In this document: piece after piece, positions 1 through 64,000 of the stretch
Numbering within the stretch: position 1 is the first letter of the stretch
Layout: each line of letters opens with the position of its first letter
Assembly (NCBI GenBank): GCA_027039485.1
Contig: JALWDZ010000026.1
Coordinates: 1,093 to 65,092 of the forward strand
Reading direction: 5' to 3'
DNA length: 64,000 nucleotides
Origin: Candidatus Shapirobacteria bacterium
Lineage (GTDB): Bacteria > Patescibacteriota > Microgenomatia > UBA12405 > UBA6130
The notes under the pieces: model-generated
What the model was told of the DNA's origin: nothing
Databases searched by the model: none
Seen by the model: only the letters and a program-made list of their open reading frames with translations
Translations under genes and position numbers: made by a program

Positions 1-64
1 CGCCAAGAGACAAGTTGGGAATACTATCCCCGCGGAGGAGAGGTTTTTCTTTTGATTTAATCTT

Positions 65-1240
65 TTAAATTACCTCGTATTCCTTTGCTAGGTTGTCCAA
101 AGTGTTAGTTCGAATAGCCTGGCGAATGCGTCTCATAAGAGTAGTGTAAAAGAAAAGATTGTGATAAGTAGCTAAACGGTAAGCTAGCAGCTCGCGATTT
201 TTAAAAAGATGATGCAAATAAGCCCGACTGTAGTTTTGGCAGGTATAGCAAGAGCAGCTGGAATCTAAAGGGCGCTTATCAGCAGCAAATTTCTTTTTGG
301 TAATATCTAAGTACCAAGGGCGTTGTTTTATCATTATTTTGCCCATACGGGCAAATCTGGTGGGAAGAACACAATCAAAGGTGTCCACGCCCAGGCGAAC
401 AAAATCAAAAATATCGTCAATTTCGCCAACTCCCAAAAGATGGCGGGGTTTATTTTCTGGTAATTCCGGCATAATCCAATTAACAGCCTCTCTCATTTTC
501 TCCTTAGGTTCACCTACAGAAACTCCGCCAATGGCAAAACCATCAACCGAAAATTGCCGTAGGAAACGCGCAGATTGTTGTCGTAGACGGCGATAATAGC
601 TTCCTTGGACAATACCAAAGAACAGCGGGGGAGAAGCTGATGAACGAATTTGATCCTGGTAATATGTCCAAGATTTTCGGAACCAGATATTAGTCCGCCG
701 AAGGGAAGCTCGAGCCTCGCTAGGGGTTAATGGGTAGGGCGAACAATCATCAAGAGGCAAAACTATATCACTGCCAAGGTTTAATTGGATAGCTATTGAT
801 TTTTCCGGTGTTAAAAAATGAATACTGCCATCCAGATGAGAGCGAAATTTTGCCCCCTGGTCAGTTATTTGCAAAAGTTTGCCTGCTCCAACAAGATTGT
901 CATGAGGTGAAAAACTCGCCCGCCCAAGACTAAAAACCTGAAAGCCGCCAGAATCAGTGATAATGGGGCCATCCCAATGACTAAATTGGTTAAGCCCACC
1001 GAGGCTAGCAATAATTTCATCGCCCGGCGAAAGCCAAAGATGGTAAGTGTTAGCAAAATAAATTTGTACTCCCAATTTTTTTAGTTCTTCGGGAATTAAA
1101 CTTTTAACCGTTCCTTTAGTGCCCACAGGAATAAATGCCGGAGTTTCTATCGTCCCATGGGAGGTAAAAAGCTGTCCTAGGCGCGCCCCTGAAGGAAGCT
1201 GTTTTTTTAAATGCCAACGATTCCTAGTTTGCGTTCTCAT
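65..1240 (-). CDS. tgt: queuine tRNA-ribosyltransferase (tRNA-guanine transglycosylase)
   Basis: Zn-binding CxCxxC...H signature (CSCYTCQNYSRAYLHHL), conserved LGVGEIDD...DTFDCVLPTR region, length 391 aa. Confidence 0.85.
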   Translation of the reverse strand: MRTQTRNRWHLKKQLPSGARLGQLFTSHGTIETPAFIPVGTKGTVKSLIPEELKKLGVQIYFANTYHLWLSPGDEIIASLGGLNQFSHWDGPIITDSGGFQVFSLGRASFSPHDNLVGAGKLLQITDQGAKFRSHLDGSIHFLTPEKSIAIQLNLGSDIVLPLDDCSPYPLTPSEARASLRRTNIWFRKSWTYYQDQIRSSASPPLFFGIVQGSYYRRLRQQSARFLRQFSVDGFAIGGVSVGEPKEKMREAVNWIMPELPENKPRHLLGVGEIDDIFDFVRLGVDTFDCVLPTRFARMGKIMIKQRPWYLDITKKKFAADKRPLDSSCSCYTCQNYSRAYLHHLFKNRELLAYRLATYHNLFFYTTLMRRIRQAIRTNTLDNLAKEYEVI

Positions 1241-1284
1241 GGCCTCTTTAGTTATAATAGTCTTGGTTTTATTATAACGGAAGA

Positions 1285-1357
1285 GGGCGGTTAGCTCAGC
1301 TGGTAGAGCGCTCGCTTGACGTGCGAAAGGTCAGAGGTTCGAGTCCTCTACCGCCCA
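1285..1357 (+). tRNA. tRNA-Val (anticodon GAC)
   Basis: Hand-folded cloverleaf: acceptor GGGCGGT/ACCGCCC, D-arm GCTCAGCTGGTAGAGC, anticodon loop TTGACGT, T-loop GGTTCGAGTCC. Confidence 0.7.
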
Positions 1358-1361
1358 CTCG

Positions 1362-1437
1362 GCCAGGGTAGCCAAGGTGGTCACGGCACGGGTCTGAAAA
1401 ACCTGGGATCTCGGTTCGACTCCGAGCCCTGGCACCA
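1362..1437 (+). tRNA. tRNA-Phe (anticodon GAA), CCA encoded
   Basis: Acceptor GCCAGGG/CCCTGGC, anticodon stem CGGGT/ACCTG with loop CTGAAAA, T-loop TTCGACT, 3' ACCA. Confidence 0.75.
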
Positions 1438-1439
1438 AA

Positions 1440-1510
1440 GCGGGATTAGTTGAGTGGCTCAACACCACCCTTCCAAGGTGGAAACACGGGTTCGAATCCC
1501 GTATCCCGCT
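1440..1510 (+). tRNA. tRNA-Gly (anticodon TCC)
   Basis: Acceptor GCGGGAT/ATCCCGC, anticodon stem CCACC/GGTGG loop CTTCCAA, T-loop TTCGAAT. Confidence 0.75.
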
Positions 1511-1516
1511 CTTGAC

Positions 1517-1592
1517 GCGACGGTAGTTCAGCTGGTAGAACGTCTCGTTGCCAACGAGAAGGTCGGGGGTTCGAGTCCCCTCCGTCGCTCCA
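1517..1592 (+). tRNA. tRNA-Gly (anticodon GCC), CCA encoded
   Basis: Acceptor GCGACGG/CCGTCGC, anticodon stem TCTCG/CGAGA loop TTGCCAA, T-loop TTCGAGT. Confidence 0.75.
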
Positions 1593-1593
1593 A

Positions 1594-1664
1594 TCGGGGA
1601 TCGTCTAATGGTAGGACAGTGGCCTTTGGAGCCACGAATCGTGGTTCGAATCCACGTCCCCGAA
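1594..1664 (+). tRNA. tRNA-Gln (anticodon TTG)
   Basis: U1-A72 acceptor TCGGGGA/TCCCCGA typical of bacterial tRNA-Gln, anticodon stem GTGGC/GCCAC loop CTTTGGA, T-loop TTCGAAT. Confidence 0.7.
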
Positions 1665-1672
1665 CCCGATTG

Positions 1673-1745
1673 GCACCCGTAGCTCAATTGGCAGAGCACC
1701 CGCCTCTTAAGCGGATGGTTGGGGGTTCGATTCCCTCCGGGTGCA
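1673..1745 (+). tRNA. tRNA-Lys (anticodon CTT)
   Basis: Acceptor GCACCCG/CGGGTGC, D-arm GCTCAATTGGCAGAGC, anticodon loop CTCTTAA, T-loop GGGGGTTCGATTCCCTC. Confidence 0.7.
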
Positions 1746-1753
1746 CCCAAAAT

Positions 1754-2068
1754 CTAAAAGACAGTCGGGTGAGGGGTAACAAAAATTTCCCATTTAATCG
1801 CCGGGAAAGCAAAATTTTTTTGTTCTTCTAATAAATCTTCAGCTTTTTGCCGATAAGAAGGCGTGGGGGTGGATAACAAGATTGAAGATGGCGTGGCAAT
1901 CTTTTGGTAGTTTTTGCCTGTTTGCTGGGTTTTTTTGCCATAATCGATCAAAATTAATAATATAAGCAAGAAAACAAGTACTGCAAAACTTCCCAAAAGA
2001 ACCCTAGCAAATTTTTTTGTGCTAGTTTTTTTGTTCGTTTCTTGATTTTCTTCCCAATCTTGCCACAT
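1754..2068 (-). CDS. hypothetical small membrane protein (single TM)
   Basis: ORF with one hydrophobic helix (FAVLVFLLILLILI); no recognisable family. Confidence 0.3.
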   Translation of the reverse strand: MWQDWEENQETNKKTSTKKFARVLLGSFAVLVFLLILLILIDYGKKTQQTGKNYQKIATPSSILLSTPTPSYRQKAEDLLEEQKNFAFPAIKWEIFVTPHPTVF

Positions 2069-2070
2069 TT

Positions 2071-2847
2071 TTATAATTGCGTTAAATTAATAATCTCTTT
2101 TTCTAAGTCTTGATACCTTTCAATGTAGACATTATAGTCGTTAACCATTTTCTTAAGCATTCTTTCTTGATCGGTAAAATAATCAGAAAAGTTTTCTGCC
2201 TCACTTAACTGTTGGAGCAATTGTAAAACTAATTGCGTTTTCTTTTCCCGTTCGCCGTCCAGACGCTGCAATGCTAAACTATAAGCGCTTTTCTTTTTTG
2301 CTGGCAAAAGGGCAATTTCCTTTTTAAGAGTAAGAGACCATAGATTGAATAGTTTGTCGAGATTGCTTATAAAAACATAATCGCCGATTAAAACAGCACT
2401 CTTTTGCAAATTATTTTTTTGCTTGACCGTTTCTTGGCTAATCGTATTTAGCTGGTCAAAAGTGGTTGCCTGATGGAGTTGGCGTGCTTGCCGAATCAAA
2501 AAATCTTTACGGAGCGCTATTTGTTTCTTTAATTTCATTTCTAGAGCTACGTTCTTAGCATTATTAGCTGCCTCTAAATTTACTTTTAAATAATCAAAAT
2601 AAGCTAACAAGACTTCGTTGCGAGCCAGAAGCACTGTTTGCTCTGCCTTAATGGCTTGGGCTTGATTAGCCAAAGTGGGCAGTTGGTAGTAAAGCCCAGC
2701 CGCCTTTAAGAAATGCTCATACTCTCTTTGGTAGGCGTCGAGGCGGAGGAGATAGGCATTTCTGGCTGGAGAAGCAAAAGCGGCCAAACTAGAGCTGAAG
2801 AATAAAAGCAGAAGACCGACAGTGAAAAACTTTTTCATCTTCTTCAT
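2071..2847 (-). CDS. hypothetical secreted coiled-coil protein
   Basis: Signal peptide MKKMKKFFTVGLLLLFFSSSLAAFA, Lys/Leu/Gln-rich helical repeats. The start was trimmed to MKKMKK because the longer ORF (to 2916) runs into tRNA-Leu. Confidence 0.4.
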   Translation of the reverse strand: MKKMKKFFTVGLLLLFFSSSLAAFASPARNAYLLRLDAYQREYEHFLKAAGLYYQLPTLANQAQAIKAEQTVLLARNEVLLAYFDYLKVNLEAANNAKNVALEMKLKKQIALRKDFLIRQARQLHQATTFDQLNTISQETVKQKNNLQKSAVLIGDYVFISNLDKLFNLWSLTLKKEIALLPAKKKSAYSLALQRLDGEREKKTQLVLQLLQQLSEAENFSDYFTDQERMLKKMVNDYNVYIERYQDLEKEIINLTQL

Positions 2848-2873
2848 GATAACATTTTCGGAATAAGGGGAAT

Positions 2874-2959
2874 TGGTGCCGAGGGGGGGATTTGAACCCC
2901 CACGCCTTTTGGGCACAGCCTCCTCAAGACTGCGTGTCTACCAATTCCACCACCTCGGC
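2874..2959 (-). tRNA. tRNA-Leu (anticodon GAG), type II with long variable arm, CCA encoded
   Basis: Reverse complement folds: acceptor GCCGAGG/CCTCGGC, anticodon stem CAGTC/GGCTG loop TTGAGGA, long variable arm, T-loop GGTTCAAATCC. Confidence 0.7.
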
Positions 2960-2987
2960 TTTCCTTTTATTCTAACATTTTATTTAG

Positions 2988-3070
2988 TGCCAGAGGGGGG
3001 AGTCGAACCCCCACGGCCAATGGCCACACGGTCCTAAGCCGTGCCTGTCTGCCAATTCCAGCACTCTGGC
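2988..3070 (-). tRNA. tRNA-Leu (anticodon TAG), type II
   Basis: Reverse complement folds: acceptor GCCAGAG/CTCTGGC, anticodon stem CACGG/CCGTG loop CTTAGGA, variable arm TGGCCATTGGCCG, T-loop GGTTCGACTCC. Confidence 0.7.
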
Positions 3071-3112
3071 GCTTAATTAATTGTAGCATTTGGGAGAAGC
3101 CTTCCTTATGCT

Positions 3113-3637
3113 TTATTCTGTGGTTAACAAATTCATAAAACGCCGCACGGCATTACCCCAATAAGGACAAGGCGGGGCATAAATTCGGCCAATAGCTTCT
3201 GGTGTTGTTAGGCCGCGAGCATAATAAACGTCAGCCAAATATTTGCTCATAAAAAGAATTGACTTGTGCCAATTTGGAAATGCATAGTACCCGCCCAAAT
3301 AACCATAGGCATTATAGGTGTGGGGAATCATTAGATGACCAAAATTTGACTCTAAACCACTAATAGCCGGCAATAAGCGCCAATCAAGATGATAATAATC
3401 AGCAGCAGCCACGAGGTCGCCGGCAAACGGAGCCAAGGGAGACTGTCGGCTTTTTAGAAAACGATAGAGGAGCAAACTTCTTGGGTTTTCTTTTAAAAGG
3501 GTCGTTGTCTTCTTGAATCGTAATTGAGCCGATGCTTCTTGTTGGCTGACCATAAGAGGCTCTGCCCTAACCGGAGTTAGAGCAGCAAGAAATAGACCGA
3601 TGCCCAAAAGAGTGAAAAAGAAAAATTTTTTGGCCAT
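3113..3637 (-). CDS. secreted lysozyme-like / lytic transglycosylase-like protein
   Basis: Signal peptide, then LLPAISGLESNFG (the E-S motif of family-1 lytic transglycosylases). The C-terminus is conserved with the paralog at 4500..5141. Confidence 0.45.
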   Translation of the reverse strand: MAKKFFFFTLLGIGLFLAALTPVRAEPLMVSQQEASAQLRFKKTTTLLKENPRSLLLYRFLKSRQSPLAPFAGDLVAAADYYHLDWRLLPAISGLESNFGHLMIPHTYNAYGYLGGYYAFPNWHKSILFMSKYLADVYYARGLTTPEAIGRIYAPPCPYWGNAVRRFMNLLTTE

Positions 3638-3726
3638 AAAAAAATCCCAGAGTCCACCCTTTAATCAGGTCAACCCCAGGATCTGATTGTATTATAGTAC
3701 CATCTTATAATTTTGTCAAGAGGGAT

Positions 3727-4509
3727 TTACGACAAAGGTTTTTGAAAAAGAAAAAAGATACTAGGACCAAAATACATATGTCCTAATAAGGGCTGAGTGC
3801 TATTTTCTAGAGCGAAGAGTAATTGAGAAGGCAAATGATGCTTAAGCCATGGATGGCGCAAATTAGAAACGGAAAGGGTGGCTTGCAAATTCCACCCCGC
3901 TGCTCGCGCCTCTTTCTTTACCTTCCCTGGCGAATGGTTCCAAAAGGCAATCACTTTGTTGTTTTGCCGCGATGGCGATCGGCGGTCTACAGATGCATTA
4001 TTAAAATAGGTTAAATGCCCCCGGAATAGCTGGCGCACAACTTGACGAAAGTTAAATTTATTGGGCGCTTCCAAAATAAGAAAACCACCGGGTGTAGTTG
4101 CCTGCCAGAGAAGATGGAAAACATGAGCAAGATTTTCTAAATGATGCAAAACACGAATTAATAAAACAATATCGAAAGAGGGAGCAAATTGCGATAAGGT
4201 TTCTATGTCACCTTGTTGATAGCGAAAATTTTTAAAACCTGCTAAATAAACTTGGCCTTGCTTAATAAGTTTATCAGCCGGTTCTAGGAGTAAAGCTTCT
4301 TTTATACGCGGCAAATAAAACTTAGCCAGACGACCAAAGCCGGCCCCAACATCTAAAAGAGTTTTTTCTTTGAGAGGGCCAGAAGAATTCTGAATTTGGT
4401 TGAAAAAGCGTTCTAAGGCTCGCTGCTCGGCCCAGTTTTCATATTGGCGACTCTGCCAATAGTCTTGATAGTCAAAATCCGGATCGTTATAAAACGGGGT
4501 CAGCGCCAT
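3727..4509 (-). CDS. class I SAM-dependent methyltransferase
   Basis: Motif I LLDVGAGFGRLA, then acidic motif II (LLEPAD) and FDIVLLIRVLHHL. Confidence 0.7.
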   Translation of the reverse strand: MALTPFYNDPDFDYQDYWQSRQYENWAEQRALERFFNQIQNSSGPLKEKTLLDVGAGFGRLAKFYLPRIKEALLLEPADKLIKQGQVYLAGFKNFRYQQGDIETLSQFAPSFDIVLLIRVLHHLENLAHVFHLLWQATTPGGFLILEAPNKFNFRQVVRQLFRGHLTYFNNASVDRRSPSRQNNKVIAFWNHSPGKVKKEARAAGWNLQATLSVSNLRHPWLKHHLPSQLLFALENSTQPLLGHMYFGPSIFFLFQKPLS

Positions 4510-5141
4510 TGGCCAGTGGTTAGCTCTTCCATAAACTGTCGCACTCCAAACGCCCAGGACCCCTTAGATGGGGGAGTATAACGGGCCATAATTTCTTCCG
4601 GGGAGGTCAAGCCTTTGTCTAAATAATCTCTTTTTAATCCTCGGGCGACAGTCTGAATCGCCTCTGGGTAAGAATGAAAACGGGTTACCTTGTGCCCATA
4701 AATCCCCCAGCCCCAGCAATTATATGAATTTGGCGGAGCTTTTTTGCATAAATTAGACTCTTGCTGAGCAATGGCGACTAAAAGTCGATAGTCGAGGCCA
4801 AGCTTTTGCGAAACGTCAAAAATATAGCGAGCATAAGGCGCCAGGGGAGAATGGTAGTATTCTAAATATTTTTGCAGCAAAATAGGACGAGCATCTCCGG
4901 CCACAATGTAATGATCAGTCTGGGGAGGTTTTTCTGATTCTTGCCAAGAAGCTAGGGCTGGCAAGTTGCCAAAAGTAAAAAAAACCGCTTGAGCATTGTT
5001 TTGCCGAGACCGGGCGGTAAACAAAGTTAAAAAGAAGATTTCTCCGCCTAACAAAAAAGCCAGCAACGGGAAAAAAACTCCCACCGCCCAAATCTTTTTT
5101 CTCATTTTCTCCATCTTGGCATATTTCTCTTTTTCTGTCAA
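4500..5141 (-). CDS. secreted lytic transglycosylase-like protein (paralog of 3113..3637)
   Basis: N-terminal TM/signal, LLVAIAQQESNLCK (LT family-1 catalytic E-S motif), shared C-terminal ...TPP...FMEELTT block. Confidence 0.5.
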   Translation of the reverse strand: MTEKEKYAKMEKMRKKIWAVGVFFPLLAFLLGGEIFFLTLFTARSRQNNAQAVFFTFGNLPALASWQESEKPPQTDHYIVAGDARPILLQKYLEYYHSPLAPYARYIFDVSQKLGLDYRLLVAIAQQESNLCKKAPPNSYNCWGWGIYGHKVTRFHSYPEAIQTVARGLKRDYLDKGLTSPEEIMARYTPPSKGSWAFGVRQFMEELTTGQWR

Positions 5142-5166
5142 TCTGTTGTGATAGACTTAAGGAGAA

Positions 5167-6240
5167 ATGAGGTTTGTGCGTAGCGTTTTACTACTAGTGG
5201 GGACCACCTTAGGGGCTGGCATTTTTGCTTTGCCTTACTTTTTTGCCCAATCCGGTTGGTTACCTAGTTTGCTTGGCATCATTCTTTTAACTAGCCTCAC
5301 TGTCGCCATAAATATTTATTACGCCCAAGTGGTTTTGGCCACTTCAGATGGTCACCAACTCGGCTATTATGCCCAAAAATACTTAGGAAATAAGGCTCGC
5401 CTTTTGGCTCTGCTAGCCCTGGGAGGAACTTTAAGCGGAGCAATTCTTATCTACACCATCCTTGGGGGTTCATTTTTAACCATTATTTTTCCTTCGTTGT
5501 CTCCTTTTATGGGCCGCTTGCTGTTTCTAACTTTGGCTCTTTTTGCCTTTCAGGGCCATCTCCGTCGCCTGAGTATCATCGAGGCTATCTTGACCGCTTT
5601 TCTGATTATTTTGGCCCTTTCCTTTCCCATCTTGGGTTTCCGCCACTTTCAGCCAAAAAACCTCAGTCTCTTAGGCTCCCACCCCTTAGCATTTTATGGC
5701 CCTCTCCTTTTTGCCCTATCAGGGCTAACAATTATCCCCGAAATGAAGGAAATTCTTCAGAGTCGGCAACAAATTTTAATTAAAGCAATTACCAGCGGTA
5801 CTATTATTGTGGCTTTGATAAACCTTATTTTTAGTTTTTCTGTTTGGGCCCTTGTTAAGCCCACAAACGACATTCTGATTGCTCTCCAAGCAACATTCCC
5901 CACCTTGGGGATTTTAGCGGCCATTATGGGAGTGCTTTCTTGTTTTACCTCCTTTTTAGGTTTGAGCGAAGTGCTAAATAGTATTTTTCAAGAAATCGGG
6001 CTTTCGCTTAACCAGGCCCATGCCTTAAACATCCTAATTCCCTTAGCAGGGCTTTTTCTCCCTTTGGCGTTTTTGGGCGATATTTTGGACTTTAGCGGAG
6101 CCTTGGGGCTAGGAATTATCAACATCCTGGTGATTTTAATTTACTGGCGTCTTAAAAAGGGCCGGTTATCCTTCTGGCTTTTACTGACTTTACTTTTCTT
6201 TATTTTAGGTTTGGCCGAACCTTTTCGGCACCTTTTCTAA
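5167..6240 (+). CDS. amino-acid permease-like polytopic membrane transporter
   Basis: About 10-11 TM helices; N-terminal GTTLGAGIFALP motif typical of amino-acid transporter families. Confidence 0.5.
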   Translation: MRFVRSVLLLVGTTLGAGIFALPYFFAQSGWLPSLLGIILLTSLTVAINIYYAQVVLATSDGHQLGYYAQKYLGNKARLLALLALGGTLSGAILIYTILGGSFLTIIFPSLSPFMGRLLFLTLALFAFQGHLRRLSIIEAILTAFLIILALSFPILGFRHFQPKNLSLLGSHPLAFYGPLLFALSGLTIIPEMKEILQSRQQILIKAITSGTIIVALINLIFSFSVWALVKPTNDILIALQATFPTLGILAAIMGVLSCFTSFLGLSEVLNSIFQEIGLSLNQAHALNILIPLAGLFLPLAFLGDILDFSGALGLGIINILVILIYWRLKKGRLSFWLLLTLLFFILGLAEPFRHLF

Positions 6241-7480
6241 GCTGATGCTGGAAAAATTTCAATAAAGCATCTAGAGAATATTCCTTTTGTTCCCTTGCCT
6301 GAAGATCCTTTAAAAGGACAGTTTTTTTCTTTGCTTCTTCTGGGCCAAGAATTAGTAAATAGCGAATATTTCGGGCAACAGCATAATTAATTTGTGCCTT
6401 TAGTTTTCTTTGGCCACCTAAATAAATTTCTCCCGAAGTACCTTCTTGTCGCAATCTTTGGATCAAGCGCCATGTTTCCGAGATCGTTTCCGGGAAAAAA
6501 GCAGCTAAAACTAAAGGTTGGAGGGCAACATTTGGCCAAATATTCTTCTCTTGAATAAGCACTAAAAGCCGATCTAGGCCCAAGCTACCGCCCACTGCCG
6601 GAGTAGGACGCCCTCCCAATTGGCCAATTAGCTTATCGTAACGGCCTCCTCCGGCCACCGAACCCAAGCGAGTCTCGGGAATAACAATTTCGAAAATCAT
6701 TCCCGTGTAGTAATCGAGCCCCCGCACTAAATAAGGATCAAATTGTACCTTTATTTCGCTAGCCGCACCCTCTTCGACCAGGCGAATAATTTCCTTTAAA
6801 TTGTCATCGGGTTGTAAATCAACAAAAATTTTTTCTAGCTGTTGTTGCTTTTCTTTTCCTATTCCTATTTGAGCCAATTCTCGTTGTAGAGCAGCTGGGC
6901 TAATTTTTTCTTTTTTATCAATAATCCTTAAAAGAGCAAGCTGTTGCTCCGGCGTAACGATACCCGCATTTCCTAATGCCTGGGTTAAAATTGATCGCCC
7001 ATTAATTTTTAAAACCAGCCGGTCAAACCCTAACGCTTCCAAAGCCGCTACCAAAGCAAGCAAAATTTCTGCGTCAGCTAGTGGCGAAACGCTACCAAAG
7101 GTATCAATATCGCATTGGGTAAATTCACGATAACGACCGCGCTGGGGTTTTTCAGCTCGGAAAACATTTTGGATTTGATAGCGCTTGAAGGGCATTTTTA
7201 ACTGGGGATTGCCAGCCAAAAAACGGCTCACCGGCACTGTCAGGTCATAGGGGAGACCTACCCGCCGCCCGCCACGGTCCTGAAAAATATAAAAAAGCTT
7301 TTCTGCTTCGGTTCCATACTTGCCCAGAAGAACATCAGCATATTCCAGGCCTGGTGTTTCCAAAGGCAAAAAACCAAAAAGGGAGAAAACCCGCCGGATT
7401 CGGGTTATCATTTCCCATTTGATAGCCGCTTCTCGCGGCCCTAAATCGCGAAAACCCTTTAGAGTCTTAGTTTGTTTCAT
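6200..7480 (-). CDS. hisS: histidine--tRNA ligase
   Basis: Class II aaRS motifs: RDLGPRE, GLDYYTGMIFE, GGGRYDKLIGQLGG. C-terminal anticodon-binding domain. Confidence 0.85.
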   Translation of the reverse strand: MKQTKTLKGFRDLGPREAAIKWEMITRIRRVFSLFGFLPLETPGLEYADVLLGKYGTEAEKLFYIFQDRGGRRVGLPYDLTVPVSRFLAGNPQLKMPFKRYQIQNVFRAEKPQRGRYREFTQCDIDTFGSVSPLADAEILLALVAALEALGFDRLVLKINGRSILTQALGNAGIVTPEQQLALLRIIDKKEKISPAALQRELAQIGIGKEKQQQLEKIFVDLQPDDNLKEIIRLVEEGAASEIKVQFDPYLVRGLDYYTGMIFEIVIPETRLGSVAGGGRYDKLIGQLGGRPTPAVGGSLGLDRLLVLIQEKNIWPNVALQPLVLAAFFPETISETWRLIQRLRQEGTSGEIYLGGQRKLKAQINYAVARNIRYLLILGPEEAKKKTVLLKDLQAREQKEYSLDALLKFFQHQLRKGAEKVRPNLK

Positions 7481-7499
7481 TTGTTCAAGTATATAACAT

Positions 7500-8630
7500 T
7501 TATTTTGCGCTCTTTTCTTTCAGCTTTTCTTTTACAAATTTTATTATCTTTTTTTGAAAGAGTTCTCTCCTAAAATTACGGGCCCAGGCGTAGCAATCTT
7601 CACTGGACCATTTTTTGTTTTCAAAATCTTTCACTGCTCGAATCAATGCTTGCCGGGTTAATCTTGTAAAGAACAAGCCGGTTTTGCCAGGAACTATAGT
7701 TTCCTTTACTCCTCCAGAATAATAGCCAATCGTGGGTGTGCCGTAAGCTGCCGCTTCCAGGGGCACCAAGCCTAAATCCTCGCTCTCCGCTGGGAAAATG
7801 ACTGCTTTTGCTTTTTGGTACAGGGTGGTTAAAGTTTTATCGGAAACATAACCCCGATACTCCAGAAAAGGCGCATCAGCAACCTCGTTAACTACCTGGC
7901 GGCGCAAGGGCCCATTGCCAACAATAATTAAACGCTTTCTTATTTCCTTAAATGCCCGGATGGCTAAAAGCGGGTGCTTATAAGAAACCAAACGGCTCAC
8001 ATATAGGTAAAAATCGTCTTTGGGAGTGCTCTTTGGCTTGTCGGGAAGCACAATAGGGGGATAAATGACTTTAGCTGGCCGGCGCCAAAATTTTTCTATT
8101 CTCTTGGCCACTTCTCGGGAATTCGCGATAAAGTAATCCACTCTCTGGCTCGAAATATAATCATAACTACGCAATTTATGGTTTACAAGCGAAGCATAAA
8201 TTTTTACCAGCCTGTTTTTTTGCCACTGCCTTGCTTGCGGGTATCCATAGAGAAACCGTGGGGGAGTATGGCAATAGCAAATATGTAGTGTTTTAGGCAG
8301 AGTTAAGACCCCCTTGCTCATTGCCCAAGCAGATGAAGAAAAAACTATCCGGTAATTTTTTAAATCAAAGCTTTCCCAAATATAAGGGAGAAGAAATCTT
8401 AAAGGTGAAATGAGTTTTTTGTTGGCGGGTAGTTTTTGGAACCAAGATGGTCGAATATCCCAACCAGTAAAAATATCCTTATGTTTAGTCAAAAATTTAG
8501 AGTCTGCTAAAGAGACAAAAACTGGGGCCTGGGGCCAAATTTGGTGCAGGGCTTGCAATACTCTTTCTGCCCCACCAAAAGTCATAAGATAATCATGCAC
8601 CAAAGCAATGTTAAATTTTGTTTTGTTCAC
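7500..8630 (-). CDS. glycosyltransferase family 1 (GT4-like)
   Basis: GT-B C-terminal E-x7-E motif (LEAAAYGTPTIGYYSGGVKETI). Confidence 0.7.
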   Translation of the reverse strand: MNKTKFNIALVHDYLMTFGGAERVLQALHQIWPQAPVFVSLADSKFLTKHKDIFTGWDIRPSWFQKLPANKKLISPLRFLLPYIWESFDLKNYRIVFSSSAWAMSKGVLTLPKTLHICYCHTPPRFLYGYPQARQWQKNRLVKIYASLVNHKLRSYDYISSQRVDYFIANSREVAKRIEKFWRRPAKVIYPPIVLPDKPKSTPKDDFYLYVSRLVSYKHPLLAIRAFKEIRKRLIIVGNGPLRRQVVNEVADAPFLEYRGYVSDKTLTTLYQKAKAVIFPAESEDLGLVPLEAAAYGTPTIGYYSGGVKETIVPGKTGLFFTRLTRQALIRAVKDFENKKWSSEDCYAWARNFRRELFQKKIIKFVKEKLKEKSAK

Positions 8631-8693
8631 AATAAATTAGATTATAAAATTACTGTTGACTTATTTTTGCTCTCAATGTAGACTATCATTACT

Positions 8694-9542
8694 GTGAATA
8701 ATATTCAAACTACTCTCTCCTGGCCGGAGGAAAACACTTTTGAAATAAAAGTAATTGTTCCTAAAACTCGCGTCGAAGCTGAGTATCAAAAATTGCTGGC
8801 AGCCTTTGCTAAGCAGCTAGAAAGCCACGGATTTCGAAAAGGAAAAGTGCCCCTAAAAGTTGCTGAGGAAAAAATCGGCCGGGACAAGCTTTACCAGCAA
8901 CTTAGCCACCAGCTTATCCCCCTTGTTTACAACGAAGCTATTGCTAAAGAAAATATTCAAGCCATCGGCCAACCTAAAATTGACCTCATAAAGGCTAAAG
9001 ACGGCGAAGATTGGGAATTAAAAATCACCGGTTATCGTAAACCCAAAGTAGACCTTGATAATTATCAGGAAAAAATCAAAACGTTGAATAGCCAGAGTAA
9101 AATTTGGACTCCTGAGAAGGGCGGCCAACCGGAAAAAACTGCTGCCGAGCAACAGAAGGAGAAAGAAGAAAAATTCCAAAAAATTATTGCCACCCTTTTA
9201 AATACTGTAAAAGTGCAAATCCCAGAACCGGTTATTGAGACTGAAGTTAAGCGTAAAATGGCTAATCTGATCGCTGATTTACAAAAAGCCGGCATGAGCC
9301 TAGAAGACTATGCCCAAACACAGGGCAAAAGTGTCGACCAAATTCGGCAAGAATTTCGCCAACAAGTCGAAGGGCTTATTAAGTTAGAGTTAATCTTGGA
9401 AGCCATTGCTAATCAGGAAAAAATTACCGTTAGCCAAGAAGAAATTCAACAAATTGCCAAGGGAAATCCCCAAGTTAACACCTATGTTTTAGCTCAACTA
9501 CTACGCCAGCAAAAAGTTCTTGAATACCTCAGTAGCCTGTAG
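8694..9542 (+). CDS. tig: trigger factor (short form)
   Basis: N-terminal ribosome-binding signature GFRKGKVP. Only 282 aa, i.e. no full PPIase/C-terminal arm. Confidence 0.7.
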   Translation: MNNIQTTLSWPEENTFEIKVIVPKTRVEAEYQKLLAAFAKQLESHGFRKGKVPLKVAEEKIGRDKLYQQLSHQLIPLVYNEAIAKENIQAIGQPKIDLIKAKDGEDWELKITGYRKPKVDLDNYQEKIKTLNSQSKIWTPEKGGQPEKTAAEQQKEKEEKFQKIIATLLNTVKVQIPEPVIETEVKRKMANLIADLQKAGMSLEDYAQTQGKSVDQIRQEFRQQVEGLIKLELILEAIANQEKITVSQEEIQQIAKGNPQVNTYVLAQLLRQQKVLEYLSSL

Positions 9543-9554
9543 TAAAATCTATAT

Positions 9555-10070
9555 ATGGCCCAAAAGAATAACGCTGGTCACCAGCCGGGAGGACAAAAGC
9601 AAGCCTTCCTCGAGGCTTTGGCCAAGCAACAAATGTCGCAAGAGCAACAACGTCTGGAAATTCTCCGCCGGATGGCTTTTTTACGCCAAAAAGAAACTAT
9701 AGAAAAAAAATCATCACCCAACTTGCTTTACAATGCTAGCGAGCGGCAAACTAAAGAAGAAATTGCCGCCTTGCGCCAGGAAATCAAAAAACTAGCCAAA
9801 AAGGTAGTCCATGTCCAGGCCAATATTGACCGTGCTGTTAACCAAAGAGTTAGCCAGCCCAGCCGTTACGAACTAAGCTTCTGGCAGCATCTTCATCACT
9901 GGGTGCGTCAATTAGTAGAAAAAATAGACAGCGTAGACCTTTGGTTGCAAGAATGGAATCGGCGGCGGCGTAAGAAAGGTGACTTTTGGGGTATCGTTAG
10001 CAATAAGAAGCGCGGCGGGGCCCAATTCCTTCTTTCCGCCGAGCACTATATGACCCGCTCGGCCGGTTAA
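9555..10070 (+). CDS. hypothetical coiled-coil protein
   Basis: Gln/Lys/Arg-rich helical ORF, no family recognised. Confidence 0.3.
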   Translation: MAQKNNAGHQPGGQKQAFLEALAKQQMSQEQQRLEILRRMAFLRQKETIEKKSSPNLLYNASERQTKEEIAALRQEIKKLAKKVVHVQANIDRAVNQRVSQPSRYELSFWQHLHHWVRQLVEKIDSVDLWLQEWNRRRRKKGDFWGIVSNKKRGGAQFLLSAEHYMTRSAG

Positions 10071-10091
10071 TTTGACTTTCCTTTCTAGAGT

Positions 10092-11876
10092 ATGTTTAAT
10101 AAAGCAAACATGGAGAAAGAAAAAGCAAAGAAATTAGCAATTCTGCGTCATTCATGCGAGCACTTGCTGATGCAGGCTATGTTGCGTCTGTGGCCCGGCA
10201 AAATTATTATGGCCATGGGGCCAGCAACGCAAGATGGATTTTATGCTGATTTTGAAACTCGAGGAGGATTAAAAATTACCCCAGACGATTTTCCCAAAAT
10301 AGAGGCAGAAATGCAAAAAATCGTTCAAGAAAAGTTGCCGTTCAAAAAAAGTGTTATTAGCCCCCAAAAAGCTCGGCAACTGTTTGCCGATAATCCCTAT
10401 AAACAGGAATGGATTGACGAAATCGTTCAAAAAAAAGAACCAATTACAGTTTATTATACTGGCGATGATTTTGTTGATCTCTGTCGCGGTCCCCATGTAA
10501 AAAATACCGGAGAGCTAAAATACTTCAAGCTTTTGAGCGTTGCCGGAGCGTACTGGCGGGGAAGTGAAAAGAACAAAATGCTCACCCGAATTTATGGTAC
10601 CTGTTTCCCCACAAAAAAAGAGCTAGAAGCCTACCTTAAACAGCGCGAAGAAGCCCAAAAGCGCGACCATCGACGCTTAGGGGAAGAGCTTGACCTTTTT
10701 CTTATCGACGAAACAGTCGGTCCCGGATTGATTCTCTGGCAGCCCAGGGGAGCGATGCTGCGCAAAATTATTATGGATTTTGCCCTCGATACCTATTTGA
10801 AACATGGTTACCAACTCGTTTTTACCCCCCATATTGCCCGCATTAAACTCTGGCAACAATCTGGCCATTGGGATTTTTACCGTGACTCTATGTTTGCTCC
10901 TTTTAAGGCCGAGAATCAGCGTTATAGCTTAAAGCCGATGAATTGCCCTTTCCATGTCAAAATCTACAATCACAAAATAAGAAGTTATCGCGATTTGCCC
11001 CTGCGTTACACTGAAATGGGTACTGTTTATCGTTTTGAAAAAAGCGGCGTGCTCCACGGTTTAACTCGCGTCCGCGGCTTTACCCAGGATGATGCCCATA
11101 TTATCTGCCGCCGTGATCAGCTCGAAAACGAAATCCAGCAGGCTCTTAAACTAACTGTCTACATGCTTAAGACTTTTGGCTTTCGCCAGTTTAAGGTTAA
11201 GCTAAGCACTCGAGACCCTAAAAACAAAGGGAAATTTATTGGCAACGATAAAGACTGGGAACTAGCCGAAAAATTTCTCCGCCAGGCACTGCAAAAAGAA
11301 AAAATAGTCTCTTTGGAAGAGGACCGCGGTGGGGCTGCCTTCTATGGCCCTAAAATCGATGTGGTTGTTAATGATGCCATCGGCCGCGAATGGCAGCTTT
11401 CCACTATCCAGCTTGATTTTAACCTCCCAGCCCGTTTCCAAATGCGTTACACCGACCAGCACGGCCAGGCCCAACAACCGTTTATGATTCACCGAGCCCT
11501 TCTTGGCTCTTTGGAACGATTCATCGGTATTTTAATCGAGCATTATGGAGGAGCTTTTCCGCCTTGGTTAGCCCCCGTTCAGGTTAGCATTTTACCAATT
11601 ACCAAAAACGAGATCGCTTTAGCCGAGAAAATAGCTCTCCGGCTAAAGCAAGCAGGGTTGCGCTACGAAATTGCTGCTAGTAACCAAACATTGAGCTATC
11701 GGTTGCGTCAGGCAGAATTACAAAAAATCCCTTACTTGCTCATCTTGGGGGCCAAAGAGGCCAAAGCAAACAAAGTGGTTTTCCGTCGTCGGGGGAGCAA
11801 AGAGCAAAAAACTCTTTCCCTAGAAAACTTTTTGGCTACTGTTAATGAAGAAATTGCCAAAAAAAAGCTTCTGTGA
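10092..11876 (+). CDS. thrS: threonine--tRNA ligase
   Basis: Editing/TGS-less N-terminus with CRGPH, class II core MNCPFH, FYGPKID, anticodon-binding C-terminus. Confidence 0.9.
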   Translation: MFNKANMEKEKAKKLAILRHSCEHLLMQAMLRLWPGKIIMAMGPATQDGFYADFETRGGLKITPDDFPKIEAEMQKIVQEKLPFKKSVISPQKARQLFADNPYKQEWIDEIVQKKEPITVYYTGDDFVDLCRGPHVKNTGELKYFKLLSVAGAYWRGSEKNKMLTRIYGTCFPTKKELEAYLKQREEAQKRDHRRLGEELDLFLIDETVGPGLILWQPRGAMLRKIIMDFALDTYLKHGYQLVFTPHIARIKLWQQSGHWDFYRDSMFAPFKAENQRYSLKPMNCPFHVKIYNHKIRSYRDLPLRYTEMGTVYRFEKSGVLHGLTRVRGFTQDDAHIICRRDQLENEIQQALKLTVYMLKTFGFRQFKVKLSTRDPKNKGKFIGNDKDWELAEKFLRQALQKEKIVSLEEDRGGAAFYGPKIDVVVNDAIGREWQLSTIQLDFNLPARFQMRYTDQHGQAQQPFMIHRALLGSLERFIGILIEHYGGAFPPWLAPVQVSILPITKNEIALAEKIALRLKQAGLRYEIAASNQTLSYRLRQAELQKIPYLLILGAKEAKANKVVFRRRGSKEQKTLSLENFLATVNEEIAKKKLL

Positions 11877-11897
11877 TATAGTAAGGAGCAGCTGTCC

Positions 11898-12446
11898 GTG
11901 AGAAAACAAACAAAGACTATTTTTTATCGAGTAAATTGGCAAATTAGAGCGTCACCAATTCGCGTTATTGACAGTCAGGGAAAACAATTGGGAGTTTTGC
12001 CCCTCGGTGAGGCTCGGGCTTTAGCCCAGAAAGAGGGATTAGATTTGGTAGAAATAGCCCCCCGAGCCAAACCGCCGGTAGTAAAACTCATCGATTATGC
12101 TAAATTCAAGTATCAAGAACAGAAAAAGAGGCGCCAAGAGCATAAAAAACAAAAACGGGGAGAAGTAAAAGAGTTTCGCTTTTCCCCATTTGTCGAAGAA
12201 ACGGATGCCATTAGAAGGTTACAGCGAGCTAAAAAATTTAGCCGCGAGGGAAAAAGATTAAAAATTACCATCCGTTTCCGAGGCCGGCAATTTACCCGGC
12301 AGCAATTTGGTTATGATTTAATCGATAAAATTGCTAAAATTTTAGAAGAAGATTATCAAATAGAAGATAAGCCAAAAATTATAGGAAAACGATTAGTAGC
12401 TTTTTTCAAACCTAAAAAACATGAAGAAGAAAAAGCAGAAAACTAA
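11898..12446 (+). CDS. infC: translation initiation factor IF-3 (GTG start)
   Basis: INWQIRASPIRVIDSQGKQLGV and C-terminal IF3 domain. AAGGAG SD sits 9 nt upstream of the GTG. Confidence 0.85.
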   Translation: MRKQTKTIFYRVNWQIRASPIRVIDSQGKQLGVLPLGEARALAQKEGLDLVEIAPRAKPPVVKLIDYAKFKYQEQKKRRQEHKKQKRGEVKEFRFSPFVEETDAIRRLQRAKKFSREGKRLKITIRFRGRQFTRQQFGYDLIDKIAKILEEDYQIEDKPKIIGKRLVAFFKPKKHEEEKAEN

Positions 12447-12630
12447 AAAAGCGCTTTTGAAACGTTTTCGGATTACTCCGAGCGGTAAAGTTCTGCGCCT
12501 TCATAGCGGAAGCCGCCATCTGCGGCGTAAGAAAAGCCGCCAACAGAAAAGGCGTTTGAAAAAACCAGTTGAAGTAAAGGGTCGCCTGGCCATAAAAATT
12601 AAGAAATTATTAGGGAAAACTAAAAAATGA
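12421..12630 (+). CDS. rpmI: 50S ribosomal protein L35
   Basis: MKKKKQKTKKALLKRFRITPSGKVLR... typical L35. Position between infC and rplT. Confidence 0.85.
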   Translation: MKKKKQKTKKALLKRFRITPSGKVLRLHSGSRHLRRKKSRQQKRRLKKPVEVKGRLAIKIKKLLGKTKK

Positions 12631-13007
12631 GAACTAAAACTGGCTACACGCGCCACCGGCGCCACCAAAAAGTTTTAAAACAAACTAAAGGCTATCGCAT
12701 GACCCGTCACCGGCTTTTTAAGGTAGCCCACGAGGCTCTACTCCACGCCGGGCAATATGCATTTGCCGGCCGCAAAAAAAGAAAGCGCGATTTACGCCGC
12801 CTGTGGATTATGCGTTTAAATGCCGCCTTGCGCCAGGAAAAACTGACCTACTCCCATTTTATCCATCTCCTTAAAGAAAAAGGCATTCTTTTGAACAGAA
12901 AAATATTAGCCGAGCTGGCTACCCGCGAGCCTGAGAAATTTAAAACACTAATCCAGAAGATCGTCGCCTTGCCAACTTCTAGGGCTGAGGAGAAGCGGCC
13001 GCACTAG
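12627..13007 (+). CDS. rplT: 50S ribosomal protein L20
   Basis: MRTKTGYTRHRRHQKVLKQTKGY... typical L20. Confidence 0.9.
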   Translation: MRTKTGYTRHRRHQKVLKQTKGYRMTRHRLFKVAHEALLHAGQYAFAGRKKRKRDLRRLWIMRLNAALRQEKLTYSHFIHLLKEKGILLNRKILAELATREPEKFKTLIQKIVALPTSRAEEKRPH

Positions 13008-15579
13008 CCGTAGGCACCGGTGAAGGTGTTGGCGAAGGGATAAAATTCCAAGGTTCATTCACGCCGATATGAATTGTAGTCTGAACCCTCTGCCCTTTAT
13101 TATCCTCAGCCTCGGCCTTGAGGAGATAGGTGCCATCTTCTAGGCTAATTGTTTTTTCATAAGGCAAGCTCAAAAAACGGGCAACTTCTAAATCATTAGC
13201 CCAAACTTTAATTTCTTTAATGCCAGCTAAGCTTTGGGCTCTTAGCTTAAGGAGAAAACTGTTGCCCAATGTTGTTTTGTCAGCCGGATTTACAAATTGA
13301 ACCGCTAGCGGATTGCCCTGGCAATAATCATGGGGGGGATGATAACGCGGGTCTTTTTGAGTAGCTAGCCAGTTCAAAATGCCTTCCTGCCAACGATTTT
13401 TACCGTCCTTAGACACCGGGTCTTCTTCTTTGAAAATAAAAAATTCCTTTTCAACATAATCGCCGGCAGCAATTTGTCCCGGGGTAGCTAGCTTGTTCTC
13501 TTCGCGGCAAATTTTAAGCTTAACATGAATTGGATCTTTGCCTGTCGGTTCCGTTCCTTTAACAAAATATTCTTGGCGGGAAGGAAAACCGTCATGAGCA
13601 GGATAACCAGAAACAATGTCTACTCCCATTTGGTGTACACTCTCAGGCTTTTGAATAGGTTGATAGCCATATTTTTTCAAGGCTGCTAGCATAATCCGCC
13701 GCCAAATTGGCGTTGCCCCGGAAATACCTGAAGCAACCCGCTTCATGGGGCTATTATCGTTATTACCAACCCAAACCGCAACCAAAATATTACCTGTCCA
13801 GCCAATAGCCCAATTATCACGCTTATCATTAGTGGTACCTGTTTTAACAGCCACCCGCCGGCCAGGAATATAAAGGCCACTATGAGGTCCGAAACTGATT
13901 AGTCGTGCCTTATCGTCGGCCAAAATATCACTAATAATAAAGGCTACTCCTGGAGAAAACACTTGCTGACCGGCAGCAGGGCGGAAACGGAAGAGGGTTT
14001 TGCCATTGCGATCCTTCACCTGCAGAATGCTAACTGGCTTTTCTACCTTACCCTGATTAGCAAAAGCAGTATAAGCGCTAGCTAGATCGATCATTCGCAC
14101 TTCACCACCACCTAAAGTTACCGAAAGCCCAAAGCGGCGAAGGTTCTCCGGTGTTGGCGCTAGAGTGTGCAAGCCCATTTGATCCGCTTTGGCCAACATA
14201 TTTTTTATGCCCACCAAGGCAAGCATCTTGACAGCTGGCACATTGATCGAGTTGCCTAAGGCATAGCGCAATTGCAATGGCCCATGATACTTGCCGTCGT
14301 AATTAACAGGGATATAGTCGGGCTGCCCCGGCGATGAAGACGGGAAAACGGTTTTAACATCCATTATCAGTGTCGCCGCCGTGTAACCTTTCTCTAAAGC
14401 CAGGCCGTAAGTCACCGGTTTTATCGCCGACCCTGGCTGGCGCAAAGCTTGGGTAACTACATTAAATTTACCGTCAATATCCTTAGCAAAATAATCTTTA
14501 GAGCCCACCATTGCCAAAACATCGCCCCGGCGCGGGTCAACTACTACCGCACCCGCATTGGTAATATGGAGATTTTTTACTTTAGCAAGCTCTTCTTTGA
14601 CAATTTTTTCCGCCTCTTGCTGCAAATCTTCATCCAAGCTTGTTTCTACCTCTAGGCCTCCTTGCTCTACCACCGAAGTGCCGTAAAGTTTCTCTAGCTG
14701 CTGCTTAACCCAAAAAACGAAATGGGGCGCCTCAATGGCTGCTGTTTGGGGAGCAAAATACATTTTAGCTAACTCCGCCTGGGCAGCCTTTTCAGTTTCA
14801 GCATCAATATAGCCGTCTTCCCGCATCCGTCGCAAAACTGCTTTTGTCCGAGCAATATAAGCTCGCGGATGGGCACCATAAGGCGAATAATAAGAAGGGC
14901 GCTGAGGCAAACCGGCCAAAAAAGCCGCCTCTACTAAATTTAAGTCGCCAACCTTCTTGCGGAAATATTCTTCCGCCGCGGCACCCACTCCCCAGGCATT
15001 CCCCCCATATGGCGCCTCGTTTAAATACATCAAGAGAATTTGGTCTTTAGAATATTTTTTCTCAGTTTGCAAAGCCAAAATAAATTCTTTAATTTTTCTG
15101 GTTAAAGTCCGTCGTGGACTTAAAAGAACTACTTTTACCAACTGTTGTGTTAAAGTGGAACCCCCTTCTAAGCGGTGGTGGAAAATAATATTATACATAG
15201 CTCGCAAAATACCCCGCCAACTGAAGCCAGGGTGAGAATAAAAATTTTTGTCCTCAATTGATATTGTGGCCCATTTTAAATAATCAGGAACTTCTTCCCA
15301 TTTAACCGGTGTTCGCTTGGCCTGGTGATAAACATCATAAAGCAAATGGTGATTGCGGTCATAGATGCGGGTGGCAAACCCCTCACGGCGCACTAAGCGG
15401 GTTGGCGAGGGCAAGTCGCGGGCTGTCCAAGCAAAAACTGCCAATCCACCAATTATGCCTATTATCATGAAAATAAAAGCAGCTAGGGAAAGGTAAAACG
15501 CTAAGCGAGCCTTATTTACTTTGGTTTGTGAGCGGCGCCAAGAAGAACGCCCTCCGGCACTAAGATGAAATGACAACAT
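12979..15579 (-). CDS. mrcA: penicillin-binding protein 1A (bifunctional transglycosylase/transpeptidase) with C-terminal extension
   Basis: N-terminal TM, GT51 motifs (EDKNFYSHPG, RQGGSTLTQQLVK), transpeptidase SxxK (GSAIKP) and KTGTT. About 200 aa extra C-terminal domain plus a Pro/Ser tail. Confidence 0.85.
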   Translation of the reverse strand: MLSFHLSAGGRSSWRRSQTKVNKARLAFYLSLAAFIFMIIGIIGGLAVFAWTARDLPSPTRLVRREGFATRIYDRNHHLLYDVYHQAKRTPVKWEEVPDYLKWATISIEDKNFYSHPGFSWRGILRAMYNIIFHHRLEGGSTLTQQLVKVVLLSPRRTLTRKIKEFILALQTEKKYSKDQILLMYLNEAPYGGNAWGVGAAAEEYFRKKVGDLNLVEAAFLAGLPQRPSYYSPYGAHPRAYIARTKAVLRRMREDGYIDAETEKAAQAELAKMYFAPQTAAIEAPHFVFWVKQQLEKLYGTSVVEQGGLEVETSLDEDLQQEAEKIVKEELAKVKNLHITNAGAVVVDPRRGDVLAMVGSKDYFAKDIDGKFNVVTQALRQPGSAIKPVTYGLALEKGYTAATLIMDVKTVFPSSSPGQPDYIPVNYDGKYHGPLQLRYALGNSINVPAVKMLALVGIKNMLAKADQMGLHTLAPTPENLRRFGLSVTLGGGEVRMIDLASAYTAFANQGKVEKPVSILQVKDRNGKTLFRFRPAAGQQVFSPGVAFIISDILADDKARLISFGPHSGLYIPGRRVAVKTGTTNDKRDNWAIGWTGNILVAVWVGNNDNSPMKRVASGISGATPIWRRIMLAALKKYGYQPIQKPESVHQMGVDIVSGYPAHDGFPSRQEYFVKGTEPTGKDPIHVKLKICREENKLATPGQIAAGDYVEKEFFIFKEEDPVSKDGKNRWQEGILNWLATQKDPRYHPPHDYCQGNPLAVQFVNPADKTTLGNSFLLKLRAQSLAGIKEIKVWANDLEVARFLSLPYEKTISLEDGTYLLKAEAEDNKGQRVQTTIHIGVNEPWNFIPSPTPSPVPTASAAASPQP

Positions 15580-15597
15580 AAGACATTATAACAAGAA

Positions 15598-15800
15598 AGG
15601 GGAGACAAACAAATCATAATTACCAAAATCCTAAATTCTAAACTCTAAACAATGTTCAAATGACCAAAATTCAAATGTTCAAAACATCTTTGTCATCTTT
15701 CTTTTGTTTTGGTCATTTAATCATTGGGTAATTGTTTAGGATTTGGGTCATTAGGATTTAGGATTTGTTATTCCTAGTTTCATTTTTCATTTTTCGCTTT
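15598..15800. repeat. nested-palindrome MITE/REPIN-like element, short copy without core
   Basis: Left arm caaatcataattaccaaaatcctaaa...ttcaaatgttcaaaaca is the inverted complement of right arm tgttttggtcattt...ggatttaggatttg. Same family as the copies at 19.6, 33.5, 56.9 and 58.2 kb. Confidence 0.8.
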
Positions 15801-15820
15801 TTTGTGTATAATTGAGACGC

Positions 15821-15904
15821 CCAGGGGTGGCAGAGTGGTCAATTGCAACGGTCTGTAAAACCGTCGGGTTTATCCCTGCGGAGGTTCGAATCCTCCCCCC
15901 TGGA
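15821..15904 (+). tRNA. tRNA-Tyr (anticodon GTA), type II
   Basis: Acceptor CCAGGGG/CCCCTGG, anticodon stem ACGGT/ACCGT loop CTGTAAA, long variable arm, T-loop GGTTCGAATCC. Confidence 0.75.
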
Positions 15905-15930
15905 CCGAGGTTAATTTTTTTAAAAAAATT

Positions 15931-16104
15931 ATGGCAAGAAAAAGCAATCGTATTGTAGTTGGCCTAGTTTGCACTGTCTGTGGGTCTTTTAATTACATCA
16001 GCGAACGCAATAAGGTCAATACCAATGAAAAATTGACCATCAAAAAATATTGCCCCCATTGCCGTCGCCACACTCTCCATAAAGAAACGCAAAAATTTAA
16101 ATAA
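15931..16104 (+). CDS. rpmG: 50S ribosomal protein L33 (57 aa; below the ORF-track cutoff)
   Basis: Manual translation MARKSNRIVVGLVCTVCGSFNYISERNKVNTNEKLTIKKYCPHCRRHTLHKETQKFK, with the CxxC...CxxC L33 zinc ribbon. Confidence 0.8.
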   Translation: MARKSNRIVVGLVCTVCGSFNYISERNKVNTNEKLTIKKYCPHCRRHTLHKETQKFK

Positions 16105-16109
16105 GGCCC

Positions 16110-16754
16110 ATGGCTAACATTCTCGCTATCCTTGTCCACTTAATTACCGGGGCAATCAACCGCTTTGGCTACGGGGGCATTATCCTGGCAATGGCCATTG
16201 AGTCTGCCTCGATCCCTTTGCCGTCAGAGGTCATCATGCCCTTCGCCGGCTTTCTAGTTAGTCAACAGCAGTTAGCATTTTGGCCGACCGTTATCGCCGG
16301 AGCTTTAGGCTGCCTCATCGGTTCACTCGCCAGTTGGTTAATCGGCTGGCAATTAGGAGAAGAGCTTTTGCGCCAGCTTATCCGCCGTTATGGCCGTTTC
16401 CTGTTGATTTTTGAATACGAATTAGACGACGCCATCCGAATTTTCCGCCGTTATGGCAATCCCGTCATCTTTTTCTCACGCCTTTTGCCAGTAATCCGAA
16501 CTTTTATCTCCCTTCCCGCCGGGATCGCCCAAATGCCCCTAGGAACATTTAGCCTCTATACATTTTTGGGTTCTTTTTTCTGGACTCTTCTTCTCACCTG
16601 GTTAGGAGTGCGCCTAGGGCAAAATTGGCCCCAATTGGGTGTTTGGTTTCACCGTTTTGACATATTTATTGGACTTGGTCTTCTATTCTTGATTATTTGG
16701 TATCCTTGGCACAAAATTCGCCGCCAGAAACATTATCAAGCCCGAAAAAGCTAA
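16110..16754 (+). CDS. DedA/VTT-family membrane protein
   Basis: Multi-TM protein with the FFSRLLPVIRTFISLPAG DedA signature. Confidence 0.65.
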   Translation: MANILAILVHLITGAINRFGYGGIILAMAIESASIPLPSEVIMPFAGFLVSQQQLAFWPTVIAGALGCLIGSLASWLIGWQLGEELLRQLIRRYGRFLLIFEYELDDAIRIFRRYGNPVIFFSRLLPVIRTFISLPAGIAQMPLGTFSLYTFLGSFFWTLLLTWLGVRLGQNWPQLGVWFHRFDIFIGLGLLFLIIWYPWHKIRRQKHYQARKS

Positions 16755-18805
16755 TTTAAAGCCACCCTTCTTTGCCAATCGGCCAAAAACTGCTGCCAAC
16801 GCTGCCAATATTCGCCTTTTTTTATCGCCAAAGCTTGTTCGGCTGCTCGATGAGTTTGGGTTACCAAATCTAAATCTAGCCAGGAAGCTAATTTTAAGCG
16901 CGGAAAGCCATGCTGCTGGGTCCCTAAAAGTTCTCCTGGTCCGCGTAATTTCAAATCAGCCTCGGCTAATTCTAAACCTCGCCGCAATTTAGTTAAAAGC
17001 CGTAAGCGTTGTTGGCTCTGCCGGCTTTTGGCTTCGGAAAACAGAAGGCAATAGGCTTTTTCCCGATTTCTGCCTACCCGCCCCCGCAGCTGATGCAATT
17101 GGGCTAGGCCAAACCTCTCTGCGTTTTCAATAATGATAATTTTTGCCCGGGGTAAATCAACACCCACTTCAACTACCGGCGTAGTTACCAGAATGTCAAT
17201 TTTGCCCGCTTGCATTTTCTTTAAAATAGCCGCTTTCTCCTGGCTTTTTAATCGTCCGTGCAAAAGGGCAAGGCGGAAGCCGGCAAATATCTTTTCCAAG
17301 CGAACAAATTCTTCCGTGGCCGCCCGGACAGATTGTAATGTTTCCGAGCTTTCAATAAAGGGACAAACAATAAAAACCTGGGCCTGGTGCTGGCGGATTT
17401 CCTTAGCAACCCACCGATAGGCAGCCATCCTTTTAGCTGGTGGCACCACGAAAGTCGTTACCGGTTGCCGGCCGGGCAAAAGGTCGGTCAATCGGGAAAC
17501 GGCCAGGTTGCCCCGCAAAACTAAACTCACCGTCCGGGGAATTGGGGTCGCCGTCATAGTTAAAACATGGGGGAAAGAGCCATCTTGGTTCGCTGCCACT
17601 AACTGGGCCCGCTGGCTAACACCGAAACGGTGCTGTTCATCAATAATAACTAAACCAAGCCGGCCCAATTCCTGACGGTGGTGAAAAAGAGCGTGGGTGC
17701 CGATTAAAAAAATGGCCTCTGTATTTTCTTGAAATTGCGAAGTCCAGATTCCCACTTCTAAATCCCAGCGCCGAAACAAATCCTGTAGGTTCTGGTAGTG
17801 TTGCCAAGCCAAAATTTCCGTTGGCGCCATCAAAACCGCCCGCCAGCCCGCTTTTGCCACCTGAGCCGCGACCAAAGCAGCGACAATCGTTTTGCCAGTC
17901 CCTACATCACCCTCCAAAAGGCGATTCATAGGAAACGGCTGCTGTAAATCATGGGCGATCTCTTCTAAAGCCTGCCGCTGGCTGGGAGTTAATTGAAAAG
18001 GCAAATCAGCCGCTAAAGCTGTTGCTAATTTAGCGTCCCATTTTATCGCCGGTGCCAATTTAGCCCGTTCTTTTTGCTGCCGGTACAGCAACGGTAGTTG
18101 CAAAAGGAAAAGTTCCTCAAAAGCCAAAGTGCACCGGGCTTGTTGGGCTGCAGCCAGCGACGAGGGGGCATGAATTTGCCGCAACGCCTGCCAGCGGGGT
18201 AGCAATTGGTAACGCTGGCGCCAGGCCGGAGGAAAATAATCGGGGAAAAGATGTTCAGAAAGGTGAGGGAGAAGTGTGGCAATAATTTTGCGCAAATAAC
18301 TTGAAGTGACCCCTTCGGTCTCCGGATAAACAGCCAAAAGCCGCCCTGTTTGCCAGTTGCTCCCCCCTTTTTCTATTAAAGGATTGACAATCTGCCAACG
18401 GCCCAGAGGAGATTTTTTTACCTGGCCGGCAGCAAGAAGTTTTGCCCCTTCTTTTATACCCTGAAGGCGAAACGGCTGGTTAAACCAGACCAATTCTAAA
18501 AACTCTCCTTGATCTTCGAGGACTATCTGCTGGACTGTTTTTCCCCGCCGAGTAAGCCGATTTTCTAATTTAACCACCTTGCCTTTTACCGAAACCGTTT
18601 CTCCCAGTTGTAACTGTTTAATAGTTTTAAATTGGCGAAAGTCTTGATAATAAATAGGGAAATGGTAAATTAAATCTTTGATAGTTTTAATGCCCAAACG
18701 AGCTAGCCGCGCTGCCGATTTAGGCCCCACCCCTTTGAGGTAACGAACCGATGTCTCCGGGGACAATTGGGCCATTTTTAGTGCAAGAGGTAAATTAGGG
18801 GCCAA
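16751..18805 (-). CDS. recG: ATP-dependent DNA helicase RecG
   Basis: Wedge domain, helicase motif I DVGTGKT, DEQHRFG, TATPIPRT. Length 684 aa. Confidence 0.85.
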   Translation of the reverse strand: MAPNLPLALKMAQLSPETSVRYLKGVGPKSAARLARLGIKTIKDLIYHFPIYYQDFRQFKTIKQLQLGETVSVKGKVVKLENRLTRRGKTVQQIVLEDQGEFLELVWFNQPFRLQGIKEGAKLLAAGQVKKSPLGRWQIVNPLIEKGGSNWQTGRLLAVYPETEGVTSSYLRKIIATLLPHLSEHLFPDYFPPAWRQRYQLLPRWQALRQIHAPSSLAAAQQARCTLAFEELFLLQLPLLYRQQKERAKLAPAIKWDAKLATALAADLPFQLTPSQRQALEEIAHDLQQPFPMNRLLEGDVGTGKTIVAALVAAQVAKAGWRAVLMAPTEILAWQHYQNLQDLFRRWDLEVGIWTSQFQENTEAIFLIGTHALFHHRQELGRLGLVIIDEQHRFGVSQRAQLVAANQDGSFPHVLTMTATPIPRTVSLVLRGNLAVSRLTDLLPGRQPVTTFVVPPAKRMAAYRWVAKEIRQHQAQVFIVCPFIESSETLQSVRAATEEFVRLEKIFAGFRLALLHGRLKSQEKAAILKKMQAGKIDILVTTPVVEVGVDLPRAKIIIIENAERFGLAQLHQLRGRVGRNREKAYCLLFSEAKSRQSQQRLRLLTKLRRGLELAEADLKLRGPGELLGTQQHGFPRLKLASWLDLDLVTQTHRAAEQALAIKKGEYWQRWQQFLADWQRRVALN

Positions 18806-18876
18806 AAGCTACCCAAAACCAAAGCCAAGGAGGCGATGATAATGACAATTTTCATAATTTTCTTTTGCTTCATATC

Positions 18877-19632
18877 TTATCTTACCACAAAAGGGCGCAG
18901 GCGGCGGATTCCCATTTGTTTCAGTGGTTTTTTTACTTTATCTAGCAACGACTGGCCCGTTTTTAGTTTTTCAGGCCATCTTTGTTGCCAAAGTGGTTGG
19001 CCCGGCTTAACAATTTCGATAAAACCTAAATGGGGACCGGTGATCTTGGTTGTGCTGCTGGAATGAGCATAAGCTATTTTCTGGGCTTGTTGGCCGACTA
19101 CTACTAAAACATGGTCGATTCTCTTTTCGCTTTCAATTTGGGCCGGGATAATGTCGCCTTCGCGAATATTTTCTGGTAAAGGCTCTACAAAAATGGAATT
19201 TTTTTCATTAGTTAGGGCCCAGGTGTTAAAACGCCGCCGGGGATTTCGGCTAAAGCCCGGAGCCCATTGGAGCCCCTGCCAAAAACCCGGATGTAAAAAG
19301 TCCAGAATTTGGAACGCAAAACCAGAGCAATCGAGACCAATTCGCTTTTGTTGCATAAAACGGCGAATTTCCAAAGCTGGCATTTTTTGCCAATCCAACC
19401 CTTGCTGGCGCAGTTTAGCCAGAGTCACCCGGCGAATTTCGGCAGGAGTGCCCTTCCCTCCAAACGGCCCCTGAATGCGCCGCCCGAATTTCAGAAAACG
19501 GTTGCGCCAATAGGGAATTCTCACCGTCTTCTCGCCAAAAGGGAGAGCAAAAAAAGAGTTTAAAAATTGCTGCAAATCTTCTCTCATTTCTTTTAGAATA
19601 ACATACCCATAATAAAAATAACCAAATTCCAA
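18877..19632 (-). CDS. NlpC/P60-family peptidase-like protein (no obvious signal peptide)
   Basis: Catalytic Cys motif GLDCSGF, followed about 75 aa later by DHVLVVVG (the His region). Confidence 0.5.
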   Translation of the reverse strand: MEFGYFYYGYVILKEMREDLQQFLNSFFALPFGEKTVRIPYWRNRFLKFGRRIQGPFGGKGTPAEIRRVTLAKLRQQGLDWQKMPALEIRRFMQQKRIGLDCSGFAFQILDFLHPGFWQGLQWAPGFSRNPRRRFNTWALTNEKNSIFVEPLPENIREGDIIPAQIESEKRIDHVLVVVGQQAQKIAYAHSSSTTKITGPHLGFIEIVKPGQPLWQQRWPEKLKTGQSLLDKVKKPLKQMGIRRLRPFVVR

Positions 19633-20020
19633 ATCTCAAATTCCAACCCCCCCTTCGGTAGGGGCAGGCAAATCCTAATTACCAAAATCCTAAACCCTAA
19701 ACAATGTTCAAATGATCAAAATTCAAATGTTCAAAACATTTCTTTCCTGTCATCCCGCCCTTTCTTATGAAAGAGCGGGATCTAGCCGAAGGTGCATGGA
19801 ATACTATATATTGCGCTCGCTCTGCTCGCTAGATTTTTACCCCGACGTTACGTCTTGGGGCTTCGCTAACGCTCAGAATGACATAGTTTAAGTGTTTTGG
19901 TCATTTGGTCATTTGGATTTTGAGCATTATTTAGGATTTAGGTCATTAGGATTTTGGATTTGTTATTCCTAGCTCCTAGTTCTTAGTTCCTAGTTCCATT
20001 TTCTAACTCCTAGACTCTTA
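19630..20020. repeat. nested-palindrome MITE/REPIN-like element with GC-rich core (core in reverse orientation)
   Basis: Arms caaatcctaattaccaaaatcctaaaccctaaac.../...ggatttaggtcattaggattttggatttg. Core gtcatcccgcc...cggggtaaaaatctagcgag...ctcagaatgac. 3' cctag-rich tract. Confidence 0.8.
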
Positions 20021-20079
20021 ATCGGCAATAAAAGATAAAATTTGCAATCTGTCAGGAAAATAAGTAGAATACAAACACT

Positions 20080-20280
20080 ATGGCAGCATTGCCCAAACGA
20101 AAACCATCAACCCATCGGCAGGGTCGGCGGCGGAGCACCCACTCAGTTGCCCTTCCCAAATTAGTTACTTGCCCAAATTGCGGTCACAAAAAATTACCCC
20201 ATTTACCTTGTCCTCACTGTGGTTGGTATGAAGAAAAAACAAACCGATCCACGTCACCAGCGGCGGCGGCGAATCATTAA
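20080..20280 (+). CDS. rpmF: 50S ribosomal protein L32
   Basis: MAALPKRKPSTHRQGRRRSTH...CPNCGHKKLPHLPCPHCG, with the L32 zinc-ribbon. Confidence 0.8.
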   Translation: MAALPKRKPSTHRQGRRRSTHSVALPKLVTCPNCGHKKLPHLPCPHCGWYEEKTNRSTSPAAAANH

Positions 20281-20602
20281 AATTCTTTTTGCCCATTCTT
20301 TTGACCAACTGGCCAAAAGAAAAACTTCTCCTTCCAATCAAGAAGCTAAAGAAATTATGAAACAAAAACCAGCTATCGACCAATATATTCTCAAGGCTGC
20401 CCCCCGCTGGCCGTTGGAGCGCATTAATAAAATTGACCTCGCTATTCTCCGCCTGGCTATCTGGGAACTTTGCTTTCAAAAAAAGGAGCCACCCAAAGTT
20501 ATTATTGACGAAGCGGTAGAATTAGCTAAAGAGTTTGGCGGGGAAAATTCACCAAGTTTCGTTAACGGAGTTTTGGGCACCATCTATGAACGCTGCCAAT
20601 AA
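20228..20602 (+). CDS. nusB: transcription antitermination factor NusB
   Basis: PRHQRRRRIIKILFAHSF N-terminus and AILRLAIWEL motif. Start taken at the internal Met, overlapping the rpmF end. Confidence 0.65.
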   Translation: MKKKQTDPRHQRRRRIIKILFAHSFDQLAKRKTSPSNQEAKEIMKQKPAIDQYILKAAPRWPLERINKIDLAILRLAIWELCFQKKEPPKVIIDEAVELAKEFGGENSPSFVNGVLGTIYERCQ

Positions 20603-21317
20603 CGACTATCACCAACTGGAAAAGCGCCTACGTGTCCACTTCCGCCAGCCAGAATTGCTAGAAAAGGCCCTTACTCACCGGTCCTGGCTAAACGAGCACC
20701 GCCAGAAAACAACCACTTCTAACGAACGACTAGAATTTCTAGGCGATGCAGTTTTAGAACTTTGGAGCAGCAGCCGCCTTTATGCTCTTTTTCCCCAATA
20801 TCCGGAAGGCCAGTTAACTAATATCCGCTCCGCCCTGGTTCGGACCCAGACTTTAGCCCTGGCGGCCAAAAAGCTTCATTTAGGCAAATATTTGCGCTTG
20901 AGCCGCGGCGAGGAAAAAACTGGCGGCCGGCAAAACCCTTCCCTTTTAGAAAATACTTTTGAAGCTTTAATCGGAGCTATTTACGCCGATCAGGGAATAG
21001 AAGCAGCTTTTAAATTTCTAGACCGCCAGCTATTGGCAAAATTAAAACTATTTGGCAAAAAGGGTAATATTAAAGACGCCAAAACCATTTTCCAGGAAAT
21101 TGCCCAAGAAAGAATGAAAATTACCCCCCATTACCAAATTCTTGCCAGCCAAGGCCCAGAGCACCAAAAAATTTTTACCGCCGGGGCTTTCCTAGAGACT
21201 AAACTAATAGCTAAAGGACAGGGACATTCTAAACGCGAAGCCGAAGAGGCTGCCGCCAAAAAAGCATTGACTATCTTTAAGAAACAAAGTAGAATTAGCA
21301 ACAAGAAAAATGCTTAA
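20586..21317 (+). CDS. rnc: ribonuclease III
   Basis: RNase III signature ERLEFLGDAVLEL plus C-terminal dsRBD. Start set at MNAANN. Confidence 0.85.
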   Translation: MNAANNDYHQLEKRLRVHFRQPELLEKALTHRSWLNEHRQKTTTSNERLEFLGDAVLELWSSSRLYALFPQYPEGQLTNIRSALVRTQTLALAAKKLHLGKYLRLSRGEEKTGGRQNPSLLENTFEALIGAIYADQGIEAAFKFLDRQLLAKLKLFGKKGNIKDAKTIFQEIAQERMKITPHYQILASQGPEHQKIFTAGAFLETKLIAKGQGHSKREAEEAAAKKALTIFKKQSRISNKKNA

Positions 21318-21528
21318 AATAAAACTTTTCCAGCGCGGCAAAAAACACCAGCGAACTTACCGCATCGTTGTTGCCGAAGCCCGCTCAAAGCGAGACGGCA
21401 AATTTGTTGCCGACCTTGGTTTTTATAACCCGCAAACAAAGGAATTGCATTTTAACAAAAAGGAATTAGCTAAATGGCAAGAGCAGGGAGCTCAATTAAC
21501 CGCGGGAGTACGCCGCCTTTTATCATGA
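21310..21528 (+). CDS. rpsP: 30S ribosomal protein S16
   Basis: MLKIKLFQRGKKHQRTYRIVVAEARSKRDGKF... typical S16. Confidence 0.9.
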   Translation: MLKIKLFQRGKKHQRTYRIVVAEARSKRDGKFVADLGFYNPQTKELHFNKKELAKWQEQGAQLTAGVRRLLS

Positions 21529-21758
21529 AAGAGTTGATTAGTTTCTTACTCCAGCTTATTTTTGGCCCCAAAAGCAAAGAAATTGACATCCTCATCACAC
21601 CAGAGGAAAACGGCCAACTTATTACCTTGGCAGCTCCAGAGGAACTCTTGGGCCAACTCATTGGCCGCGCTGGCCAAACTGCCCGGGCCCTAAAAATCCT
21701 TCTCGCCCTCCAAAGCAAAGGCCAACAAAGCTTCCGCCTTGATATTAAGAAAAAATAA
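21474..21758 (+). CDS. KH-domain RNA-binding protein (UPF0109/YlqC-like)
   Basis: LIGRAGQTARALKILL KH GxxG-like motif. Conserved position downstream of rpsP. Confidence 0.65.
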   Translation: MARAGSSINRGSTPPFIMKELISFLLQLIFGPKSKEIDILITPEENGQLITLAAPEELLGQLIGRAGQTARALKILLALQSKGQQSFRLDIKKK

Positions 21759-21760
21759 TT

Positions 21761-22528
21761 TTAATAGAAAATATTACTTTTGCCCGCCGGGTTAGCGCTG
21801 GGGCTAGAAGACAAGGAAGGTTGTGGAGAAGAATAATGGAAAGTTTCTAGTTTTTTTAATACTTCCTTCTCTCCCTTAGTCAAAACAAAATCAGCAGGCT
21901 TTATCGAGATTGCCTTAAAGCGCGCGACATGACCGGCAAAATATAAACGCACCGAAAGCCTCAGCCGTAATAATTTAGCATCCTTGCCTTGGCTGTCAAA
22001 GCTAAATTCAATTGGCTGCAAAAGCGGTAAATTTGTTTCCAAATCCTTTAAAAAAGGTAAAAGATTTTTTCTTTCGCCAACAATTTCTAAATCAAGACGG
22101 GCTGTCGCCGGCGCTGATTTTTTGCGTGCCGAAGGTGTCGCTGTTTCTATCTGGCCCAAATCAAAACGCAAACTCTCAATCAAAAAACCATTGCGTTGGC
22201 AAGGAGCATCTAAAGCGAAGAGGACGCTAGCAATATCAGTTTGGCGTGGAAATGCTCTTTGCACCCAAAGAAGAGAATTTTTTAAGCTTTGCCAATCCCA
22301 ATTTTGCAAAACAGCCAGCTCTTCGGTTTTCTGGCGCAATATTTTTTGCTTTAGGCGCCACTGTTGCCATTCCTGCCTAGTTTGTTTTACAGCCGGCACC
22401 CAAAAAAGGAGCCCCGCCAAAAAAACTAAGCCCACTAAACCCCAATACAGCAAGAGGCGGCGAACAATTTTATTTTTAGATGCCAACGAAAACAGGCGCA
22501 GTTGCATCTCCAACCTATTCCCCATCAT
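21761..22528 (-). CDS. pilO: type IV pilus assembly protein PilO-like
   Basis: Single N-terminal TM plus coiled coil, downstream of pilM-pilN in the same operon. Confidence 0.4.
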   Translation of the reverse strand: MMGNRLEMQLRLFSLASKNKIVRRLLLYWGLVGLVFLAGLLFWVPAVKQTRQEWQQWRLKQKILRQKTEELAVLQNWDWQSLKNSLLWVQRAFPRQTDIASVLFALDAPCQRNGFLIESLRFDLGQIETATPSARKKSAPATARLDLEIVGERKNLLPFLKDLETNLPLLQPIEFSFDSQGKDAKLLRLRLSVRLYFAGHVARFKAISIKPADFVLTKGEKEVLKKLETFHYSSPQPSLSSSPSANPAGKSNIFY

Positions 22529-23076
22529 GAGTGATGCTTTTGAATAGATAAGACAAAAAAAGTTTTTGCCGGCGTTACCGTTAAAGTTTGTAAAGTAATT
22601 ATTCTGAATTGAGCAGTCGGGAAAAACGCCCGAAACGTATCCAACTTTTTCTCAAAGGCAGCTAAATCCAGCAAATCAGGCCAATAACCCTGGAGAATCA
22701 TTGTCTGCCCCTGCATTTTGAAATTGCTAATTACTGCCTTCTGACCCACAAATTTTTGAATAACAGCCAAATAAAAACTATATTTATCTCTCTTTTGCAA
22801 AACGGTACCCGCCTTACGCAATTCTACTTTTAAATATTTTTGTTGGGCTAATTGGGGAGCAAAAGTAGCCTTAGCTTGCTCTCTGGCTTGAATCTGACTT
22901 TGTAGTCGAACAAGCTGCTTTTTCAGCCAAAAATTACCTCCAATTGTTAATAAAACTAGAATAAGAAAGCTAAGAGCCAAAATAAGTGCCCTGGGGCGCC
23001 AGAAATTCAACCAGCGCCAGTATTGCAAATCTTCCCGTGTCCGCCCACCCAAAAGATTTACTCTATTCACCGCCAC
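22525..23076 (-). CDS. pilN: type IV pilus assembly protein PilN-like
   Basis: VNLLGGR start, single TM, coiled coil. Translationally coupled to pilM. Confidence 0.5.
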   Translation of the reverse strand: MAVNRVNLLGGRTREDLQYWRWLNFWRPRALILALSFLILVLLTIGGNFWLKKQLVRLQSQIQAREQAKATFAPQLAQQKYLKVELRKAGTVLQKRDKYSFYLAVIQKFVGQKAVISNFKMQGQTMILQGYWPDLLDLAAFEKKLDTFRAFFPTAQFRIITLQTLTVTPAKTFFVLSIQKHHS

Positions 23077-24074
23077 TGCCTTTCCGCCAAACCAATAGCC
23101 GCAGAAAAATCTAATTTTCTTTTCAAAAAGTTTTTATCTATTGTCTCTGCTAGCTGCATATTTGCCATCGGGGCGCCCATCTGCACTTCAATACCAATAG
23201 TCCTGATCAATTCGTCAGATAGCTTGGGCAGAGCGCTTTCTTGCCCAGAAAGAATAATCAAATCTACCGTTTCATGCCACTCCTCGTTAAAGGCAACCAT
23301 CGTTTGTCGGGCATCTTCGATCAAGCGTGTTAACAAAGGCAAAAGCGCTTTGCGCACTTTATTCTGCCATTTACCTTTTTCAAAACCATAAACATTTTTA
23401 TATTCTTGGGCCTTTAAATTATCCATTCCTAGGGCAACGCTTACGGCCCGGGTAAAGGCTTGGCTACCCACCGGAACAATACGGCTAAGATATGGCACGG
23501 CATCTTTAACTACTAAAAACAATGTTTCCTGCTGCTTGATGTCAAAAATAAGCGTCGGTTTGGCCCGAGCAGGCACCAAGGCGCGCGTTAAGGCAATGCC
23601 TTCATTTTCAACCGCCAGAGGCACCAAATCAGCCAAAGTTAATAATTGTTGAAGCCCATCCAAAAAGCTTTTTCGGGTGGCCACCACCCAAACATATTGT
23701 TGGCCATTATCCATCTTCTTAACTACCTGATAATCCATTTGAGCCTCAGTCACTGGATAGGGAATAAAAGTATCAGCCTCATAACGCAGGGCTGAAGCAA
23801 TCTCTTCCTCTTTCATCGGCGGCAAAACAACCAAACGACTAATAACCATTTTCTCAGGAATACCAACTACCACCTGTTTTGTTTTTATATTGCCAAGGGC
23901 CAAAAGTTTGTTAAGCTCGGGGAGAAGATTTTTTCTATTCCGCTCGTTAGCAAAATCGAGGCCAAAGTTGTTAACAACTTCTTCGAGAACAGTTAGGGTA
24001 AAATTAACGCCGCTTTTTTTTACCTGGGCAATCTGCAAAGCATTGTTGGTCAAATTGAGGCCAAAGTAATCCAT
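23067..24074 (-). CDS. pilM: type IV pilus assembly protein PilM (actin-like ATPase fold)
   Basis: 335 aa, N-terminal LGLDIG-like start (FGLNLTNNALQIAQV), actin/FtsA-like fold. Confidence 0.7.
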   Translation of the reverse strand: MDYFGLNLTNNALQIAQVKKSGVNFTLTVLEEVVNNFGLDFANERNRKNLLPELNKLLALGNIKTKQVVVGIPEKMVISRLVVLPPMKEEEIASALRYEADTFIPYPVTEAQMDYQVVKKMDNGQQYVWVVATRKSFLDGLQQLLTLADLVPLAVENEGIALTRALVPARAKPTLIFDIKQQETLFLVVKDAVPYLSRIVPVGSQAFTRAVSVALGMDNLKAQEYKNVYGFEKGKWQNKVRKALLPLLTRLIEDARQTMVAFNEEWHETVDLIILSGQESALPKLSDELIRTIGIEVQMGAPMANMQLAETIDKNFLKRKLDFSAAIGLAERQWR

Positions 24075-24111
24075 TTACTTCAGTATAAACAATTGGTAAA
24101 GCGAAAATCAA

Positions 24112-24609
24112 TTAAATTTTTTTTCCCAAAATCTTGTGAAGATAAAAATGATCAGACTTTTTGCCCACCGTGCCCATAAGCGATTTTTCCTGCACCTCGA
24201 GATCAAAATTGATAGTAATTTCTGGATATGATGAGCTTAACGGTTGACAGCGAGCTTGGAAATTTTTACATTTCACCGTTTTCGGAGTGAGGGCACTACT
24301 ATTAGAAGCAACGGCCCCGTTTTGGCAGCTAAAAACAGTGATCTCCCCATCTCGCCCCCAAAATGTGATTCTGTCTCGGTTAGCGCCATCGCAAAGGTCG
24401 GGGTGGTCGGCAAAACGTTGCAAGTAATCCTCTATAGCTAAAATTGCTGTACTCCCGCTTTGCCGCAACAATTTGCTGCTCAGCGCCTTATTTTGCCCTC
24501 GCAAGCTCATTACAAAAATAGCCGCTCCTACAGTTGCTAAAATAGCAAAAGTGCTAACAACAACTAAATTCTCAATCAGAGAAAAGCCCAGATGCCTTTT
24601 CATTGCCAA
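24112..24609 (-). CDS. prepilin-type minor pilin/pseudopilin
   Basis: Class III signal with cleavage motif G|FSLIE followed by a hydrophobic helix. Confidence 0.55.
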   Translation of the reverse strand: MAMKRHLGFSLIENLVVVSTFAILATVGAAIFVMSLRGQNKALSSKLLRQSGSTAILAIEDYLQRFADHPDLCDGANRDRITFWGRDGEITVFSCQNGAVASNSSALTPKTVKCKNFQARCQPLSSSYPEITINFDLEVQEKSLMGTVGKKSDHFYLHKILGKKI

Positions 24610-25010
24610 TTACTATAAACAGTAGCCATTTCTACCATGCCTCTTTTGCTCCACCAAACTTTCACCTTGACGGTCACATCTTTTTGCGTACCGCTAATAT
24701 GACAGTTTTGATAACAGGTTTGACAGGTGAAATATTTATAGCCCTGGCAATTTGTTTCTTGTTGGCATTTATTACAAAGAGTGCTCAAATTACCCCACCA
24801 AGATTGGTCTAGTTTTGCCACCCTAATATCCTCTAGCTGCTTTTTAGCTAATTGGGTGGCTAAAGTTTTTTGTCGGTTAAACCGAGCAGTGGCAATAATA
24901 AAAGTAGTTGCCGCTGCTAATCCCGAAAGCAAAAGGGCAGAAATAGAAATTACAAAAACTACTTCCAGCAAGGATTGACCTTTTTCTTTCTGGCCTATTT
25001 TTATTGACAT
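24600..25010 (-). CDS. prepilin-type pilin-like protein
   Basis: KGQSLLEVVFVISISALLL N-terminal prepilin helix, Cys-containing C-terminus. Confidence 0.5.
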   Translation of the reverse strand: MSIKIGQKEKGQSLLEVVFVISISALLLSGLAAATTFIIATARFNRQKTLATQLAKKQLEDIRVAKLDQSWWGNLSTLCNKCQQETNCQGYKYFTCQTCYQNCHISGTQKDVTVKVKVWWSKRGMVEMATVYSNWQ

Positions 25011-25570
25011 GCCTGCTCCTCGATAGTTCCCACCTTATATAAATTCACTTGGCGGCAACGGCCCTGGTAATAAAGACGAAAATAGCTTGGGTCGGTGGTG
25101 ACAGCACTTAACCGTCCTTCTAAAGCCAAAAAACGAAGCTTTTGGTTGTCGTCGCCATCACGATAAAGCCAATTACTCAAAGACTGCCATTCTTTTTCGC
25201 TAATAGTTTGCCAGGGCTGCTGGTAGTTATCGCAAACTTGGCGGTATTTCAAACTTTTATTAACGCTCCAAATTTCATAATAAGCCAATTCGTTGCATTG
25301 GCGGCTTTTTACACCGGCTCGCGCTTGACTGCGAAGCATGGCCAGATCTGTCGCCAAAACCTGAGCAGCCATATCCACCTGTTTTTTGGCCAAATAAAAG
25401 CGATAACCAGCAAAACTAAAACCTATTAGAAGACTAGCAATAGCTAAAGATACTAAAAGCTCTAAAAGGGTAAGGCCTTTCATTCTACGGCGGCGAAAGA
25501 TGATAATTGCAAATTGTGTGCCAATTATTACCACACCGAGGATTACGAGGACAACCATTGCGATTCCCAC
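25001..25570 (-). CDS. prepilin-type pilin-like protein
   Basis: MKGLTLLELLVSLAIASLLIG prepilin N-terminus. Confidence 0.55.
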   Translation of the reverse strand: MGIAMVVLVILGVVIIGTQFAIIIFRRRRMKGLTLLELLVSLAIASLLIGFSFAGYRFYLAKKQVDMAAQVLATDLAMLRSQARAGVKSRQCNELAYYEIWSVNKSLKYRQVCDNYQQPWQTISEKEWQSLSNWLYRDGDDNQKLRFLALEGRLSAVTTDPSYFRLYYQGRCRQVNLYKVGTIEEQACQ

Positions 25571-25946
25571 TAGATTCTAACGCAGCGCAAAGTACATAAT
25601 CAGCACCATTAGCAGAATAATAATAATAGTGTTGCCCCCCCTTAGGATCCTGAGGGAATTCGTGCATATAGGTAACACCATTACAAGTCCAAGCTCCTGA
25701 TGCAGGGGGTAAGCAGGCTCGACAAGTACCTCCATCGTTATAAGGATAACAGCCAATATCGCTGCGAATCATTTCCAAAACTGACCGGATTTGCTCTAAA
25801 TCCGCTTTTCTCTTATCATCCCGAGCCTTCCGGCCAGCCGATTGATAAGACACCAAGGCCACCGAAGACAGAAGAATAATAATCGTGGTTACTACCAATA
25901 ACTCGATAAAAGTAAAGCCTTTCTTCATTGAAGATTGCTCAAACAA
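25485..25946 (-). CDS. type IV pilin (tandem paralog 1)
   Basis: KKGFTFIELLVVTTIIILL, then RKARDDKRKADLEQIRSVLEMIRSD and a Cys-rich C-terminal domain. Confidence 0.7.
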   Translation of the reverse strand: MFEQSSMKKGFTFIELLVVTTIIILLSSVALVSYQSAGRKARDDKRKADLEQIRSVLEMIRSDIGCYPYNDGGTCRACLPPASGAWTCNGVTYMHEFPQDPKGGQHYYYYSANGADYVLCAALESSGNRNGCPRNPRCGNNWHTICNYHLSPP

Positions 25947-26329
25947 AAATACTTTCCTCTGCCATAATTACAACCATTATTAGTGCCAGTACTTCGGGCA
26001 TTACCATTACTGGCCTCTAGTTGCGCACAAATACAATAAGAGTCGCTTGTACACTTCCAAGAATAATTTCGGGAAGGTTTAGGATCCCTAGGCAAACCAC
26101 CAGGCAAATAAGTATTTCCCGGATTACAACCAACCGGATATCGGTCATGTACCGCCCGGTATTGCTCTAAGGCTTTTTGGACCGCTTTAATATCCTGGCG
26201 GCGGCGGGCATCTCGGGCCCGTTTTTGGGCTGCCGAGTAAGAAGTAGAAATAACAGCCATTAAAACAGCGATAATAGAGATAACTACCAACAATTCAAAG
26301 AGAGTAAAACCGGCATTCTTTTTCATCAT
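25925..26329 (-). CDS. type IV pilin (tandem paralog 2)
   Basis: NAGFTLFELLVVISIIAVLMAV, then KRARDARRRQDIKAVQKALEQYRAVHDRYP. Confidence 0.7.
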   Translation of the reverse strand: MMKKNAGFTLFELLVVISIIAVLMAVISTSYSAAQKRARDARRRQDIKAVQKALEQYRAVHDRYPVGCNPGNTYLPGGLPRDPKPSRNYSWKCTSDSYCICAQLEASNGNARSTGTNNGCNYGRGKYFCLSNLQ

Positions 26330-26811
26330 TGACTACATACATAATAACAGTTTTCGGAACAGTTTGCTTGGCAAATCGTTTCCGGACAACGCTGGCTTGA
26401 ATCGCTAATATCTACATCACCGCCATTTTCTAATTCAGCCCAGAGGCGAAAGCCATCGCCATCATTACTCACACAATAGCCGTAATGGTGGTTGCCTCCA
26501 AGAGGGTCATCAGGCACTTTGGTCATGTAGGTAGTATTGCCTTCTTGCCACTGGCTGCCAAAAAGTAGTGGGGGAGTGGGATAAGCCTGATGGTCGTTGT
26601 AATAAAGGCGAAGGCTATTTTTAATTTCCCAAAGATCTTGCTTCCGCTGGCTATCCCGGGCCCGCTGCCGAGCCGACATTAAATTAGGCAAAAGTATCCC
26701 GGCTAAAATAGCAATAATCGAGAGGACCACTAAAAGCTCAATGAGGGTAAACCCTTTTCGTCTCAGAAGGGTAAACCCTTTTTGCTTCGGAAGGGTAAAT
26801 CCTTTTTTCAT
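26326..26811 (-). CDS. type IV pilin (tandem paralog 3)
   Basis: KGFTLIELLVVLSIIAILAG, then RQRARDSQRKQDLWEIKNSLRLYYNDHQAYP. Confidence 0.7.
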   Translation of the reverse strand: MKKGFTLPKQKGFTLLRRKGFTLIELLVVLSIIAILAGILLPNLMSARQRARDSQRKQDLWEIKNSLRLYYNDHQAYPTPPLLFGSQWQEGNTTYMTKVPDDPLGGNHHYGYCVSNDGDGFRLWAELENGGDVDISDSSQRCPETICQANCSENCYYVCSQ

Positions 26812-27362
26812 GGAAGGCGAACGTTAGAACTAGTAACGCCAAAATTATATGTCTCACCGGCGCATTGGTAGCCATTATTATTATACTTATTATAATCAGG
26901 GTCATGGCTATTTTCCAAAACAGAAAAAAGTTTAAAATAGGTTCCGTCCGATTGGTAGCAATAGTGAAAACTACGCCGCGGATCCTGCGGTAACCGCTTC
27001 ATATAAACAACAGTGGCGTTATTAATATTTTCCTCGAAAGCATCTCCCCAATCTAGAACTGTATTTTGGGGACAATGGCGGTTAACAACAATTTTACCTG
27101 TCTCTTGGCCAGAACAATCAGTGCTTAAGGGGTAAGAGCGGTGATCGTTATAATACATTTCTAAGGCTCGGGCAATATTACTTAAGTCTGCCTTCCGTTG
27201 GGCATCGCGTGCTTTCTGCTGGCTAGTATGGTACTGACCAAAGCCAATGCTTGCCAAAATACCCAAAATAGCCATCACCACCAACAGTTCTATTAAAGTA
27301 AACCCTCTCCTCATTTTTTTATTGACCACAAGTGGCATCATAACAACAAGCGGTGCCCTCAC
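26808..27362 (-). CDS. type IV pilin (tandem paralog 4)
   Basis: RRGFTLIELLVVMAILGILASIG, then QKARDAQRKADLSNIARALEMYYNDHRSYP. Confidence 0.7.
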   Translation of the reverse strand: MRAPLVVMMPLVVNKKMRRGFTLIELLVVMAILGILASIGFGQYHTSQQKARDAQRKADLSNIARALEMYYNDHRSYPLSTDCSGQETGKIVVNRHCPQNTVLDWGDAFEENINNATVVYMKRLPQDPRRSFHYCYQSDGTYFKLFSVLENSHDPDYNKYNNNGYQCAGETYNFGVTSSNVRLP

Positions 27363-28026
27363 TATTACATCTATACTCTACACCAGGACAACAAGTCGAG
27401 CAAGTATCTGGCAAGCAGTAATGGTTATTTTCTCCCCCGCAAGTTGGCAAATAACATCCTGAGGGGAGGGTTGGGACAGGCGTGGGGGTAAGCATTTTTG
27501 TCGGTACAGGCGTGTTTGTTGGTTTATTGTTGACTTGCCCTGGGGGAGTAATATTGGGACTTGCTAAACCATAGGTATACTCTTGACCGTCTACTTGGCA
27601 ACCATCAGCGCAATATTCTTTTGGCCTAGGATAAGCCAAATTGGCATAAATAGCGAACCAGGTAGGACAATCGTTATCCTCAACGACAATTTTATAAGGT
27701 TGATGGCTTTGGGGATCACAGGGAACGATGTCTAACCAGGGGCGAAAATCATGGCTGTCGCAATGTTGCAACTTAACTAAATCCTCGCCATGAGGATAAC
27801 AACCATTGTCATTATAATAATCCTCCATGGCTCGTTGTAATTCGTGCAAATCGCGGCGCCGGCGGCCGTCATCAGCTTTACGAATTTGGGCTAAATAATT
27901 CATCAAAAAGATAATGGCCAAAATAACAATAATGGCCATTGCTATTAAAATTTCTACCAGAGTTACTCCTTGTTGGTTGCCTTTTGCTACCATGGCAGCA
28001 ATTTTAAAATATAATCGCCCCACCAC
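27319..28026 (-). CDS. type IV pilin-like protein with Thr/Pro linker and Cys-rich C-terminal module
   Basis: GVTLVEILIAMAIIVIL, then RKADDGRRRRDLHELQRAMEDYYNDNGCYP. Next a TPVPTKMLTPTPVPTLP linker, and an about 45 aa tail with 11 Cys. Confidence 0.6.
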   Translation of the reverse strand: MVGRLYFKIAAMVAKGNQQGVTLVEILIAMAIIVILAIIFLMNYLAQIRKADDGRRRRDLHELQRAMEDYYNDNGCYPHGEDLVKLQHCDSHDFRPWLDIVPCDPQSHQPYKIVVEDNDCPTWFAIYANLAYPRPKEYCADGCQVDGQEYTYGLASPNITPPGQVNNKPTNTPVPTKMLTPTPVPTLPSGCYLPTCGGENNHYCLPDTCSTCCPGVEYRCNSEGTACCYDATCGQ

Positions 28027-28742
28027 CAGCTAATTAGAGCGGCGGCAACTAGAAACGGCCCAAAAGCAACTGCCGTTTTCCAATGGGCTCGGCGTCGCCA
28101 GAGAAGGAACCCGGCCCACAGCCCTCCGGCCAAAAAAGCTAGATAAAACAAAAATAGGAGGCGCTGCCAACCCAACCAAAGGCCAAGGACAAAAACTAAC
28201 TTAGCATCACCCAACCCCATTCCTTTTCGACCAGTAATCAGATAAAGGAAAAGAAAGAAGAAAAGCCCGCCAAAAGCAGCTAAAAAGTCCAACCGGGGGA
28301 GGAAAAGCACCAAAACCAGCAGGGAAAGGAGAAAAACATCGGGAATAATTTGGTAATGAGCGTCAAAAAAGAAAATGGCTAAGAGAAACCAAACCAAAAG
28401 CAAATACATTCCCAGCCACGGCCAGGCTAAATTTTGCTGCCGCCACCAAACAAAAGTAGCCAAAAACAATAGACCGCCTAAAAGTTCTAGAATAAACCAC
28501 TCGGGATTTACTTTAGCCCCGCAGGTCCGGCACCGGCCGCGCAACAAAAGGAAAGATAAAAGAGGGATATTTTCCCACCAAGCTAACTGGCGATTACAAT
28601 TGTCGCAGTGGGAACGGCCCCACAAATCCAACCCTCCCTTTTGGGGATAACGACTAATTAAAACACCCAAAAAGCTCCCCCCGCTCGCCCCAAGAGCAAA
28701 CAGGAGGAGCTCCCAAAATATCATCTTTACTGGGGCACACAT
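27987..28742 (-). CDS. pilD: prepilin peptidase (A24 family)
   Basis: N-terminal Zn-binding CDNC...CRTCGA, catalytic GMGLGDAKL motif, about 7 TM. Confidence 0.8.
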   Translation of the reverse strand: MCAPVKMIFWELLLFALGASGGSFLGVLISRYPQKGGLDLWGRSHCDNCNRQLAWWENIPLLSFLLLRGRCRTCGAKVNPEWFILELLGGLLFLATFVWWRQQNLAWPWLGMYLLLVWFLLAIFFFDAHYQIIPDVFLLSLLVLVLFLPRLDFLAAFGGLFFFLFLYLITGRKGMGLGDAKLVFVLGLWLGWQRLLFLFYLAFLAGGLWAGFLLWRRRAHWKTAVAFGPFLVAAALISWWWGDYILKLLPW

Positions 28743-29383
28743 TTAAACAATGAATTTGTTCTGTCTGTCCAAGTAGCACTATCTATTTGGCTCTGACTGG
28801 TAACTGCGGTAATCTGGGTTGGCACCCCATCGGCGGTAGTGATGCCCAAATCCTTAAGCTTTGAACTTAGTTTTCTGTTTGCCTTTGCTTTAGGAATAAA
28901 GCAAACATAAACGGCTCCGCCATTGCCTGCTTCTTTAAAAAGATAGAGTCTATTCAAATCACTCCTGATATTATCGGCAAAAGGATCCTTTTGGGCAAAA
29001 GAGGCCTTTAATTCATCCGTCTTTATCAACTCTCCATAATTGCCATTAGCATCCTTGCAGCTGGAAACTTCAGCATTATAAGAACTGCCCGCACAAACAC
29101 CAAAGCCCGGCATTTTGCTCGTTAAACCCAAAACCTGGGACTCGTCAGCTCCATTGCCTTCGCCCCAAACTTCATCATCCCACGGATAATATTCTTGGGA
29201 AGCATAGTACCGCTCCAAGGCGCTCAAAACTTCGGCGGCATCATTTTGAAATTTCGCATCCCGAGCCTTATTGGTTTGTTCTACTGGATTTAAAGTAGAA
29301 AGAACCGCCACCGACAAAATAGCAATTAAGGAAATAACAATCAATAACTCAACTAGAGTAAAACCTTGTTTCAGTTGTTTCAT
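28727..29383 (-). CDS. pilA: type IV pilin, candidate major pilin (immediately downstream of pilC)
   Basis: KQGFTLVELLIVISLIAILSVAVL, then NKARDAKFQNDAAEVLSALERYYAS, 218 aa. Confidence 0.65.
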   Translation of the reverse strand: MKQLKQGFTLVELLIVISLIAILSVAVLSTLNPVEQTNKARDAKFQNDAAEVLSALERYYASQEYYPWDDEVWGEGNGADESQVLGLTSKMPGFGVCAGSSYNAEVSSCKDANGNYGELIKTDELKASFAQKDPFADNIRSDLNRLYLFKEAGNGGAVYVCFIPKAKANRKLSSKLKDLGITTADGVPTQITAVTSQSQIDSATWTDRTNSLFKCVPQ

Positions 29384-29399
29384 CTTTTCACCCCCTTTC

Positions 29400-30602
29400 C
29401 TAAAATTGGCTGGTTAAGTTATAAATTGGCATAATCACGGCAAAAACTAAAAAGCCAACTCCAATACCTAACACTATCATGATAAGTGGCTCAATAGCAC
29501 TTGTCAAGGTTTTAACCCGTTGATCAGCTTCTATTTCAAAAAAATGAGCCAGGCGGAAAAGAATGGTATCCAATTTGCCTGTCTGTTCGCCGGTGGCAAC
29601 CATTTCTACCAGAATATCGGGGAAAATCATTTGTTCCCGCAACGACTCAGAAAGAGGAAAGCCCTTCTCGATCCGTTGGTCGACCCGTTCAAGAGCTTTC
29701 TGGTAAACCATATTACCGGCGGCTCGACTAATAGTTGCCACCCCATCTACCAAAGGCACCCCGGTATTAACCATCATCCCTAAAGTCCGGGTAAGATTGG
29801 TAAGAAGAGTGGCTTGCAAGAGAGGGCCTAAAATGGGTATCCGCAATTTTATTTCATCATACCGATAGCGCATCTCTGGTTGGCGCATTAAAACCTTCCC
29901 GGCCACCACTCCCGCCACTGCCAAGAAAGGTAAAAGCCAAACCAAAACGCCGCTTAAGCTGGCAATATCCATCAAGACGCGCGTTTCCCAAGGCAGTTGG
30001 GTATTAAATTCATTGTAAAGATTGGCCATCTTAGGAATGACAAAAGTTACCACAATAAAAATAACCCCTCCCATACCCACCAAAATAATCGCTGGATAAA
30101 TCATTGCCCCTTTTACCTTAGCCAAAAATTCTTGCCGTTTTTCCAAAGTATCCGCCAATTGCGTGAGCACCTTTTCTAAAACCCCAGCTTCCTCGCCGGC
30201 ACTGACTGAAGCAATGTAAATATCGCCAAATACCTCGCGATGCTTTTTTAGGGCCGCCGTAAAAGAGGAACCACCCTCGATATCGCGGAGAAGATCGCCA
30301 ATAACCAACTGCAACTTGCCGCTTTCCTGTTTTTCCAGTAAGGACAACGCTTCAGTCAATGGCAACCCGGCCTCAATCATCGTTGCCAGTCGGCGAGTAA
30401 AGGAGGCTACCTGCCCTCCCGAGACCCGGCTAAAGTGAAGGCGCAGCTTTTGCCAAAACGAAAGCTGATAAGGTTTAATGTCAACTAAAACCAAGCGGCG
30501 CTTTTTTACCAAAGAAATTGCTTCCCGCAAGTTGCGCGCCTCTACCAAGCCTTTATTGACTTTGCCTTGCCAATCTCGGGCTCGAAAAACGTATTTTTTC
30601 AT
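29400..30602 (-). CDS. pilC: type IV pilus inner-membrane platform protein PilC (GspF family)
   Basis: Two GspF repeats, 3 TM blocks, 400 aa. Confidence 0.85.
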   Translation of the reverse strand: MKKYVFRARDWQGKVNKGLVEARNLREAISLVKKRRLVLVDIKPYQLSFWQKLRLHFSRVSGGQVASFTRRLATMIEAGLPLTEALSLLEKQESGKLQLVIGDLLRDIEGGSSFTAALKKHREVFGDIYIASVSAGEEAGVLEKVLTQLADTLEKRQEFLAKVKGAMIYPAIILVGMGGVIFIVVTFVIPKMANLYNEFNTQLPWETRVLMDIASLSGVLVWLLPFLAVAGVVAGKVLMRQPEMRYRYDEIKLRIPILGPLLQATLLTNLTRTLGMMVNTGVPLVDGVATISRAAGNMVYQKALERVDQRIEKGFPLSESLREQMIFPDILVEMVATGEQTGKLDTILFRLAHFFEIEADQRVKTLTSAIEPLIMIVLGIGVGFLVFAVIMPIYNLTSQF

Positions 30603-30604
30603 TT

Positions 30605-31693
30605 TTACTCCGGTTTTATTATCGGCTGGCGGCGCTGCTGCTGTAAACTGCGCATTAATTCCTTAGGCCGGATAGCATATTCTTTGGCCACTTCAAGGCT
30701 AACGACCCCCTTATTAACCCAACTCGCCAAAGAAGTTTCCAAGAGGCGCATCCCCACTTCAGCTGAAGTTTGGATAATATTGTCAATCATATGGGTTTTA
30801 TCCTCACGGATAGCCGTCTGGACAGCGTGGTTATTTAGAAGAAGTTCAATGGCCGGCACCCGCCCCGGCTTGATGGTTGGAATTAGGCGCTGGGAAATAA
30901 CCGCCAAAAGGCTGTTGGCCAATTGCATTCGCACTTGGGCCTTAGCTCCGGTCGGAAAAACATCAACAATCCGGTCAATTGTCTCCGCTGCCGAATTAGT
31001 GTGCAAGGTAGAAAAAACCAGATGGCCAGTTTCGGCTACTGTCAAAGCAGCTTTAATCGTTTCCAAATCGCGCATTTCGCCAATCAAAACTACATTAGGG
31101 TCTTCGCGCAAAGCTGAGCGGAGGGCATTGGTCCAGCTGAGAGTATCGGAGCCAATTTCTCGCTGGGAGAAAACCGACTTTATGTCTTTGAAAAAATACT
31201 CAATGGGGTCTTCAATCGTCACAATATGCTCGGCCCGCGTTTCGTTAATCTCCCCCAACATAGCGGCTAGAGTGGTCGACTTACCATGGCCGGTGGGCCC
31301 GGTTACCAAGACAAAGCCCTGTCGTTCCTGAGTCAGTTTCCTTAGAATTGGCGGCAAATTTAAATCGTCAAGGCGGGGAATATTGGGAGGAATCAAACGC
31401 ATCGCTATTGCCAGGGAATCGCGTTGAAAATAGAAATTGACTCGAAAGCGCGCCTGGTCTTGAAAGACATAAGAAGAATCCATTTCCCGCTTGTCAAGAA
31501 GTTCCTGATATCTCTTCTCGCCCAACATCACCTTGGCCATGGCCATAATCTCCTCCTTGGCCATCGGCGTACCCTCGGGCAAACTAAAAAGCTGGCCATT
31601 AACCCGCAACAGGGGCCGCGCTCCTGCCAAAAGGTGGACATCTGAAGCCTTGTCCTTCACCGCCAGCGAGAGAATAGCTGCTAACTTATCCAT
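30605..31693 (-). CDS. pilT: twitching-motility retraction ATPase PilT
   Basis: Walker A GPTGHGKSTT, Asp box, His box, 362 aa, no N-terminal GSPII domains. Confidence 0.85.
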   Translation of the reverse strand: MDKLAAILSLAVKDKASDVHLLAGARPLLRVNGQLFSLPEGTPMAKEEIMAMAKVMLGEKRYQELLDKREMDSSYVFQDQARFRVNFYFQRDSLAIAMRLIPPNIPRLDDLNLPPILRKLTQERQGFVLVTGPTGHGKSTTLAAMLGEINETRAEHIVTIEDPIEYFFKDIKSVFSQREIGSDTLSWTNALRSALREDPNVVLIGEMRDLETIKAALTVAETGHLVFSTLHTNSAAETIDRIVDVFPTGAKAQVRMQLANSLLAVISQRLIPTIKPGRVPAIELLLNNHAVQTAIREDKTHMIDNIIQTSAEVGMRLLETSLASWVNKGVVSLEVAKEYAIRPKELMRSLQQQRRQPIIKPE

Positions 31694-31694
31694 G

Positions 31695-33479
31695 CTAATA
31701 TTTAGCCACCCGGAGAACTTCCTCCACGGTGGTAATACCCTCTAACGCCTTCAAATAGCCATCCTGCATCATCGTTACCATGCCCTCCTTTACAGCCGCT
31801 TTTTTAATTTCCTCGGCCGGCGCTTGTTTAAGGATAAGCTGCATAATTGCATTAGTCACCGGCAAAGTCTCAAAAATCCCAATTCGACCGTAATAGCCGG
31901 TAAAGTTGCACCCCTGGCAGCCTTTGCCGCGGTAAAGCTTTGGTTGGTCACCGGCTTTGGGGGGCCAAAGCGGGCCAAGCACTTTTTTCATTCCTTCAAC
32001 CACTTTTTCTGGCGGCTGGTAACTTTCCTTACAGTCATTATGGATCCGGCGGACAATCCGTTGGGCAACCACTGCGTTCAAAGCAGAAACTAGCAAAAAG
32101 GGCTCAACCCCCATATCAATTAACCGTGGCGCAGCTCCGGCAGCATCGTTAGTATGTAGTGTCGAAAAAACCAAGTGGCCAGTAAGGGCTGCCTCAACCG
32201 CCAGTTCAGCCGTCTCTTTATCGCGAATCTCGCCAACCATAATAATATCCGGATCCTGGCGCAAAAACGAACGCAGGGCCGACGCAAAAGTAAGCCCCGC
32301 CTGGGGATTTACCTGGACCTGGTTAACCCCTTTGATGTGGTATTCAACCGGATCTTCGATAGTCATCACGTTAACTTTGGTAGTGTTAATCTTAGAAAGA
32401 ACTGAATAAAGAGTAGTCGTTTTCCCGGCTCCAGTTGGACCGCAGACCACAATCATTCCGTGGGGGCGGCTAATGGCCTCTTGCAAATCGCGGAGTGTTT
32501 TCCCCCGCAAACCTAATTCTGGCAAGTCGGGAATTTTTTGCGTTTTCTTCAAAAGCCGCATAACTACCTTTTCGCCATAGACAGTCGGTGCTGTCGAAAC
32601 CCGGACGTCGATTTCCTGCCCATCACTGCGAAAAGTAAAGCGCCCATCCTGGGGCACCCGCTTTTCATCGATTTTCATATCGGCCAAAATTTTAATTCGG
32701 GAAACAACGGCATCATGGATCCGCCGCGGCAAAATAAGTTTCTCTTGCAAAATGCCGTCAATGCGGTAACGGACCCGGGTATCGCCCTCTTGGGGTTCAA
32801 TATGAATATCCGAAGCCCGGGCCTTGACCGCAAATTGCAAAATTGTCGAAACAACCTTGGCAATTGGCGCCTCGTGGATAATATTCTCCAGATGGTTAAC
32901 ATCCAAGACATTCTTTTGATAAGTTTTAGCCGTTTCCCCTAGGGCCTTAGTCACCTCGGCGGTAATTTCCTGGTTATAATGTTCGTCGATTGTCTCCTGG
33001 ATAAGCTTTTTATCAGCCAGGTAAGGCTCTATTTTTAAGCCTGTTTTCTTTTCCAAAAACTCCACCGTCTCCAAATCTAAAGGATTGGCCATAGCCACCG
33101 CCAGCTTTTTCTCTTTAGGGTCATAACGAAAGGGCACCACCAGATAATACTCGGCCACGCTTCGGGGAATAAAAGTAATGCTTTGGGGATCGAAAGCAAT
33201 TTCTTCTAAATCAGCATAGGGAACGCCCAAAAACTTCGCCTTAGCAGCTAGCAATTTCTTGGTGGGGATTAGATTTTCTTCATGAATAATATCTTCCACA
33301 TTCTTGCCGGTTTGAATTGCCTTTAGTTGAATATTTTTTACCTGGGCTGGCGAGAGCAGCTTCTCCTGGGCCAGAACGTCCAAAAGCGAGTGGGGCAGTT
33401 TTGTTTCTTCCATCACTTCCATTATAAACAAAATAAATCCCAAATCACAAGCACCCTGCCCCGACGGACGTCGGGGCAA
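31695..33479 (-). CDS. pilB: type IV pilus assembly ATPase PilB (GspE family)
   Basis: N-terminal GSPII domain, Walker A GPTGAGKTTT, tetracysteine CQGC..., 594 aa. Confidence 0.9.
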   Translation of the reverse strand: MPRRPSGQGACDLGFILFIMEVMEETKLPHSLLDVLAQEKLLSPAQVKNIQLKAIQTGKNVEDIIHEENLIPTKKLLAAKAKFLGVPYADLEEIAFDPQSITFIPRSVAEYYLVVPFRYDPKEKKLAVAMANPLDLETVEFLEKKTGLKIEPYLADKKLIQETIDEHYNQEITAEVTKALGETAKTYQKNVLDVNHLENIIHEAPIAKVVSTILQFAVKARASDIHIEPQEGDTRVRYRIDGILQEKLILPRRIHDAVVSRIKILADMKIDEKRVPQDGRFTFRSDGQEIDVRVSTAPTVYGEKVVMRLLKKTQKIPDLPELGLRGKTLRDLQEAISRPHGMIVVCGPTGAGKTTTLYSVLSKINTTKVNVMTIEDPVEYHIKGVNQVQVNPQAGLTFASALRSFLRQDPDIIMVGEIRDKETAELAVEAALTGHLVFSTLHTNDAAGAAPRLIDMGVEPFLLVSALNAVVAQRIVRRIHNDCKESYQPPEKVVEGMKKVLGPLWPPKAGDQPKLYRGKGCQGCNFTGYYGRIGIFETLPVTNAIMQLILKQAPAEEIKKAAVKEGMVTMMQDGYLKALEGITTVEEVLRVAKY

Positions 33480-33930
33480 ATTCTAATTACCAAAATCCTA
33501 ATCCGCCAGCTGGCGGACTAAACAAATTCAAATGACCAAAATTCAAATGCTCAAAAACATTGAAACTGTGTCATTCTGAGCGTTAGCGAAGCCCCAGGAC
33601 GTTCCGCCAGCTGGCAGAGTCGGGGTAAAAATCTAGCGAAGCGCATTAATCCCACACCTGACTAACTCTCATGCGCTCGCTCCGCTCGCTAGATCTTTAC
33701 CCCTACCGAAGGTGGATTTATTCCACCGAAGGGGGGCTTCGTCGCTTCGCTCCTCAGGATGACAAGGGGAGATGTCTTTTGTTTTGGTCATTTGATCATT
33801 AGGTAATTTGGTTATTGTTTAGGATTTGGGTCATTAGGATTTAGGATTTTGCTCAACCTAGTTCCTAGCTCCATTTGAACTTTTCACTTTCCCCTTCTTT
33901 CTCACTTTTCACTTTTCACTTAAACTTTTC
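33478..33930. repeat. nested-palindrome MITE/REPIN-like element, longest copy, core present as an inverted duplication
   Basis: Arms aaattctaattaccaaaatcctaatc.../...ggatttgggtcattaggatttaggatttt. Internal 230-nt imperfect hairpin built from two inverted copies of gtcatYctgag...gaagcccc...ggggtaaaRatctagcga. 3' cctag/cactttt tract. Confidence 0.8.
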
Positions 33931-35037
33931 ATATAGCTCTTCCACTTTTTCTTTGAATTCCCGGCGGAAGCGGGCCTCGTCAAACTGTTCTGCTTGTCGG
34001 CGGCAGGCTGCCGGTTGGTAATGCCACTTTCGGAAACGCCGCAAAGTTTTTACCAAAACCTCAACCGTCGCCGGCCCAAAAAACAGGCCTGTTTTCCCGG
34101 CAACCACCGTTTCCCGCGCCCCTCCCCCATCATAGGCAATAACCGGCCGGCCGCTGGCCTGGGCTTCTAAACTCACCAAGCCAAAGTCTTCCTCCTGGGG
34201 CATGATGAGTGCCTGTGCCTGCCGATAAAGCTGCTTTAATTGGCTTTCGCTTACCTTGCCCCAGAATTTAATATTTTTCTTGGCCTTCTTCATTAATTTT
34301 TTTTGCGCCCGCCCTTCGCCGACAATCCACAACGGCCAACCCAGGCGGTTAAAAGCTTCAACTGCCAGTTCAACTCGCTTGTACTCCACTAAACGGCTCA
34401 CTACCAAAAAGGGGGCATCCTTGTCAGCTGGTTTTGGGGCCATCTTGAAACGGCGATAATTAATGCCCGGATAAACAACTTCACTCGGCCGCTGATAATA
34501 ATGCCAAACCCGTTCGGCTACTGTTTTCGAAATTGCCAAAATAGCGTCCGGCCGCTGGCCATAAAGCCAGTCATCCTGCCTCAAGCCTGCCAGCCAGGGA
34601 AAAAGCCGCCGCCAAGGAGTTAAATCAGGGCGCCAAAGATAGCGCGGCGGTGTCAAACAGTAATGGAGATGGAAAGTATCTGGCGGGGTGATGATTGCTT
34701 TAGCGGGCCCTGAGCTTAGGGAAATGACCAAATCAAAACTTCGAAAGGAAAAACTTTCAAAGGCATAACCCAAAAGGGGATAATACCAATAAACATGCCT
34801 TTTTGCCGCCGGGAATTTTTGCAAAAAACTAGTTTCCACCAGCCGGTGGCCCAAGAAATTTGCCTTTTCCCGATCATAAACTGCAGTAAAAATCCTTGCC
34901 TCTGGCCAAATTTTTAATAAGCTCAAAATCACCCGCTCGGCACCCCCCCAACGGTTAAGCCAGTCGTAAACCAAAGCGACCCTCACCGGAGCACCTCCCG
35001 ATAAAGACCTGCTATTCCCCGGGCCATTTTTTGCCAA
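33916..35037 (-). CDS. glycosyltransferase family 1
   Basis: LEAQASGRPVIAYDGGGARETV E-x7-E motif. Confidence 0.7.
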   Translation of the reverse strand: MAKNGPGNSRSLSGGAPVRVALVYDWLNRWGGAERVILSLLKIWPEARIFTAVYDREKANFLGHRLVETSFLQKFPAAKRHVYWYYPLLGYAFESFSFRSFDLVISLSSGPAKAIITPPDTFHLHYCLTPPRYLWRPDLTPWRRLFPWLAGLRQDDWLYGQRPDAILAISKTVAERVWHYYQRPSEVVYPGINYRRFKMAPKPADKDAPFLVVSRLVEYKRVELAVEAFNRLGWPLWIVGEGRAQKKLMKKAKKNIKFWGKVSESQLKQLYRQAQALIMPQEEDFGLVSLEAQASGRPVIAYDGGGARETVVAGKTGLFFGPATVEVLVKTLRRFRKWHYQPAACRRQAEQFDEARFRREFKEKVEELYEKFK

Positions 35038-36140
35038 CTGTAGCGTTTAGCCCACCGAAGGCCCAGCCGACGGTACTTTTGTCGTTGCTGTTCATTCAAA
35101 ATTACTTCCACTTGATGCCGCAATTCTGATGGGGAGTTGGGGTCAAAATAAAGGGCAGCCGGTCCCAAAGTTTCCGGAAGGGCCCCAGCTCGAGCGGCAA
35201 TCACCGGACAGCCACGGGCCATTGCCTCTAGCCCCGGCAAGCCAAACCCTTCTAAGCGACTAGGGAATACCAAGGCTAAAGCCTGGCGGTACAATTCTGC
35301 CAAAACGTTGTCTTCTACAAAGCCTACCAGGAGCACCTTTTTGGCCACGCCCATTCTTTGGGCTTCTTGCCAAAAACGGTCCCGAAAGACGCTTCGCGCC
35401 GCCACTACCACCAATTGGGGAGCCGCCGGCCATTCTTGCAACATTTTTAAAAGCAAAGTCGCATTCTTGTGAGGATAAAGGCTGCCAACATAGAGTAAAA
35501 ACGGCTTTTGGATGCCGTCTGGCAATTTTCCAGCTTTTCCTTTCGAAAGAATGTCAGGATCCACTCCTTCGGGGATTACCTCAATCCTGCGAACACATTG
35601 ATAATGGCGCCGCAAATCTTGGGCTGTCCACCGGCTAGGGGTAATTATTGCCTTGGCGCGGCAGACTGCCTGGCGAAAAACAAGCCGGTAACCCCAACGC
35701 TTTAGGCGATAACCCAAAAAATTGCGGGTCGTAGCCGCCTTGCCAGAAGAGTGATGCTTAATAAGGTCATGAACCGTAACTACAAAGGGCGCTGGCAAAA
35801 ATAAGGGAACATTAAAATGAAGAAAATGAACCAAGCTGGGCCGGAGGCGCCGAAGAAAAAGGGGCACTTGCCACTGTTCTCGCCAAGAGTAATGGCTGGC
35901 TGGCAAGGGATAAAAAGAATAGAAATTTTTGGTTATTTTTTTTAGATGAGGAATATCGTCTGGCTGGGCCAAAACTCCGTAACGAAACTGCCGGCTAGCC
36001 ACCTCGGGCAAAAAACGCAAAAAATTCAAGCTATAGCGCCCCAAACCAGCATGTTTAAGGTTGGCCAGCCGGCCGTCGACAATAATCAATGGCTTCATCG
36101 TTGTTTCACCCGCCAAACTCGGTATTTTTCCAATAACCAC
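34983..36140 (-). CDS. glycosyltransferase family 1
   Basis: LEAMARGCPVIAARAGALPETLG E-x7-E motif. Confidence 0.7.
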   Translation of the reverse strand: MVIGKIPSLAGETTMKPLIIVDGRLANLKHAGLGRYSLNFLRFLPEVASRQFRYGVLAQPDDIPHLKKITKNFYSFYPLPASHYSWREQWQVPLFLRRLRPSLVHFLHFNVPLFLPAPFVVTVHDLIKHHSSGKAATTRNFLGYRLKRWGYRLVFRQAVCRAKAIITPSRWTAQDLRRHYQCVRRIEVIPEGVDPDILSKGKAGKLPDGIQKPFLLYVGSLYPHKNATLLLKMLQEWPAAPQLVVVAARSVFRDRFWQEAQRMGVAKKVLLVGFVEDNVLAELYRQALALVFPSRLEGFGLPGLEAMARGCPVIAARAGALPETLGPAALYFDPNSPSELRHQVEVILNEQQRQKYRRLGLRWAKRYSWQKMARGIAGLYREVLR

Positions 36141-37096
36141 CAGGCAACAACCATCAGCCAGCTAACCCAGCGCGGATAACGGCTTTGGTAATGCTTGCGG
36201 TAGAAAATGCGCATAGCTGCTACCGAGGCCCGGGCTACTTTTACTCGACCCGCTGACGATGTCTTCGCCAAGCGGCGGCTATGTTTTTTGAGCCCTGAGG
36301 CTACCCCCCGATAATGGATAATTTTGACTTGGGGCAAAAAGACTACCGGCCAATGGTGGTGATAAAGCTGGTAACAAAATTCAATATCCTCACCGTAAAA
36401 GAAATAATCTTCATCCCACCAACCAATTGCTTCACCAGCTTGACGGCGGACGAGAAGGAAAGCTCCGCTCGCCGCTTCTATTTGGTGGGGCCGACGGCTT
36501 TTTAGAAGCCAACCTAGATGGTAACCGGCAAACCAGTGGCTATAAGGAAATAGCCGCTCTAGACCACTAAAATGGCAAAACGCTCGCCAGGGAGTGGGGA
36601 AACCCCGGTGGCAGGCGTCGTCAAGACGGCCATTGGCTAATTCCAACCGCGGTGTTACCGCTCCCACTCGGGGATGGGTTATTAAATAATGCCAAGCAGT
36701 CCACAAAGTTCTCACTGGCACCACCGTATCAGGATTCAAGAAGAGAACGGTTTTCCCTCGGGCTAGCTGCACGCCAACATTATTGCCCGCTGCAAAGCCC
36801 CGGTTTTCTTCTAACGGCAAATACTTTATATCTAGCCTAGGCCCTGCTATTCGCCAGCCTTTTTTACCCTGCCAAGCAAAGCGCCGGGCACCCCGTTCCC
36901 GAAAATATTTTACTAACCGCTTCTTAACCGGCAGCGGCGAGTTGTTGTCAACAATAATAATTTCCGCCGGACGGATATCGGCTTTTAATCTTGGTGATTT
37001 TCCCGAAAAATCCACTAAACTAGCTAAAGAAGTGAACAAAAATTGATCAGCATTATAGTGAAGAATGACAATGGATAACCTTTTTTGTTCGTTCAT
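36095..37096 (-). CDS. glycosyltransferase family 2
   Basis: LSIVILHYN...IIVDNNSP, DxD/ED motif (YGEDIEFCYQL). Confidence 0.7.
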   Translation of the reverse strand: MNEQKRLSIVILHYNADQFLFTSLASLVDFSGKSPRLKADIRPAEIIIVDNNSPLPVKKRLVKYFRERGARRFAWQGKKGWRIAGPRLDIKYLPLEENRGFAAGNNVGVQLARGKTVLFLNPDTVVPVRTLWTAWHYLITHPRVGAVTPRLELANGRLDDACHRGFPTPWRAFCHFSGLERLFPYSHWFAGYHLGWLLKSRRPHQIEAASGAFLLVRRQAGEAIGWWDEDYFFYGEDIEFCYQLYHHHWPVVFLPQVKIIHYRGVASGLKKHSRRLAKTSSAGRVKVARASVAAMRIFYRKHYQSRYPRWVSWLMVVAWWLLEKYRVWRVKQR

Positions 37097-38307
37097 TGGG
37101 ATAAATCCCGATAGATCCGGTAAAGTGCTCGGGCACTTTTAGACCAGGTGTAATATTTTAGTATCAACCGCCGCCCGGCCTGGCCAATCCTCCTTTGCTG
37201 TTCCTTATTGCGCAAAAGTTTTACTGCCAGATCAATAATTTCCTGGTCATTTTTGCCCACCAAAACATCGCGTCCCCATTTGGCCCGGATGCCTTCAATA
37301 CCCTCAGGAGTAGTCACTATCGGCAACCCTAAAGACATGGCTTCGAAGAACTTGGTCCGGCTTCCCCCGCCGCTAGCCATCGGCGCCAAAAGCAACCAAC
37401 TGCGACGGTACGTTTGGCTTACATCTTCCACCTCTCCGGCCCAAACATCTTTCTGCCCCGGTAAGAAACCTTTTCGGTAAAGAAAATCGCGAGCATACTT
37501 ACCGGCTACTAAGAGGCGAGCCTCGGGCACCGCTTGTTTCACCCGCGGCCAAATATCCAGCAGCAATTTCCTGGCCCCTTCTTTGTTTTGCAGCCACTTA
37601 AAATTAGCTACTCCAAAAAGCACCGTTGGCTGGCGATACTTAGGCAATGGCTTTAACTTGAGAAAGCGCTCATTTACCCCGTTAGGCACAATATCCACCG
37701 CCCGCCGGCTTAGTTTCTCCATAATCTTCTGGTCTTCTTCAGAAACGGCAGCCAAACGGTTAGCCCGCCGCCAATAATGTACCTCCCAAAACTTCAATTT
37801 GGCAACATCAAAATAAAACGGTAATTTTAATGGCCAGCGCCACCACGGTAAAGAAGCAACATAATGTTGGTAAACAGCAAACTCAATTGTTTGATCCACC
37901 AGCAAAACCGGCGTCTTAGTTTTGGGAATATTAGGCATCAGGTAAAAGCATTCCACGTGGATCAAATCATATTTTTCCCTTTGCAATTCCTGGCGCAAAG
38001 CCTGCTTTAAAGCCGGGGAAAAATAATTGGCCACCAAAAAAGGATAGGGGCTAAAGCCGGTAAAAAGAATTTTGCGCCACTGCCAGGTTTTTCCCCGCGA
38101 AAACGTCCGCACCCGGCGGCATAATTTGTTTAATTCTTGGATATTTTGCCCCGTTTGGTCAGGCAAAAGAAAACTAAAAAGGGTGATGTCCACATCCTTG
38201 GCCAAATGTTTTAAGAGATAGAAAGACCGGGTTTGCCCTCCCGAAAACGGCGGGTAAGGCAAATACGGGGTTATCATTAAAACCTTCAACTTTTTCCTTT
38301 TTGGCAT
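37093..38307 (-). CDS. glycosyltransferase family 1
   Basis: FEAMSLGLPIVTTPEGIEGI motif, GT-B architecture. Confidence 0.65.
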   Translation of the reverse strand: MPKRKKLKVLMITPYLPYPPFSGGQTRSFYLLKHLAKDVDITLFSFLLPDQTGQNIQELNKLCRRVRTFSRGKTWQWRKILFTGFSPYPFLVANYFSPALKQALRQELQREKYDLIHVECFYLMPNIPKTKTPVLLVDQTIEFAVYQHYVASLPWWRWPLKLPFYFDVAKLKFWEVHYWRRANRLAAVSEEDQKIMEKLSRRAVDIVPNGVNERFLKLKPLPKYRQPTVLFGVANFKWLQNKEGARKLLLDIWPRVKQAVPEARLLVAGKYARDFLYRKGFLPGQKDVWAGEVEDVSQTYRRSWLLLAPMASGGGSRTKFFEAMSLGLPIVTTPEGIEGIRAKWGRDVLVGKNDQEIIDLAVKLLRNKEQQRRIGQAGRRLILKYYTWSKSARALYRIYRDLSQ

Positions 38308-39746
38308 TGGCGGAGATCAATAATAACCCAACTTTTGGTTTGCTTTACTACCCGGCAACGTTTCATTAACTGTCGCGTTAAGCTGTCAAAACTGACCGAG
38401 ACATAATGGGTTGCCCCTCGCTTAATCAGTTTGTCTACCGGCTCAGGCACCGCCGGCCAGCCGGGACGGTTTACTTGGTAGAGGAAAGCAGAATCGTTGT
38501 TATAAGGGGCAATAACTTTGGCATCTTTTGGCAAAAGTTTGTCAGCTGCCTGCCCCGCCTTGACAATAGCCCAATTGTTAATATGCCAATAACCTTGGGT
38601 CTCATACCAGCCAATCGCCAGCATCATCACTAATAAGCTAATTACGATACCGCCATTCCAAAGGAAGCGCCATTTAGTTTTTGCCTGGCGCCACCAGTAC
38701 CAGGCCCCCTGGCTGGTAAAAATAACTACCAAAGGCACAAAAGGCAATTGGTAATAATCATGGGTCACATTGCCGGTAGCAAAGTAGAAAAGAAAAACCA
38801 AAAGGCCAAAGAGCCAGCTAAAATAAAAAAGCCATTCTTCTCTTTTCTTAGGCGCCAAGAGACCGGTAATAAAAAGGGCTAAGCCGCCCCCACCAAGCAT
38901 AATTTTCGTCAGCCGTTCGTAAAATAGCCAGCGGAAAAATGCCGGCCGGAAACGAATGTGGGTCGAGTTCACCAGCCAATCAGTGCCAAACTGCCCCTCG
39001 GGATAATGGTTAATATGCCAGCGCCAGAGAAGATAGGGCCCCAATGAAACAAGCGCCAAAACTATAATCTGCCAGCGGCGGCGCCAAATTTCTTTCACCG
39101 GCAACAAAAGAAGGAGGCCAACTACAGCTGCTCCAAGAACAATCCCGTAAGGCTTAGTTAAAATCGTCAAAGCCAAAAAGATAGCGCCGGCGAGAAGTTG
39201 CCCCCAAGAGCCGCGCCGCCGCCAATAGCTTAAAAATGCCAGCGCCGTCACCCCGCAAAAGACATGCAAGGGGTCGGGCATAATAACCCGGCCATAATAC
39301 ACATTGTAAGGCATTGTTGCCCAAAGAAAAGCCGCTAAAAGAGCTACTCCCCGCCCCGAATAAAAACTTACCAGCCAATAAAGGCTAAAAACCGTCAGTG
39401 AAGAAAAGAAAATCGAAACCAGCCGGGCCGCGGCCAAATTAACGCCCCAATGACGATAAAGCGGATAAACCAAAATATTATAGAGGGGGAATTCGGCAAA
39501 AAAGTAGCGGTGAACATTTTTTGGGCCATAACTATTAAGGGCCCAGAAAGAGCCAAATTGGGGATAAAAGGGATGAAATCCTTCCTTAATAAAATTACGC
39601 GTTACCGCGGCGGTGTCAGCCTGGCGCCAAGAATGCCAGTCAGCCAACGGCCAGTGAAGATGATAAGTGCGCAAAAGGAAGGCCAAGCTAAAAATGGCAA
39701 TTAGCAGGAGAATATGGCCCCATTTAGCGCTTAGTTTTCTTTTCAT
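38286..39746 (-). CDS. GT39/ArnT-like polytopic membrane glycosyltransferase (PMT_2-like)
   Basis: About 12 TM helices, N-terminal loop with DxxxW/R (ADWHSWRQADT)-like motif, C-terminal soluble domain. Confidence 0.55.
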   Translation of the reverse strand: MKRKLSAKWGHILLLIAIFSLAFLLRTYHLHWPLADWHSWRQADTAAVTRNFIKEGFHPFYPQFGSFWALNSYGPKNVHRYFFAEFPLYNILVYPLYRHWGVNLAAARLVSIFFSSLTVFSLYWLVSFYSGRGVALLAAFLWATMPYNVYYGRVIMPDPLHVFCGVTALAFLSYWRRRGSWGQLLAGAIFLALTILTKPYGIVLGAAVVGLLLLLPVKEIWRRRWQIIVLALVSLGPYLLWRWHINHYPEGQFGTDWLVNSTHIRFRPAFFRWLFYERLTKIMLGGGGLALFITGLLAPKKREEWLFYFSWLFGLLVFLFYFATGNVTHDYYQLPFVPLVVIFTSQGAWYWWRQAKTKWRFLWNGGIVISLLVMMLAIGWYETQGYWHINNWAIVKAGQAADKLLPKDAKVIAPYNNDSAFLYQVNRPGWPAVPEPVDKLIKRGATHYVSVSFDSLTRQLMKRCRVVKQTKSWVIIDLRQCQKGKS

Positions 39747-41163
39747 AGCCCTGACTTAGTTTATACCCTAAGCCCATTAACAGCCAAAAAGAGAAAGCGT
39801 CCTTTGAAGCCTCGAAAACATCAATAAAAAAGGCATTCGCTAAAAACCCCAATAAGCTGCCAATAAAACCGGCCAGAAAAATTTTCGTTCGGCGGTCGCT
39901 TTCCCGCCAAGCCTGCCAAAAACTATTTAAAAGATGTCCCGGAATGAGGAGAAAAGCTAGAAAACCCACTAAACCAGTCTCGCCCAAGAGGCGGAGATAA
40001 TCACAGTCAGTCGCTAGCCCCAATGATGAATAGCCTAGTCCCCAGAGAGGATTTTTTGCCCAAGCCCGCCAAGCCCGGGGCCATTCGACCCGAAAACGAA
40101 TTAATGACGACCGAGCAGTCGCCGCTTTTAGTTCTTCCGGCTTAGGCCAGGTACGCACCTCCCGGATAATTGTCCGTCTCTGCTGGGCTGACTGGCCCGC
40201 CTCAGAAACTACATTGCCGGTCGCGGGCACTTGGGTTGGCGAAACAACTACCTTTTTAGCAGCTACCGGCGGTTTTTTTGGAGCCCGATGATAGCGGGCC
40301 GACGCCCTTTGCCAAAAAGCCACCACCGGCGAAACTGTAGAAACCAGGCGGGTGTTTAGCTCCCGCGAGTGCAACCCAAAGCCCAAACTAAAAGCCAGTA
40401 AAAGAAGCCAAAGAAGCCAACGACGCTGGATAACTAGGGTAATCGTCATCGCCAATAGATAAGCAACAAAAGAAATGCGCGAAGCAGTCCAAACCAAAAG
40501 CTGAAAACCGGCCAAAAAGATAAAAATTGCCACCAATCGCCAAAACCATTTTTCCGTCAATGCCAGAGCTAAAACCAAAGGCAAAACCAAAACTAGCCAG
40601 GCGGCTAAATCATAATGGCCGGCAAAAGTTGAACTGATGCGGACCCATTTATCAAGATGCAAAATAAGGCCACTGGAAAATTCAGCATTCATAGTCGAAA
40701 CCACCGGCAAACCAAAATATTTCTGGCCAATGCCATAAGCAAAAACCAAAAAAACTACCAATAAAAGAACTCGCAAAAAGCGCTCGATGCTCCTCTTATC
40801 TTCTCCGGCATCCAAAGCCAAAAAGAAAACTGCCATGTATTCTATCCGCCGCAGCCAATGCAAAAAAGCCAGATGGATGTTAATAAAATCGGTAATCCAA
40901 AAAGCGCTAAGATTAGCCAGAAAACCGGCTAACCAGAAAAGAAAAAAATATTTCCGCAGCGGCTGTCCCAATTTCCACCGGCGCCGGGCAATAATTTCCA
41001 ATAACCAAAATCCCAAAACGCCGGCAACCAACAAGTCCATCACCCGAATGGCAACATAAGTGTGCTTTACCCCCAGCAAAGGAAACTTAGGATAAAGAGG
41101 GACAGCAAAAAGCAAAACTAAAAAACCAATGCGCGCCCAGCGTGACCCTTTTAAAATTTTCAT
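39724..41163 (-). CDS. O-antigen ligase / Wzy_C-domain membrane protein (candidate O-oligosaccharyltransferase or polymerase)
   Basis: About 10-12 TM helices with a large extracytoplasmic loop, topology typical of WaaL/PglL/Wzy_C. Confidence 0.5.
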   Translation of the reverse strand: MKILKGSRWARIGFLVLLFAVPLYPKFPLLGVKHTYVAIRVMDLLVAGVLGFWLLEIIARRRWKLGQPLRKYFFLFWLAGFLANLSAFWITDFINIHLAFLHWLRRIEYMAVFFLALDAGEDKRSIERFLRVLLLVVFLVFAYGIGQKYFGLPVVSTMNAEFSSGLILHLDKWVRISSTFAGHYDLAAWLVLVLPLVLALALTEKWFWRLVAIFIFLAGFQLLVWTASRISFVAYLLAMTITLVIQRRWLLWLLLLAFSLGFGLHSRELNTRLVSTVSPVVAFWQRASARYHRAPKKPPVAAKKVVVSPTQVPATGNVVSEAGQSAQQRRTIIREVRTWPKPEELKAATARSSLIRFRVEWPRAWRAWAKNPLWGLGYSSLGLATDCDYLRLLGETGLVGFLAFLLIPGHLLNSFWQAWRESDRRTKIFLAGFIGSLLGFLANAFFIDVFEASKDAFSFWLLMGLGYKLSQGYEKKTKR

Positions 41164-42134
41164 TCTTTTAAAGCTATTCGCAAAGCCTCTCCATAAGTTT
41201 CCTTTAAATAATTATTGCCGGTTATTTTCCCTATTATCCACGCCAACAAAGCCTTAGTAAATAAAAAGAGGCGGAGCAACCATTGTTGCCAAAAGCTAAA
41301 ATGGCGGCGGTAAAAATAAAGAAGCCCTCGATAAATATGCAAAATCCTCGTTTTTCTGCCCTCGGGAGAGCTAGCGCCGCCCAGATGCACTACCTTAGCA
41401 TCCCGATAAAAACCAATCCGAAACCCTAAGCGGCGGAGCCGGTAGCACCACTCGACTTCGTCCATATACATAAAAATACCCTCGTCAAAACCTCCGGAAC
41501 GGCGGAAGACTTCCCCACGCAAAAGCATAAAAGCTCCCATCACCCAGTCCGCCGGCCCAGTTTCTGACGGCGCTTTCATCGCCGCCGCCCCCCAACGGTC
41601 CAAGAAAAGCATCTGAAAAACACGGGGCAAGGTGGGGAAGACACCCACCGACGGCTGAGGGCTTAAATCCTTATTTAAAAGGCGGCAACCGATAAGATCG
41701 TATTCCGGATGGCTAGCCAGCCAAAGCAGGCTCTGGCTAATTGCCCCTTCAACCATAACAGTATCGGAATTAAGAAGGAGCAAGTATTCACCGCGGGCCA
41801 TGCGCATGCCCTGATTATTCCCCGCCCCAAAGCCAACATTTTTCTTATTTAAAACCACCCGCAGTCGCAACCGTTGTAACAATCCTTTTTTCTTTCGCCG
41901 GTTAAAATGCTGCAAATATTCTGCCGATCCATCCTGGGAATTATTATCAATAACGATTATCTCGGCAGGGATTATTTCTTCTTCTTGCTGCCGCCGGGCT
42001 AATTCGGCTGGAGAGAAAACTAGACGGCGGTCGTAACGGGCGATCGAAACCAACAACTGCTCTAAAAGTTTCTGGGTATTAAAATTAAGAATAATAATAG
42101 ATAAAACTGGCAGAAATTGGTTATTTTTAGGCAT
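41160..42134 (-). CDS. glycosyltransferase family 2
   Basis: IIVIDNNSQDGS, FGAGNNQG, MYMDEVEWCYR motifs. Confidence 0.7.
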   Translation of the reverse strand: MPKNNQFLPVLSIIILNFNTQKLLEQLLVSIARYDRRLVFSPAELARRQQEEEIIPAEIIVIDNNSQDGSAEYLQHFNRRKKKGLLQRLRLRVVLNKKNVGFGAGNNQGMRMARGEYLLLLNSDTVMVEGAISQSLLWLASHPEYDLIGCRLLNKDLSPQPSVGVFPTLPRVFQMLFLDRWGAAAMKAPSETGPADWVMGAFMLLRGEVFRRSGGFDEGIFMYMDEVEWCYRLRRLGFRIGFYRDAKVVHLGGASSPEGRKTRILHIYRGLLYFYRRHFSFWQQWLLRLFLFTKALLAWIIGKITGNNYLKETYGEALRIALKE

Positions 42135-42723
42135 CCACCTGTCCTTTGGTTAAACGATAACTCCAAAGCATTTCTTGCCAAGCTAATTTAACCAAAAAAT
42201 AGGCCATTATCCAGCCAGCCCAAAAGAGTACCAAGCGGGCCCAAACCGGAGCCACCCACCAACGAAAACTAACTTTAGCACGCCAAACTTTACCGCCAGC
42301 AATAATTTTATTTTTCACCCGTTTACTCGGCGGGGTAAAAACATCCCGTTGCCAATCAAAACCGTTAACGAAAAGAGATTCCCTAAATGGATGAACAAAT
42401 TCTTCTAAATAATAACTTCTTTTAGTATCCTGCCAAATTTTTCTAGCGTCTTCTGGCGGATGATTCAGCATGTATTGGGGAAAAGGCAAACAAATGTTCA
42501 AAAAATGTGAACAGCGAAAAGCATGCTTACTAAAATTATGAACATCTTGGCGGTTTTTGTCGGTAAAATAGGCACTTACGCGCTGCAACTGCACCGTGTC
42601 GCCAGGCTCATTAGATTTTAAGCTTTGCGGTAGGGCCGGCGGCGGCAGAGTTGGCCCTGGCAAAAGGAGATAAATAGTTATAAATAATCCCACTAGCCAA
42701 TATAATTTGCCAAGCCATTTCAT
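42127..42723 (-). CDS. hypothetical membrane protein
   Basis: N- and C-terminal TM helices, no family recognised. Confidence 0.3.
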
Positions 42724-43364
42724 TGAAAAAGACGGCTGCGCCCTAAAGAATAATGCAACTTTTTTACTTTTCGCTGGCCGATGACTTTGGCCGGCACTCC
42801 GCCTACAATTGCCAGTGGAGGCACATCTTTAGTCACTACTGCCCCAGCGGCCACGACTGCGCCGCGGCCAATCTTAACCCCGGGGAGAATAATTGCCCGC
42901 GGCCCAATAAAAACATAATCGCCAATCTCCACTTTCTCTTCAATTGCTCGCATGTCCTCGCTGTGAACATCGTGCTCCGAGTTATAAATCATCACCTCAG
43001 AAGCAATATCCACATGATCACCAATAAGCAACGGCGCCCGGCCATCCAAAAAAGCCCGGTAGCCAACGATGGTATCCTGGCCTATTCTTACCCCTCCGGG
43101 ATAAAAAAAGCGGCAGCCACAATGAATTTTGCTTTTTGGGCCAATTTTTACCCCGGAAATTACAAAGAAAAACCGGCGCACTGCCCAAAGCGGACAATTA
43201 GTTACCCAGTTCAAAATCATCAGCCAAAAATCCAAAAGCCAGCTCTGCACCCTTTTAATCGCCTTTTCCTCAGCTTGCCGGAAATCTAATTGTCTTCCCA
43301 TCCGGTCGAGAAGAATAATCTTTGGAGGAAAAAAGGAAATATCAATATTGCTGCCAATTTTCAT
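42720..43364 (-). CDS. hexapeptide-repeat (LbH) acetyltransferase
   Basis: Left-handed beta-helix repeats ([31 protein letters not shown]). Confidence 0.7.
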
Positions 43365-44509
43365 GATCTGCCGCGGGCAATTTCTAATAACTGGTCAAGA
43401 ATAATTTTACTACACCGCTGCCAGGTAAACAATTTTTGCCGCTGATAACCGGCTTGTATTAACTGGCGGCGCAATTTCGCATCCGTCAATAGCTTTTCCA
43501 ATCCCCAGCTAATCGCCTCAATATCATTGGGGTTCACTAAAAGGCCAGCGTTGCCCACCACTTCCGGCAAAGATCCCCTATCCGACGCCAAAACTGGCAC
43601 CTTAGCCGCCATCGCTTCCAATACTGGAATGCCAAATCCTTCCCAAAAGGAAGGCAGGGCAAATACTTTGGCACCCTTCATCAGCCATCGGGCTTCTTCG
43701 TCGGCAACAAAACCGGTAAAAATTACTTGCTTTTTTAAGCCTAAAGCTTTTACTTTTTGGAAAATATCTTGGTAAAGCCACCCCTTTTTGCCGGCAATAA
43801 CTAGCTGGATATCTTTTCTTGCCAAGCGGCGAAAAGCTTCCAAAAGGCCGCTAATGTTTTTGCTCGGCTTAAGGGTGCCTAAGTAAAGAATATAATCTTC
43901 TTTTATACCGTATTTCTTTTTTACTTTTGCCAAGCCAGAACGCTGCCGCTGCAGCGGCTCGGTCTTCTGCCAGCCAGGATAGGCAACTACTATTTTCTCC
44001 GGCTTAAGATGATAAATCTTCATAATATCTTTTTTGGTAAATTGGGAAATGGCGATGATCTTCCGGGCTCTCTTAACTGACCACCAAGTCCAATATTTTA
44101 ATTGCCAAAAATCTTTTTTGGTAAACTGCTCCGGCCAGCGCAAAAATCCCAGATCCATTATCGAAATGACAAACGGAATTGGCGAAAAACCAGGCCCATA
44201 ATGGGATGGCGAAAAGAGCACCTGGGGGCGAGGCGCGCCAAAATATAAACGCTTAACCAAACCTGTCCAGGTCCAAAAAAAGCGCGGGCCGAAAACTTCA
44301 TAATGCCACCAGCTTGTTGTTCGGGGAAGATCTTTTCGGGGCCGGCCGGCTAAAAAAACGCGCACTCCAATTTTTTCTCCATGCTTTCGGTTATGCTTTT
44401 GAATCTCCCGCCAAATCCCCCACAAAACTTCAAAAGCAAAGCGGTTGCTCCCCACCCGTTTAGCTACATTTGCCTCATTGCCATCAATAGCAATAACCAA
44501 ATCAGCCAT
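43361..44509 (-). CDS. glycosyltransferase family 1
   Basis: [23 protein letters not shown] motif. Confidence 0.7.
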
Positions 44510-45611
44510 TGACTGCTTCCTGGTAAACAGCTAAAGTTTCCCGGGCAGTTTTAGCCCAACTGAATTGCTTCACCCGCTGCCGACCGGCCGCTACCAGCCG
44601 CTTCCTTAACTTTGCGTCCTCCAGAATTTGTTCCATTGCCTTACTAATCTGCTCGGCAGAATAGGGATCAACTAGCAACGCGGCTCGGCCAGCTATTTCC
44701 GCCATGCTGGAAAGGCTGCTAGTAATAACTGGCACCCCAAGGGCAAAAGCCTCTAAAATTGGCAGTCCGAAGCCTTCATAAAGCGAGGGGTAAATTAGTG
44801 CCCGGGCAGCAGAAAAAAGAGTGAGCATTGCCTGCCGCGGCAAGAACCCGGTTAGAACAACTCCCGGCGGCAATTTTTGCTCTGGAGCATAGTTACCCAC
44901 GATAACTAACTGTGCCTTTTCCCTTAAATTATGATTTCCGGCAAATGCCTCCATCAGCCGCGCAATGTTTTTTCGTGGCGCCATTGAGCCATAGGCTAAA
45001 AAATAAGGCCTACTAAGGCGATATTTTTTTTGCCACTGCTTTTGTTCCCCCTCTTTCACTTTGAATGTTGCCGCATCCCGGGGCACCCCTTCATAAACAA
45101 CCCTTAGGCGCTCCTCTTCTATTCTTAATAATTTTTTTATTTCTTCCTTGGTAGCTCGAGAAACGGCAATGACCATCGCTGCCTCCTGTTTTACCCAACG
45201 AAGGCGCCTTTTTTGGACAGCCAAAATTTTTGCCGGCACCGTTTCCGGCCAACGGAGAAAAGAAAGGTCGTGAATTGTGGTCACCACTCTGGCTTTTTTA
45301 CTCGGCGGCTGGGTCCAGTCCGAAGCGTGAAAAATATCGACCCGGCCCGCTAGCCACTCTAACGGCACAATATGAGCTCGGTTCCACAAAAATTCCAAAG
45401 CGCTGGTTGGCAACAGCCATTTCCGCAAGCCGGCTCCAGAAGTTCGAATATCAGTTTCTAATTGGCGGTCGAGATGTTGGCGCAGGGACGCAAAGAAAAA
45501 AACATACTGATTTTCCCTATCTATCCGTAAAAGTTCCTGCACTAAATTTCTGGTGTAAATGCTTACCCCACCGGGGTAAACTGTTTGGGAAATATCAATC
45601 CCGATTCTCAC
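44502..45611 (-). CDS. glycosyltransferase family 1
   Basis: LEAFALGVPVITSSLSSMAEIAG motif. Confidence 0.7.
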   Translation of the reverse strand: MRIGIDISQTVYPGGVSIYTRNLVQELLRIDRENQYVFFFASLRQHLDRQLETDIRTSGAGLRKWLLPTSALEFLWNRAHIVPLEWLAGRVDIFHASDWTQPPSKKARVVTTIHDLSFLRWPETVPAKILAVQKRRLRWVKQEAAMVIAVSRATKEEIKKLLRIEEERLRVVYEGVPRDAATFKVKEGEQKQWQKKYRLSRPYFLAYGSMAPRKNIARLMEAFAGNHNLREKAQLVIVGNYAPEQKLPPGVVLTGFLPRQAMLTLFSAARALIYPSLYEGFGLPILEAFALGVPVITSSLSSMAEIAGRAALLVDPYSAEQISKAMEQILEDAKLRKRLVAAGRQRVKQFSWAKTARETLAVYQEAVNG

Positions 45612-45835
45612 TTTCTTTTCTTACTTTTTTCCGCCGTTGGTAACCATGGAAGCAAAACTCCATTCTCATCTCTAGCGTTTTCTTCCCACCACCGTCGGGC
45701 CTTTTGCATGGCTTCTGGAGAAATAGAGGGCCACCTTATAGAGTTGCCCCTCGCAGGTCCGTGCCATGTCACCTTTGCTCTTTTACTATCATAATTAGGG
45801 TCCCACCTTTCTTGTTCTACTCCTCTTTTTCCCAT
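45608..45835 (-). CDS. hypothetical small basic protein
   Basis: 75 aa ORF translationally coupled between two GT genes. No family. Confidence 0.25.
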   Translation of the reverse strand: MGKRGVEQERWDPNYDSKRAKVTWHGPARGNSIRWPSISPEAMQKARRWWEENARDENGVLLPWLPTAEKSKKRK

Positions 45836-47247
45836 TTTTCTCCTCCTACCCGGCGAAAACTAACACCTTGCCTTATTTTATACCCTCGCCGCCTTAATTG
45901 CCAGCGAATTTTGTCCCCGGGGTCAAAGATAGGCAAGCCGTAACTCACCAAAAATACTGTTTTCTTAAGCGGGCATTTGTCCAAATCGTTGGCGGTCGTT
46001 AGATAACAAACCGGCCGCTGGCCTCGAAGATAATAATCCAATGGCTTGCTTATTTGGCTTAAAACTAAAATTGGGGCTTGGTTTTGGCTTTCTTGGATTA
46101 ACCAACTGGCTAAATGGCGCCAATTTTCGCGGTGAAAACGGGAGTTGAATAAGTAAACTCCACTAAAAGCTGCCTCCAAAAAAAGAAAAATTGCCAAAAA
46201 GAGATTGCCCCATTTTGCCATCGTTTTCCCCTCCATGATTAAGAACACATACCAAAACGGCAAAACATAGAGAAAACGGAAGTAACTAAAAACAGCAATC
46301 CAATGGCTTAAAAGAAAACCTAACATCGGCGGAAAAAAGACCAAGAAAGCGATAAATTTTTCTTCAAGACTTACCCTTTTCGCTTGCCAGCGGCGCAAAA
46401 AAATTAAACTGGGCAAAAGCCAACCCAAAAGAAGCAGCACCAGGCTTGTCAGGCCGTAAAACCAGCGTGGTCGAAGACTAATCCGCCCCAAAGCAAATTT
46501 CACCGGCAAGAGCAGAGCAGCCTTGAAGCTAAAAGAACCCACCGTTTGCCGCCAAACCGGAAACTGTTGCTGCCAACCTAAGCCGGTCACCAACTGCCGC
46601 CAAAGCAAAGGGCTATACAAGAAATAAGCGATTAGCAAAACTGCCGCCAGGAATATTTGCTGATGCCAAGGAATGCGCCGCCGCCAGCAAAACCAGGCCA
46701 GCACTGGCAATAAAAAAAGGGTTAAAAAATGACTAAAGGCCATCGCTAATAAAGCCAACGCTAACCCAAGCACATTTTTCCCGGTTCTTTTTCTATCTAA
46801 AACCAACAGCCGCCAGATAACCAATTCGCCAGCCAAGAGAGCCAACATGTACATGCGGTTCTCTTGGGAATAATAAACATGCAATGGGGCCAAAACTAAA
46901 AACAGCATTAGCAGCCGCCGCCATGACCGCGGCCACTTCAAGGCGGCGGCAATTTTTCCCAAAACCCAAATCGAGATCAGGCCAAAAATCAGTGATGGCA
47001 GGCGCACCACCCACTCTTTAGAACCAAAAAGGCGGACCCAGCCCCAACTAATAAGATGGTAGAGAGGCGGATTAAAATCGCCCGGCATATAGTGCCAAAG
47101 CAAGCCCCAAAGGCTAAAATGCTGGCTAGCCCAGACTTGCACCGCCTCGTCAAGCCAAAGCGATTGGTTGATGGCAATCAGGCGAACTAGCAAAGCCAAT
47201 AAAAGAATTATTCCTTCTATCATTGCCCTAAAAGTTTTAACCACCAA
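45817..47247 (-). CDS. GT39/ArnT-like polytopic membrane glycosyltransferase
   Basis: About 12 TM, N-terminal SLWLDEAVQ (DE motif in first periplasmic loop) typical of GT-C enzymes. Confidence 0.55.
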   Translation of the reverse strand: MVVKTFRAMIEGIILLLALLVRLIAINQSLWLDEAVQVWASQHFSLWGLLWHYMPGDFNPPLYHLISWGWVRLFGSKEWVVRLPSLIFGLISIWVLGKIAAALKWPRSWRRLLMLFLVLAPLHVYYSQENRMYMLALLAGELVIWRLLVLDRKRTGKNVLGLALALLAMAFSHFLTLFLLPVLAWFCWRRRIPWHQQIFLAAVLLIAYFLYSPLLWRQLVTGLGWQQQFPVWRQTVGSFSFKAALLLPVKFALGRISLRPRWFYGLTSLVLLLLGWLLPSLIFLRRWQAKRVSLEEKFIAFLVFFPPMLGFLLSHWIAVFSYFRFLYVLPFWYVFLIMEGKTMAKWGNLFLAIFLFLEAAFSGVYLFNSRFHRENWRHLASWLIQESQNQAPILVLSQISKPLDYYLRGQRPVCYLTTANDLDKCPLKKTVFLVSYGLPIFDPGDKIRWQLRRRGYKIRQGVSFRRVGGEKWEKEE

Positions 47248-48479
47248 TTTGCTGGCGGTTGCCTTTGGCTAAGAAACCGATAACTCTTTTCGCCTTCTTC
47301 TCGAAGCCAGCGTGGCTGGTTTAGTCGCTTCATCAATGTTGCCACCAAACCGTTCAAAGAATGAACTCGCTCGCCCCCGCCCAGCTCCATCACTTCCCGC
47401 AGAACCGGCAAATCGTTAACAATAATCGGTTTCTTACGAGCCCAAGCTTCCATCACTACCAAACTCAATGATTCTGCCCGCGACGGATTGACCAAAACCC
47501 AAGCCCGGTCTAGAAGCTCTACTTTCTTTTTAGCTGACACCGGCCCTAAAATTTGCACATCCCGGCGAATTTTTACCGGTAAATGGCGATAAATTTCATC
47601 TATGACCGGCGAGTAGAGTGTCCGCGGCCCGGCAATCACCAACTTAGCTTCTCTGGCATTTTGAGACTGGCCTTTTTCTTTTAGCTGGCGAAAGGCTTCT
47701 AGTAACCAGTCTATTTGCTTGTGGGCTGCCTGACTTCCCAAAAACAAAATTAGCGGTGGCGAGGTAAACTTGGCCTTTTGTTTTTTGGTAAGCATAATTT
47801 CCCGGGCCAAATTGGCCGTCAAGACCATGATTTTCGCTTTACCAACACCAAGCCTCTGATACTGCTTCTTCTCATAATTGCTAAGGGCAACAATTTTATC
47901 TGCCTTCTGTAAGAGCCAACGGAAGCGTTTCTTCTGAAACCCGGCCTCTTGGCTGTGCCAACAGGGCACCAAGACAAAGCGGCTGCCCCATAAACGGGCC
48001 AAAAACCAGCCATAAAACGGGGCTAAAGTGGGGAAGGGTCCGCTAATCACTACCGCAAAATGCTGGCGCGGCCACCACTTAAGCCAAAGAAAAACCGGCC
48101 CCACCAACCGCCGCAAAATTGGCCGCCCCCAGCGCCAAGTCCAAAACCGGCGCACTTTTATTCCCCGAAAATAAGTATCGCGATAGCGCGGTTTCCACGG
48201 CTGCAAAAATTCATCGCTAGAACGGGCATCACTGGCCCAAATTTCCACCTGATGGCCTTGTTGTTTCAACTGCTGCGCCAGCCAAGACAAAAGGAACGAA
48301 CCGCCATCGCCTTGGGGGCGAAAAACATGGCTGAAGACCAAAATTTTCATTGCAAATGGCGCAATTGGGTCTGAAAAAATTGCTTGATTAAGCCATAATC
48401 GCCCCGGCGGGGCTGTAAAATCCAACTGCCATAATAAGGGTCTATTCCCGTCTCTAAAATCGCAGCATCGCCTTGCCAA
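47220..48479 (-). CDS. glycosyltransferase family 1
   Basis: MEAWARKKPIIVNDLPVLREVM motif. Confidence 0.65.
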   Translation of the reverse strand: MARRCCDFRDGNRPLLWQLDFTAPPGRLWLNQAIFSDPIAPFAMKILVFSHVFRPQGDGGSFLLSWLAQQLKQQGHQVEIWASDARSSDEFLQPWKPRYRDTYFRGIKVRRFWTWRWGRPILRRLVGPVFLWLKWWPRQHFAVVISGPFPTLAPFYGWFLARLWGSRFVLVPCWHSQEAGFQKKRFRWLLQKADKIVALSNYEKKQYQRLGVGKAKIMVLTANLAREIMLTKKQKAKFTSPPLILFLGSQAAHKQIDWLLEAFRQLKEKGQSQNAREAKLVIAGPRTLYSPVIDEIYRHLPVKIRRDVQILGPVSAKKKVELLDRAWVLVNPSRAESLSLVVMEAWARKKPIIVNDLPVLREVMELGGGERVHSLNGLVATLMKRLNQPRWLREEGEKSYRFLSQRQPPANWWLKLLGQ

Positions 48480-49411
48480 AGCAGCTCTTGGCGCAATGGC
48501 TGTTGTTTAATTGCCCGTCGCAGCCAGCGCCATTGGGCAATAGTTGCTAAAGTAACCCGCGGGCGAATGAGGATATTTTTTTGCACGAAATTATACATTT
48601 GTCCCAAGAAATAGGGTATTTGCCACCAAGGGCGGGCTTTAATAATTGTTTTCTCCAACGCCAAAAGAACTTCCTGCTGCCGCCTTTCCCGCGCCAAATC
48701 ATTGCCTTCTTGGGGATTACTGCTTTTACGGGAACGCATATATTCCAAAGCTCGCTGGCCGCTAAAATGGTGCCAACCCTTTTGGAAACTTACCGTCCGG
48801 ACACCATGGCTGCCATCATCGCGGGGAAAATGGCTATCCCGAAAGCTCCTTTCCACATAAATATCTATTCCCCCCAAAAAATCAATCAAATCGCGCACAT
48901 TAGCCATCGTTAACAGGGCAACTTGGTCGATCTTCTGACCGGTTAGCCGCTCCACTGTCGTTTTCAACAAGCCAAAGGGATGTTGGGGATCGCGCCGGCG
49001 GCCATAATAATAAAGGGCGTTTATTTTTGTCCGCTGGTCCTCCAGCCATAAATCGCGGGGAAGAGAAAAAAGCAAGCTTTTACCCGTCTTGGTATTAACG
49101 GTGACCAAAAGAATGGTATCGGTCAAAAGGGTCGGGTTATCGGGCCGCTGGTCAAGGCCTAGCAACAAAAACGAATGGTATTGGTTTCTGTCAGGATGCT
49201 GCCAGCCCCATTTTAAATCATGATAGAGCGCCGCCGGCTTTAGATGTGCTCCCCGGGCAAACTGCCAACCGGCCCAAAAGGAAAGGAAAACAGCAAAAAA
49301 AATAACTACCCCAACAACCAATAAACTAAAAATGGCCAACTTTTTAGCAATTTGAACCAGAAAAGGGATTACTTTTTGGCCAACCATGATAAGGGTTTTC
49401 TTGTTCGCCAT
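48347..49411 (-). CDS. LytR-CpsA-Psr (LCP) family protein
   Basis: N-terminal TM then LGLDQRPDNPTLLTDTILLVTVN...SLPRDLW, typical LCP core. Confidence 0.65.
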   Translation of the reverse strand: MANKKTLIMVGQKVIPFLVQIAKKLAIFSLLVVGVVIFFAVFLSFWAGWQFARGAHLKPAALYHDLKWGWQHPDRNQYHSFLLLGLDQRPDNPTLLTDTILLVTVNTKTGKSLLFSLPRDLWLEDQRTKINALYYYGRRRDPQHPFGLLKTTVERLTGQKIDQVALLTMANVRDLIDFLGGIDIYVERSFRDSHFPRDDGSHGVRTVSFQKGWHHFSGQRALEYMRSRKSSNPQEGNDLARERRQQEVLLALEKTIIKARPWWQIPYFLGQMYNFVQKNILIRPRVTLATIAQWRWLRRAIKQQPLRQELLWQGDAAILETGIDPYYGSWILQPRRGDYGLIKQFFQTQLRHLQ

Positions 49412-50538
49412 ATCGTGGGTAATTCTAACAAATTCTTAGCTAACCACCAAAACGTTGCCGGCCATAATTTCAGCGGCGTAGTTTTCAAAAGATAACTAAA
49501 ATTGCGCCCCCGCTCTAAGAGGATCGGCCACCAATAACGGCGCCAGGTTCGAGAAGGATAGTTCTTGATTAGCAGCCACCACCAATTGCGCACCGTCATC
49601 CGCTGGCGCAAATTTCCCATCTTCCGGCTCGTGGCTCCACCCTGGTGATAAGCTACCAACTGGGGCAAAAAAAGCATCTGCCAGCCCCTTTCCCGCAACC
49701 GCAGAGCCAGATCGACATCTTCTAAATAAGCAAAAAAGCGTTCATCAAAACCGCCAGCAGCCAAAAAAGCGTCCCGGCGATAAACTACCGCCGCCCCATT
49801 AAGGCCATCCGCCAAATGCGGTTTTTTTAGCCAGGCTTTAAATTTTTTTCGTGCCTCCGACCATTTCCAACCATTGGCAATATTTTCCGCCCGACCCGGC
49901 AAAAAATACCGTAACCCTAAACTTTCAACCCGGCGGCCAGTTCGATCTAGCACTATTCCGCCAAAGGCGGCCACCCGCTGTTGCCGGTATTGCCATAGGA
50001 TTAGCTCTAAATTCGCCAGCCAATTATCAGCCAGGCGCACATCATCATTCAAGACCAAAAGATAATCGCCCCGGGCCGCCTTTGCCCCCTGATTCACCGC
50101 TCTCGCAAAACCAAGGTTTGTTTTATTAAAAATAGTTTTGATTACTATGCCAGGGGGTATGGAGAAGACGCTATCATCATGTTGGTTGTTCTCACCTTCA
50201 TTGTTGTTCCATGATTTTCTTCTCTCTTTTTTGTTTGGAATTTGAGGTTTGTAATTTTGATATTGTTTGTAATTTGCCTGCCTGCGCAGGCAGGGTGCTT
50301 GGTGCTTGGAATTTAATTCCTTGAGGAATTCTTTACTGCCATCATGAGAATTGTTATCAATGATGATTATTTCTAGGTTTTGTATTTGGTCATTTAAATT
50401 TTGATATTGTTTGTAATTTGCCTGCCTGCGCAGGCAGGGGATTTGGGATTTGGAATTTACAGCCCTAAAAAGGCTGTTGAGGCATTCTTGGAGAAGGTCT
50501 CGTCCCTGGAAATGGGGAATAATAACCGAAAGTTTCAT
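49369..50538 (-). CDS. glycosyltransferase family 2 carrying two in-frame repeat-derived insertions
   Basis: GT2 N-terminus (LSVIIPHF...CLNSL) and core (EIIIIDNNSHDGS, NLGFARAVNQG, ED motif). Two low-complexity inserts encode SKSQIPCLRRQANYKQYQN... Confidence 0.7.
   Translation of the reverse strand: MKLSVIIPHFQGRDLLQECLNSLFRAVNSKSQIPCLRRQANYKQYQNLNDQIQNLEIIIIDNNSHDGSKEFLKELNSKHQAPCLRRQANYKQYQNYKPQIPNKKERRKSWNNNEGENNQHDDSVFSIPPGIVIKTIFNKTNLGFARAVNQGAKAARGDYLLVLNDDVRLADNWLANLELILWQYRQQRVAAFGGIVLDRTGRRVESLGLRYFLPGRAENIANGWKWSEARKKFKAWLKKPHLADGLNGAAVVYRRDAFLAAGGFDERFFAYLEDVDLALRLRERGWQMLFLPQLVAYHQGGATSRKMGNLRQRMTVRNWWWLLIKNYPSRTWRRYWWPILLERGRNFSYLLKTTPLKLWPATFWWLAKNLLELPTIWRTRKPLSWLAKK
50140..50460. 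repeat. repeat-element-derived segment inside the GT2 gene (two copies of the palindrome CCTGCCTGCGCAGGCAGG plus ggatttgg k-mers)
   Basis: tttgatattgtttgtaatttgcctgcctgcgcaggcagg occurs twice (about 50268 and 50414). Near-identical to 53624..53900. Confidence 0.75.
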
Positions 50539-51596
50539 TGGCCGACCTTAAACTCAACGACATCGCCGTCTTTCATCAGATATTCCCTGCCTTCGCTGCG
50601 GACTTTCCCAGCCGCCCGAGCTTTTTCCCAACCCCCTAATTCCACAAAGGTTGGATAATCAACGACATCGGCCCGGATAAATTTTTTGGCAAAATCAGAA
50701 TGAATTGTCCCGGCCGCCGTTACTGCTGTTGCCCCCTGTCTAATCGTCCAGGCCCGGACCTCTTTCCGGCCGGCTGTCAAAAAAGAAATCAAGTTAAGCT
50801 TTTGATAAGCCAAGGCGACCAGCCGATCCAAGCCGGATGTTGCAAAACCTAGCTCTTGCAAATATGCCCGCCGTTCCGCCTCCGAAAAAGCTCCCAATTC
50901 TGCTTCAACCCGCGCCGAAAGGGGTAGAACTGGCTGCCAGCGAAAACCGGCTAAAATTTGCTCCCGATCTTTTAACTGCTCCTCACTCAAGTTGGCAACA
51001 TAAATCACCGGTTTGGCGGTCAGAAGAAACAGGCGCTGGCTCGCCTGGCGCTCCTCGGGCGTTAAGCCAACCTCACGCGCCGGTTGGCCTTGGTCCAAAC
51101 CCTGGCGCAATTTTTCCACCGCCCGCCAAAAAATTTTCTCCTCGTCGCTAGCTCCCGGCCGCGGCGGTTTTTGCTTTTCCAAAGTCTGCAAATCAGCCAA
51201 AAGCAACTCGTTTTCAATCACGGCAATATCATCAGCCGGGTTCTTTCCCGTCCGCGGTATCTGCTTATCATCAAAAAAGCGCACCACCTCAACAATCAAC
51301 GAAACCTCCCGAATATGGGCCAAAAATTGGTTTCCCAATCCCTCACCATGGGCCGCCCCCTTCACTAGGCCGGCAATGTCGACAAACTCCACCACCGCTG
51401 GCACTATTTTTTCCGTTTTGACAATTGCCGCCAGTTTTTCCAGGCGCGGATCGGGCACCGGCACAACTCCTGTATTAGGCTCAATCGTGCAAAAAGGATA
51501 GGGGGCCACACCAGCTACCTGCTTTTTTAAAAGGGCATTAAAAAGAGTAGATTTGCCAACATTGGGCAACCCGACAATCCCCACGCTTAATTTCAT
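50535..51596 (-). CDS. ychF: ribosome-binding ATPase YchF (Obg-family GTPase)
   Basis: MKLSVGIVGLPNVGKSTLFNAL G1 motif, C-terminal TGS domain. Confidence 0.9.
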   Translation of the reverse strand: MKLSVGIVGLPNVGKSTLFNALLKKQVAGVAPYPFCTIEPNTGVVPVPDPRLEKLAAIVKTEKIVPAVVEFVDIAGLVKGAAHGEGLGNQFLAHIREVSLIVEVVRFFDDKQIPRTGKNPADDIAVIENELLLADLQTLEKQKPPRPGASDEEKIFWRAVEKLRQGLDQGQPAREVGLTPEERQASQRLFLLTAKPVIYVANLSEEQLKDREQILAGFRWQPVLPLSARVEAELGAFSEAERRAYLQELGFATSGLDRLVALAYQKLNLISFLTAGRKEVRAWTIRQGATAVTAAGTIHSDFAKKFIRADVVDYPTFVELGGWEKARAAGKVRSEGREYLMKDGDVVEFKVGQ

Positions 51597-51632
51597 TTTC
51601 CAATTTTACCACCCCCGTTTACCCTGTTATAA

Positions 51633-52949
51633 TTGCCTATGCTTGCCAATATTTTCATCAATTTCTTGGCCCAAGGTTATCTTTTCCTCATTTCGTTTTT
51701 TACCCTGCCAGCCATCCTCCACTATCTCGGCAAGGAACAATTCGGCTTTTTAGCCTTAGCCGCCGCTCTCCTCAATTACGCCACTACTTTCGACTTTGGC
51801 TTTGGGGCCGCCCTTACCCAACGGGTAGCTTACCTCCACTCCCAAAACCGCCGCCAGCAACTAAAAACCACCATCCAAACTGGCTTTTTAACCTACACTC
51901 TCCTAGCCGCCGCCATTATCATTTCCCTTGATCTTTTCGCCCAGCCTATCCTTCACCTCTTTAACCTTTCACCCCAACTTTTTGGCCAGGCCCAGAAAAT
52001 CATGCCCCTCATCGCCCTTAACATCGGCCTTTACTTCCCCACCATTTTTGCCGCCAGCATTTTCCAGGCCGAAAACCATTTCTGGCGCTATAATTTGCGC
52101 ACTTTTATCGTTGGCACTGCCAATACCCTCGGCGTTTTTTTCCTCGCTAGCCGCCACTTTCCCCTCATTGCCATTTTCCAACTCCAAACCGCCGCCTTAC
52201 TTCTTACTTTAGCCCTCGATTTCTGGCTCCTCCGCTCCTACCTGGCTTATCCCCACTTTTCCCGCCGCCATTTTCTTCAACTCGGCCGCTTCGCCCTTTT
52301 TAAATTTCTGAGCAACACCGCCGGCCAAATCAGCACCCAATTCCCCAAATTTTTCCTTGCTTCCCTGGTCAATGTCGCCAGCGTCAGTTATTTCACCGTC
52401 CCTTTTTCTCTCATCCAAAAACTAGGGGTCATCCTTTCCCAAATCTACATCGTTTTCTTCCCCAAGATAGCCCACCTCAACGGCCGCCAGCAATCGGCAA
52501 AAATCCGCCGCCTTTTCCAACGGGGCCAACTTCTGGTCGCCATCATTACCATCCCTGCTATTGCCTTGGGCTTCTGGCTTGGGCCACTTTTCCTCAACTG
52601 GTGGCTGAAAGATCCCCAATTTGTCCGGCAAATCTTGCCCGTCTTTAATATTCTTCTCGTTTACTTTCTGGTCCACGCTTTCACGGCCATTCCGGTGGCT
52701 ATTCTTGAAGGCATTAACCAACCCCAACTGCCGGCTCTTTTAGCTTGGATTAATGCCGCTATCACCATCGGCGGCGGTTATTTCCTTATCAAACGCCTAG
52801 CCGCTCCCGGCGCTGCTCTCACTCTTCTCGGTTACACCCTTGTCACCGGACCTTCGGTTATCCTTCTCGCCTGGCGCAGCTTAAAAATCCCAAAGCCAGC
52901 GCCAAAGCCGCCACTGGACCTTAGCTCTAGTCAACCGCTCCCGCAATAA
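51633..52949 (+). CDS. oligosaccharide flippase (Wzx/MOP superfamily) polysaccharide biosynthesis protein
   Basis: 438 aa, about 12-14 TM, typical Wzx organisation. Confidence 0.6.
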   Translation: MPMLANIFINFLAQGYLFLISFFTLPAILHYLGKEQFGFLALAAALLNYATTFDFGFGAALTQRVAYLHSQNRRQQLKTTIQTGFLTYTLLAAAIIISLDLFAQPILHLFNLSPQLFGQAQKIMPLIALNIGLYFPTIFAASIFQAENHFWRYNLRTFIVGTANTLGVFFLASRHFPLIAIFQLQTAALLLTLALDFWLLRSYLAYPHFSRRHFLQLGRFALFKFLSNTAGQISTQFPKFFLASLVNVASVSYFTVPFSLIQKLGVILSQIYIVFFPKIAHLNGRQQSAKIRRLFQRGQLLVAIITIPAIALGFWLGPLFLNWWLKDPQFVRQILPVFNILLVYFLVHAFTAIPVAILEGINQPQLPALLAWINAAITIGGGYFLIKRLAAPGAALTLLGYTLVTGPSVILLAWRSLKIPKPAPKPPLDLSSSQPLPQ

Positions 52950-53987
52950 TTGGGCAAAAGCATTGCCCAAAAAAGTAAAACTTAAAACAAGACGATAAAG
53001 CCAAAGCGGGTAATGGTGCTTTCGTAAAAATAGGAAAAGCGAGGCAAAATAGCGCCGGTAAAATTGCCACCGCTCTTTCATTTTCCAATTTTTCCAACTC
53101 CCACCGCCAAAGTGAATTATTTCCGCCGCTGGCACCACCACCAACTTACCCAATCCTAATTTTTTAACTCGGTACGACCAGTCAACATCTTCAAAAAAGA
53201 AAAAATAATCCTCGTCAAGGCCTTTTGTTTTTTGCCAAACTGTCCGCCGAGCCAGCAAAGCTGCCCCCGGCAATTGTTCAACTGGCGTTGGCATTTTGCT
53301 CACCTGGCTAAAGACCAGCCACTTTAGCGGCGTGGCTGTCACCAGCCAGCGGCCGGCCAGGCTATGGTAAAACGCCATTTGCCAAAGGTTAGGAAAACGC
53401 ATATAGTAGCGCTGCTGAAAACTGCCGTCGGGGTTTAATAACCTAGGAGACACGGCGGCCACATCGCCATGTTTTTCTAAATAGCCCACCATCTTCTCTA
53501 AGGCTCCCTTCTTAACAATAGTATCTGAATTAAGAAGAAGGATATATTTGCCTCTGGCAATTCTTATTCCTTGGTTGTTAGCCTTTGCAAAACCAAGGTT
53601 TGTTTTATTAAAGATAGTTTTAATGGCTATGCCCTGGGGTATAGAAAAAATACCACTGTGTCGGTTATTTTCACTTTCACTGTCATTCTGAGATTTTCTT
53701 CTTTTCTTTTTGTTTAGAATTTGAGATTTGGGATTTGGAATTTGGGATTTGGAATTTAATTCCTTGAGGAATTCTTTACTGCCATCATGAGAATTATTAT
53801 CAATGATGATTATTTCCATGTTTTGAATTTGGTCATTTAAATTTTGATATTGTTTGTAATTTCCCTGCCTGCGCAGGCAGGGAATTTGGGATTTGGAATT
53901 TACAGCCTCAAAAAGGCTGTTGAGGCATTGTTGGAGGAGATCCTTAGTGTTGTAATTGACAATGATAATGGAGAGGAGAGGACTCAT
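52881..53987 (-). CDS. glycosyltransferase family 2 carrying in-frame repeat-derived insertions (paralog of 49369..50538)
   Basis: LSIIIVNYNTKDLLQQCLNSL, EIIIIDNNSHDGS, NLGFAKANNQG, DEDYFFFFEDVDW. Inserts encode SKSQIPCLRRQGNYKQYQN... and SQIPNPKSQILNKKKRRKS... Confidence 0.7.
   Translation of the reverse strand: MSPLLSIIIVNYNTKDLLQQCLNSLFEAVNSKSQIPCLRRQGNYKQYQNLNDQIQNMEIIIIDNNSHDGSKEFLKELNSKSQIPNPKSQILNKKKRRKSQNDSESENNRHSGIFSIPQGIAIKTIFNKTNLGFAKANNQGIRIARGKYILLLNSDTIVKKGALEKMVGYLEKHGDVAAVSPRLLNPDGSFQQRYYMRFPNLWQMAFYHSLAGRWLVTATPLKWLVFSQVSKMPTPVEQLPGAALLARRTVWQKTKGLDEDYFFFFEDVDWSYRVKKLGLGKLVVVPAAEIIHFGGGSWKNWKMKERWQFYRRYFASLFLFLRKHHYPLWLYRLVLSFTFLGNAFAQLLRERLTRAKVQWRLWRWLWDF
53624..53900. 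repeat. repeat-element-derived segment inside the GT2 gene (palindrome CCTGCCTGCGCAGGCAGG, tandem gggatttggaattt)
   Basis: Near-identical at nucleotide level to the 50140..50460 segment (e.g. gaatttaattccttgaggaattctttactgccatcatgagaatt). Confidence 0.75.
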
Positions 53988-55231
53988 TTTTGCCGCAAAA
54001 TTCGGTAGACAAACAAATTATTAATCACTAGCCCATACGCCTCGCCAACGACCATCGCCCAGGCGGCTCCGACAACCCCCCAATGGGCAATCAAATACCA
54101 ACCACCAACAAGCATCACCAAAAAATTGGAAAAAGCCCAAGGCAAAAACTGCTTTACCCGGTCTGAATTATGAATTATATTGCCCGGCAAAGCGTTGACG
54201 AAAAAGAGAATAAGCGCCCCACCTAAAATGCGGAAAAGGGGCACCGCCGGGAGATAGCGGGGACCATAAAGAATCAAAACCAGCAGGCGGCCAGCAAAAA
54301 TAAAAACCGCGCTTAAAGGAAGAGCCAAAAGCAAAAGGCCCAACCAAAGGCGCAAATATAATCTTGGCAAATCACGGTGGCGCTGACGCAAAAGGCGCGC
54401 CGAGAGTGGGAAAAAAGCCACCGCTACCCCTTGGGGAATAACAATGCCCGCCTCGACAAATTTCCCCGCTGCCCCATAAATGCCCGCCCAATAATTTCCC
54501 AAAAGGCGGCCAACCAAAATAATTGGCAGGCGCAAATAAAAAACAGCCAGCACTAAAAGAACGGCAAAAACCCAAGCTTGGCTTAATGCTCGGCGGGCAA
54601 ATTGCCAATCTAAACGCCAAGACCAATGGGGCAAACGGTAAAACAACAGTAAAAAGCCAAAAAGAAAAAGGTAGGCCAACAAATAACCGGCCAAAACTAC
54701 CGCCAGAGGTTGGTGCCACCAAGCTGCCAGGACGGAAAACAAGCCCGAGCCAAAAGACATAGCCAAGGTTGCCCCAGCGGCGAACCAGGGGCGTTCCCGG
54801 CCATTTTCTACCGCTCCGATAATATTGAGCAAATTGGCCGGGGCCAGGGCCGCTTCGAAAACAAACAGCAGCCAAAGCCCCCGCCCGCGTACACCGATAA
54901 GCCAGGCAGCTAGCAAAGTTATAACCACGGTGGCCACGGCCAGCCACAAACGCAACGGCAACAGCTTGGCCAAAAAATCCGGCGCCTCCCGAGGATGGCG
55001 GGCAACCCAGCGCAACGCCAGGCGCTCCAAGCCAAAGTCAGCTAAGGGGTAAAAATTGTAGCCAAAGCTAATCGTCCACAACAAAAGGCCAAAATCCGGC
55101 ACCGCCAGTAATCTTGCCAGCAATAGGAAAAAAAGAAAACCTAAAGCTCGAGCAGCGATTTGCGCCCCAGAAAGGACGGCGCTGTTTAACAAGAGCTTTT
55201 TCATTCCTGCGAAAATAATTGGTCTTGCCAC
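53984..55231 (-). CDS. polysaccharide-biosynthesis polytopic membrane protein (Wzx/MATE-like flippase)
   Basis: 415 aa, about 12 TM, N-terminal [16 protein letters not shown] typical of MOP flippases. Confidence 0.5.
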
Positions 55232-56256
55232 CCTGGCGGCAGGGGTAATTTTAAGAGTTGGAACGCCCGCCGGGTGAGCATCCGCCCCCGCGGTGTCCGT
55301 TTCAAAAAGCCGGCCTGCAAGAGAAACGGCTCGTAAACTTCCCGAACTGTCCCCACATCTTCATTAAGCATCGCCGCTAAAGTTTCCAGCCCGACCGGCC
55401 CGCCCTGATGCTCTCGGGCCAATGTTTGCAAGAGATGACGATCAGTCTTGGTCAACCCCTGTTCGTCAATAGCCATCATTGCCAATGCCTCGCGGACCAC
55501 ATTTACTGTTACCTGGCCATTAGCCTCAATTTCGGCAAAATCGCGCACCCGCCGCAAAAGGCGATTGGCAATGCGGGGCGTGCCCCGGGAGCGGCGGGCA
55601 ATCTCTAAAGCGGCCGCCTCACCAATAGCCAAGCCCAAAACTCGCGCCGAACGGATGACGATTTTTTGCAAATCCTCGTTCGAATAAAAAGCTAACCGCT
55701 GGACCAATCCAAAACGGTCGCGCATCGGCGACGAAAGCAGGCCAATTCGAGTGGTTGCTCCAATCACCGTAAAATGGTTCAAATCAAGCCGTAAACTCCG
55801 CGCCGCCGGGCCTTTACCCAAAACCAAATCCAGCTTAAAGTCTTCCATCGCCGGATAAAGCGTTTCTTCAACTGATTTATGGAGGCGATGAATTTCGTCG
55901 ATAAAAAAAATGTCGCCTTCTTCTAGCGAAGTTAGAATTGAGGCTAAATCGCCGGCCCTTTCCAGAGCTGGCCCCGAAGTGACCCGAATATCCACCCCCA
56001 TTTCCTTTGCCAAAAGGGTAGCCAAGGTAGTTTTTCCCAACCCCGGCGGCCCATAAAAAAGGAGATGGTCCAAGGGCTCGTGGCGCTTCCGGGCTGCATT
56101 GATGATAATCCGCAGCTGGCGCTTTAAATTCGGCTGGCCAATAAAATCCCGCAAACTCTGCGGCCGCAAGGAAAGCTCGGCCCCCTTTTCTTCTTCGTCG
56201 ACTAATTTTTTCAAGACATCAGCGCCCATAACTTTTCCCCAATTTTTGTAACGCAA
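55201..56256 (-). CDS. ruvB: Holliday junction branch-migration helicase RuvB
   Basis: AAA+ Walker [12 protein letters not shown], sensor and winged-helix C-terminus. Confidence 0.9.
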
Positions 56257-56803
56257 ATTTTACTATTTCCTCAGTTGCCGTCACTTCTTGGGGCAAATCC
56301 CGCAAAGCTTGGTCGATTTCCGCCCGTTGGAAGCCCAAATTGCGCAAAGCTTGATAAACCTCTTCATTGCCGCCCTGGCCGGTACGCAAATCGAGGCTTT
56401 TCACCTCGCCCACTTTAGTTTTCAAATCGACAATAATCCGCTGGGCGCCCTTGCGACCAATTCCTTTCACCTGCTGAAAAAAAGCCACATCGGCTTCGGC
56501 AATTGCCCGCAAAATTCGCTCGCCATTGCCAACGGCAAAAATTTCTAAAGCTGTCCGGGGACCAACGCCGCTTACCGAAAGCAAAAGCTGAAATACTTCC
56601 CGGTCGCGGGCTTGCAGAAAGCCATAAAGATCGCTACTGTTTTCGGCTACATAATGGGCAATAAAAAGCTTGGCTTCCTTCCCTACTGCCAGTTTGCCTA
56701 AATCACGCCGGGAAAGAAAAACAAACCAGCCAATTCCCATTGTTTCAATTTCCACCCAGCCATCCCCTTTATTAGTCACCGGCCCCCGCAGACTGCCAAT
56801 CAT
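56219..56803 (-). CDS. ruvA: Holliday junction DNA-binding protein RuvA
   Basis: MIGSLRG start, OB domain, two HhH motifs ([12 protein letters not shown]...[13 protein letters not shown]), C-terminal domain III. Confidence 0.8.
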
Positions 56804-56889
56804 ATTTCTATTATAGCAGGCTGACGCCAACTACCAACAAACAACTGACCAACAACAGAAAGTAATTCCATTTACCTCGTCATGCTGAA

Positions 56890-57250
56890 ACCTACCTGTG
56901 CAGGCAGGCAATACTAAAATCCTAAATTCAAAATCCTAAACTATAAACAAATTCAAATGACCAAAATCCAAATGTTCTAAACATTTCTTTTTCTTTGCCT
57001 TTTTCTTTTGTTTTGGTCATTTGGTTATTTAATCATTTGGTAATTGTTTAGGATTTGGGTCATTAGGATTTAGGATTTGTTTGTGATTTGGTGTTTGGGA
57101 TTTGGAATTTGGTGCTTTTTTGACCTAGTTCCTCCAACCTAGCTCTTAGTTCCACTTTAACTTCTTTTCCACTTTACACTTGAATTTTTCACTTCCTTAG
57201 CCCTTCGCCCTTAGCTCTTAGCCCCTTCTTACCTAGTTCCTAGTTCCAAT
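56890..57250. repeat. nested-palindrome MITE/REPIN-like element (no GC core; degenerate CCTG...CAGG palindrome at left end)
   Basis: Arms ...aaaatcctaaattcaaaatcctaaactataaac.../...ggatttgggtcattaggatttaggatttg. Contains gtgtttgggatttggaatttgg, the same k-mers as the GT inserts. Long cctagttcctag tract. Confidence 0.8.
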
Positions 57251-58246
57251 CACCTTCTTCAGCACTCTGCCCAATTTAACCGGACTATGGCGGAGGCGCA
57301 TATTTTGCTTTTCAATAATGGCCACATCGGCAACCAAAGGTTTAGGTTGTAATTTTCTATCCACTTTAATTGGCTGGGAGTGCTCATAGCGATAAAGCCG
57401 CCATACTTTAGCCAACTGTTTCTTTGGTAAAGCCTGCCAATCAGGCATAATAACAACATCAAAAGGCCGATTCACCCGCAAATAACGGCGGAAAATTGCT
57501 AGATAATCTCGCTGGGTGCCCCACCGGCTTTCGTTAGCTACTGTCATCAAATTAGCAATCAAAATTTTCTTGGCTCGGCTTTGGCGGTAAGCAGCCGCCA
57601 TGCCCCGTGGCAAAAAATTAGCCAGCAATGACCCGTACAAACTGCCCGGGCCGATAATGATAACCTGGCTTTCTTTAATCGCCTGAATAGCCTCCGGATT
57701 TGCTCGTACCCGTGGCTCCAGCCAAATCTTCTTTACCCGGTCGGTTGACATCCGCTGCAAATCCAAATAATGTTCGCCGCGGTACTCTTGGCCGCTTAAA
57801 GTCCGAAAAGCCAAATCTGCCGGCTCGGTGGCTACCGGCACTACCCGCCCGGCTAACTTGACACCCATTAGCTCCTGAAAAAATTTGTCGGCCTGATTAA
57901 TATCCCCCAATTTCTCCACCAAAAAGCGAAAGAAACTGTTGCCAAAATTTCTTCCCCGCCCATCTCGATAGCGCAACATTTCTTGCCACAGCTTTTTCCT
58001 TTTTCCATCCCGCCAAAGAGAAATCAATGCCCGCCAATAATCAGAAAACGCTAAAAGCTGCCCTCTCTCATCGGTGCGCATCCGCCCAGTATCACCGCCG
58101 CTATCAAAAGTAGTTACCACCGAAACAATATTCTGGAACCCAGCCCGAAGGAGGGCCCTGTTAGTAACCGGCATGCCCGACCCGCCGCCGACAGTACAAA
58201 TCCTCATTACTCCATTATAACGCCCCAATGCTAAATAAAATCTCAA
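57233..58246 (-). CDS. yvcK: YvcK/CofD-like gluconeogenesis-factor family protein (UPF0052)
   Basis: MRICTVGGGSGMP...VTTFDSGGDTGRMR signature. The true start is probably the internal MRICTVGGG. Confidence 0.75.
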   Translation of the reverse strand: MRFYLALGRYNGVMRICTVGGGSGMPVTNRALLRAGFQNIVSVVTTFDSGGDTGRMRTDERGQLLAFSDYWRALISLWRDGKRKKLWQEMLRYRDGRGRNFGNSFFRFLVEKLGDINQADKFFQELMGVKLAGRVVPVATEPADLAFRTLSGQEYRGEHYLDLQRMSTDRVKKIWLEPRVRANPEAIQAIKESQVIIIGPGSLYGSLLANFLPRGMAAAYRQSRAKKILIANLMTVANESRWGTQRDYLAIFRRYLRVNRPFDVVIMPDWQALPKKQLAKVWRLYRYEHSQPIKVDRKLQPKPLVADVAIIEKQNMRLRHSPVKLGRVLKKVIGTRN

Positions 58247-58665
58247 ACAAATCCTAAATCCTAATGACCCAAATCCTAAACCTGCCTGCGCAGGCAGGTA
58301 AATCTAAAATTCAAATGACCAAATGACCGAAACCTTGTCACCCTGAACGAAGCTGAAGGCGGAGTGAAGCCCCAGCACGTTCCGCCAGCCGGCGGAGTCG
58401 GGGTAAAGATCTAGCCGAAGGCGCATGGAAAAGGATATTAGGGTATCAGGTTAATTTTCTTTTTTCTTTTTCTTTCTTTCTCTGTTCTTCTGATCTCTGA
58501 TTCTCTTTCCCTGATTACCTAATTCTTCCTGATATTCTACATTATTTAATCCCCTTTTCTTTACTGAGTTCTAAGTTCTGAATATCTAAATGTTTAGAAC
58601 ATTTGGATTTTGGTCATTTGATATTGTTTAGAATTTAGGATTTAGGATTTTGAATTTATCTTCTT
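58245..58665. repeat. nested-palindrome MITE/REPIN-like element with perfect palindrome and GC-rich core
   Basis: caaatcctaaatcctaatgacccaaatcctaaacctgcctgcgcaggcaggtaaatc... Core gtcaccctgaacgaagctgaaggcggagtgaagcccc...cggggtaaagatctagccgaaggcgcatgg. Right arm ...ggattttggtcatttgatattgtttagaatttaggatttaggatttt. Confidence 0.8.
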
Positions 58666-58686
58666 CAGATGCTGTAAAATTAGAGG

Positions 58687-59163
58687 ATGAAAATTTTGGG
58701 CATTGATCCCGGCTTAGCGGCAACTGGTTGGGCAATTGTTGAAAAAGCCAAAACGCCCCTCCTTGGCGACTATGGCTGCATCACTACCGCTAAAACTGCT
58801 TCTTTTGCCAGCCGCCTTGATGCTATTTTCCGCAAGAGCCAGGCAATTATCCGTCAATACCGGCCTGATATTTTAGCTATCGAAGAGCTATTTTTTGCCA
58901 AAAACAGCAAAACTGCCATTAATGTGGCCCAGGCCATGGGGGTGGTGAAGCTTGCTGGCCAACAGGCCAATATTCCCGTTATCGGCTACACCCCCCTCCA
59001 CATTAAAATTGCCATCGTTGGTTACGGCCGGGCCGACAAGCACCAGGTAGAATTTATGGTCAAGAAAATTCTCCACCGCCGGGAAAGCATCAAGCCTAAC
59101 CATGCCGCCGACGCCGTTGCTGTCGCCCTGACCCACTTATTTCAAAACCCCCAGCTAAAATGA
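58687..59163 (+). CDS. ruvC: crossover junction endodeoxyribonuclease RuvC
   Basis: MKILGIDPGLAATGWAIVE (catalytic Asp7), RNase H-like fold, 158 aa. Confidence 0.85.
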   Translation: MKILGIDPGLAATGWAIVEKAKTPLLGDYGCITTAKTASFASRLDAIFRKSQAIIRQYRPDILAIEELFFAKNSKTAINVAQAMGVVKLAGQQANIPVIGYTPLHIKIAIVGYGRADKHQVEFMVKKILHRRESIKPNHAADAVAVALTHLFQNPQLK

Positions 59164-60623
59164 AAAAGAAAATAACTTATGCTTTATTGACCATTTTTAC
59201 TCTCCTCGGTTTCTATTGGCGCCTGGCTGGCCTCCGGCAAGGCTATTCCTTTTGGACCGACGAGAATCATGTAGCCATTTTCGCCCGGGCAATTCTCCGC
59301 CGCCAAACCCCTGTTCTCGACAACGGCTACAACACCGGCCTTTACCAATATCTTTGGTATTGGCTCACCGCCCTGCCCATGGCCCTAATTTCACCCCCCG
59401 AATTTGCCGCTCGCTTACCGGCAGTTTTCTTTGGCCTAGCCACTATTCTCATGGTTTATCTCCTTGGCCGGGAATTTTTTGACCCCCTCAGCGGCTTATT
59501 GGCCAGTTTTTTGGCAGCATTTTTGCGCATTGAAATCCTCTGGTCCCGCCAGGCCCGCCCCTACCAGGCTTTGCAATTTTTCCTTCTCCTGGCCGCCTTC
59601 CTGCTTCTTCGCTATTCCAAAAGTCCCAACCGCCGCCAGAAAATAGCCTATTTTGCGGGATTTTTGCTAACCGCCGTTCTGGCCAGCCTCTGCCACGGTC
59701 TCGGCCTCCTCATTTTCCTCGACGGCTTTCTCTTTCTCCTTTTGACCTCTCCCTCCCTCTCGCTCATCGCCGCCACCGGCGTTGCCACCATCCTTCTCAG
59801 CCTGCCATTCCACAAACTTTTATTAGCCATCCTCGCCAAACTGGGCCAGACCAACAATCTTTTCTACTACCGCGTTCTCCTTACTCATCATTATTTGCCT
59901 CTAACCATTCTGGCCGGCCTTGGTTTTTTCTGGCTCGGCTACCAAAGCTTCCGCCAGCCAAAATTGCGCGCCCCCTTCCTTCTTCTCACCATCCCCTTAG
60001 TCATCCAGACTCTGGTAGTTAGCCTTGCCCTTGGCCAACCCTTCGTCCGCTATTTTTACATTACCTTTCCCTTCCTCATTCTTCTGGCTGTTAGCCCATT
60101 TTTTCTCGCCCAGCATTTAGTTCCCCCAAAACGCTTTCTGGCCCTTAGCCTCGTCAGCCTTCTTCTTCTCGCTACCCTGCCCCAACTCGCCCTCCGACCC
60201 CAGAAATATTATTCCCTTAACCGCGATATGCAAGAAATTCCCGAAGTCGATTGGCAAAAAATTTATGCCCTGGTAAAAGCCTGGCGCCAAAGTCACCCCC
60301 AGGCACCGCTGGTAGTCAATTGGAATGATCTGCCAGTTTGGTATCTTGGGGAAAATCTTAGCCACCTTTACCTGCTCCGCTCTGCCCCCGCTTCCTATGA
60401 CCCACTTTCTGGAGCCAAAATTCTCCACTCAACCAATGAGCTAAAAAAACTTATCCACCAATACCCCGCCGGCTTAATCGTCCTTGATAGCTGGGATGAC
60501 CGGGTTCCCGCCGGCGTCCGCCAATATTGCCGGCAAAATCTCCACCATGAAGCCGAGGTTCGCCAACTTTTTCCCCGCCAGCCCCGCCCCTGGCCAGTTA
60601 ATATTTATTCCTGGCCTCTTTAA
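59160..60623 (+). CDS. GT39/ArnT-like polytopic membrane glycosyltransferase
   Basis: About 11-12 TM, N-terminal FWTDENHVA (DE motif in the first extracytoplasmic loop), C-terminal soluble domain. Confidence 0.5.
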   Translation: MKKKITYALLTIFTLLGFYWRLAGLRQGYSFWTDENHVAIFARAILRRQTPVLDNGYNTGLYQYLWYWLTALPMALISPPEFAARLPAVFFGLATILMVYLLGREFFDPLSGLLASFLAAFLRIEILWSRQARPYQALQFFLLLAAFLLLRYSKSPNRRQKIAYFAGFLLTAVLASLCHGLGLLIFLDGFLFLLLTSPSLSLIAATGVATILLSLPFHKLLLAILAKLGQTNNLFYYRVLLTHHYLPLTILAGLGFFWLGYQSFRQPKLRAPFLLLTIPLVIQTLVVSLALGQPFVRYFYITFPFLILLAVSPFFLAQHLVPPKRFLALSLVSLLLLATLPQLALRPQKYYSLNRDMQEIPEVDWQKIYALVKAWRQSHPQAPLVVNWNDLPVWYLGENLSHLYLLRSAPASYDPLSGAKILHSTNELKKLIHQYPAGLIVLDSWDDRVPAGVRQYCRQNLHHEAEVRQLFPRQPRPWPVNIYSWPL

Positions 60624-61989
60624 GGGCCTGTTTTTCCAACATTTGCCAAAAGCGCTGCCTTTCTTGAGGGGTTGCCTTCTGGGAATCATAATAGGTAAAC
60701 CAAACCCGATTGCTCGCCTTCTTTCTGCCAGCGCCATCTTTCACTTGGACCCAAATCCAGCCGGTTTTCGAAAGTAAGGGGTCAATTTCTACTACAATCA
60801 GCTTATCGCTCCACGCTTTTATTCTCTGGGGCCGGCCAGCTAAGAAAACCTCCGAGGTAAAAGGCAAATTGCGAAAATTGCGCCCATAGATTTTCACCGC
60901 CATATAACGGCTGGCAATATCGGGATCTATCCGTAGAATGTAGGGTTGGAATTCAAATTTAGCCCGCGCATAACGAAAAATCCTCTGGTTGCCCCGCCAA
61001 AACAACAAAAGCAAGCCAACCAAAATTATTTTCCGCCATCGCCAAGTCGCTCTTTTTTTTAGCCAGAAAATTATTGCCAGAAAAATTAAAATGAGCCAGA
61101 ATCCTAGCAAATAAGGCAAAAGCCGGCCACCGAATTCCAGCCAAAATTTATTTTCAAAAAACCGCCGGTAAAATTGGATTTCCCGACTTATGCCCAATAT
61201 TCCTAAAATCCCCAATATTCCCCCGGTAATTTCCCAAAAATATTTAGCCGCCACTAATGCTAAAGTCAAGATTACCTTTCCTATTGCTGCCATGCCCCGC
61301 CACCACCAACTCCTTCGTTCCCTCATTGTTACCAAATCTCGCGCCCACTGTTCCCGTTTCACTATCAACACCACCACCGCCTTTTGCGTTAGCAGACTAA
61401 TGCCCACTAGCATATACCTCACCAGCCCCTTTATCACCCACCCCGTCAGCGTTATCAGCCTTCTATCCGCGCCATCCGCATGTATACTATCCGCGTCATC
61501 CGCGTTCTCCGCTCCCATCAGCATTATCCGCGCTCTTATACCATCCGCGCTATCTGCGAGTTTTTTAATAAACTCGTCAAAATCCCGCCAACCTCCTTCT
61601 ATATCGCCCACAGGGCGTATATCGTCCCGCTTGCGGGGCATATTTCTATTTGTATCGCTCGCGCCAGCGAGCATGTTTCTATGTATTTCTATTAATTGTT
61701 GGATAACGCCAACCACCAGAAACATATAAGTCCAGATAGCCGCTTTTTCAGCAATTGCTTCTTGTTTGGCCATTAACAAAAAGGGGCACATCATCAAGAA
61801 AATAAGGGCCCCAAAAATAGAAAACCGCCCCTCCAGCCGCCAGCCGATCACCGCCCCAATCCAAATCGCCGTCAATCCCATAATCACCACATCCGATGTA
61901 AACCGGAAAACAAAAATATCCATCAAAATGCCGACAATTGCCGCGATTAAAAAGAAATTACGGTGATGAATAAAATATTTTTTAATCAT
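60598..61989 (-). CDS. hypothetical polytopic membrane protein with C-terminal Ig/IPT-like domain, interrupted by REP-derived in-frame segments
   Basis: N-terminal TM helices, central region encoded by atccgcg-rich and GC-hairpin repeats (...NMLAGASDTNRNMPRKRDDIRPVGD...), C-terminal beta-rich domain. Confidence 0.4.
   Translation of the reverse strand: MIKKYFIHHRNFFLIAAIVGILMDIFVFRFTSDVVIMGLTAIWIGAVIGWRLEGRFSIFGALIFLMMCPFLLMAKQEAIAEKAAIWTYMFLVVGVIQQLIEIHRNMLAGASDTNRNMPRKRDDIRPVGDIEGGWRDFDEFIKKLADSADGIRARIMLMGAENADDADSIHADGADRRLITLTGWVIKGLVRYMLVGISLLTQKAVVVLIVKREQWARDLVTMRERRSWWWRGMAAIGKVILTLALVAAKYFWEITGGILGILGILGISREIQFYRRFFENKFWLEFGGRLLPYLLGFWLILIFLAIIFWLKKRATWRWRKIILVGLLLLFWRGNQRIFRYARAKFEFQPYILRIDPDIASRYMAVKIYGRNFRNLPFTSEVFLAGRPQRIKAWSDKLIVVEIDPLLSKTGWIWVQVKDGAGRKKASNRVWFTYYDSQKATPQERQRFWQMLEKQALKEARNKY
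61430..61700. repeat. REP-like GC-rich hairpin cluster (tandem tatccgcg motifs plus gtcccgcttgcggggc and cgctcgcgccagcgagc hairpins)
   Basis: Hairpins with 7-bp GC stems in AT-rich background, matching units in 62985..63880. Confidence 0.7.
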
Positions 61990-62594
61990 TCCTTATAATA
62001 CGCATCTTCTGCCCAATTACGAGGATTATTAACAATATATTGGCGAATGTTTTCCAATGATTTCTGATTTCTAATAATTCGTTCGTAATAATTGCGTTGC
62101 CAAATTTTGCCGGCAAACGGCGGCCAATTATGTTGTTTTACATTGCGGATATATTCGTTGGTGGTCATCCGTTTAAACCATGAAATATACCGCCCCAACC
62201 CTTCATATGTATTCGGGATATTTCGTTTCGTCTGTAGGGGCGATTCCGTGTAATCGCCCTGTTGATCCGGCGATTCCGTTAACGGGCGAAAACATGGTTT
62301 CGCCAAATCATCCGGGCGAAAACATGGTTTCGCCCCTACAATTTGAATAATGCCGTGGATGTGGTTGGGCATAATAATAAATTCATCCAATTGTATCCGA
62401 CGATATTTCGCCGGTAATTTTTGCCACCAACGGTACACCATTCTGCCAATTTTGTTCATTACCATTTCGCCATTTTCTATTCGACCAAATAAATTCACCC
62501 GATTATGCACACAAATGGTAATAAAATAATATCCGGGTTGGCGATAATCGTAATTTGGCAACCTAATTGTCCTCCTATGAAAAATTTTTGCCAT
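61986..62594 (-). mobile_element. REP-associated tyrosine transposase (RAYT; IS200-like Y1 transposase) with an in-frame palindromic insertion
   Basis: HuH motif IMPNHIHGII, C-terminal WQRNYYERIIRNQ...YIVNNP block typical of 'transposase IS200-like' (PF01797) REP-associated enzymes. Duplicated 24-nt palindrome gggcgaaaacatggtttcgcc at 62270..62340 encodes AKPCFRPDDLAKPCFRP. Confidence 0.75.
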
Positions 62595-62602
62595 CTAATT
62601 CG

Positions 62603-64000
62603 TTAATGTATTAATTTTTTAAGAATTAATGTGTATCCTAGATATCCTACTGATCCCATTAAGGTCATCAGACTTATAAACAACCCAATGTAGAAAAACC
62701 GCTGGGGCCAGAATTCGACAATCAATTCATAATTTTCCCGCCCGCCAACATCGCTGGGTTTGATATACCAACTATTGGCATAGCCATTCACCAAATAATG
62801 CCGGTCTTCGGCAATTGGTTGTTTGCCCCAGGTTTCAAAAGTGGCCGGTTCCAAAAAGGTCATCCGGTGCGTGCCTTCTTTTATCTCGCCATTAAAATAA
62901 CTAGCCACCTCCGGCCCGTATCCCTTATTCTTCAAAAACCACCCCGTCACCCTCGCCGCCACTTTCCCCACAATTCCCATTAAATTATTTCTATTTGTAT
63001 CGCTCGCGCTAGCGAGCATGTTTCTATTTGTTTCGCCCCGTAAGGGCATATTTCGCGCCGAAGGCGCATATAACTTCCACCCTTTATGAAAACTTTCTGA
63101 AAACACCAGCGTATACGGCCCCTTCGCCCCGGTTACTTTTACCCGATATTTTGTCGGATTGATTTTGACAAACTCTATTTTAGGAAACCCTTTTTCAGTT
63201 TCATGAGCCGAAGACAGATTTATATCGTCCGAAGGGCTTGTATCGTCCCGCTTGCGGGACATATTTCTATTTGTATCGCGAGCGTCAGCGAGCTTATTTC
63301 TATCTATATCTTGTTTGTAATTTAGAATCTGTTTATTAATTTTCGAATTCGTTAATAAATTAATTGACTTTAATATAATCTCCGGTACTATAACCCGCCT
63401 CACTTCCAATTTCGCCAACGCCCCCACCTCAACCCCTTTTAATACCAATCGCCCTTCATCGGCAAAATTGCCAGCTTTAAAATAAGCAACAAAACTATTT
63501 CCGTTTGTATCGCCCGCAGGGCGTATTTCGCGAGCTCCGCTGTGGCGGGGCGAGCTTGTTTCGCGAGCGCCAGCGAGCATGTTTCCATCTATTTCTTTAA
63601 TTATTTTCCATTCCTCACCTTCTTTCCTTTCCTCTATTAAAATCTCCCCCGCCGGCTTTACCCCCTTCTTTAGCCGCCCTTCCACCCGATACCACTCTCT
63701 TCCCCTATATTCACCTATCCTTAGGGCAAAATTATTTTCTTCCTTTTTATCGCGAGCGTTAGCGAGCGTGTTTCTGTCTGTATCGCCCGCAGGGCTTGTA
63801 TCGTCCCGCTTGCGGGGCATGTTTCTATTTGTATCGCTCGCGTTAGCGAGCATATTTCCATTTATATCTATCAAATTTTTACTTAATCCCCTTATCGGTA
63901 AAACTATTTCCTGTTTTCCCGCCTTAAAATACCTCTCCCCCCACTCTTGCCACCCACTTATATCGCCCGAAGGGCTTGTATCGTCCCGCTTGCGGGACAT
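62603..64000 (-). CDS. hypothetical tail-anchored protein heavily invaded by in-frame REP-like units (5' partial; ORF continues past the window end)
   Basis: C-terminal TM (FFYIGLFISLMTLMGSVGYLGY). Peptide NMLA.ASDTNRNMPRKRDDTSPAGD recurs at least 5 times, each encoded by the same ~85-nt triple-hairpin DNA unit. Confidence 0.35.
   Translation of the reverse strand: MSRKRDDTSPSGDISGWQEWGERYFKAGKQEIVLPIRGLSKNLIDINGNMLANASDTNRNMPRKRDDTSPAGDTDRNTLANARDKKEENNFALRIGEYRGREWYRVEGRLKKGVKPAGEILIEERKEGEEWKIIKEIDGNMLAGARETSSPRHSGAREIRPAGDTNGNSFVAYFKAGNFADEGRLVLKGVEVGALAKLEVRRVIVPEIILKSINLLTNSKINKQILNYKQDIDRNKLADARDTNRNMSRKRDDTSPSDDINLSSAHETEKGFPKIEFVKINPTKYRVKVTGAKGPYTLVFSESFHKGWKLYAPSARNMPLRGETNRNMLASASDTNRNNLMGIVGKVAARVTGWFLKNKGYGPEVASYFNGEIKEGTHRMTFLEPATFETWGKQPIAEDRHYLVNGYANSWYIKPSDVGGRENYELIVEFWPQRFFYIGLFISLMTLMGSVGYLGYTLILKKLIH
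62985..63880. repeat. array of dispersed ~85-nt REP-like triple-hairpin units (copies near 62990, 63230, 63490, 63750, 63960)
   Basis: The unit is catgtttctatttgtatcgctcgcgNtagcgagcat, then gtcccgcttgcgggacat, then gcccgaagggc; each block has a 4-7 bp GC stem. Confidence 0.75.

Follow-up and report, generated by a model that had tools for sequence, protein, structure and literature searches.

Gene content and order of the locus

A block of 16 open reading frames (ORFs) occupies positions 21761-33479 of the 64-kb stretch of DNA that was analysed (henceforth the window). All lie on the minus strand, in the order pilB-pilT-pilC-pilin-pilD-eight pilins-pilM-pilN-pilO (Table 1). Spacing at the 15 gene junctions ranges from -16 to +37 nt, with overlaps at nine of them. 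An initial annotation, made by reading the sequence, had proposed these genes as a largely translationally coupled type IV pilus (T4P) locus. An ORF check reproduced the coordinates and the common strand, the junctions bear out the coupling, and Pfam and NCBIfam models identified PilB, PilT, PilC, PilD and PilM. The profile search that it had proposed recovered T2SSE, T2SSF (twice), PilM_2 and N_methyl; the PilN and PilO assignments follow from indirect evidence.

Table 1. Features of the pilus locus, in operon order (window positions).
Feature	Position	Strand	Evidence or remark
Repeated intergenic element upstream of pilB	33473..33866	.	repeat families D2, D4, I2, I7
Sigma-70-like promoter match	33421..33450	-	TTGTGA-18-TATAAT, 10/12; consensus match only
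pilB, extension ATPase	31695..33413	-	PF00437 T2SSE 437.6 bits; MshEN
pilT, retraction ATPase	30605..31693	-	TIGR01420 pilT_fam 442.3 bits (cutoff 319.1)
pilC, platform protein	29400..30602	-	PF00482 T2SSF, two stretches, E=7e-60
Sigma-70-like promoter match, inside pilC 3' end	29479..29507	-	TTGACA-17-TATCAT, 11/12; consensus match only
pln1, prepilin, 218 aa	28727..29383	-	N_methyl 30.9 bits; passes motif test
Hairpin and U-tract, putative attenuator	28670..28714	-	dG -37.6 kcal/mol
pilD, prepilin peptidase / N-methyltransferase	27987..28742	-	A24_N_bact; Peptidase_A24
pln2, modular GspG-like pilin	27319..27993	-	N_methyl 28.8 bits; TIGR01710 GspG E=9e-8
pln3, GspG-like paralogue	26808..27314	-	N_methyl 39.8 bits; T2SSG 23.7 bits
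pln4, GspG-like paralogue	26326..26811	-	N_methyl 39.4 bits; T2SSG 24.0 bits
pln5, GspG-like paralogue	25925..26329	-	N_methyl 34.4 bits; paralogy comparison
pln6, GspG-like paralogue	25485..25928	-	T2SSG 27.3 bits; N_methyl 22.6 bits
pln7, minor pilin, first gene of divergent cassette	25001..25483	-	N_methyl 26.9 bits
pln8, minor pilin	24600..25010	-	N_methyl 21.0 bits (cutoff 21.2); passes motif test
pln9, minor pilin	24112..24603	-	N_methyl 23.8 bits; passes motif test
pilM, actin-like cytoplasmic alignment protein	23067..24074	-	PF11104 PilM_2 99.7 bits
pilN (divergent)	22525..23076	-	position, topology, motif, orthologues
pilO (divergent)	21761..22528	-	family profile match to solved PilO

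The catalytic and motor components carry intact motifs. PilB matches TIGR02538 and TIGR02533 (E~1e-175) and contains Walker A (GPTGAGKT), Walker B (DPDIIMVGEIRD) and the His box; the GspE and ComGA models give it high scores too, that of ComGA staying below the cutoff. The mechanically delimited ORF extends to a TTG at 33479, yet the pilB call on an identical contig is 572 aa long, and the start is probably the ATG at 33413. Walker A and B, His box and AIRE motifs are found in PilT, three TM-like segments in PilC, and two CxxC motifs together with both catalytic Asp motifs (IPD and GLGDAK) in PilD. PilM, which is devoid of TM segments, scores 133.2 against TIGR01175 (cutoff 133), and the species representatives closest to it, at 22-27% identity, are metagenome-assembled genomes (MAGs) of Paceibacterota and Saccharibacteria, with a Clostridia MAG also among them.

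PilN has no match above threshold in Pfam or NCBIfam and matches the GspL TM region weakly (E=0.006). It begins with VNLLG, followed by one TM segment and a coiled coil, thereby placing Gly at the Pro position of the PilM-binding INLLP motif that its orthologues carry. One orthologue, from L007, shows 34% identity (E=3e-19) and has MTIINLLP at its N-terminus; it matches Pfam PilN below threshold (E=0.029, covering 5-76 of the model's 78 positions). An AF2 model of low confidence (pLDDT 64) adopts an alpha-beta-beta-alpha-beta-beta topology, and its top weak Foldseek matches, all at E>0.009, include periplasmic domains of GspL, PilO and PilN (E 0.01-0.06). Assignment of this gene as a divergent pilN is supported, albeit below HMM thresholds. 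PilO, which bears a C-terminal extension of roughly 60 aa, likewise has no match in Pfam or NCBIfam. It has 164 relatives among 1.84 bn representatives; 23/60 members of this family match PilO (PF04350) and 22/60 match T2SSM_b, and the family profile matches M. xanthus PilO 3jc8 (E=5e-11) as well as 2rjz (E=0.011). The gene is confirmed as pilO through its family profile rather than a direct match.

The arrangement recurs in other genomes. The same 16-gene operon is present in two relatives (L008 and L009), and a third contig (L012), which starts within pilD, has the genes from pilD to pilO in unchanged order. Convergent KH/S16/rnc/nusB genes come after pilO in each of the five related contigs. 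Upstream, glycosyltransferase genes precede the operon in the window, and MFS, TACO1, Fic and DNA ligase genes are found instead on the identical-sequence contig and in one relative. Contig L005 is 100% identical to the window over 20605-33765; all 20 differences fall in 33766-33854, and the contigs differ beyond. Independent assemblies thus diverge at the intergenic repeat element upstream of pilB, whose families have further copies at about 15.6, 19.7, 57.0 and 58.3-58.6 kb. A promoter-like site sits just upstream of the pilB ATG.

Nine prepilins and a divergent block

All nine candidate prepilins pass a class III signal test (motif G/[FVLQ][TS]L.E, Glu at +5, then a hydrophobic 21-mer), which no other stop-to-stop segment of at least 100 aa in the six frames of the window passes (107 in all). 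The Pfam N_methyl domain was also found in each, with pln8 just under the cutoff, and several of the pilin ORFs have a true start later than the called one. The nine prepilin genes of the initial annotation therefore stand, and failure of their motifs in formal prediction, which it had named as grounds for doubt, did not occur. Their number, which it had called high for an 11.7 kb locus, stems from five tandem GspG-like paralogues and is not exceptional: three relatives likewise carry nine, and Nanosynbacter lyticus TM7x (Saccharibacteria) has 13 spread over 4 loci (PMC11623550).

The pilin between pilC and pilD, pln1, is most likely the major subunit, as judged from its Shine-Dalgarno (SD) sequence, promoter-like site, downstream hairpin, GAST content and conservation; this choice, like expression of the operon, is one that we infer. 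Its leader reads MKQLKQG/FTLVE. A 16-nt gap separates it from pilC, its SD (AGGAAAGGGGGTGA) is the strongest, and the best promoter match in the locus lies about 95 nt upstream. Directly 3' of its stop codon, within the 5' end of pilD, lies a hairpin (z=-6.9; none of 200 shuffles equally stable) that recurs in L009, where a double change turns C-G into U-A, and is absent from L008. Among the nine pilins, pln1 has the highest GAST content (32%) and is the most conserved, with 84-90% identity to relatives; it is also syntenic with the lone pilin that separates pilC from pilD in Clostridia MAG L004. Its 211 mature residues are large for a major pilin. The L004 counterpart is a 108-aa, GspG-like protein, and TM7x uses small major pilins (PMC11623550).

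Downstream of pilD, pln2-6 form an array of GspG-like paralogues. Their profile hits GspG, PulG and EpsG structures in the globular domain (E=7e-9 to 5e-6), and TIGR01710 matches pln3 (E=4e-16 over 19-149) and pln6 (E=8e-15). All five are conserved in relatives at 63-81% identity, which argues that each is functional; they would be accessory or alternative subunits. In pln2, the pilin core (AF2 pLDDT 76-89) is joined by a Pro/Thr linker (about 27463-27555) to a C-terminal module (27322-27462; pLDDT <35 at the C-terminus) whose 10 Cys are conserved in all five module-bearing orthologues. The module found no match in Pfam or the PDB. As in modular pilins, pln2 would present it on its linker as a grafted, disulfide-rich adhesin. 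The leader of pln4 is triplicated (KGFTL three times), in keeping with a 24-nt tandem repeat in three copies at 26744-26817, and its orthologues have no such triplication.

The minor pilins pln7-9 are unrelated and would most likely make a priming or tip complex, the tip location being predicted. Weak similarity of pln7 to GspH/PpdA (PRK10506, E=5e-5 over 28-118; GspH, E=5e-4) is accompanied by 46-52% identity to relatives, and pln8 has Gln at +1 (G/QSLLE), which its orthologues keep. These three genes and pilMNO make up a 3.7-kb block in which the sister-species signal is lost. Since both flanks retain that signal, the loss suggests either that a cassette was exchanged or that the block diverged episodically, and the last six genes of the operon look like an exchangeable cassette. 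For P. aeruginosa, Giltner and colleagues are said to have described in 2011 allele groups of pilin and minor-pilin genes ("pilin islands"). In both cases, the alleles of pilin-gene blocks have diverged deeply between genomes that are otherwise close relatives, with exchange in P. aeruginosa and possibly here. The variable blocks of P. aeruginosa are pilA with accessory genes and fimU-pilVWXY1E, alongside a conserved pilMNOPQ. Here, by contrast, the major-pilin candidate is conserved, and three minor pilins with pilMNO form the variable block.

Secretin absence and pilus class

No secretin (PF00263), PilP or com gene was found among the ~55 window ORFs scanned, in agreement with the initial annotation, which had reported PilQ and PilP as missing. 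Nor does a secretin appear in the continuation of the operon, the finding that it had named as contradicting its reading, in either the window's own or the alternative upstream context; the term secretin-less here covers ~64 kb plus ~8 kb of alternative flank. The window encodes an LCP (LytR_cpsA_psr) enzyme and PBP1A, which, with no secretin or PilP there, is evidence for a monoderm envelope. Of the features of a monoderm T4aP, PilB, PilC, the A24 peptidase, class III pilins, PilT, PilM and PilO are present, and the sub-threshold PilN candidate has a fitting topology; the diderm T4aP feature of PilQ and PilP after pilO is absent from the window. No rRNA gene was found in the window, and a CPR affiliation is plausible.

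A diderm T4aP with PilQ, PilP and TsaP encoded elsewhere in the genome would be compatible with the span in which their absence was tested. In many Proteobacteria the pil genes are scattered. What is conserved in diderms amid otherwise dispersed pil genes, however, is the pilMNOPQ unit, with pilP-pilQ adjoining pilO, whereas here pilO abuts the convergent KH/S16/rnc/nusB genes. Together with the LCP enzyme, typical of monoderm walls, the gene order shared with the Clostridia MAG and nearest PilM relatives in Patescibacteria MAGs, a group reported without pilQ (PMC7143001), this makes a diderm system highly improbable. It is also improbable that the locus encodes a pseudopilus for DNA uptake of the Com type, or a secretion piston resembling that of a T2SS, instead of a motility or adhesion pilus. 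The pilins are GspG-like, with weak ComGC, ComGE and ComP_DUS similarity, the GspE and ComGA scores of PilB are high, and DNA uptake has been proposed for CPR T4P (PMC7143001). Yet Com pili have neither PilT nor PilMNO, and T2SSs have no PilT and need GspC and GspD (PMC10191384), whereas PilT is above its curated cutoff here, PilM, PilO and a sub-threshold PilN candidate are present, and ComEA, ComEC, DprA, GspC and GspD are all absent from the window. The Com class is further set aside by the sub-cutoff ComGA and ComGB models, and resemblance to a T2SS is confined to the pseudopilin-like fold of pln2-6. DNA uptake is possibly an additional function of a T4aP.

More weight, though still on the unlikely side, falls to one machine making several filaments, in which some or all of pln2-6 would also be alternative major subunits and PilBCD-MNO would build at least two different pili, such as a motility pilus alongside one for adhesion or DNA uptake. 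Each of the five paralogues has a complete GspG-like globular core, as subunits that polymerise typically do, their conservation argues for function, the L004 pilin that occupies the place of pln1 is likewise a small GspG-like protein, and TM7x produces two kinds of pilus whose major pilins are small (PMC11623550). Against this, an own strong SD, promoter-like site and downstream hairpin mark pln1 only, pln2-6 sit closely spaced in an array with translational coupling, as is usual for minor pilins, and the window has one set of PilB and PilC.

Proposed machine and known relatives

Given the gene content, order, intact motifs and conservation observed, the single operon very probably encodes a complete, retractile, monoderm-type T4aP, with functions assigned by homology throughout. 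PilD would cleave the short leader after Gly-1 of the nine prepilins and N-methylate residue +1. The PilB ATPase, acting via the PilC platform, would extract pilins from the membrane and polymerise them, and PilT would depolymerise the filament, causing retraction. Cytoplasmic, actin-like PilM would clamp the PilN N-terminus, and PilN and PilO, both bitopic with a coiled coil and a ferredoxin-like domain, would form a membrane alignment complex. PilP and PilQ would be unneeded because there would be no outer membrane to cross.

Comparable machines are known. TM7x locus 1 encodes PilC, PilB, PilT, PilMNO, PilD and 5 pilins (PMC11623550) and is, like the present locus, a single secretin-less locus with PilB, PilT, PilC, PilD, PilM, PilO, several pilins and, in the window as a sub-threshold candidate, PilN (PMC11623550, PMC9894109). 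Both systems have pilins similar to T2SS pseudopilins, both show much stronger conservation of machinery genes than of pilins, and in both some minor pilins bear accessory C-terminal domains. They differ in pilin number (nine against 5), in gene order and in the largest accessory domain, a small 10-Cys module here and a beta-propeller or lectin-like domain in TM7x; the window PilM is about 22% identical to that of a Saccharibacteria MAG. The Microgenomates genome Ch65 has a single T4P locus with major and minor pilins, PilD, PilB, PilT, PilC and PilM and no pilQ, which was read as evidence for a non-Gram-negative envelope (PMC7143001). Compared by parts list, Ch65 and the window share T4P components at one locus without pilQ, and both show strong strand compositional asymmetry; PilN and PilO are unreported in Ch65, and the window has PilO and a divergent, sub-threshold PilN candidate.

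Clostridia MAG L004 has the identical order pilB-pilT-pilC-pilin-pilD-minor pilins-pilM-pilN-pilO. Its PilN and PilO are canonical Pfam members, whereas those of the window have diverged beyond what the Pfam models recognise, and its 1 + 4 pilin-like genes plus ComFB contrast with 1 + 8 pilins here, the window adding the five-gene GspG-like array. Monoderm T4aP do without outer-membrane parts and have modular pilins with grafted adhesins, features that the locus shares with the Streptococcus sanguinis model (PMC10191384). The operon is an ordinary member of an already known class of pilus loci and, by analogy with cultivated Patescibacteria, its role would be host or surface attachment and twitching, possibly with DNA capture.

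Identity and setting of the pilus operon

The pilus locus consists of 16 consecutive ORFs in the order pilB-pilT-pilC-pln1-pilD-pln2 to pln9-pilM-pilN-pilO, in which pln1-pln9 denote the pilin genes. This arrangement, together with the family matches, bears out the gene set and minus-strand layout proposed in the initial annotation, and curated models name five of the machinery genes: PilB (T2SSE, 437.6 bits, plus MshEN), PilT (TIGR01420, 442 bits against a cutoff of 319), PilC (two T2SSF domains), PilD (A24_N_bact and Peptidase_A24), and PilM (PilM_2, 99.7 bits; TIGR01175, 133.2 against a cutoff of 133). The Walker A, Walker B, and His box motifs are intact in both PilB and PilT, as are the catalytic motifs of PilD (two CxxC, IPD, and GLGDAK). 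PilB most likely starts at the ATG at 33413, which gives it 572 aa, the length also called on an identical contig, and the true starts of several pilin ORFs lie later than the mechanical ORF starts. Junctions between operon genes range from -16 to +37 nt with overlaps at 9 of 15, so that the earlier description of the locus as largely translationally coupled is fair. Between 21.7 and 58 kb, nearly every gene lies on the minus strand, and the plus-strand GC skew is persistently negative over the whole window (cumulative -3.5); a similar strand asymmetry has been stressed for a Microgenomates genome (PMC7143001).

Pfam scans of essentially all window ORFs of at least 110 aa found no secretin, PilP, GspC/GspD, ComEA, ComEC, or DprA, in agreement with the earlier statement that PilQ and PilP are missing from the window. 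The continuation of the operon likewise contains no secretin gene on either side. Downstream of pilO, here as in related contigs, follow convergent KH, rpsP, rnc, nusB, and rpmF genes. Upstream of pilB in the window, a spacer rich in repeats is followed by a large glycosyltransferase/PMT/LCP/flippase cluster. In L005, a contig 100% identical to the window in the pilus region, the sequence splits off within a repeated element and continues into MFS, TACO1, DNA ligase, and Fic genes, a context shared by the related contig L008. A secretin is absent from both types of upstream context. Since L005 diverges exactly at a repeat copy and L008 shares its context, the pilB-glycosyltransferase junction of the window may reflect a rearrangement or a join made during assembly.

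The intergenic elements are composed of AT-rich (A/T)GGATTT-type short repeats around GC-rich palindromes. Other repeats occur elsewhere in the window. Two GT2 glycosyltransferase paralogues have, at their 5' ends, duplicated segments of ca. 100-200 nt (72-93% identity, 3.44 kb apart) with the palindrome CCTGCCTGCGCAGGCAGG in common. At the end of the window, a 202-aa ORF with a Y1_Tnp (IS200-like) match lies amid arrays of repeats that are 43 and 49 nt long and contain palindromes (families D1, D3, and D8), an arrangement that resembles REP/RAYT; the large ORFs flanking it gave no family match other than a weak one to TIG.

Coordinates of features in and around the pilus operon
Feature	Position	Strand	Remarks
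Pilus operon	21761-33479	minus	16 ORFs
Segment 100% identical in L005	20605-33765
Repeated element within which L005 splits off	33766-33854
Repeated intergenic element upstream of pilB	33473-33866		related copies at ~15606-15780, 19604-19964, 56917-57120, 58238-58660
Hairpin with U-tract	28670-28714	minus	21 bp; right after pln1 stop, within pilD coding region
pln2 C-terminal module	27322-27462		~47 aa
pln4 5' end	26744-26817		24-nt tandem repeat x3; KGFTL leader motif triplicated
Divergent block, pln7-9 and pilMNO	21761-25440	minus	edges at pln7 N-terminus (~25440) and pilO stop codon
PilO C-terminal ~60 aa	21761-21960	minus
Duplicated 5' ends of GT2 genes	50062-50499, 53544-53942
Palindrome-containing repeat arrays	61598-64000
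Y1_Tnp ORF	61986-62594
Large ORFs flanking Y1_Tnp ORF	60598-61989, 62603-64000

Three other identities of the locus, as a T2SS, a Com pilus, or a diderm T4aP, were weighed and rejected, the search for secretin genes having covered the 64-kb window and the alternative upstream context. The locus is a retractile T4aP operon of the monoderm type, ordinary for such organisms, and the LCP enzyme and PBP1A encoded in the window are consistent with a monoderm wall. The initial annotation is confirmed and its interpretation supported. T4P have been described as "well conserved" in Patescibacteria (PMC11623550). Locus 1 of TM7x encodes PilC, PilB, PilT, PilMNO, PilD, and five pilins, with 13 pilins in four loci genome-wide; its minor pilins are T2SS pseudopilin-like and bear accessory domains (PMC11623550). 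A Microgenomates genome contains its T4P in a single locus without pilQ (PMC7143001), and monoderm T4aP dispense with outer-membrane parts and make use of modular pilins (PMC10191384). The window locus thus belongs to a known kind: secretin-less, many-pilin T4aP operons with roles in host attachment and twitching have already been described in Patescibacteria and in monoderms generally. The same succession of genes, pilB-T-C-pilin-D-minor pilins-M-N-O, occurs in a Clostridia MAG (L004) whose PilN and PilO are canonical by Pfam, and two Patescibacteria MAGs (L001 and L002) also contain tandem arrays of at least five pilins. As a pilus locus, the operon adds little beyond a clean, compact, and fully syntenic example that can be compared with four related contigs; only a mosaic cassette and a Cys-rich modular pilin rise above routine annotation.

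A conserved set of nine pilins

All nine pilin ORFs match N_methyl, one of them at 21.0 bits against a cutoff of 21.2, and all nine pass a class III signal test requiring Gly-1, a hydrophobic residue or Gln at +1, Glu+5, and a hydrophobic stretch of 21 residues, which upholds the proposed count of nine prepilins. Among 107 stop-to-stop segments of at least 100 aa from all six frames of the whole window, no others passed. The related contigs L008 (GCA_054021735.1) and L009 (GCA_015485895.1) have the same operon of 16 genes, nine of them for pilins; in L009, gene calling had overlooked pln6, which tblastn then located at 79% identity. A further relative, L012 (GCA_027007615.1), begins within pilD and keeps the pilD-to-pilO order with all eight post-pilD pilins. 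The number of pilins is thus conserved across the clade, and what drives it is a five-gene GspG-like array. The members of this array, pln2-6, are paralogues with the common core ARD..R+.DL..I..ALE.YY.DH..YP...P.DP...Y...LE; their profile matches solved GspG/PulG/EpsG structures (E=7e-9 to 5e-6) across the globular domains, beyond the N-terminal helix, and TIGR01710 matches them with E down to 4e-16. The minor pilins pln7-9 are unrelated to one another and to pln2-6, with pln7 showing weak PpdA/GspH similarity. Every mature pilin contains an even number of cysteines (4, 16, 4, 6, 6, 8, 4, 6, and 4) and PilT, PilC, PilM, and PilN contain none, a distribution that suggests disulfide bonds in the exported pilin domains. 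In pln4, the leader MKKGFTLPKQKGFTLLRRKGFTLIE carries the prepilin cleavage motif three times, with Glu+5 and the hydrophobic helix after the last copy only; this triplication is strain-specific, being missing in the L008 and L009 orthologues.

The best candidate for the major pilin is the 218-aa pln1, although the cues are indirect. It has the strongest SD, the sole sizeable preceding gap, a promoter-like site (11/12) ca. 95 nt upstream, the highest GAST content, and the highest conservation among the pilins. With known pilins it shares the helix alone. A further cue is the very stable hairpin behind its stop codon (dG -37.6, z=-6.9), which is kept in L009, where a C-G pair is replaced by U-A in a compensatory change, and is missing from L008; it may act as an attenuator dividing major-pilin from downstream expression.

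By its layout, pln2 is a modular pilin, in which the pilin core is followed by a Pro/Thr linker of variable length and a C-terminal module of residues ca. 189-235 with 10 Cys, including two CC doublets, that is conserved in 5 of 5 orthologues carrying it. The module has no match in Pfam and none by sequence in the PDB. An AF2 model from six sequences gave pLDDT values of 76-89 for the pilin core and did not resolve the Cys-rich module, and Foldseek returned weak pilin matches only. The module is a candidate for a grafted adhesin, and the linker could be O-glycosylated. This unclassified, disulfide-rich, and conserved addition to a pilin could repay study, as could the mosaic conservation described below.

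PilN and PilO

Neither PilN nor PilO matched any family in Pfam or NCBIfam or, by sequence, any PDB entry, and word-indexed homology searches returned only the query proteins themselves. An exhaustive HMMER scan recovered 164 PilO relatives, and of 60 that were aligned, 23 match Pfam PilO and 22 match T2SSM_b. The family profile matches PilO from Myxococcus (3jc8, E=5e-11) and P. aeruginosa (2rjz, E=0.011). Family-level sequence comparison therefore confirms PilO as a divergent member of the PilO family; its best non-self match in the whole library shows 35% identity, and the proteins of L008, L009, and the related contig L007 (P0004, P0005, and P0006) are three among the top matches. As a query for PilO loci, the 60-sequence alignment was too diverse; a 6-sequence alignment led to one metagenome locus. 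The family carries a C-terminal extension of ca. 60 aa with a near-terminal R-E/D-N-P-F in 36 of 60 members. Across the family alignment (A1), this extension contains a conserved L..E...L..L..F segment, and in the window protein the R-(E/D)-N-P-F motif is degenerate (SNIFY).

The evidence for pilN is circumstantial but coherent. The gene shares 10 nt with pilM and 4 nt with pilO, and the protein begins with MAVNRVNLLGG, followed by one TM segment, a long helix, and a predicted alpha-beta-beta-alpha-beta-beta fold. Orthologues in related contigs start with the canonical PilM-binding INLLP; that of L007 (34% identity to window PilN, E=3e-19) has a sub-threshold match to Pfam PilN spanning 5-76 of 78 model positions. 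For a low-confidence, single-sequence AF2 model, the top Foldseek matches include GspL, PilO, and PilN periplasmic domains, all weak (E 0.01-0.06) and thus only suggestive. An hhalign comparison of window PilN with a 3-sequence PilN alignment was not significant.

A divergent block of minor pilins and PilMNO

Compared with its closest relative L009, the window operon is a mosaic. Amino acid identities are high for PilB (93%), PilT (89%), PilC (87%), pln1 (90%), PilD (78%), and pln2-6 (74-81%), fall to 52%, 44%, and 46% for pln7, pln8, and pln9 and to 44%, 28%, and 33% for PilM, PilN, and PilO, and stand at 60%, 80%, 73%, and 81% for the adjoining KH, S16, RNase III, and NusB. At the nucleotide level, identity is 40-59% across 21601-25500 and 71-84% on either side. 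We related the sister distance between the window and L009 to their mean distance to the outgroup L008. Outside the cassette, this ratio is 0.29-0.73 in every block, with all 95% CIs at or below 0.83; for pln7-9, PilM, and PilN+O it is 1.08-1.12 (CIs 0.93-1.34), and NJ bootstraps never recovered the window-L009 grouping within the cassette. The sister signal is thus lost there. Parsimony-informative quartets were too few for any particular alternative topology, and we therefore do not claim the NJ topology and limit the claim to the lost sister signal. GC and GC3 of the cassette show no anomaly.

This pattern suggests cassette replacement or episodic divergence. In the case of replacement, the 3.7-kb block would have been exchanged through recombination among deeply diverged alleles within the clade, and PilMNO could merely hitch-hike, situated as they are between selected minor pilins and the conserved flank. 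The lost sister signal might instead reflect rapid, episodic divergence in place. A more far-reaching version of replacement, which we consider possible yet rather doubtful, is that the last six genes act as an exchangeable specificity cassette: diverged versions would circulate in the clade, be swapped between the pilin array and the KH/S16 flank, and set binding or host range. As a result of such swapping, the tip/priming pilins and the alignment complex onto which they dock would co-vary as a unit.

Outside the cassette, the L008 pilD (9288-10013) encodes a PilD 48-49% identical to those of the window and L009, next to pln1 at 84% and pln2 at 64-67%, and is possibly a second, independent replacement.

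Should the specificity-cassette reading be true, co-variation of PilMNO with minor pilins would represent a new organisational principle for T4P. The mosaic itself, with motor and major pilin at 87-93% and minor pilins and PilMNO at 28-52% identity in one genome pair, offers a hint at how host specificity may evolve in ultra-small episymbionts.

Follow-up and report, generated by a model that had tools for sequence, protein, structure and literature searches.

The five-gene pilin array

The window (the whole 64,000-nt stretch of DNA analyzed here, from a Candidatus Shapirobacteria bacterium) raises the question of what five neighboring pilin genes that share one conserved block do in a single pilus locus. 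All five pilin ORFs were confirmed as consecutive genes on the minus strand, at positions 25485–27993. The boundaries were taken from gene calls on a near-identical contig (L001) together with the sequence, the outer coordinates in a preliminary description of this DNA having been those of the longest ORFs. The genes are the following:

27319..27993, minus strand: P5, GspG-type pilin domain with a Pro/Thr linker (~27463–27546) and a 10-Cys tail (~27322–27462)
26808..27314, minus strand: P4, GspG-type pilin, the paralog nearest to classical GspG (KR pair before LPQDP)
26326..26811, minus strand: P3, GspG-type pilin, leader with a 24-nt tandem repeat ×3 (26744–26817) that reads MKKGFTLPKQKGFTLLRRKGFTLIELL
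25925..26329, minus strand: P2, GspG-type pilin, 134 aa, net charge +9
25485..25928, minus strand: P1, GspG-type pilin, 147 aa, 8 Cys

Neighboring genes lie 4 nt apart or overlap at their start and stop codons, and all are full-length: every copy has a start codon and a signal peptide of its own. Each product has a prepilin signal and, after it, (K/R)A(R/D)DxxR(K/R)xD(L/I)...(L/M)(E/R)x(Y/I)...YP. In mature numbering (F = +1), the columns G-1, T2, E5, A31, D33, R36, D39, Y57 and P58 were invariant in the alignment of all five. A second common block is formed by an aromatic residue, P-x-D-P (in which P, D and P are invariant), and a conserved Leu in an L-E/A motif. BLASTP between paralogs gave 57–97 bits over 61–168 residues, and the joint profile, of which each sequence is itself a member, matched the five with 171–214 bits; because of these scores, the likeness among P1–P5 is not a matter of chance. 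The ORFs, the alignment and the BLASTP matches bear out the preliminary description insofar as it reported five neighboring paralogous pilins with a shared block and differing globular domains. The proteins are rich in disulfides (4–16 Cys). It had also called the C-termini divergent; the globular domains do differ, but the PxDP block, common to all five, had been overlooked.

Assignment to the GspG/T2SSG-type pilins

The PF07963 (N_methyl) model matched all five genes, with E-values from 8.3e-7 (P5) to 2.8e-10 (1.4e-8 in P2), and TIGR02532 exceeded its cut-off in each of them, as expected for a type IV pilin signal. By whole-protein score, PF08334 (T2SSG; gathering cut-off 21 bits) was above the cut-off in P1 (27.3 bits, profile positions 6–87), P3 (24.0 bits) and P4 (23.7 bits) and below it in P5 (16.6 bits). 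P2 had no PF08334 match at E ≤ 0.01; against the joint profile, which includes P2 itself, it scored 171 bits over both blocks. P4 ORF residues 46–80 (TSQQKARDAQRKADLSNIARALEMYYNDHRSYPLS) corresponded to T2SSG profile positions 4–38. The top NCBIfam model was TIGR01710 (GspG) for every gene, with 55.1 bits in P1, 47.8 in P2, and 58.8, 59.4 and 32.3 in the remaining three, all under the 88.85-bit trusted cut-off of this equivalog model.

The five-gene profile matched PulG (5wda) at 3e-15 over residues 1–97, both blocks included, and also the EpsG/GspG structures 3gn9, 3fu1, 4lw9, 3g20, 2kep and 1t92. The block aligned without gaps to Klebsiella PulG at A31, D39, L40, A46, L47, D/E48, Y50, D53, Y57 and P58, and the PxDP block matched PulG as well (LPQDPW). 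EpsG and pilins of Geobacter and Thermus also matched the first block. In the AF2 model of P4 (pLDDT 90.3), a single helix of residues 15–66 held the whole block, and we observed the lollipop fold, in which a long N-terminal helix packs on an antiparallel beta-sheet. Within the N-terminal helix of the pilin, the block makes up the second half (alpha1-C), and it lies inside PF08334.

Searches with the five-gene profile returned 318,388 cluster representatives at E ≤ 1e-3 and 37,077 50%-identity clusters at E ≤ 1e-10. Among the top 132 representatives, R32 was found in 120, D33 in 124, R36 in 124, K37 in 121, D39 in 115, Y57 in 114 and P58 in 119; PxDP was present in 133 of 145. Homolog names included Patescibacteria, Shapirobacteria and Daviesbacteria, which point to Microgenomatia, and some databases call the homologs “general secretion pathway protein G”. 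Judged from these sequences, the block is a signature of a very large catalogued pilin family and not an oddity, because R32, D33, R36, K37 and D39 are the consensus among the top 132 representatives. The word “unusual”, which had been applied to the motif, must therefore be dropped: the motif is what PF08334 matches, it aligns ungapped with PulG, and it is the consensus of the 37,077 clusters. The refuting condition set in the preliminary description was a block that is just the generic prepilin helix, with no extra conserved positions. The block is indeed the alpha1-C half of that helix; R32, D33, R36 and K37 are real additional positions (PulG has D32, R33, V36 and V37), yet they are themselves a subfamily consensus.

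P1–P5 resemble GspG/PulG/EpsG in the class III signal, in the identical ungapped register of the alpha1-C block, in the L-P-x-D-P after the alpha-beta loop, and in the small beta-sheet globular domain. Apart from scores below the equivalog cut-off, they differ from GspG in their setting, a pilus operon that includes PilT and PilM but lacks a secretin, in occurring as five tandem paralogs instead of one, and in C-terminal regions that are Cys-rich. A C-terminal calcium-binding loop is a further feature of GspG. In our literature search, nothing was found that ties Patescibacteria pilins to GspG. For later scans, (K/R)-A-R-D-x-x-R-K-x-D-L...A-L-E-x-Y-x-x-D-x-x-x-Y-P...P-x-D-P can be read as “GspG/T2SSG-type pilin”; as a discovery the motif carries little weight. 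Few pilin families in the sequence databases are as large as the one it marks.

The pilus operon

The operon runs pilB-pilT-pilC-pilin-pilD-[five]-[three minor pilins]-pilM-N?-O?, and we found the same layout on L001 and in two diverged genomes (L003 and L004). The genes around the array are:

31695..33479, minus strand: PilB-type assembly ATPase (Pfam MshEN 2.3e-17, T2SSE 3.8e-131)
30605..31693, minus strand: PilT-type retraction ATPase, 362 aa, without the MshEN domain (Pfam T2SSE 3.2e-50)
29400..30602, minus strand: PilC platform protein (Pfam T2SSF 7e-60, two stretches)
28727..29383, minus strand: pilin A, 218 aa, candidate major pilin (N_methyl 1.7e-7)
27987..28742, minus strand: PilD prepilin peptidase (Pfam A24_N_bact 9.7e-27, Peptidase_A24 8.9e-16)
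25001..25483, minus strand: M1, minor-pilin-like prepilin without the block (N_methyl 3.2e-6; weak GspH and PRK10506 matches)
24600..25010, minus strand: M2, minor-pilin-like, degenerate G-Q-S-L-L-E signal (N_methyl 21.0 bits, cut-off 21.2 bits)
24112..24603, minus strand: M3, minor-pilin-like prepilin (N_methyl 3.1e-5)
23067..24074, minus strand: PilM (Pfam PilM_2 2.1e-28)
21761..23076, minus strand: two ORFs, putative PilN and PilO from their position after pilM and synteny with L001 and L003

The two putative PilN/PilO ORFs had no Pfam match. PilB-type and PilT-type ATPases, PilC, PilD and PilM were all identified by Pfam in one locus, the gene set of type IVa machinery. A type II secretion system would be expected to bring the secretin GspD, GspC, GspL/M and the minor pseudopilins H–K; the 20-kb gene tables of the locus showed no secretin, GspC or GspL domain. 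Nine genes in the locus are prepilin-like. In a sixth pilin, A, upstream of pilD, the block is present in weaker form (KARDAKFQNDAAEVLSALERYYASQEYYP), and M1–M3 (24112–25483), downstream of the array, do not have it. No other pilin of the locus is as conserved as pilin A, which shows 84–90% identity to its orthologs and also has the highest Gly/Ala/Ser/Thr content (32% versus 22–30%); we consider it a candidate for the major pilin, the compositional argument being a weak one.

Type IV pilus operons with several pilins are a recognized hallmark of CPR bacteria, and P1–P5 are members of a known pilin family in an ordinary operon of this kind. As reported for CPR genomes, type IV pilus operons and a large pilin family (the CPR-enriched fam000005) are widespread, without a secretin (PMC6744442). 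The type IV pilus locus 1 of the saccharibacterium Nanosynbacter lyticus TM7x comprises pilB/T/C/M/N/O/D and five pilins (PMC11623550). In gene content, the present locus is like these, with pilB, pilT, pilC, pilD, pilM/N/O and several pilins but no secretin, and here as there pilins are found that carry accessory C-terminal modules. It differs from TM7x locus 1 in having nine prepilin-like genes and not five and in belonging to Microgenomatia and not Saccharibacteria. Beyond the pilin module, there was no detectable similarity to the Thermus thermophilus PilA cluster (PMC5131608) or to the heteropolymeric pilus (8pfb) and modular minor pilins of Streptococcus sanguinis. A 2026 preprint on Pam pili was also considered; these are donor-strand-exchange pili, a different system from this locus.

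Age and constraint of the paralogs

Each of P1–P5 has a same-position ortholog in L003 and L004 with 64–81% identity, whereas the paralogs are only 29–41% identical to one another. Identity to orthologs was lower for the downstream prepilins, at 46–51% for M1, 43–51% for M2 and 45–51% for M3. The dN between P1–P5 orthologs was 0.10–0.29, far below the saturated dS. Against L004 it was 0.10–0.19, compared with 0.17 for PilD and 0.09 for PilC/PilT; it reached 0.56–0.59 for M2/M3 (against L004) and 0.55 for M1 (against L003). We must also note that the synonymous sites of the orthologs are saturated (pS 0.67–0.92), which permits the statement that dN is far below dS but not a ratio, and that dN/dS across the paralogs is meaningless at 29–41% identity. 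The array was identical in three independent samples. Because the positional orthologs are closer than the paralogs, dN is far below dS and the samples agree, P1–P5 are old, order-conserved duplicates, each copy under purifying selection.

Roles of the five pilins

The preliminary description had instead inferred a recent local duplication with C-terminal domains under diversifying selection, so that interchangeable copies would provide antigenic or adhesion variation. The globular domains of the paralogs are indeed very unlike one another in length, loops and Cys pattern, and arrays in other genomes had 1 to 6 tandem both-block members among the matches listed, a rough figure from a scan of contigs with P4 homologs, mostly of distant phyla. 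These members were counted by HMM scan, as a plain motif pattern misses orthologs with a single substitution (e.g. GRDAQR in L003). Against variation stand the one-to-one positional orthology, a dN similar to that of PilD, and the absence of differences among the three samples. Moreover, the C-terminal parts themselves had a dN of only 0.13–0.23 against L004, far below the saturated dS, and the C-terminal residues of P4 hardly varied among 48 homologs with identities as low as ~50%. In the Neisseria pilE/pilS system, one expressed locus is accompanied by silent copies; these are truncated, have neither a promoter nor the N-terminal helix, and share conserved mini-cassettes of high similarity. 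P1–P5, unlike such cassettes, are full-length copies with start codon and signal peptide and show low pairwise identity. The idea of diversification or antigenic variation is largely refuted, and we regard it as highly improbable. Old, individually constrained paralogs argue for a division of labor within one pilus and not for variation.

Another option is that P1–P5 are alternative major pilins, each building its own filament type on shared machinery for different hosts or tasks, as with PilA4/PilA5 of Thermus or the two pili of TM7x. Each of the five is closer to GspG, the major pseudopilin, than to GspH–K, P4 keeps the E48 and K/R87-88 pair of GspG homopolymerization, and several filament types per CPR cell are documented (PMC11623550). 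However, translational coupling within a single operon leaves the genes no space for separate regulation, the basic pair is absent from four of the five, and a separate, more conserved pilin occupies the classical major-pilin position beside pilC, which makes this arrangement unlikely. Less probable than either of these is that P1–P5 are true type II secretion pseudopilins, i.e. GspG orthologs that drive secretion and form no surface pilus. TIGR01710 being the best NCBIfam model and the database label of some homologs would favor it, but the scores of 32–59 bits are under the equivalog cut-off, the locus encodes PilT and PilM but, in its 20-kb gene tables, neither a secretin nor GspC or GspL, and CPR genomes are without PilQ/secretin and an outer membrane (PMC6744442).

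We therefore favor, with a probability of about 0.85, the reading that P1–P5 are GspG/T2SSG-type type IV pilins in a complete, retractile type IVa-like operon of a CPR bacterium, and that they are non-redundant accessory or low-abundance subunits of one pilus. The membrane-inserted precursors would be cut by PilD after the Gly of G|F-T-L-I-E; the position of pilD directly upstream of the array is circumstantial evidence for this processing. PilB and PilC, with PilM and probably PilN/PilO, would then extract the pilins into a filament that PilT would retract. The role of major subunit would fall to the 218-aa pilin adjoining pilC, and the fast-evolving downstream prepilins M1–M3 may form the priming or tip complex. 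Since P1–P5 are ancient, order-conserved and individually under purifying selection, they would most likely be five non-redundant accessory or low-abundance pilins in the same pilus.

Within each subunit, the block would form an amphipathic alpha1-C ending at Y-P, where the globular domain starts, and the extra R32, D33, R36 and K37 most likely make intra-helix and inter-subunit ion pairs. In PulG, E44/D48 pair with R87/R88 of subunit P+1 (PMC13081927); in classical GspG, residue 48 forms salt bridges with the basic residues 87/88, just before L-P-x-D-P, of the next subunit. This basic pair is kept only in P4, and the salt-bridge analogy with GspG may fail for P1, P2, P3 and P5.

The P5 tail and the P3 leader

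Alternative tips or adhesins among the five are possible, P5 being the most plausible case given its extra C-terminal module. In its AF2 model, the pilin domain had pLDDT 85–98 and the linker and tail ~40–56 (with an alignment five sequences deep). The tail cysteines were invariant in four orthologs. The 10-Cys tail had no Pfam match at E ≤ 1 and zero candidates in a word-index search, i.e. no known counterpart was found by either route. One could picture the five GspG-like pilins as a fixed adaptor that joins tip complex and shaft, with P5 presenting on its Pro/Thr stalk an undescribed small module of 10 cysteines, knottin-like, by which an episymbiotic CPR bacterium would adhere to its host in a lineage-specific way; we consider this proposal doubtful. 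The tail, small and open to testing, is a candidate host-binding module of an uncultured episymbiont lineage.

In the leader of P3, TRF detected a repeat with a period of 24 and 2.7–3.1 copies, which triplicates G-F-T-L, whereas GFTL is present just once in the P3 orthologs of L003 and L004.

Organization of the pilus operon

The region at 21.7-33.5 kb of the window is a single, tightly packed minus-strand operon. The pil machinery genes were assigned by Pfam, and gene starts were taken from the calls on contigs L001 and L002, which are 99.7-100% identical to the window. In the order of transcription, the operon contains:

31695-33479, minus strand, PilB (MshEN and T2SSE)
30605-31693, minus strand, PilT (T2SSE)
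29400-30602, minus strand, PilC (T2SSF)
28727-29383, minus strand, pilin A (218 aa)
27987-28742, minus strand, PilD (Peptidase_A24)
27319-27993, minus strand, pilin P5
26808-27314, minus strand, pilin P4
26326-26811, minus strand, pilin P3
25925-26329, minus strand, pilin P2
25485-25928, minus strand, pilin P1
25001-25483, minus strand, M1, prepilin-like
24600-25010, minus strand, M2, prepilin-like
24112-24603, minus strand, M3, prepilin-like
23067-24074, minus strand, PilM (Pfam)
after PilM, minus strand, two ORFs positioned like PilN and PilO

The conserved block and its family

All five pilins P1-P5 indeed share a motif, with G-(F/V)-T-(L/F)-(I/V/F)-E followed about 25 residues after the signal by (K/R)A(R/D)DxxR(K/R)xD(L/I)xx(I/V/L)xxx(L/M)(E/R)x(Y/I)xxxxxxYP. 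A31, D33, R36, D39, Y57 and P58 (mature numbering, F = +1) are invariant, and the paralogs match one another with 57-97 bits. The block is weaker in pilin A and absent from M1-M3. The C-termini were described as divergent, which holds only in part: P1-P5 have in common a second block, consisting of an aromatic residue, P-x-D-P and a conserved Leu in an L-E/A motif.

The preliminary description regarded the first block as unusual, but it matches Pfam T2SSG (PF08334), for which P1, P3 and P4 exceed the cut-off; the P4 match coincides exactly with the block (ORF residues 46-80, profile positions 4-38). Among NCBIfam models, TIGR01710 (GspG) scored best for each of the five, though under its cut-off. 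In single-sequence searches against solved structures, the block aligned to Geobacter PilA-N, Thermus PilA4 and Klebsiella PulG. The five-pilin profile matched PulG at 3e-15 over residues 1-97, as well as EpsG, XcpT-like and GspG crystal structures. In this profile alignment, PulG is in ungapped register with P1-P5, and its A31, D39, L40, A46, L47, D48, Y50, D53, Y57 and P58 fall on positions conserved here, while its R87-R88-L-P-Q-D-P-W corresponds to the second block. Assembly of PulG/OutG pili requires salt bridges between successive subunits, in which E44 and D48 pair with R87 and R88 of the following subunit (PMC13081927). At position 48, P3 has Arg and the other four pilins have Glu, and the basic pair is kept only in P4 (K-R before L-P-Q-D-P). 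The AlphaFold2 model of P4 (pLDDT 90.3) has one N-terminal helix, spanning residues 15-66, which holds the entire block and has Y-P at its end; XcpT and EpsG ranked first in Foldseek, with weak E-values.

An exhaustive HMMER search of 1.84 billion cluster representatives with the five-gene profile returned 318,388 proteins at E<=1e-3, of which 37,077 reached E<=1e-10 and 242 reached E<=1e-30. Residues were counted at fixed mature positions in the 132 of 145 top representatives with a recognisable signal. R32 (120/132), D33 (124/132), R36 (124/132) and K37 (121/132) were so frequent that the supposedly extra charged residues are the family consensus. The other counts were D39 (115), L40 (111), A46 (111), L47 (111), E48 (101), Y50 (114), D53 (120), Y57 (114) and P58 (119, each of 132), and PxDP occurred in 133/145. 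Named homologs belong to Patescibacteria, Ca. Shapirobacteria and Omnitrophica ("type II secretion system protein (G)"), and Méheust et al. reported a large CPR-enriched pilin family in T4P operons without secretin (PMC6744442). P1-P5 are new, uncharacterised, yet ordinary additions to a pilin family already described, in an operon of a familiar type.

The block was also found in repeated soluble domains without a nearby signal helix, in the database proteins P0130 and P0131, and is therefore part of the T2SSG domain and not of the signal peptide. Judging from these sequences, it can occur as a soluble domain in repeated copies. Among the proteins from the representative search, some have 2-6 T2SSG-type domains in tandem per polypeptide: P0130 (755 aa; six near-identical repeats, no hydrophobic helix), P0131 (483 aa) and P0124 (334 aa), which resembles two neighbouring pilins read as one protein.

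Duplication age and selective constraint

A local duplication with diversifying C-termini had been proposed. The operon and its gene order recur in two diverged relatives with ~72-75% nucleotide identity, L003 (GCA_054021735.1) and L004 (SRR10312495), and the best match of every window pilin is the gene at the same position there. Identity to these orthologs is 84-90% for A, 66-72% for P5, 72-80% for P4, 73-81% for P3, 69-74% for P2, 64% for P1 and 43-51% for M1-M3; among the paralogs P1-P5, it is only 29-41%. With synonymous sites saturated (pS 0.67-0.92), dN against L004 was 0.10-0.19 for P1-P5, 0.17 for PilD, 0.09 for PilC/PilT and 0.56-0.59 for M2/M3; M1 gave 0.55 against L003. The array is identical across the window, L001 and L002, and many C-terminal residues are nearly invariant over 48 P4 homologs, down to ~50% identity. 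Taken together, these comparisons point away from a diversifying cassette and towards duplications that are old, with purifying selection acting on every copy. Elsewhere, 2-6 tandem members with both blocks occur among the matches listed, in a poorly targeted sample of loci (six in L005 and L006, three in L019 and L033).

Evolutionary rates form a steep gradient inside the operon, with A slowest and P1-P5 intermediate. Since ortholog identity is lowest in the minor-pilin-like M1-M3, these, and not P1-P5, are the fastest-evolving parts, possibly those contacting the host.

Proposed roles of the pilins

The best candidate for the major subunit is pilin A, because it adjoins pilC, shows the strongest conservation and is richest in Gly/Ala/Ser/Thr (32%), a criterion that follows PMC11623550. 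PilD would cut the prepilins after Gly, and the filament would be polymerised by PilB/PilC with PilM, and probably PilN/PilO, and retracted by PilT. M1-M3 may form a fast-evolving priming or tip set, with P1-P5 as putative non-redundant accessory pilins. The Cys count is even in all nine pilins (range 4-16), which fits disulfide-stabilised extracellular proteins and agrees with the CPR-enriched thiol-disulfide oxidoreductase reported in PMC6744442.

The P5 tail, the P3 leader and an intergenic repeat

Two of the pilins carry further features:

27322-27546, P5 C-terminus, Pro/Thr-rich linker and Cys tail
26744-26817, P3 leader, 24-nt tandem repeat, ~3 copies

The P5 linker varies in length. The tail of ~45 residues follows the pattern CY.PTCG...YC.P.TC.TCCPGV.YRC...GT.CCYD..C, with all ten cysteines invariant in the only four orthologs found. 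Neither Pfam nor a word-index search gave a match to the tail, and AlphaFold2 yielded no confident model of it (confidence ~40-56). The P3 repeat encodes MKKGFTLPKQKGFTLLRRKGFTLIELL, i.e. three successive G|FTL prepilin-peptidase-like sites, of which only the third leads into E5 and the hydrophobic helix. It is identical in L001 and L002; the orthologs in L003 and L004 have one G|FTL site and lack the repeat.

Upstream of pilB, 33480-33935 is one copy of a scattered family of intergenic repeats, which share 74-100% identity and lie in both orientations; related pieces are at 15.6-15.8, 19.7-20.0, 56.9-57.1 and 58.25-58.65 kb. L001 is otherwise near-identical to the window, but the homology between them stops exactly inside this copy (window 33931). 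The 50 differences in 12.9 kb all fall within 33766-33929, which suggests that an intergenic element, recombinogenic or mobile, lies at a breakpoint of synteny.

Follow-up and report, generated by a model that had tools for sequence, protein, structure and literature searches.

In modular pilins, which function as adhesins, a pilin carrier is joined through a short linker to an effector module (Raynaud et al. 2021, PMC8179133). Named examples are PilB and PilC of Streptococcus sanguinis, with a vWA and a lectin module respectively, and CofB of ETEC; the CPR phyla Magasanikbacteria and Falkowbacteria are also among the bearers, and many more modular pilins have been predicted with modules that have no database signature (PMC8179133). 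CPR bacteria are believed to spend their lives fixed to other cells, with type IV pili the leading candidates for this contact. In the type IVa pilins (e.g. those of Pseudomonas aeruginosa PAK/K122-4, or PilE of Neisseria), a C-terminal disulfide loop known as the D-region is exposed, hypervariable and implicated in receptor binding. In this work we examine a gene within a 64-kb stretch of DNA (the window, 64,000 nucleotides in full) which, with a confidence somewhat better than even, we take to encode a modular type IV pilin whose tail is a ligand-contacting head; the bacterium is an uncultured, ultrasmall member of the Microgenomates (CPR). This pilin is a concrete candidate for the factor by which the partner cell is recognised: it is conserved in position, and its tail is conserved within a clade and replaced by unrelated Cys-rich modules between clades. 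The features of the locus are as follows.

21761..24074, minus strand: pilM-, pilN- and pilO-like genes at the operon end, assigned by synteny alone (the 339-aa equivalent in the related locus L008 matches PF11104, PilM_2)
24112..27362, minus strand: seven pilin-like genes downstream of the modular pilin, each with a leader ending in G, a mature start of the form (F/L/Q)(T/S)L..E, and 4-8 Cys
27319..27993, minus strand: modular prepilin coding sequence from the open reading frame list, 224 aa (P0001), stop codon 27319..27321 included
27322..27462, minus strand: Cys-rich C-terminal mini-domain S178..Q224, 47 aa with 10 Cys, delimited by Cys count, conservation and the AF2 model
27463..27549, minus strand: Thr/Pro-rich linker T149..P177, TPPGQVNNKPTNTPVPTKMLTPTPVPTLP, marked by low pLDDT, indels and high pN
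27550..27966, minus strand: pilin module V10..I148, a hydrophobic alpha1 helix and globular domain with 6 Cys, ending in (Y)GxxSxNI
27967..27993, minus strand: leader (class III signal peptide) MVAKGNQQG, predicted to be cut by prepilin peptidase after Gly9 (N_methyl match, Glu at +5, adjoining pilD)
27987..28742, minus strand: pilD, prepilin peptidase (Pfam A24_N_bact, E 1e-26; Peptidase_A24, E 9e-16), its stop overlapping the modular pilin start
28727..29383, minus strand: 218-aa pilin, candidate major pilin (Pfam N_methyl, promoter-like element, stem-loop)
29400..30602, minus strand: pilC, platform protein (T2SSF/T2SSE matches recorded on identical and syntenic pilCTB loci)
30605..31693, minus strand: pilT, ATPase (T2SSF/T2SSE matches recorded on the same loci)
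31695..33479, minus strand: pilB, ATPase (Pfam T2SSE and MshEN)

The architecture of this protein is that of a modular pilin, with a conserved end to the pilin module, a variable linker of low predicted confidence and a tail of high predicted confidence (AF2 and family alignment). It departs from the modular pilins of Raynaud et al. in that the tail is small (approximately 45 residues), held by Cys, devoid of an InterPro or Pfam signature and confined to pilins, and in that a long, Thr/Pro-rich linker takes the place of a short loop; adhesion, moreover, is here attributed to the tail by analogy. The functional domain required by those authors is one not specific to type IV pilus biology and with a database signature, and the tail has no such signature; given that the same authors expect modules without one (PMC8179133), the tail misses their operational definition and not the concept. 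This tail, the CCPG module, supports the published view that more modular pilins exist than have been counted. The tail can also be likened to the D-region, which is C-terminal, disulfide-constrained and hypervariable; the D-region, however, is a single disulfide loop inside the globular pilin domain, whereas the tail stands independently after a linker and would contain 4-5 disulfides.

The open reading frame from which the first-pass annotation started (27319..28026) is present on the minus strand, and its translation includes the linker TPVPTKMLTPTPVPTLP and the tail GCYLPTCGGENNHYCLPDTCSTCCPGVEYRCNSEGTACCYDATCGQ noted there. The likeliest start is the ATG at 27993, which yields 224 aa, overlaps the pilD stop codon (ATGGTAG) and was also picked by the gene callers on two other assemblies. 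No observation suggests that the tail is an artefact of assembly, of a frameshift or of a shorter pilin being read through out of frame, and we regard this possibility as negligible, because the identical 224-aa protein has been assembled independently from one Logan run and one ENA metagenome, and because four homologues of 64-69% identity from different MAGs keep both the frame and all 10 tail Cys. The frameshift or sequencing error by which the annotation would have been undone is thus ruled out. Furthermore, pN between close homologues is low in the tail (0.12-0.26) while synonymous sites are largely saturated, and the module recurs in 27 proteins. The corresponding pN values are 0.13-0.19 for the pilin module and 0.34-0.45 for the linker, which also accumulates indels; pN and pS are used here since saturation of synonymous sites made dN/dS not computable for most region pairs.

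The assignment of the protein as a pilin is borne out by several observations. It matches Pfam N_methyl (E 8e-7, 28.8 bits against a cut-off of 21.2), and the leader MVAKGNQQG is followed by the mature start VTLVEILIAMAIIVILAIIFL, giving the Gly end, hydrophobic stretch and Glu at +5 of a class III signal peptide; this Glu14 is conserved to at least 90% across the pilin-module family. [quoted passage not shown] The pilin module finds its best structural match in GspG/EpsG, the major pseudopilin of the T2SS (4lw9, 3gn9), and residues 44-106 show a weak match to Pfam T2SSG (E 0.008, below cut-off); GspG, however, is without a C-terminal Cys-rich module. The protein contains 16 Cys as a whole, 6 of them in the pilin module. 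Pam pili (10.64898/2026.03.03.709456), a new CPR pilus made of donor-strand-exchange pilins, were also considered and are unrelated to the modular pilin.

Prepilin peptidase and assembly machinery are encoded in the same operon, and the order pilB-pilT-pilC-pilin-pilD, modular pilin, seven pilins and pilMNO is kept in the loci L003 and L008. As the operon includes PilT and PilM/N/O, is without a secretin and belongs to a CPR lineage, it would specify a type IV pilus of the monoderm kind and not a T2SS. Pfam N_methyl was matched by all six of the downstream pilin-like genes scanned, with T2SSG above cut-off on three; for the seventh (24112..24609), the pilin-like label derives from its leader and from the gene in the syntenic position in L008, and not from Pfam. 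The other pilins of the operon likewise end in small Cys clusters. Approximately 95 nt upstream of the 218-aa pilin lies a sigma-70-like promoter match (11/12), with an equivalent element in the same place in L008, and a strong stem-loop (-37.6 kcal/mol, z -4.4) follows the stop codon of this pilin; terminator-like sites in the region showed no excess over shuffled sequence. Since it is the 218-aa pilin upstream of pilD that has its own conserved promoter-like element, the modular pilin is probably a low-abundance minor pilin, as far as consensus promoter and terminator matches by themselves allow this to be judged.

With a 50-sequence alignment, the AF2 model of the modular pilin reached a mean pLDDT of 87.6, in which the pilin module is confident, the linker disordered (residues 152-166 below 50) and the tail confidently folded (91-97); a run with only 5 close homologues gave a pLDDT of 49.7, too low for use. 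The proposal that the Cys-rich tail is a separate conserved module on a flexible linker therefore holds, both in the contrast between linker (pLDDT <50) and tail and in the variability of the former against the conservation of the latter. The Thr/Pro character of the linker is not itself conserved: among the 27 tail-bearing homologues, only 9 have a linker with at least 40% T+P, and the distance from the pilin module to the first core Cys ranges from 6 to 143 residues. As several homologues have a linker of only 6-14 residues, a stalk is not a general property of these proteins.

Thr/Pro-rich segments are O-glycosylated in the Pmt-dependent O-mannosylation of Actinobacteria and in TfpW/PglL pilin glycosylation, and the modular pilin shares with these systems a Thr/Pro-rich exported segment. 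Three PMT_2 (GT-C) genes occur within the window, and the first-pass annotation had connected the linker with a large glycosylation locus placed downstream of pilB. All of the genes concerned are on the minus strand, however, and the glycosyltransferases (33916..55231) are instead upstream of pilB by transcription. A functional link between pilin and locus is not supported, because L008, which is related at 64% identity and has the same pilus operon, has no glycosyltransferase locus at the equivalent position; DNA ligase, Fic and a DNA polymerase III subunit are found upstream of its pilB. The locus thus stands beside pilB in this window only. Unlike the known O-glycosylated segments, then, the Thr/Pro-rich linker is restricted to a minority of homologues, and in L008 the glycosyltransferase locus does not adjoin the operon. 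O-glycosylation of the stalk is possible, and is indicated by no evidence here.

The tail itself holds 10 Cys in 47 residues, and not the 11 previously counted. Eight of these (C185, C193, C198, C201, C202, C209, C216 and C222) form a core with the pattern C-x3-11-C-x4-C-x2-CC-P-G-x4-C-x6-C-x5-C, and C180 and C217 constitute an extra pair specific to the clade. Across 26 aligned tails the eight core Cys are invariant, as are the P, the G and a D, with an R near-invariant. At the Cys frequency of the long open reading frames in the window (0.74%), the binomial probability of finding at least 10 Cys in 47 residues is approximately 2e-12; no other real open reading frame in the window approaches this density, and the module was found only once in a six-frame translation of the window. 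The family assignments that had been suggested for it (knottin, EGF or antifreeze) found no match, as neither the tail (47 aa) nor the tail with linker (73 aa) hit any Pfam-A family by hmmscan even at E<=10, and no EGF-like, antifreeze or other catalogued Cys-rich domain profile is represented in it. A 26-sequence profile of the tail compared to all PDB sequences returned only NFAP, at a non-significant E of 0.18.

In an exhaustive HMM search of 1.84 billion representatives, the tail module occurred only at the C-terminus of pilins of 185-330 aa, in about 17 clusters. The one exception in the same search, a low-scoring repeat protein of 1635 aa (P0022, E 1e-4), does not contain CCPG, and we attribute its match to composition. 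Genome contigs scanned with tail patterns provided two true relatives, from a Microgenomates MAG and a Shapirobacteria MAG; three further pattern matches in Lachnospiraceae/Clostridiales are a chance TCCPGVEY string within an HTH-type regulator. A sortase-like reading (LPXTG) of the LPDTC string in the tail is rejected, as the homologues have LPNTC, IPNIC, IANTC and FANVC in its place and none has Gly at the fifth position. The tail is an autonomous mini-domain of 45-47 aa which is under purifying selection and found in pilins only. Judged from the model, which is confident here, the CCPG module would add to the known mini-protein folds at least one family that has not been described and that current domain databases have missed.

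The density of Cys had been read as either a disulfide-knotted or a metal-binding module, and of these the present observations favour disulfides over metal. The number of Cys is even in 116 of 124 family tails, and on two occasions an extra Cys pair has been gained jointly, one member N-terminal of Cys1 and the other adjoining Cys7; the second gain, in P0009, occupies a position slightly different from that in the clade of the modular pilin. Even counts are likewise seen in all nine pilin-like open reading frames of the operon, and PilT and PilC are without Cys. An MdbA-like oxidoreductase beside VKOR is reportedly enriched in CPR lineages, with a proposed role in pilin folding (10.1101/335083). 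Based on the parity and co-gain of Cys, and on this CPR machinery, disulfides are favoured over metal for the tail. No oxidoreductase gene was found among the part of the window's open reading frames that was scanned against Pfam. A metal-binding cluster (Zn, Cu or Fe, in the manner of a metallothionein or zinc ribbon) for metal capture or redox on the pilus would account for the very high Cys density and for the conserved CxxCC element. Many CPR bacteria also inhabit anoxic groundwater, where disulfides are less favoured, and this too speaks for metal. We nevertheless hold such a cluster to be improbable: the even counts and the pairwise arrival of extra Cys argue against it, as does the existence of MdbA/VKOR-type disulfide machinery in CPR; conserved His is absent; there is one CxxC knuckle where a zinc ribbon needs two; AF2 folds the tail confidently without metal; and no zinc-finger or metallothionein family in Pfam-A is matched at E<=10.

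If the tail is indeed held by disulfides, its size invites comparison with the inhibitor-cystine-knot (ICK) mini-proteins huwentoxin-I and hainantoxin-IV, with which it has in common approximately 35-45 residues, at least 3 disulfides, a CC followed by P/G and short beta-strands. It differs from these in its 8-Cys core (spacing 3-11/4/2/0/6/6/5). Six ICK spider toxins did appear among the Foldseek matches of the AF2 model, with E values of 4-8 and probabilities of at most 0.08, which are not significant, in a whole-protein query that penalises short local matches. A knottin topology for the tail is unproven. One could postulate on these grounds that the tail acts as a knottin-like effector, such as a toxin or inhibitor, which stays tethered or is released and is taken to the host of an episymbiont, with the protease-accessible linker as its release site; its size, Cys density and CC doublet resemble those of ICK peptides, and CPR bacteria rely on host cells and contact them by pili. 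We consider this unlikely, as no solved structure matches the tail in sequence, neither a processing protease nor a conserved cleavage motif was identified, and the loop of two residues from core Cys 2 to core Cys 3 would fall outside the usual spacing of knottins.

The reading we prefer, that of a head contacting a ligand, can be outlined as follows. PilD would cut the prepilin after Gly9, and the pilin module would enter the type IV pilus made by the surrounding PilB/PilT/PilC/PilMNO machinery. In the exported tail, four disulfides (five in this clade) would be formed by the MdbA/VKOR-type system that CPR typically have, leaving a rigid, protease-resistant knob. The Thr/Pro stalk of approximately 29 residues would then keep the knob clear of the filament; its likeliest place is the tip or close to it, where it may serve as a head for adhesion or recognition. 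By analogy with modular pilins, the tail is probably an adhesin or binding head. On the other hand, it is far smaller than the vWA and lectin modules of the characterised modular pilins, and the very short linkers of several homologues do not sit easily with a displayed head. These same short linkers (6-14 residues) would suit a structural or antigenic cap, in essence an enlarged hypervariable D-region loop that would stabilise the subunit under harsh conditions, vary under pressure from phages or predators with pili as their receptors, and have no specific ligand. The C-terminal position of the tail is that of the D-region, between lineages the tail is hypervariable against a conserved pilin module, and the other pilins of the operon have small Cys clusters at their ends as well. 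We regard such a cap as a rather unlikely explanation, though the strongest competitor to the ligand-contacting head, as within one tail type the tail is conserved as much as the pilin module, with invariant positions other than Cys. Moreover, the pilin module already holds 6 Cys, and the disordered stalk of approximately 29 residues in this clade is something that a stabilising cap would not need.

The pilin module is widespread in Microgenomates, where its gene is always the first one behind pilD, and a family search recovered 126 clusters that share it; clustering of their tails with composition-based statistics and community detection separated at least 4 large unrelated Cys-rich types, besides large domains such as PF12733. 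That unrelated Cys-rich tails occur on the same pilin module in the same operon slot points to a swapping of binding specificity, insofar as this can be read from sequence. A more far-reaching proposal, which we advance tentatively and think doubtful on balance, is that the first pilin after pilD is a dedicated carrier of interchangeable disulfide-rich heads that set the host or surface choice of episymbiotic CPR. If true, the specificity of receptor binding by the pilus would be set by a system of cassettes, comparable to the swapping of phage tail-fibre tips, with heads built from mini-protein folds not described before. The CCPG module, at only 45 residues, is small enough for synthesis, structure determination and binding screens. 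The head types named to date are CCPG (that of the modular pilin here), YACD..GxCN, ..CCGxGC and others, and in Woesebacteria and Shapirobacteria the first slot after pilD also holds members with tails of other types.

The first-pass annotation had described a pilin ORF at 27319..28026 ending in a linker and an 11-Cys tail. The ORF is indeed present on the minus strand and its translation includes the quoted linker and tail, although the tail (S178-Q224) holds 10 Cys in 47 aa, the protein carrying 16 in total with 6 in the pilin part. Translation most likely begins at the ATG at 27993, which yields a product of 224 aa; this codon overlaps the stop codon of the upstream prepilin peptidase gene (ATGGTAG), and the same start was picked by the gene calls on two other assemblies bearing the identical protein. 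Across the window's long ORFs 0.74% of residues are Cys, a rate at which the binomial probability of at least 10 Cys in 47 residues is ~2e-12, and the six-frame translation of the window contains a single match to the tail profile. A frameshift, also raised in that annotation, or an assembly error is excluded because the identical protein is found in a Logan assembly and an ENA metagenome, because four homologues (64-69% identity) keep both the frame and all ten tail Cys, and because the tail shows low nonsynonymous divergence despite saturated synonymous sites.

The protein is a prepilin in which a canonical pilin module is joined through a disordered spacer to an independent Cys-rich domain that is conserved and pilin-specific. 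The leader MVAKGNQQG is followed by VTLVEIL..., with Glu at mature position +5 (Pfam N_methyl, E 8e-7). Within the linker (residues 149-177), residues 152-166 are predicted at pLDDT <50; close homologues differ by indels here, and their proportion of nonsynonymous differences is 0.34-0.45, as against 0.13-0.19 in the pilin module. The tail (residues 178-224) is predicted at pLDDT 91-97 as four short strands with a C-terminal turn, and its nonsynonymous divergence (0.12-0.26) is about that of the pilin module.

Searches with the tail returned no Pfam family, even at E<=10, and no significant match among PDB sequences; it is not a demonstrated knottin, EGF, antifreeze or metallothionein domain. 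An exhaustive HMMER search of 1.84 billion representative proteins with the tail profile gave 18 proteins, among them 17 pilins (185-330 aa) that carry the module at the extreme C-terminus, the remaining one being a repeat protein of low score in which the CCPG motif is absent. Combined with the family search, the module is found in 27 proteins, with the core pattern C-x(3-11)-C-x4-C-x2-C-C-P-G-x4-C-x6-C-x5-C. Conservation across the alignment is complete for eight Cys, one Pro, one Gly and one Asp, and nearly so for one Arg. Two extra Cys mark the window protein's clade, the first four residues ahead of core Cys1 and the second immediately past core Cys7, and a 330-aa homologue, P0009, also has two, in the same neighbourhoods at slightly shifted positions. 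Joint gain of the pair on two occasions would be predicted were it to form an added disulfide linking these two segments. Metal binding by the tail is disfavoured, given that Cys counts are even and gains paired, and that the alignment has no conserved His and a single CxxC element; the sole hint of a knottin-like effector comes from Foldseek matches to ICK toxins that are not significant. P0009 further carries a different, 8-Cys module (GCLASGGTWQAFSNSCVDSCYLVSNPRTPCLAAMRMGCECGPSRCWDSESNACVPN) ahead of the CCPG module with TP-repeat linkers between, so mini-domains of this kind can follow one another like beads on a string. The 64%-identical relative P0003 (contig L008, 10001..10723) has 13 additional basic and aromatic residues past the last Cys of the module (QLKWKKVLPWWNY), where other close homologues end within 1-2 residues. 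Pattern-scan candidates at L005 1730..2467 and L006 9923..10102 proved false, being chance occurrences of TCCPGVEY in a Lachnospiraceae/Clostridiales HTH-domain regulator.

A full-length alignment search gave a wider family of 126 clusters, with members labelled Woesebacteria, Shapirobacteria and Levybacteria; the MAGs that supplied relatives of the window protein itself are labelled Candidatus Microgenomates and Candidatus Shapirobacteria. These labels place the window in a CPR (Patescibacteria) bacterium belonging to Microgenomates. The pilin modules align as far as a conserved (Y)GxxSxNI motif, past which the tails diverge, and an even Cys count, usually 6, 8 or 10, is found in 116/124 tails of at least 25 residues. 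Sorted by composition-corrected BLAST and community detection, they comprise the CCPG type (27 members, zero links to other types), a large ..NCYY..CCGxGC type (37 + 17 members), a YACDxxGxCN..GHP type (15 members) and many further small types. On one Woesebacteria and one Shapirobacteria contig the same operon has, directly following pilD, a family member whose tail is of another type. One positionally conserved pilin thus bears alternative Cys-rich heads across lineages. A few members have large domains in place of the Cys-rich tail, e.g. PF12733, which we take to be cadherin-like; such non-Cys tails occur in P0061 and P0088 (up to 576 aa). Two proteins of ~435 aa, P0075 and P0078, whose pilin module ends near residue 349 and which have a precomputed PF05635 match, may be gene-call fusions.

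The gene lies within a complete type IV pilus operon, entirely on the minus strand, which reads in the sense of transcription pilB, pilT, pilC, a 218-aa pilin, pilD, the modular pilin, seven pilin-like genes and pilM/N/O-like genes; identical and related contigs record the same order. Cys counts are even in all nine pilin-like proteins at 24112..29383 (4, 6, 4, 8, 6, 6, 4, 16, 4), and PilT and PilC have none. Two elements flank the 218-aa pilin gene:

29479..29507, minus strand: sigma-70-like promoter match (TTGACA-17-TATCAT, 11/12) within the pilC 3' end, ~95 nt before the 218-aa pilin start
28670..28714, minus strand: stem-loop with U-tract (~20 bp, -37.6 kcal/mol, z -4.4) directly past the 218-aa pilin stop, within the pilD start

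The promoter-like element recurs at the same place in L008 (8484..8512). Taken together, the two elements suggest that the 218-aa pilin may be the major subunit and that read-through into pilD and the modular pilin may be attenuated; the latter is thus more likely a minor pilin, on the basis of consensus matches and not proof.

It is reasonable to postulate that PilD would process the leader and the pilin module would enter the pilus, while the tail would be oxidised to four disulfides, or five in the window protein; CPR genomes are reportedly enriched in an MdbA-like oxidoreductase adjoining VKOR, proposed for pilin folding (10.1101/335083). The oxidised tail would then form a rigid knob on a stalk and serve as a ligand-contacting head, in the manner of modular pilins (e.g. 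S. sanguinis PilB; PMC8179133). That the tail is instead a structural or antigenic cap, analogous to a D-region loop, is less probable but plausible, especially in view of linkers of only 6-14 residues in some homologues.

Upstream of the operon lies a locus of interest for possible O-glycosylation of the stalk:

33916..55231: glycosyltransferase-rich block (GT4, GT2, two PMT_2 GT-C enzymes, LytR_cpsA_psr, Polysacc_synt flippase)

Previously placed downstream of pilB, the block actually lies upstream of it in the direction of transcription, and housekeeping genes (YchF-type GTPase, RuvB) lie inside or border it. The window has three PMT_2 (GT-C, protein-mannosyltransferase-like) genes (38286..39746, 45817..47247, 59160..60623). 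L008 keeps the downstream flank of the operon (RNase III, RecG, PBP) but has DNA ligase, Fic and a DNA polymerase III subunit at the glycosyltransferase position, so the adjacency is not conserved. Stalk O-glycosylation is possible, but this lack of conservation and a T/P-rich linker in only 9/27 homologues count against it.

The window protein has the architecture of a modular type IV pilin but falls outside the operational definition, which asks for a domain that is catalogued and not specific to pili; modules without a database signature were anticipated by those who framed the concept (PMC8179133). The architecture itself is unsurprising to a pilus specialist. In the literature searched we found no paper describing Cys-rich tails on CPR pilins, and the novelty consists in a previously undescribed mini-module, rich in disulfides, on a modular pilin from CPR, and in the swapping of heads across the family within one fixed operon slot. 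For partner recognition in Microgenomates, the swappable mini-domain heads offer a concrete candidate that can be tested.

Small Cys clusters also occur in two neighbouring pilins, at the C-terminus of 26326..26811 (CPETICQANCSENCYYVCSQ) and ~30 residues ahead of it in 24600..25010 (LCNKCQQETNCQGYKYFTCQTCYQNC). The former ORF (minus strand) contains a 24-nt tandem repeat of ~3 copies at 26744..26817, which encodes a triplicated N-terminal prepilin cleavage motif (MKKGFTLPKQKGFTLLRRKGFTLIELL) with a hydrophobic helix after the last copy only.
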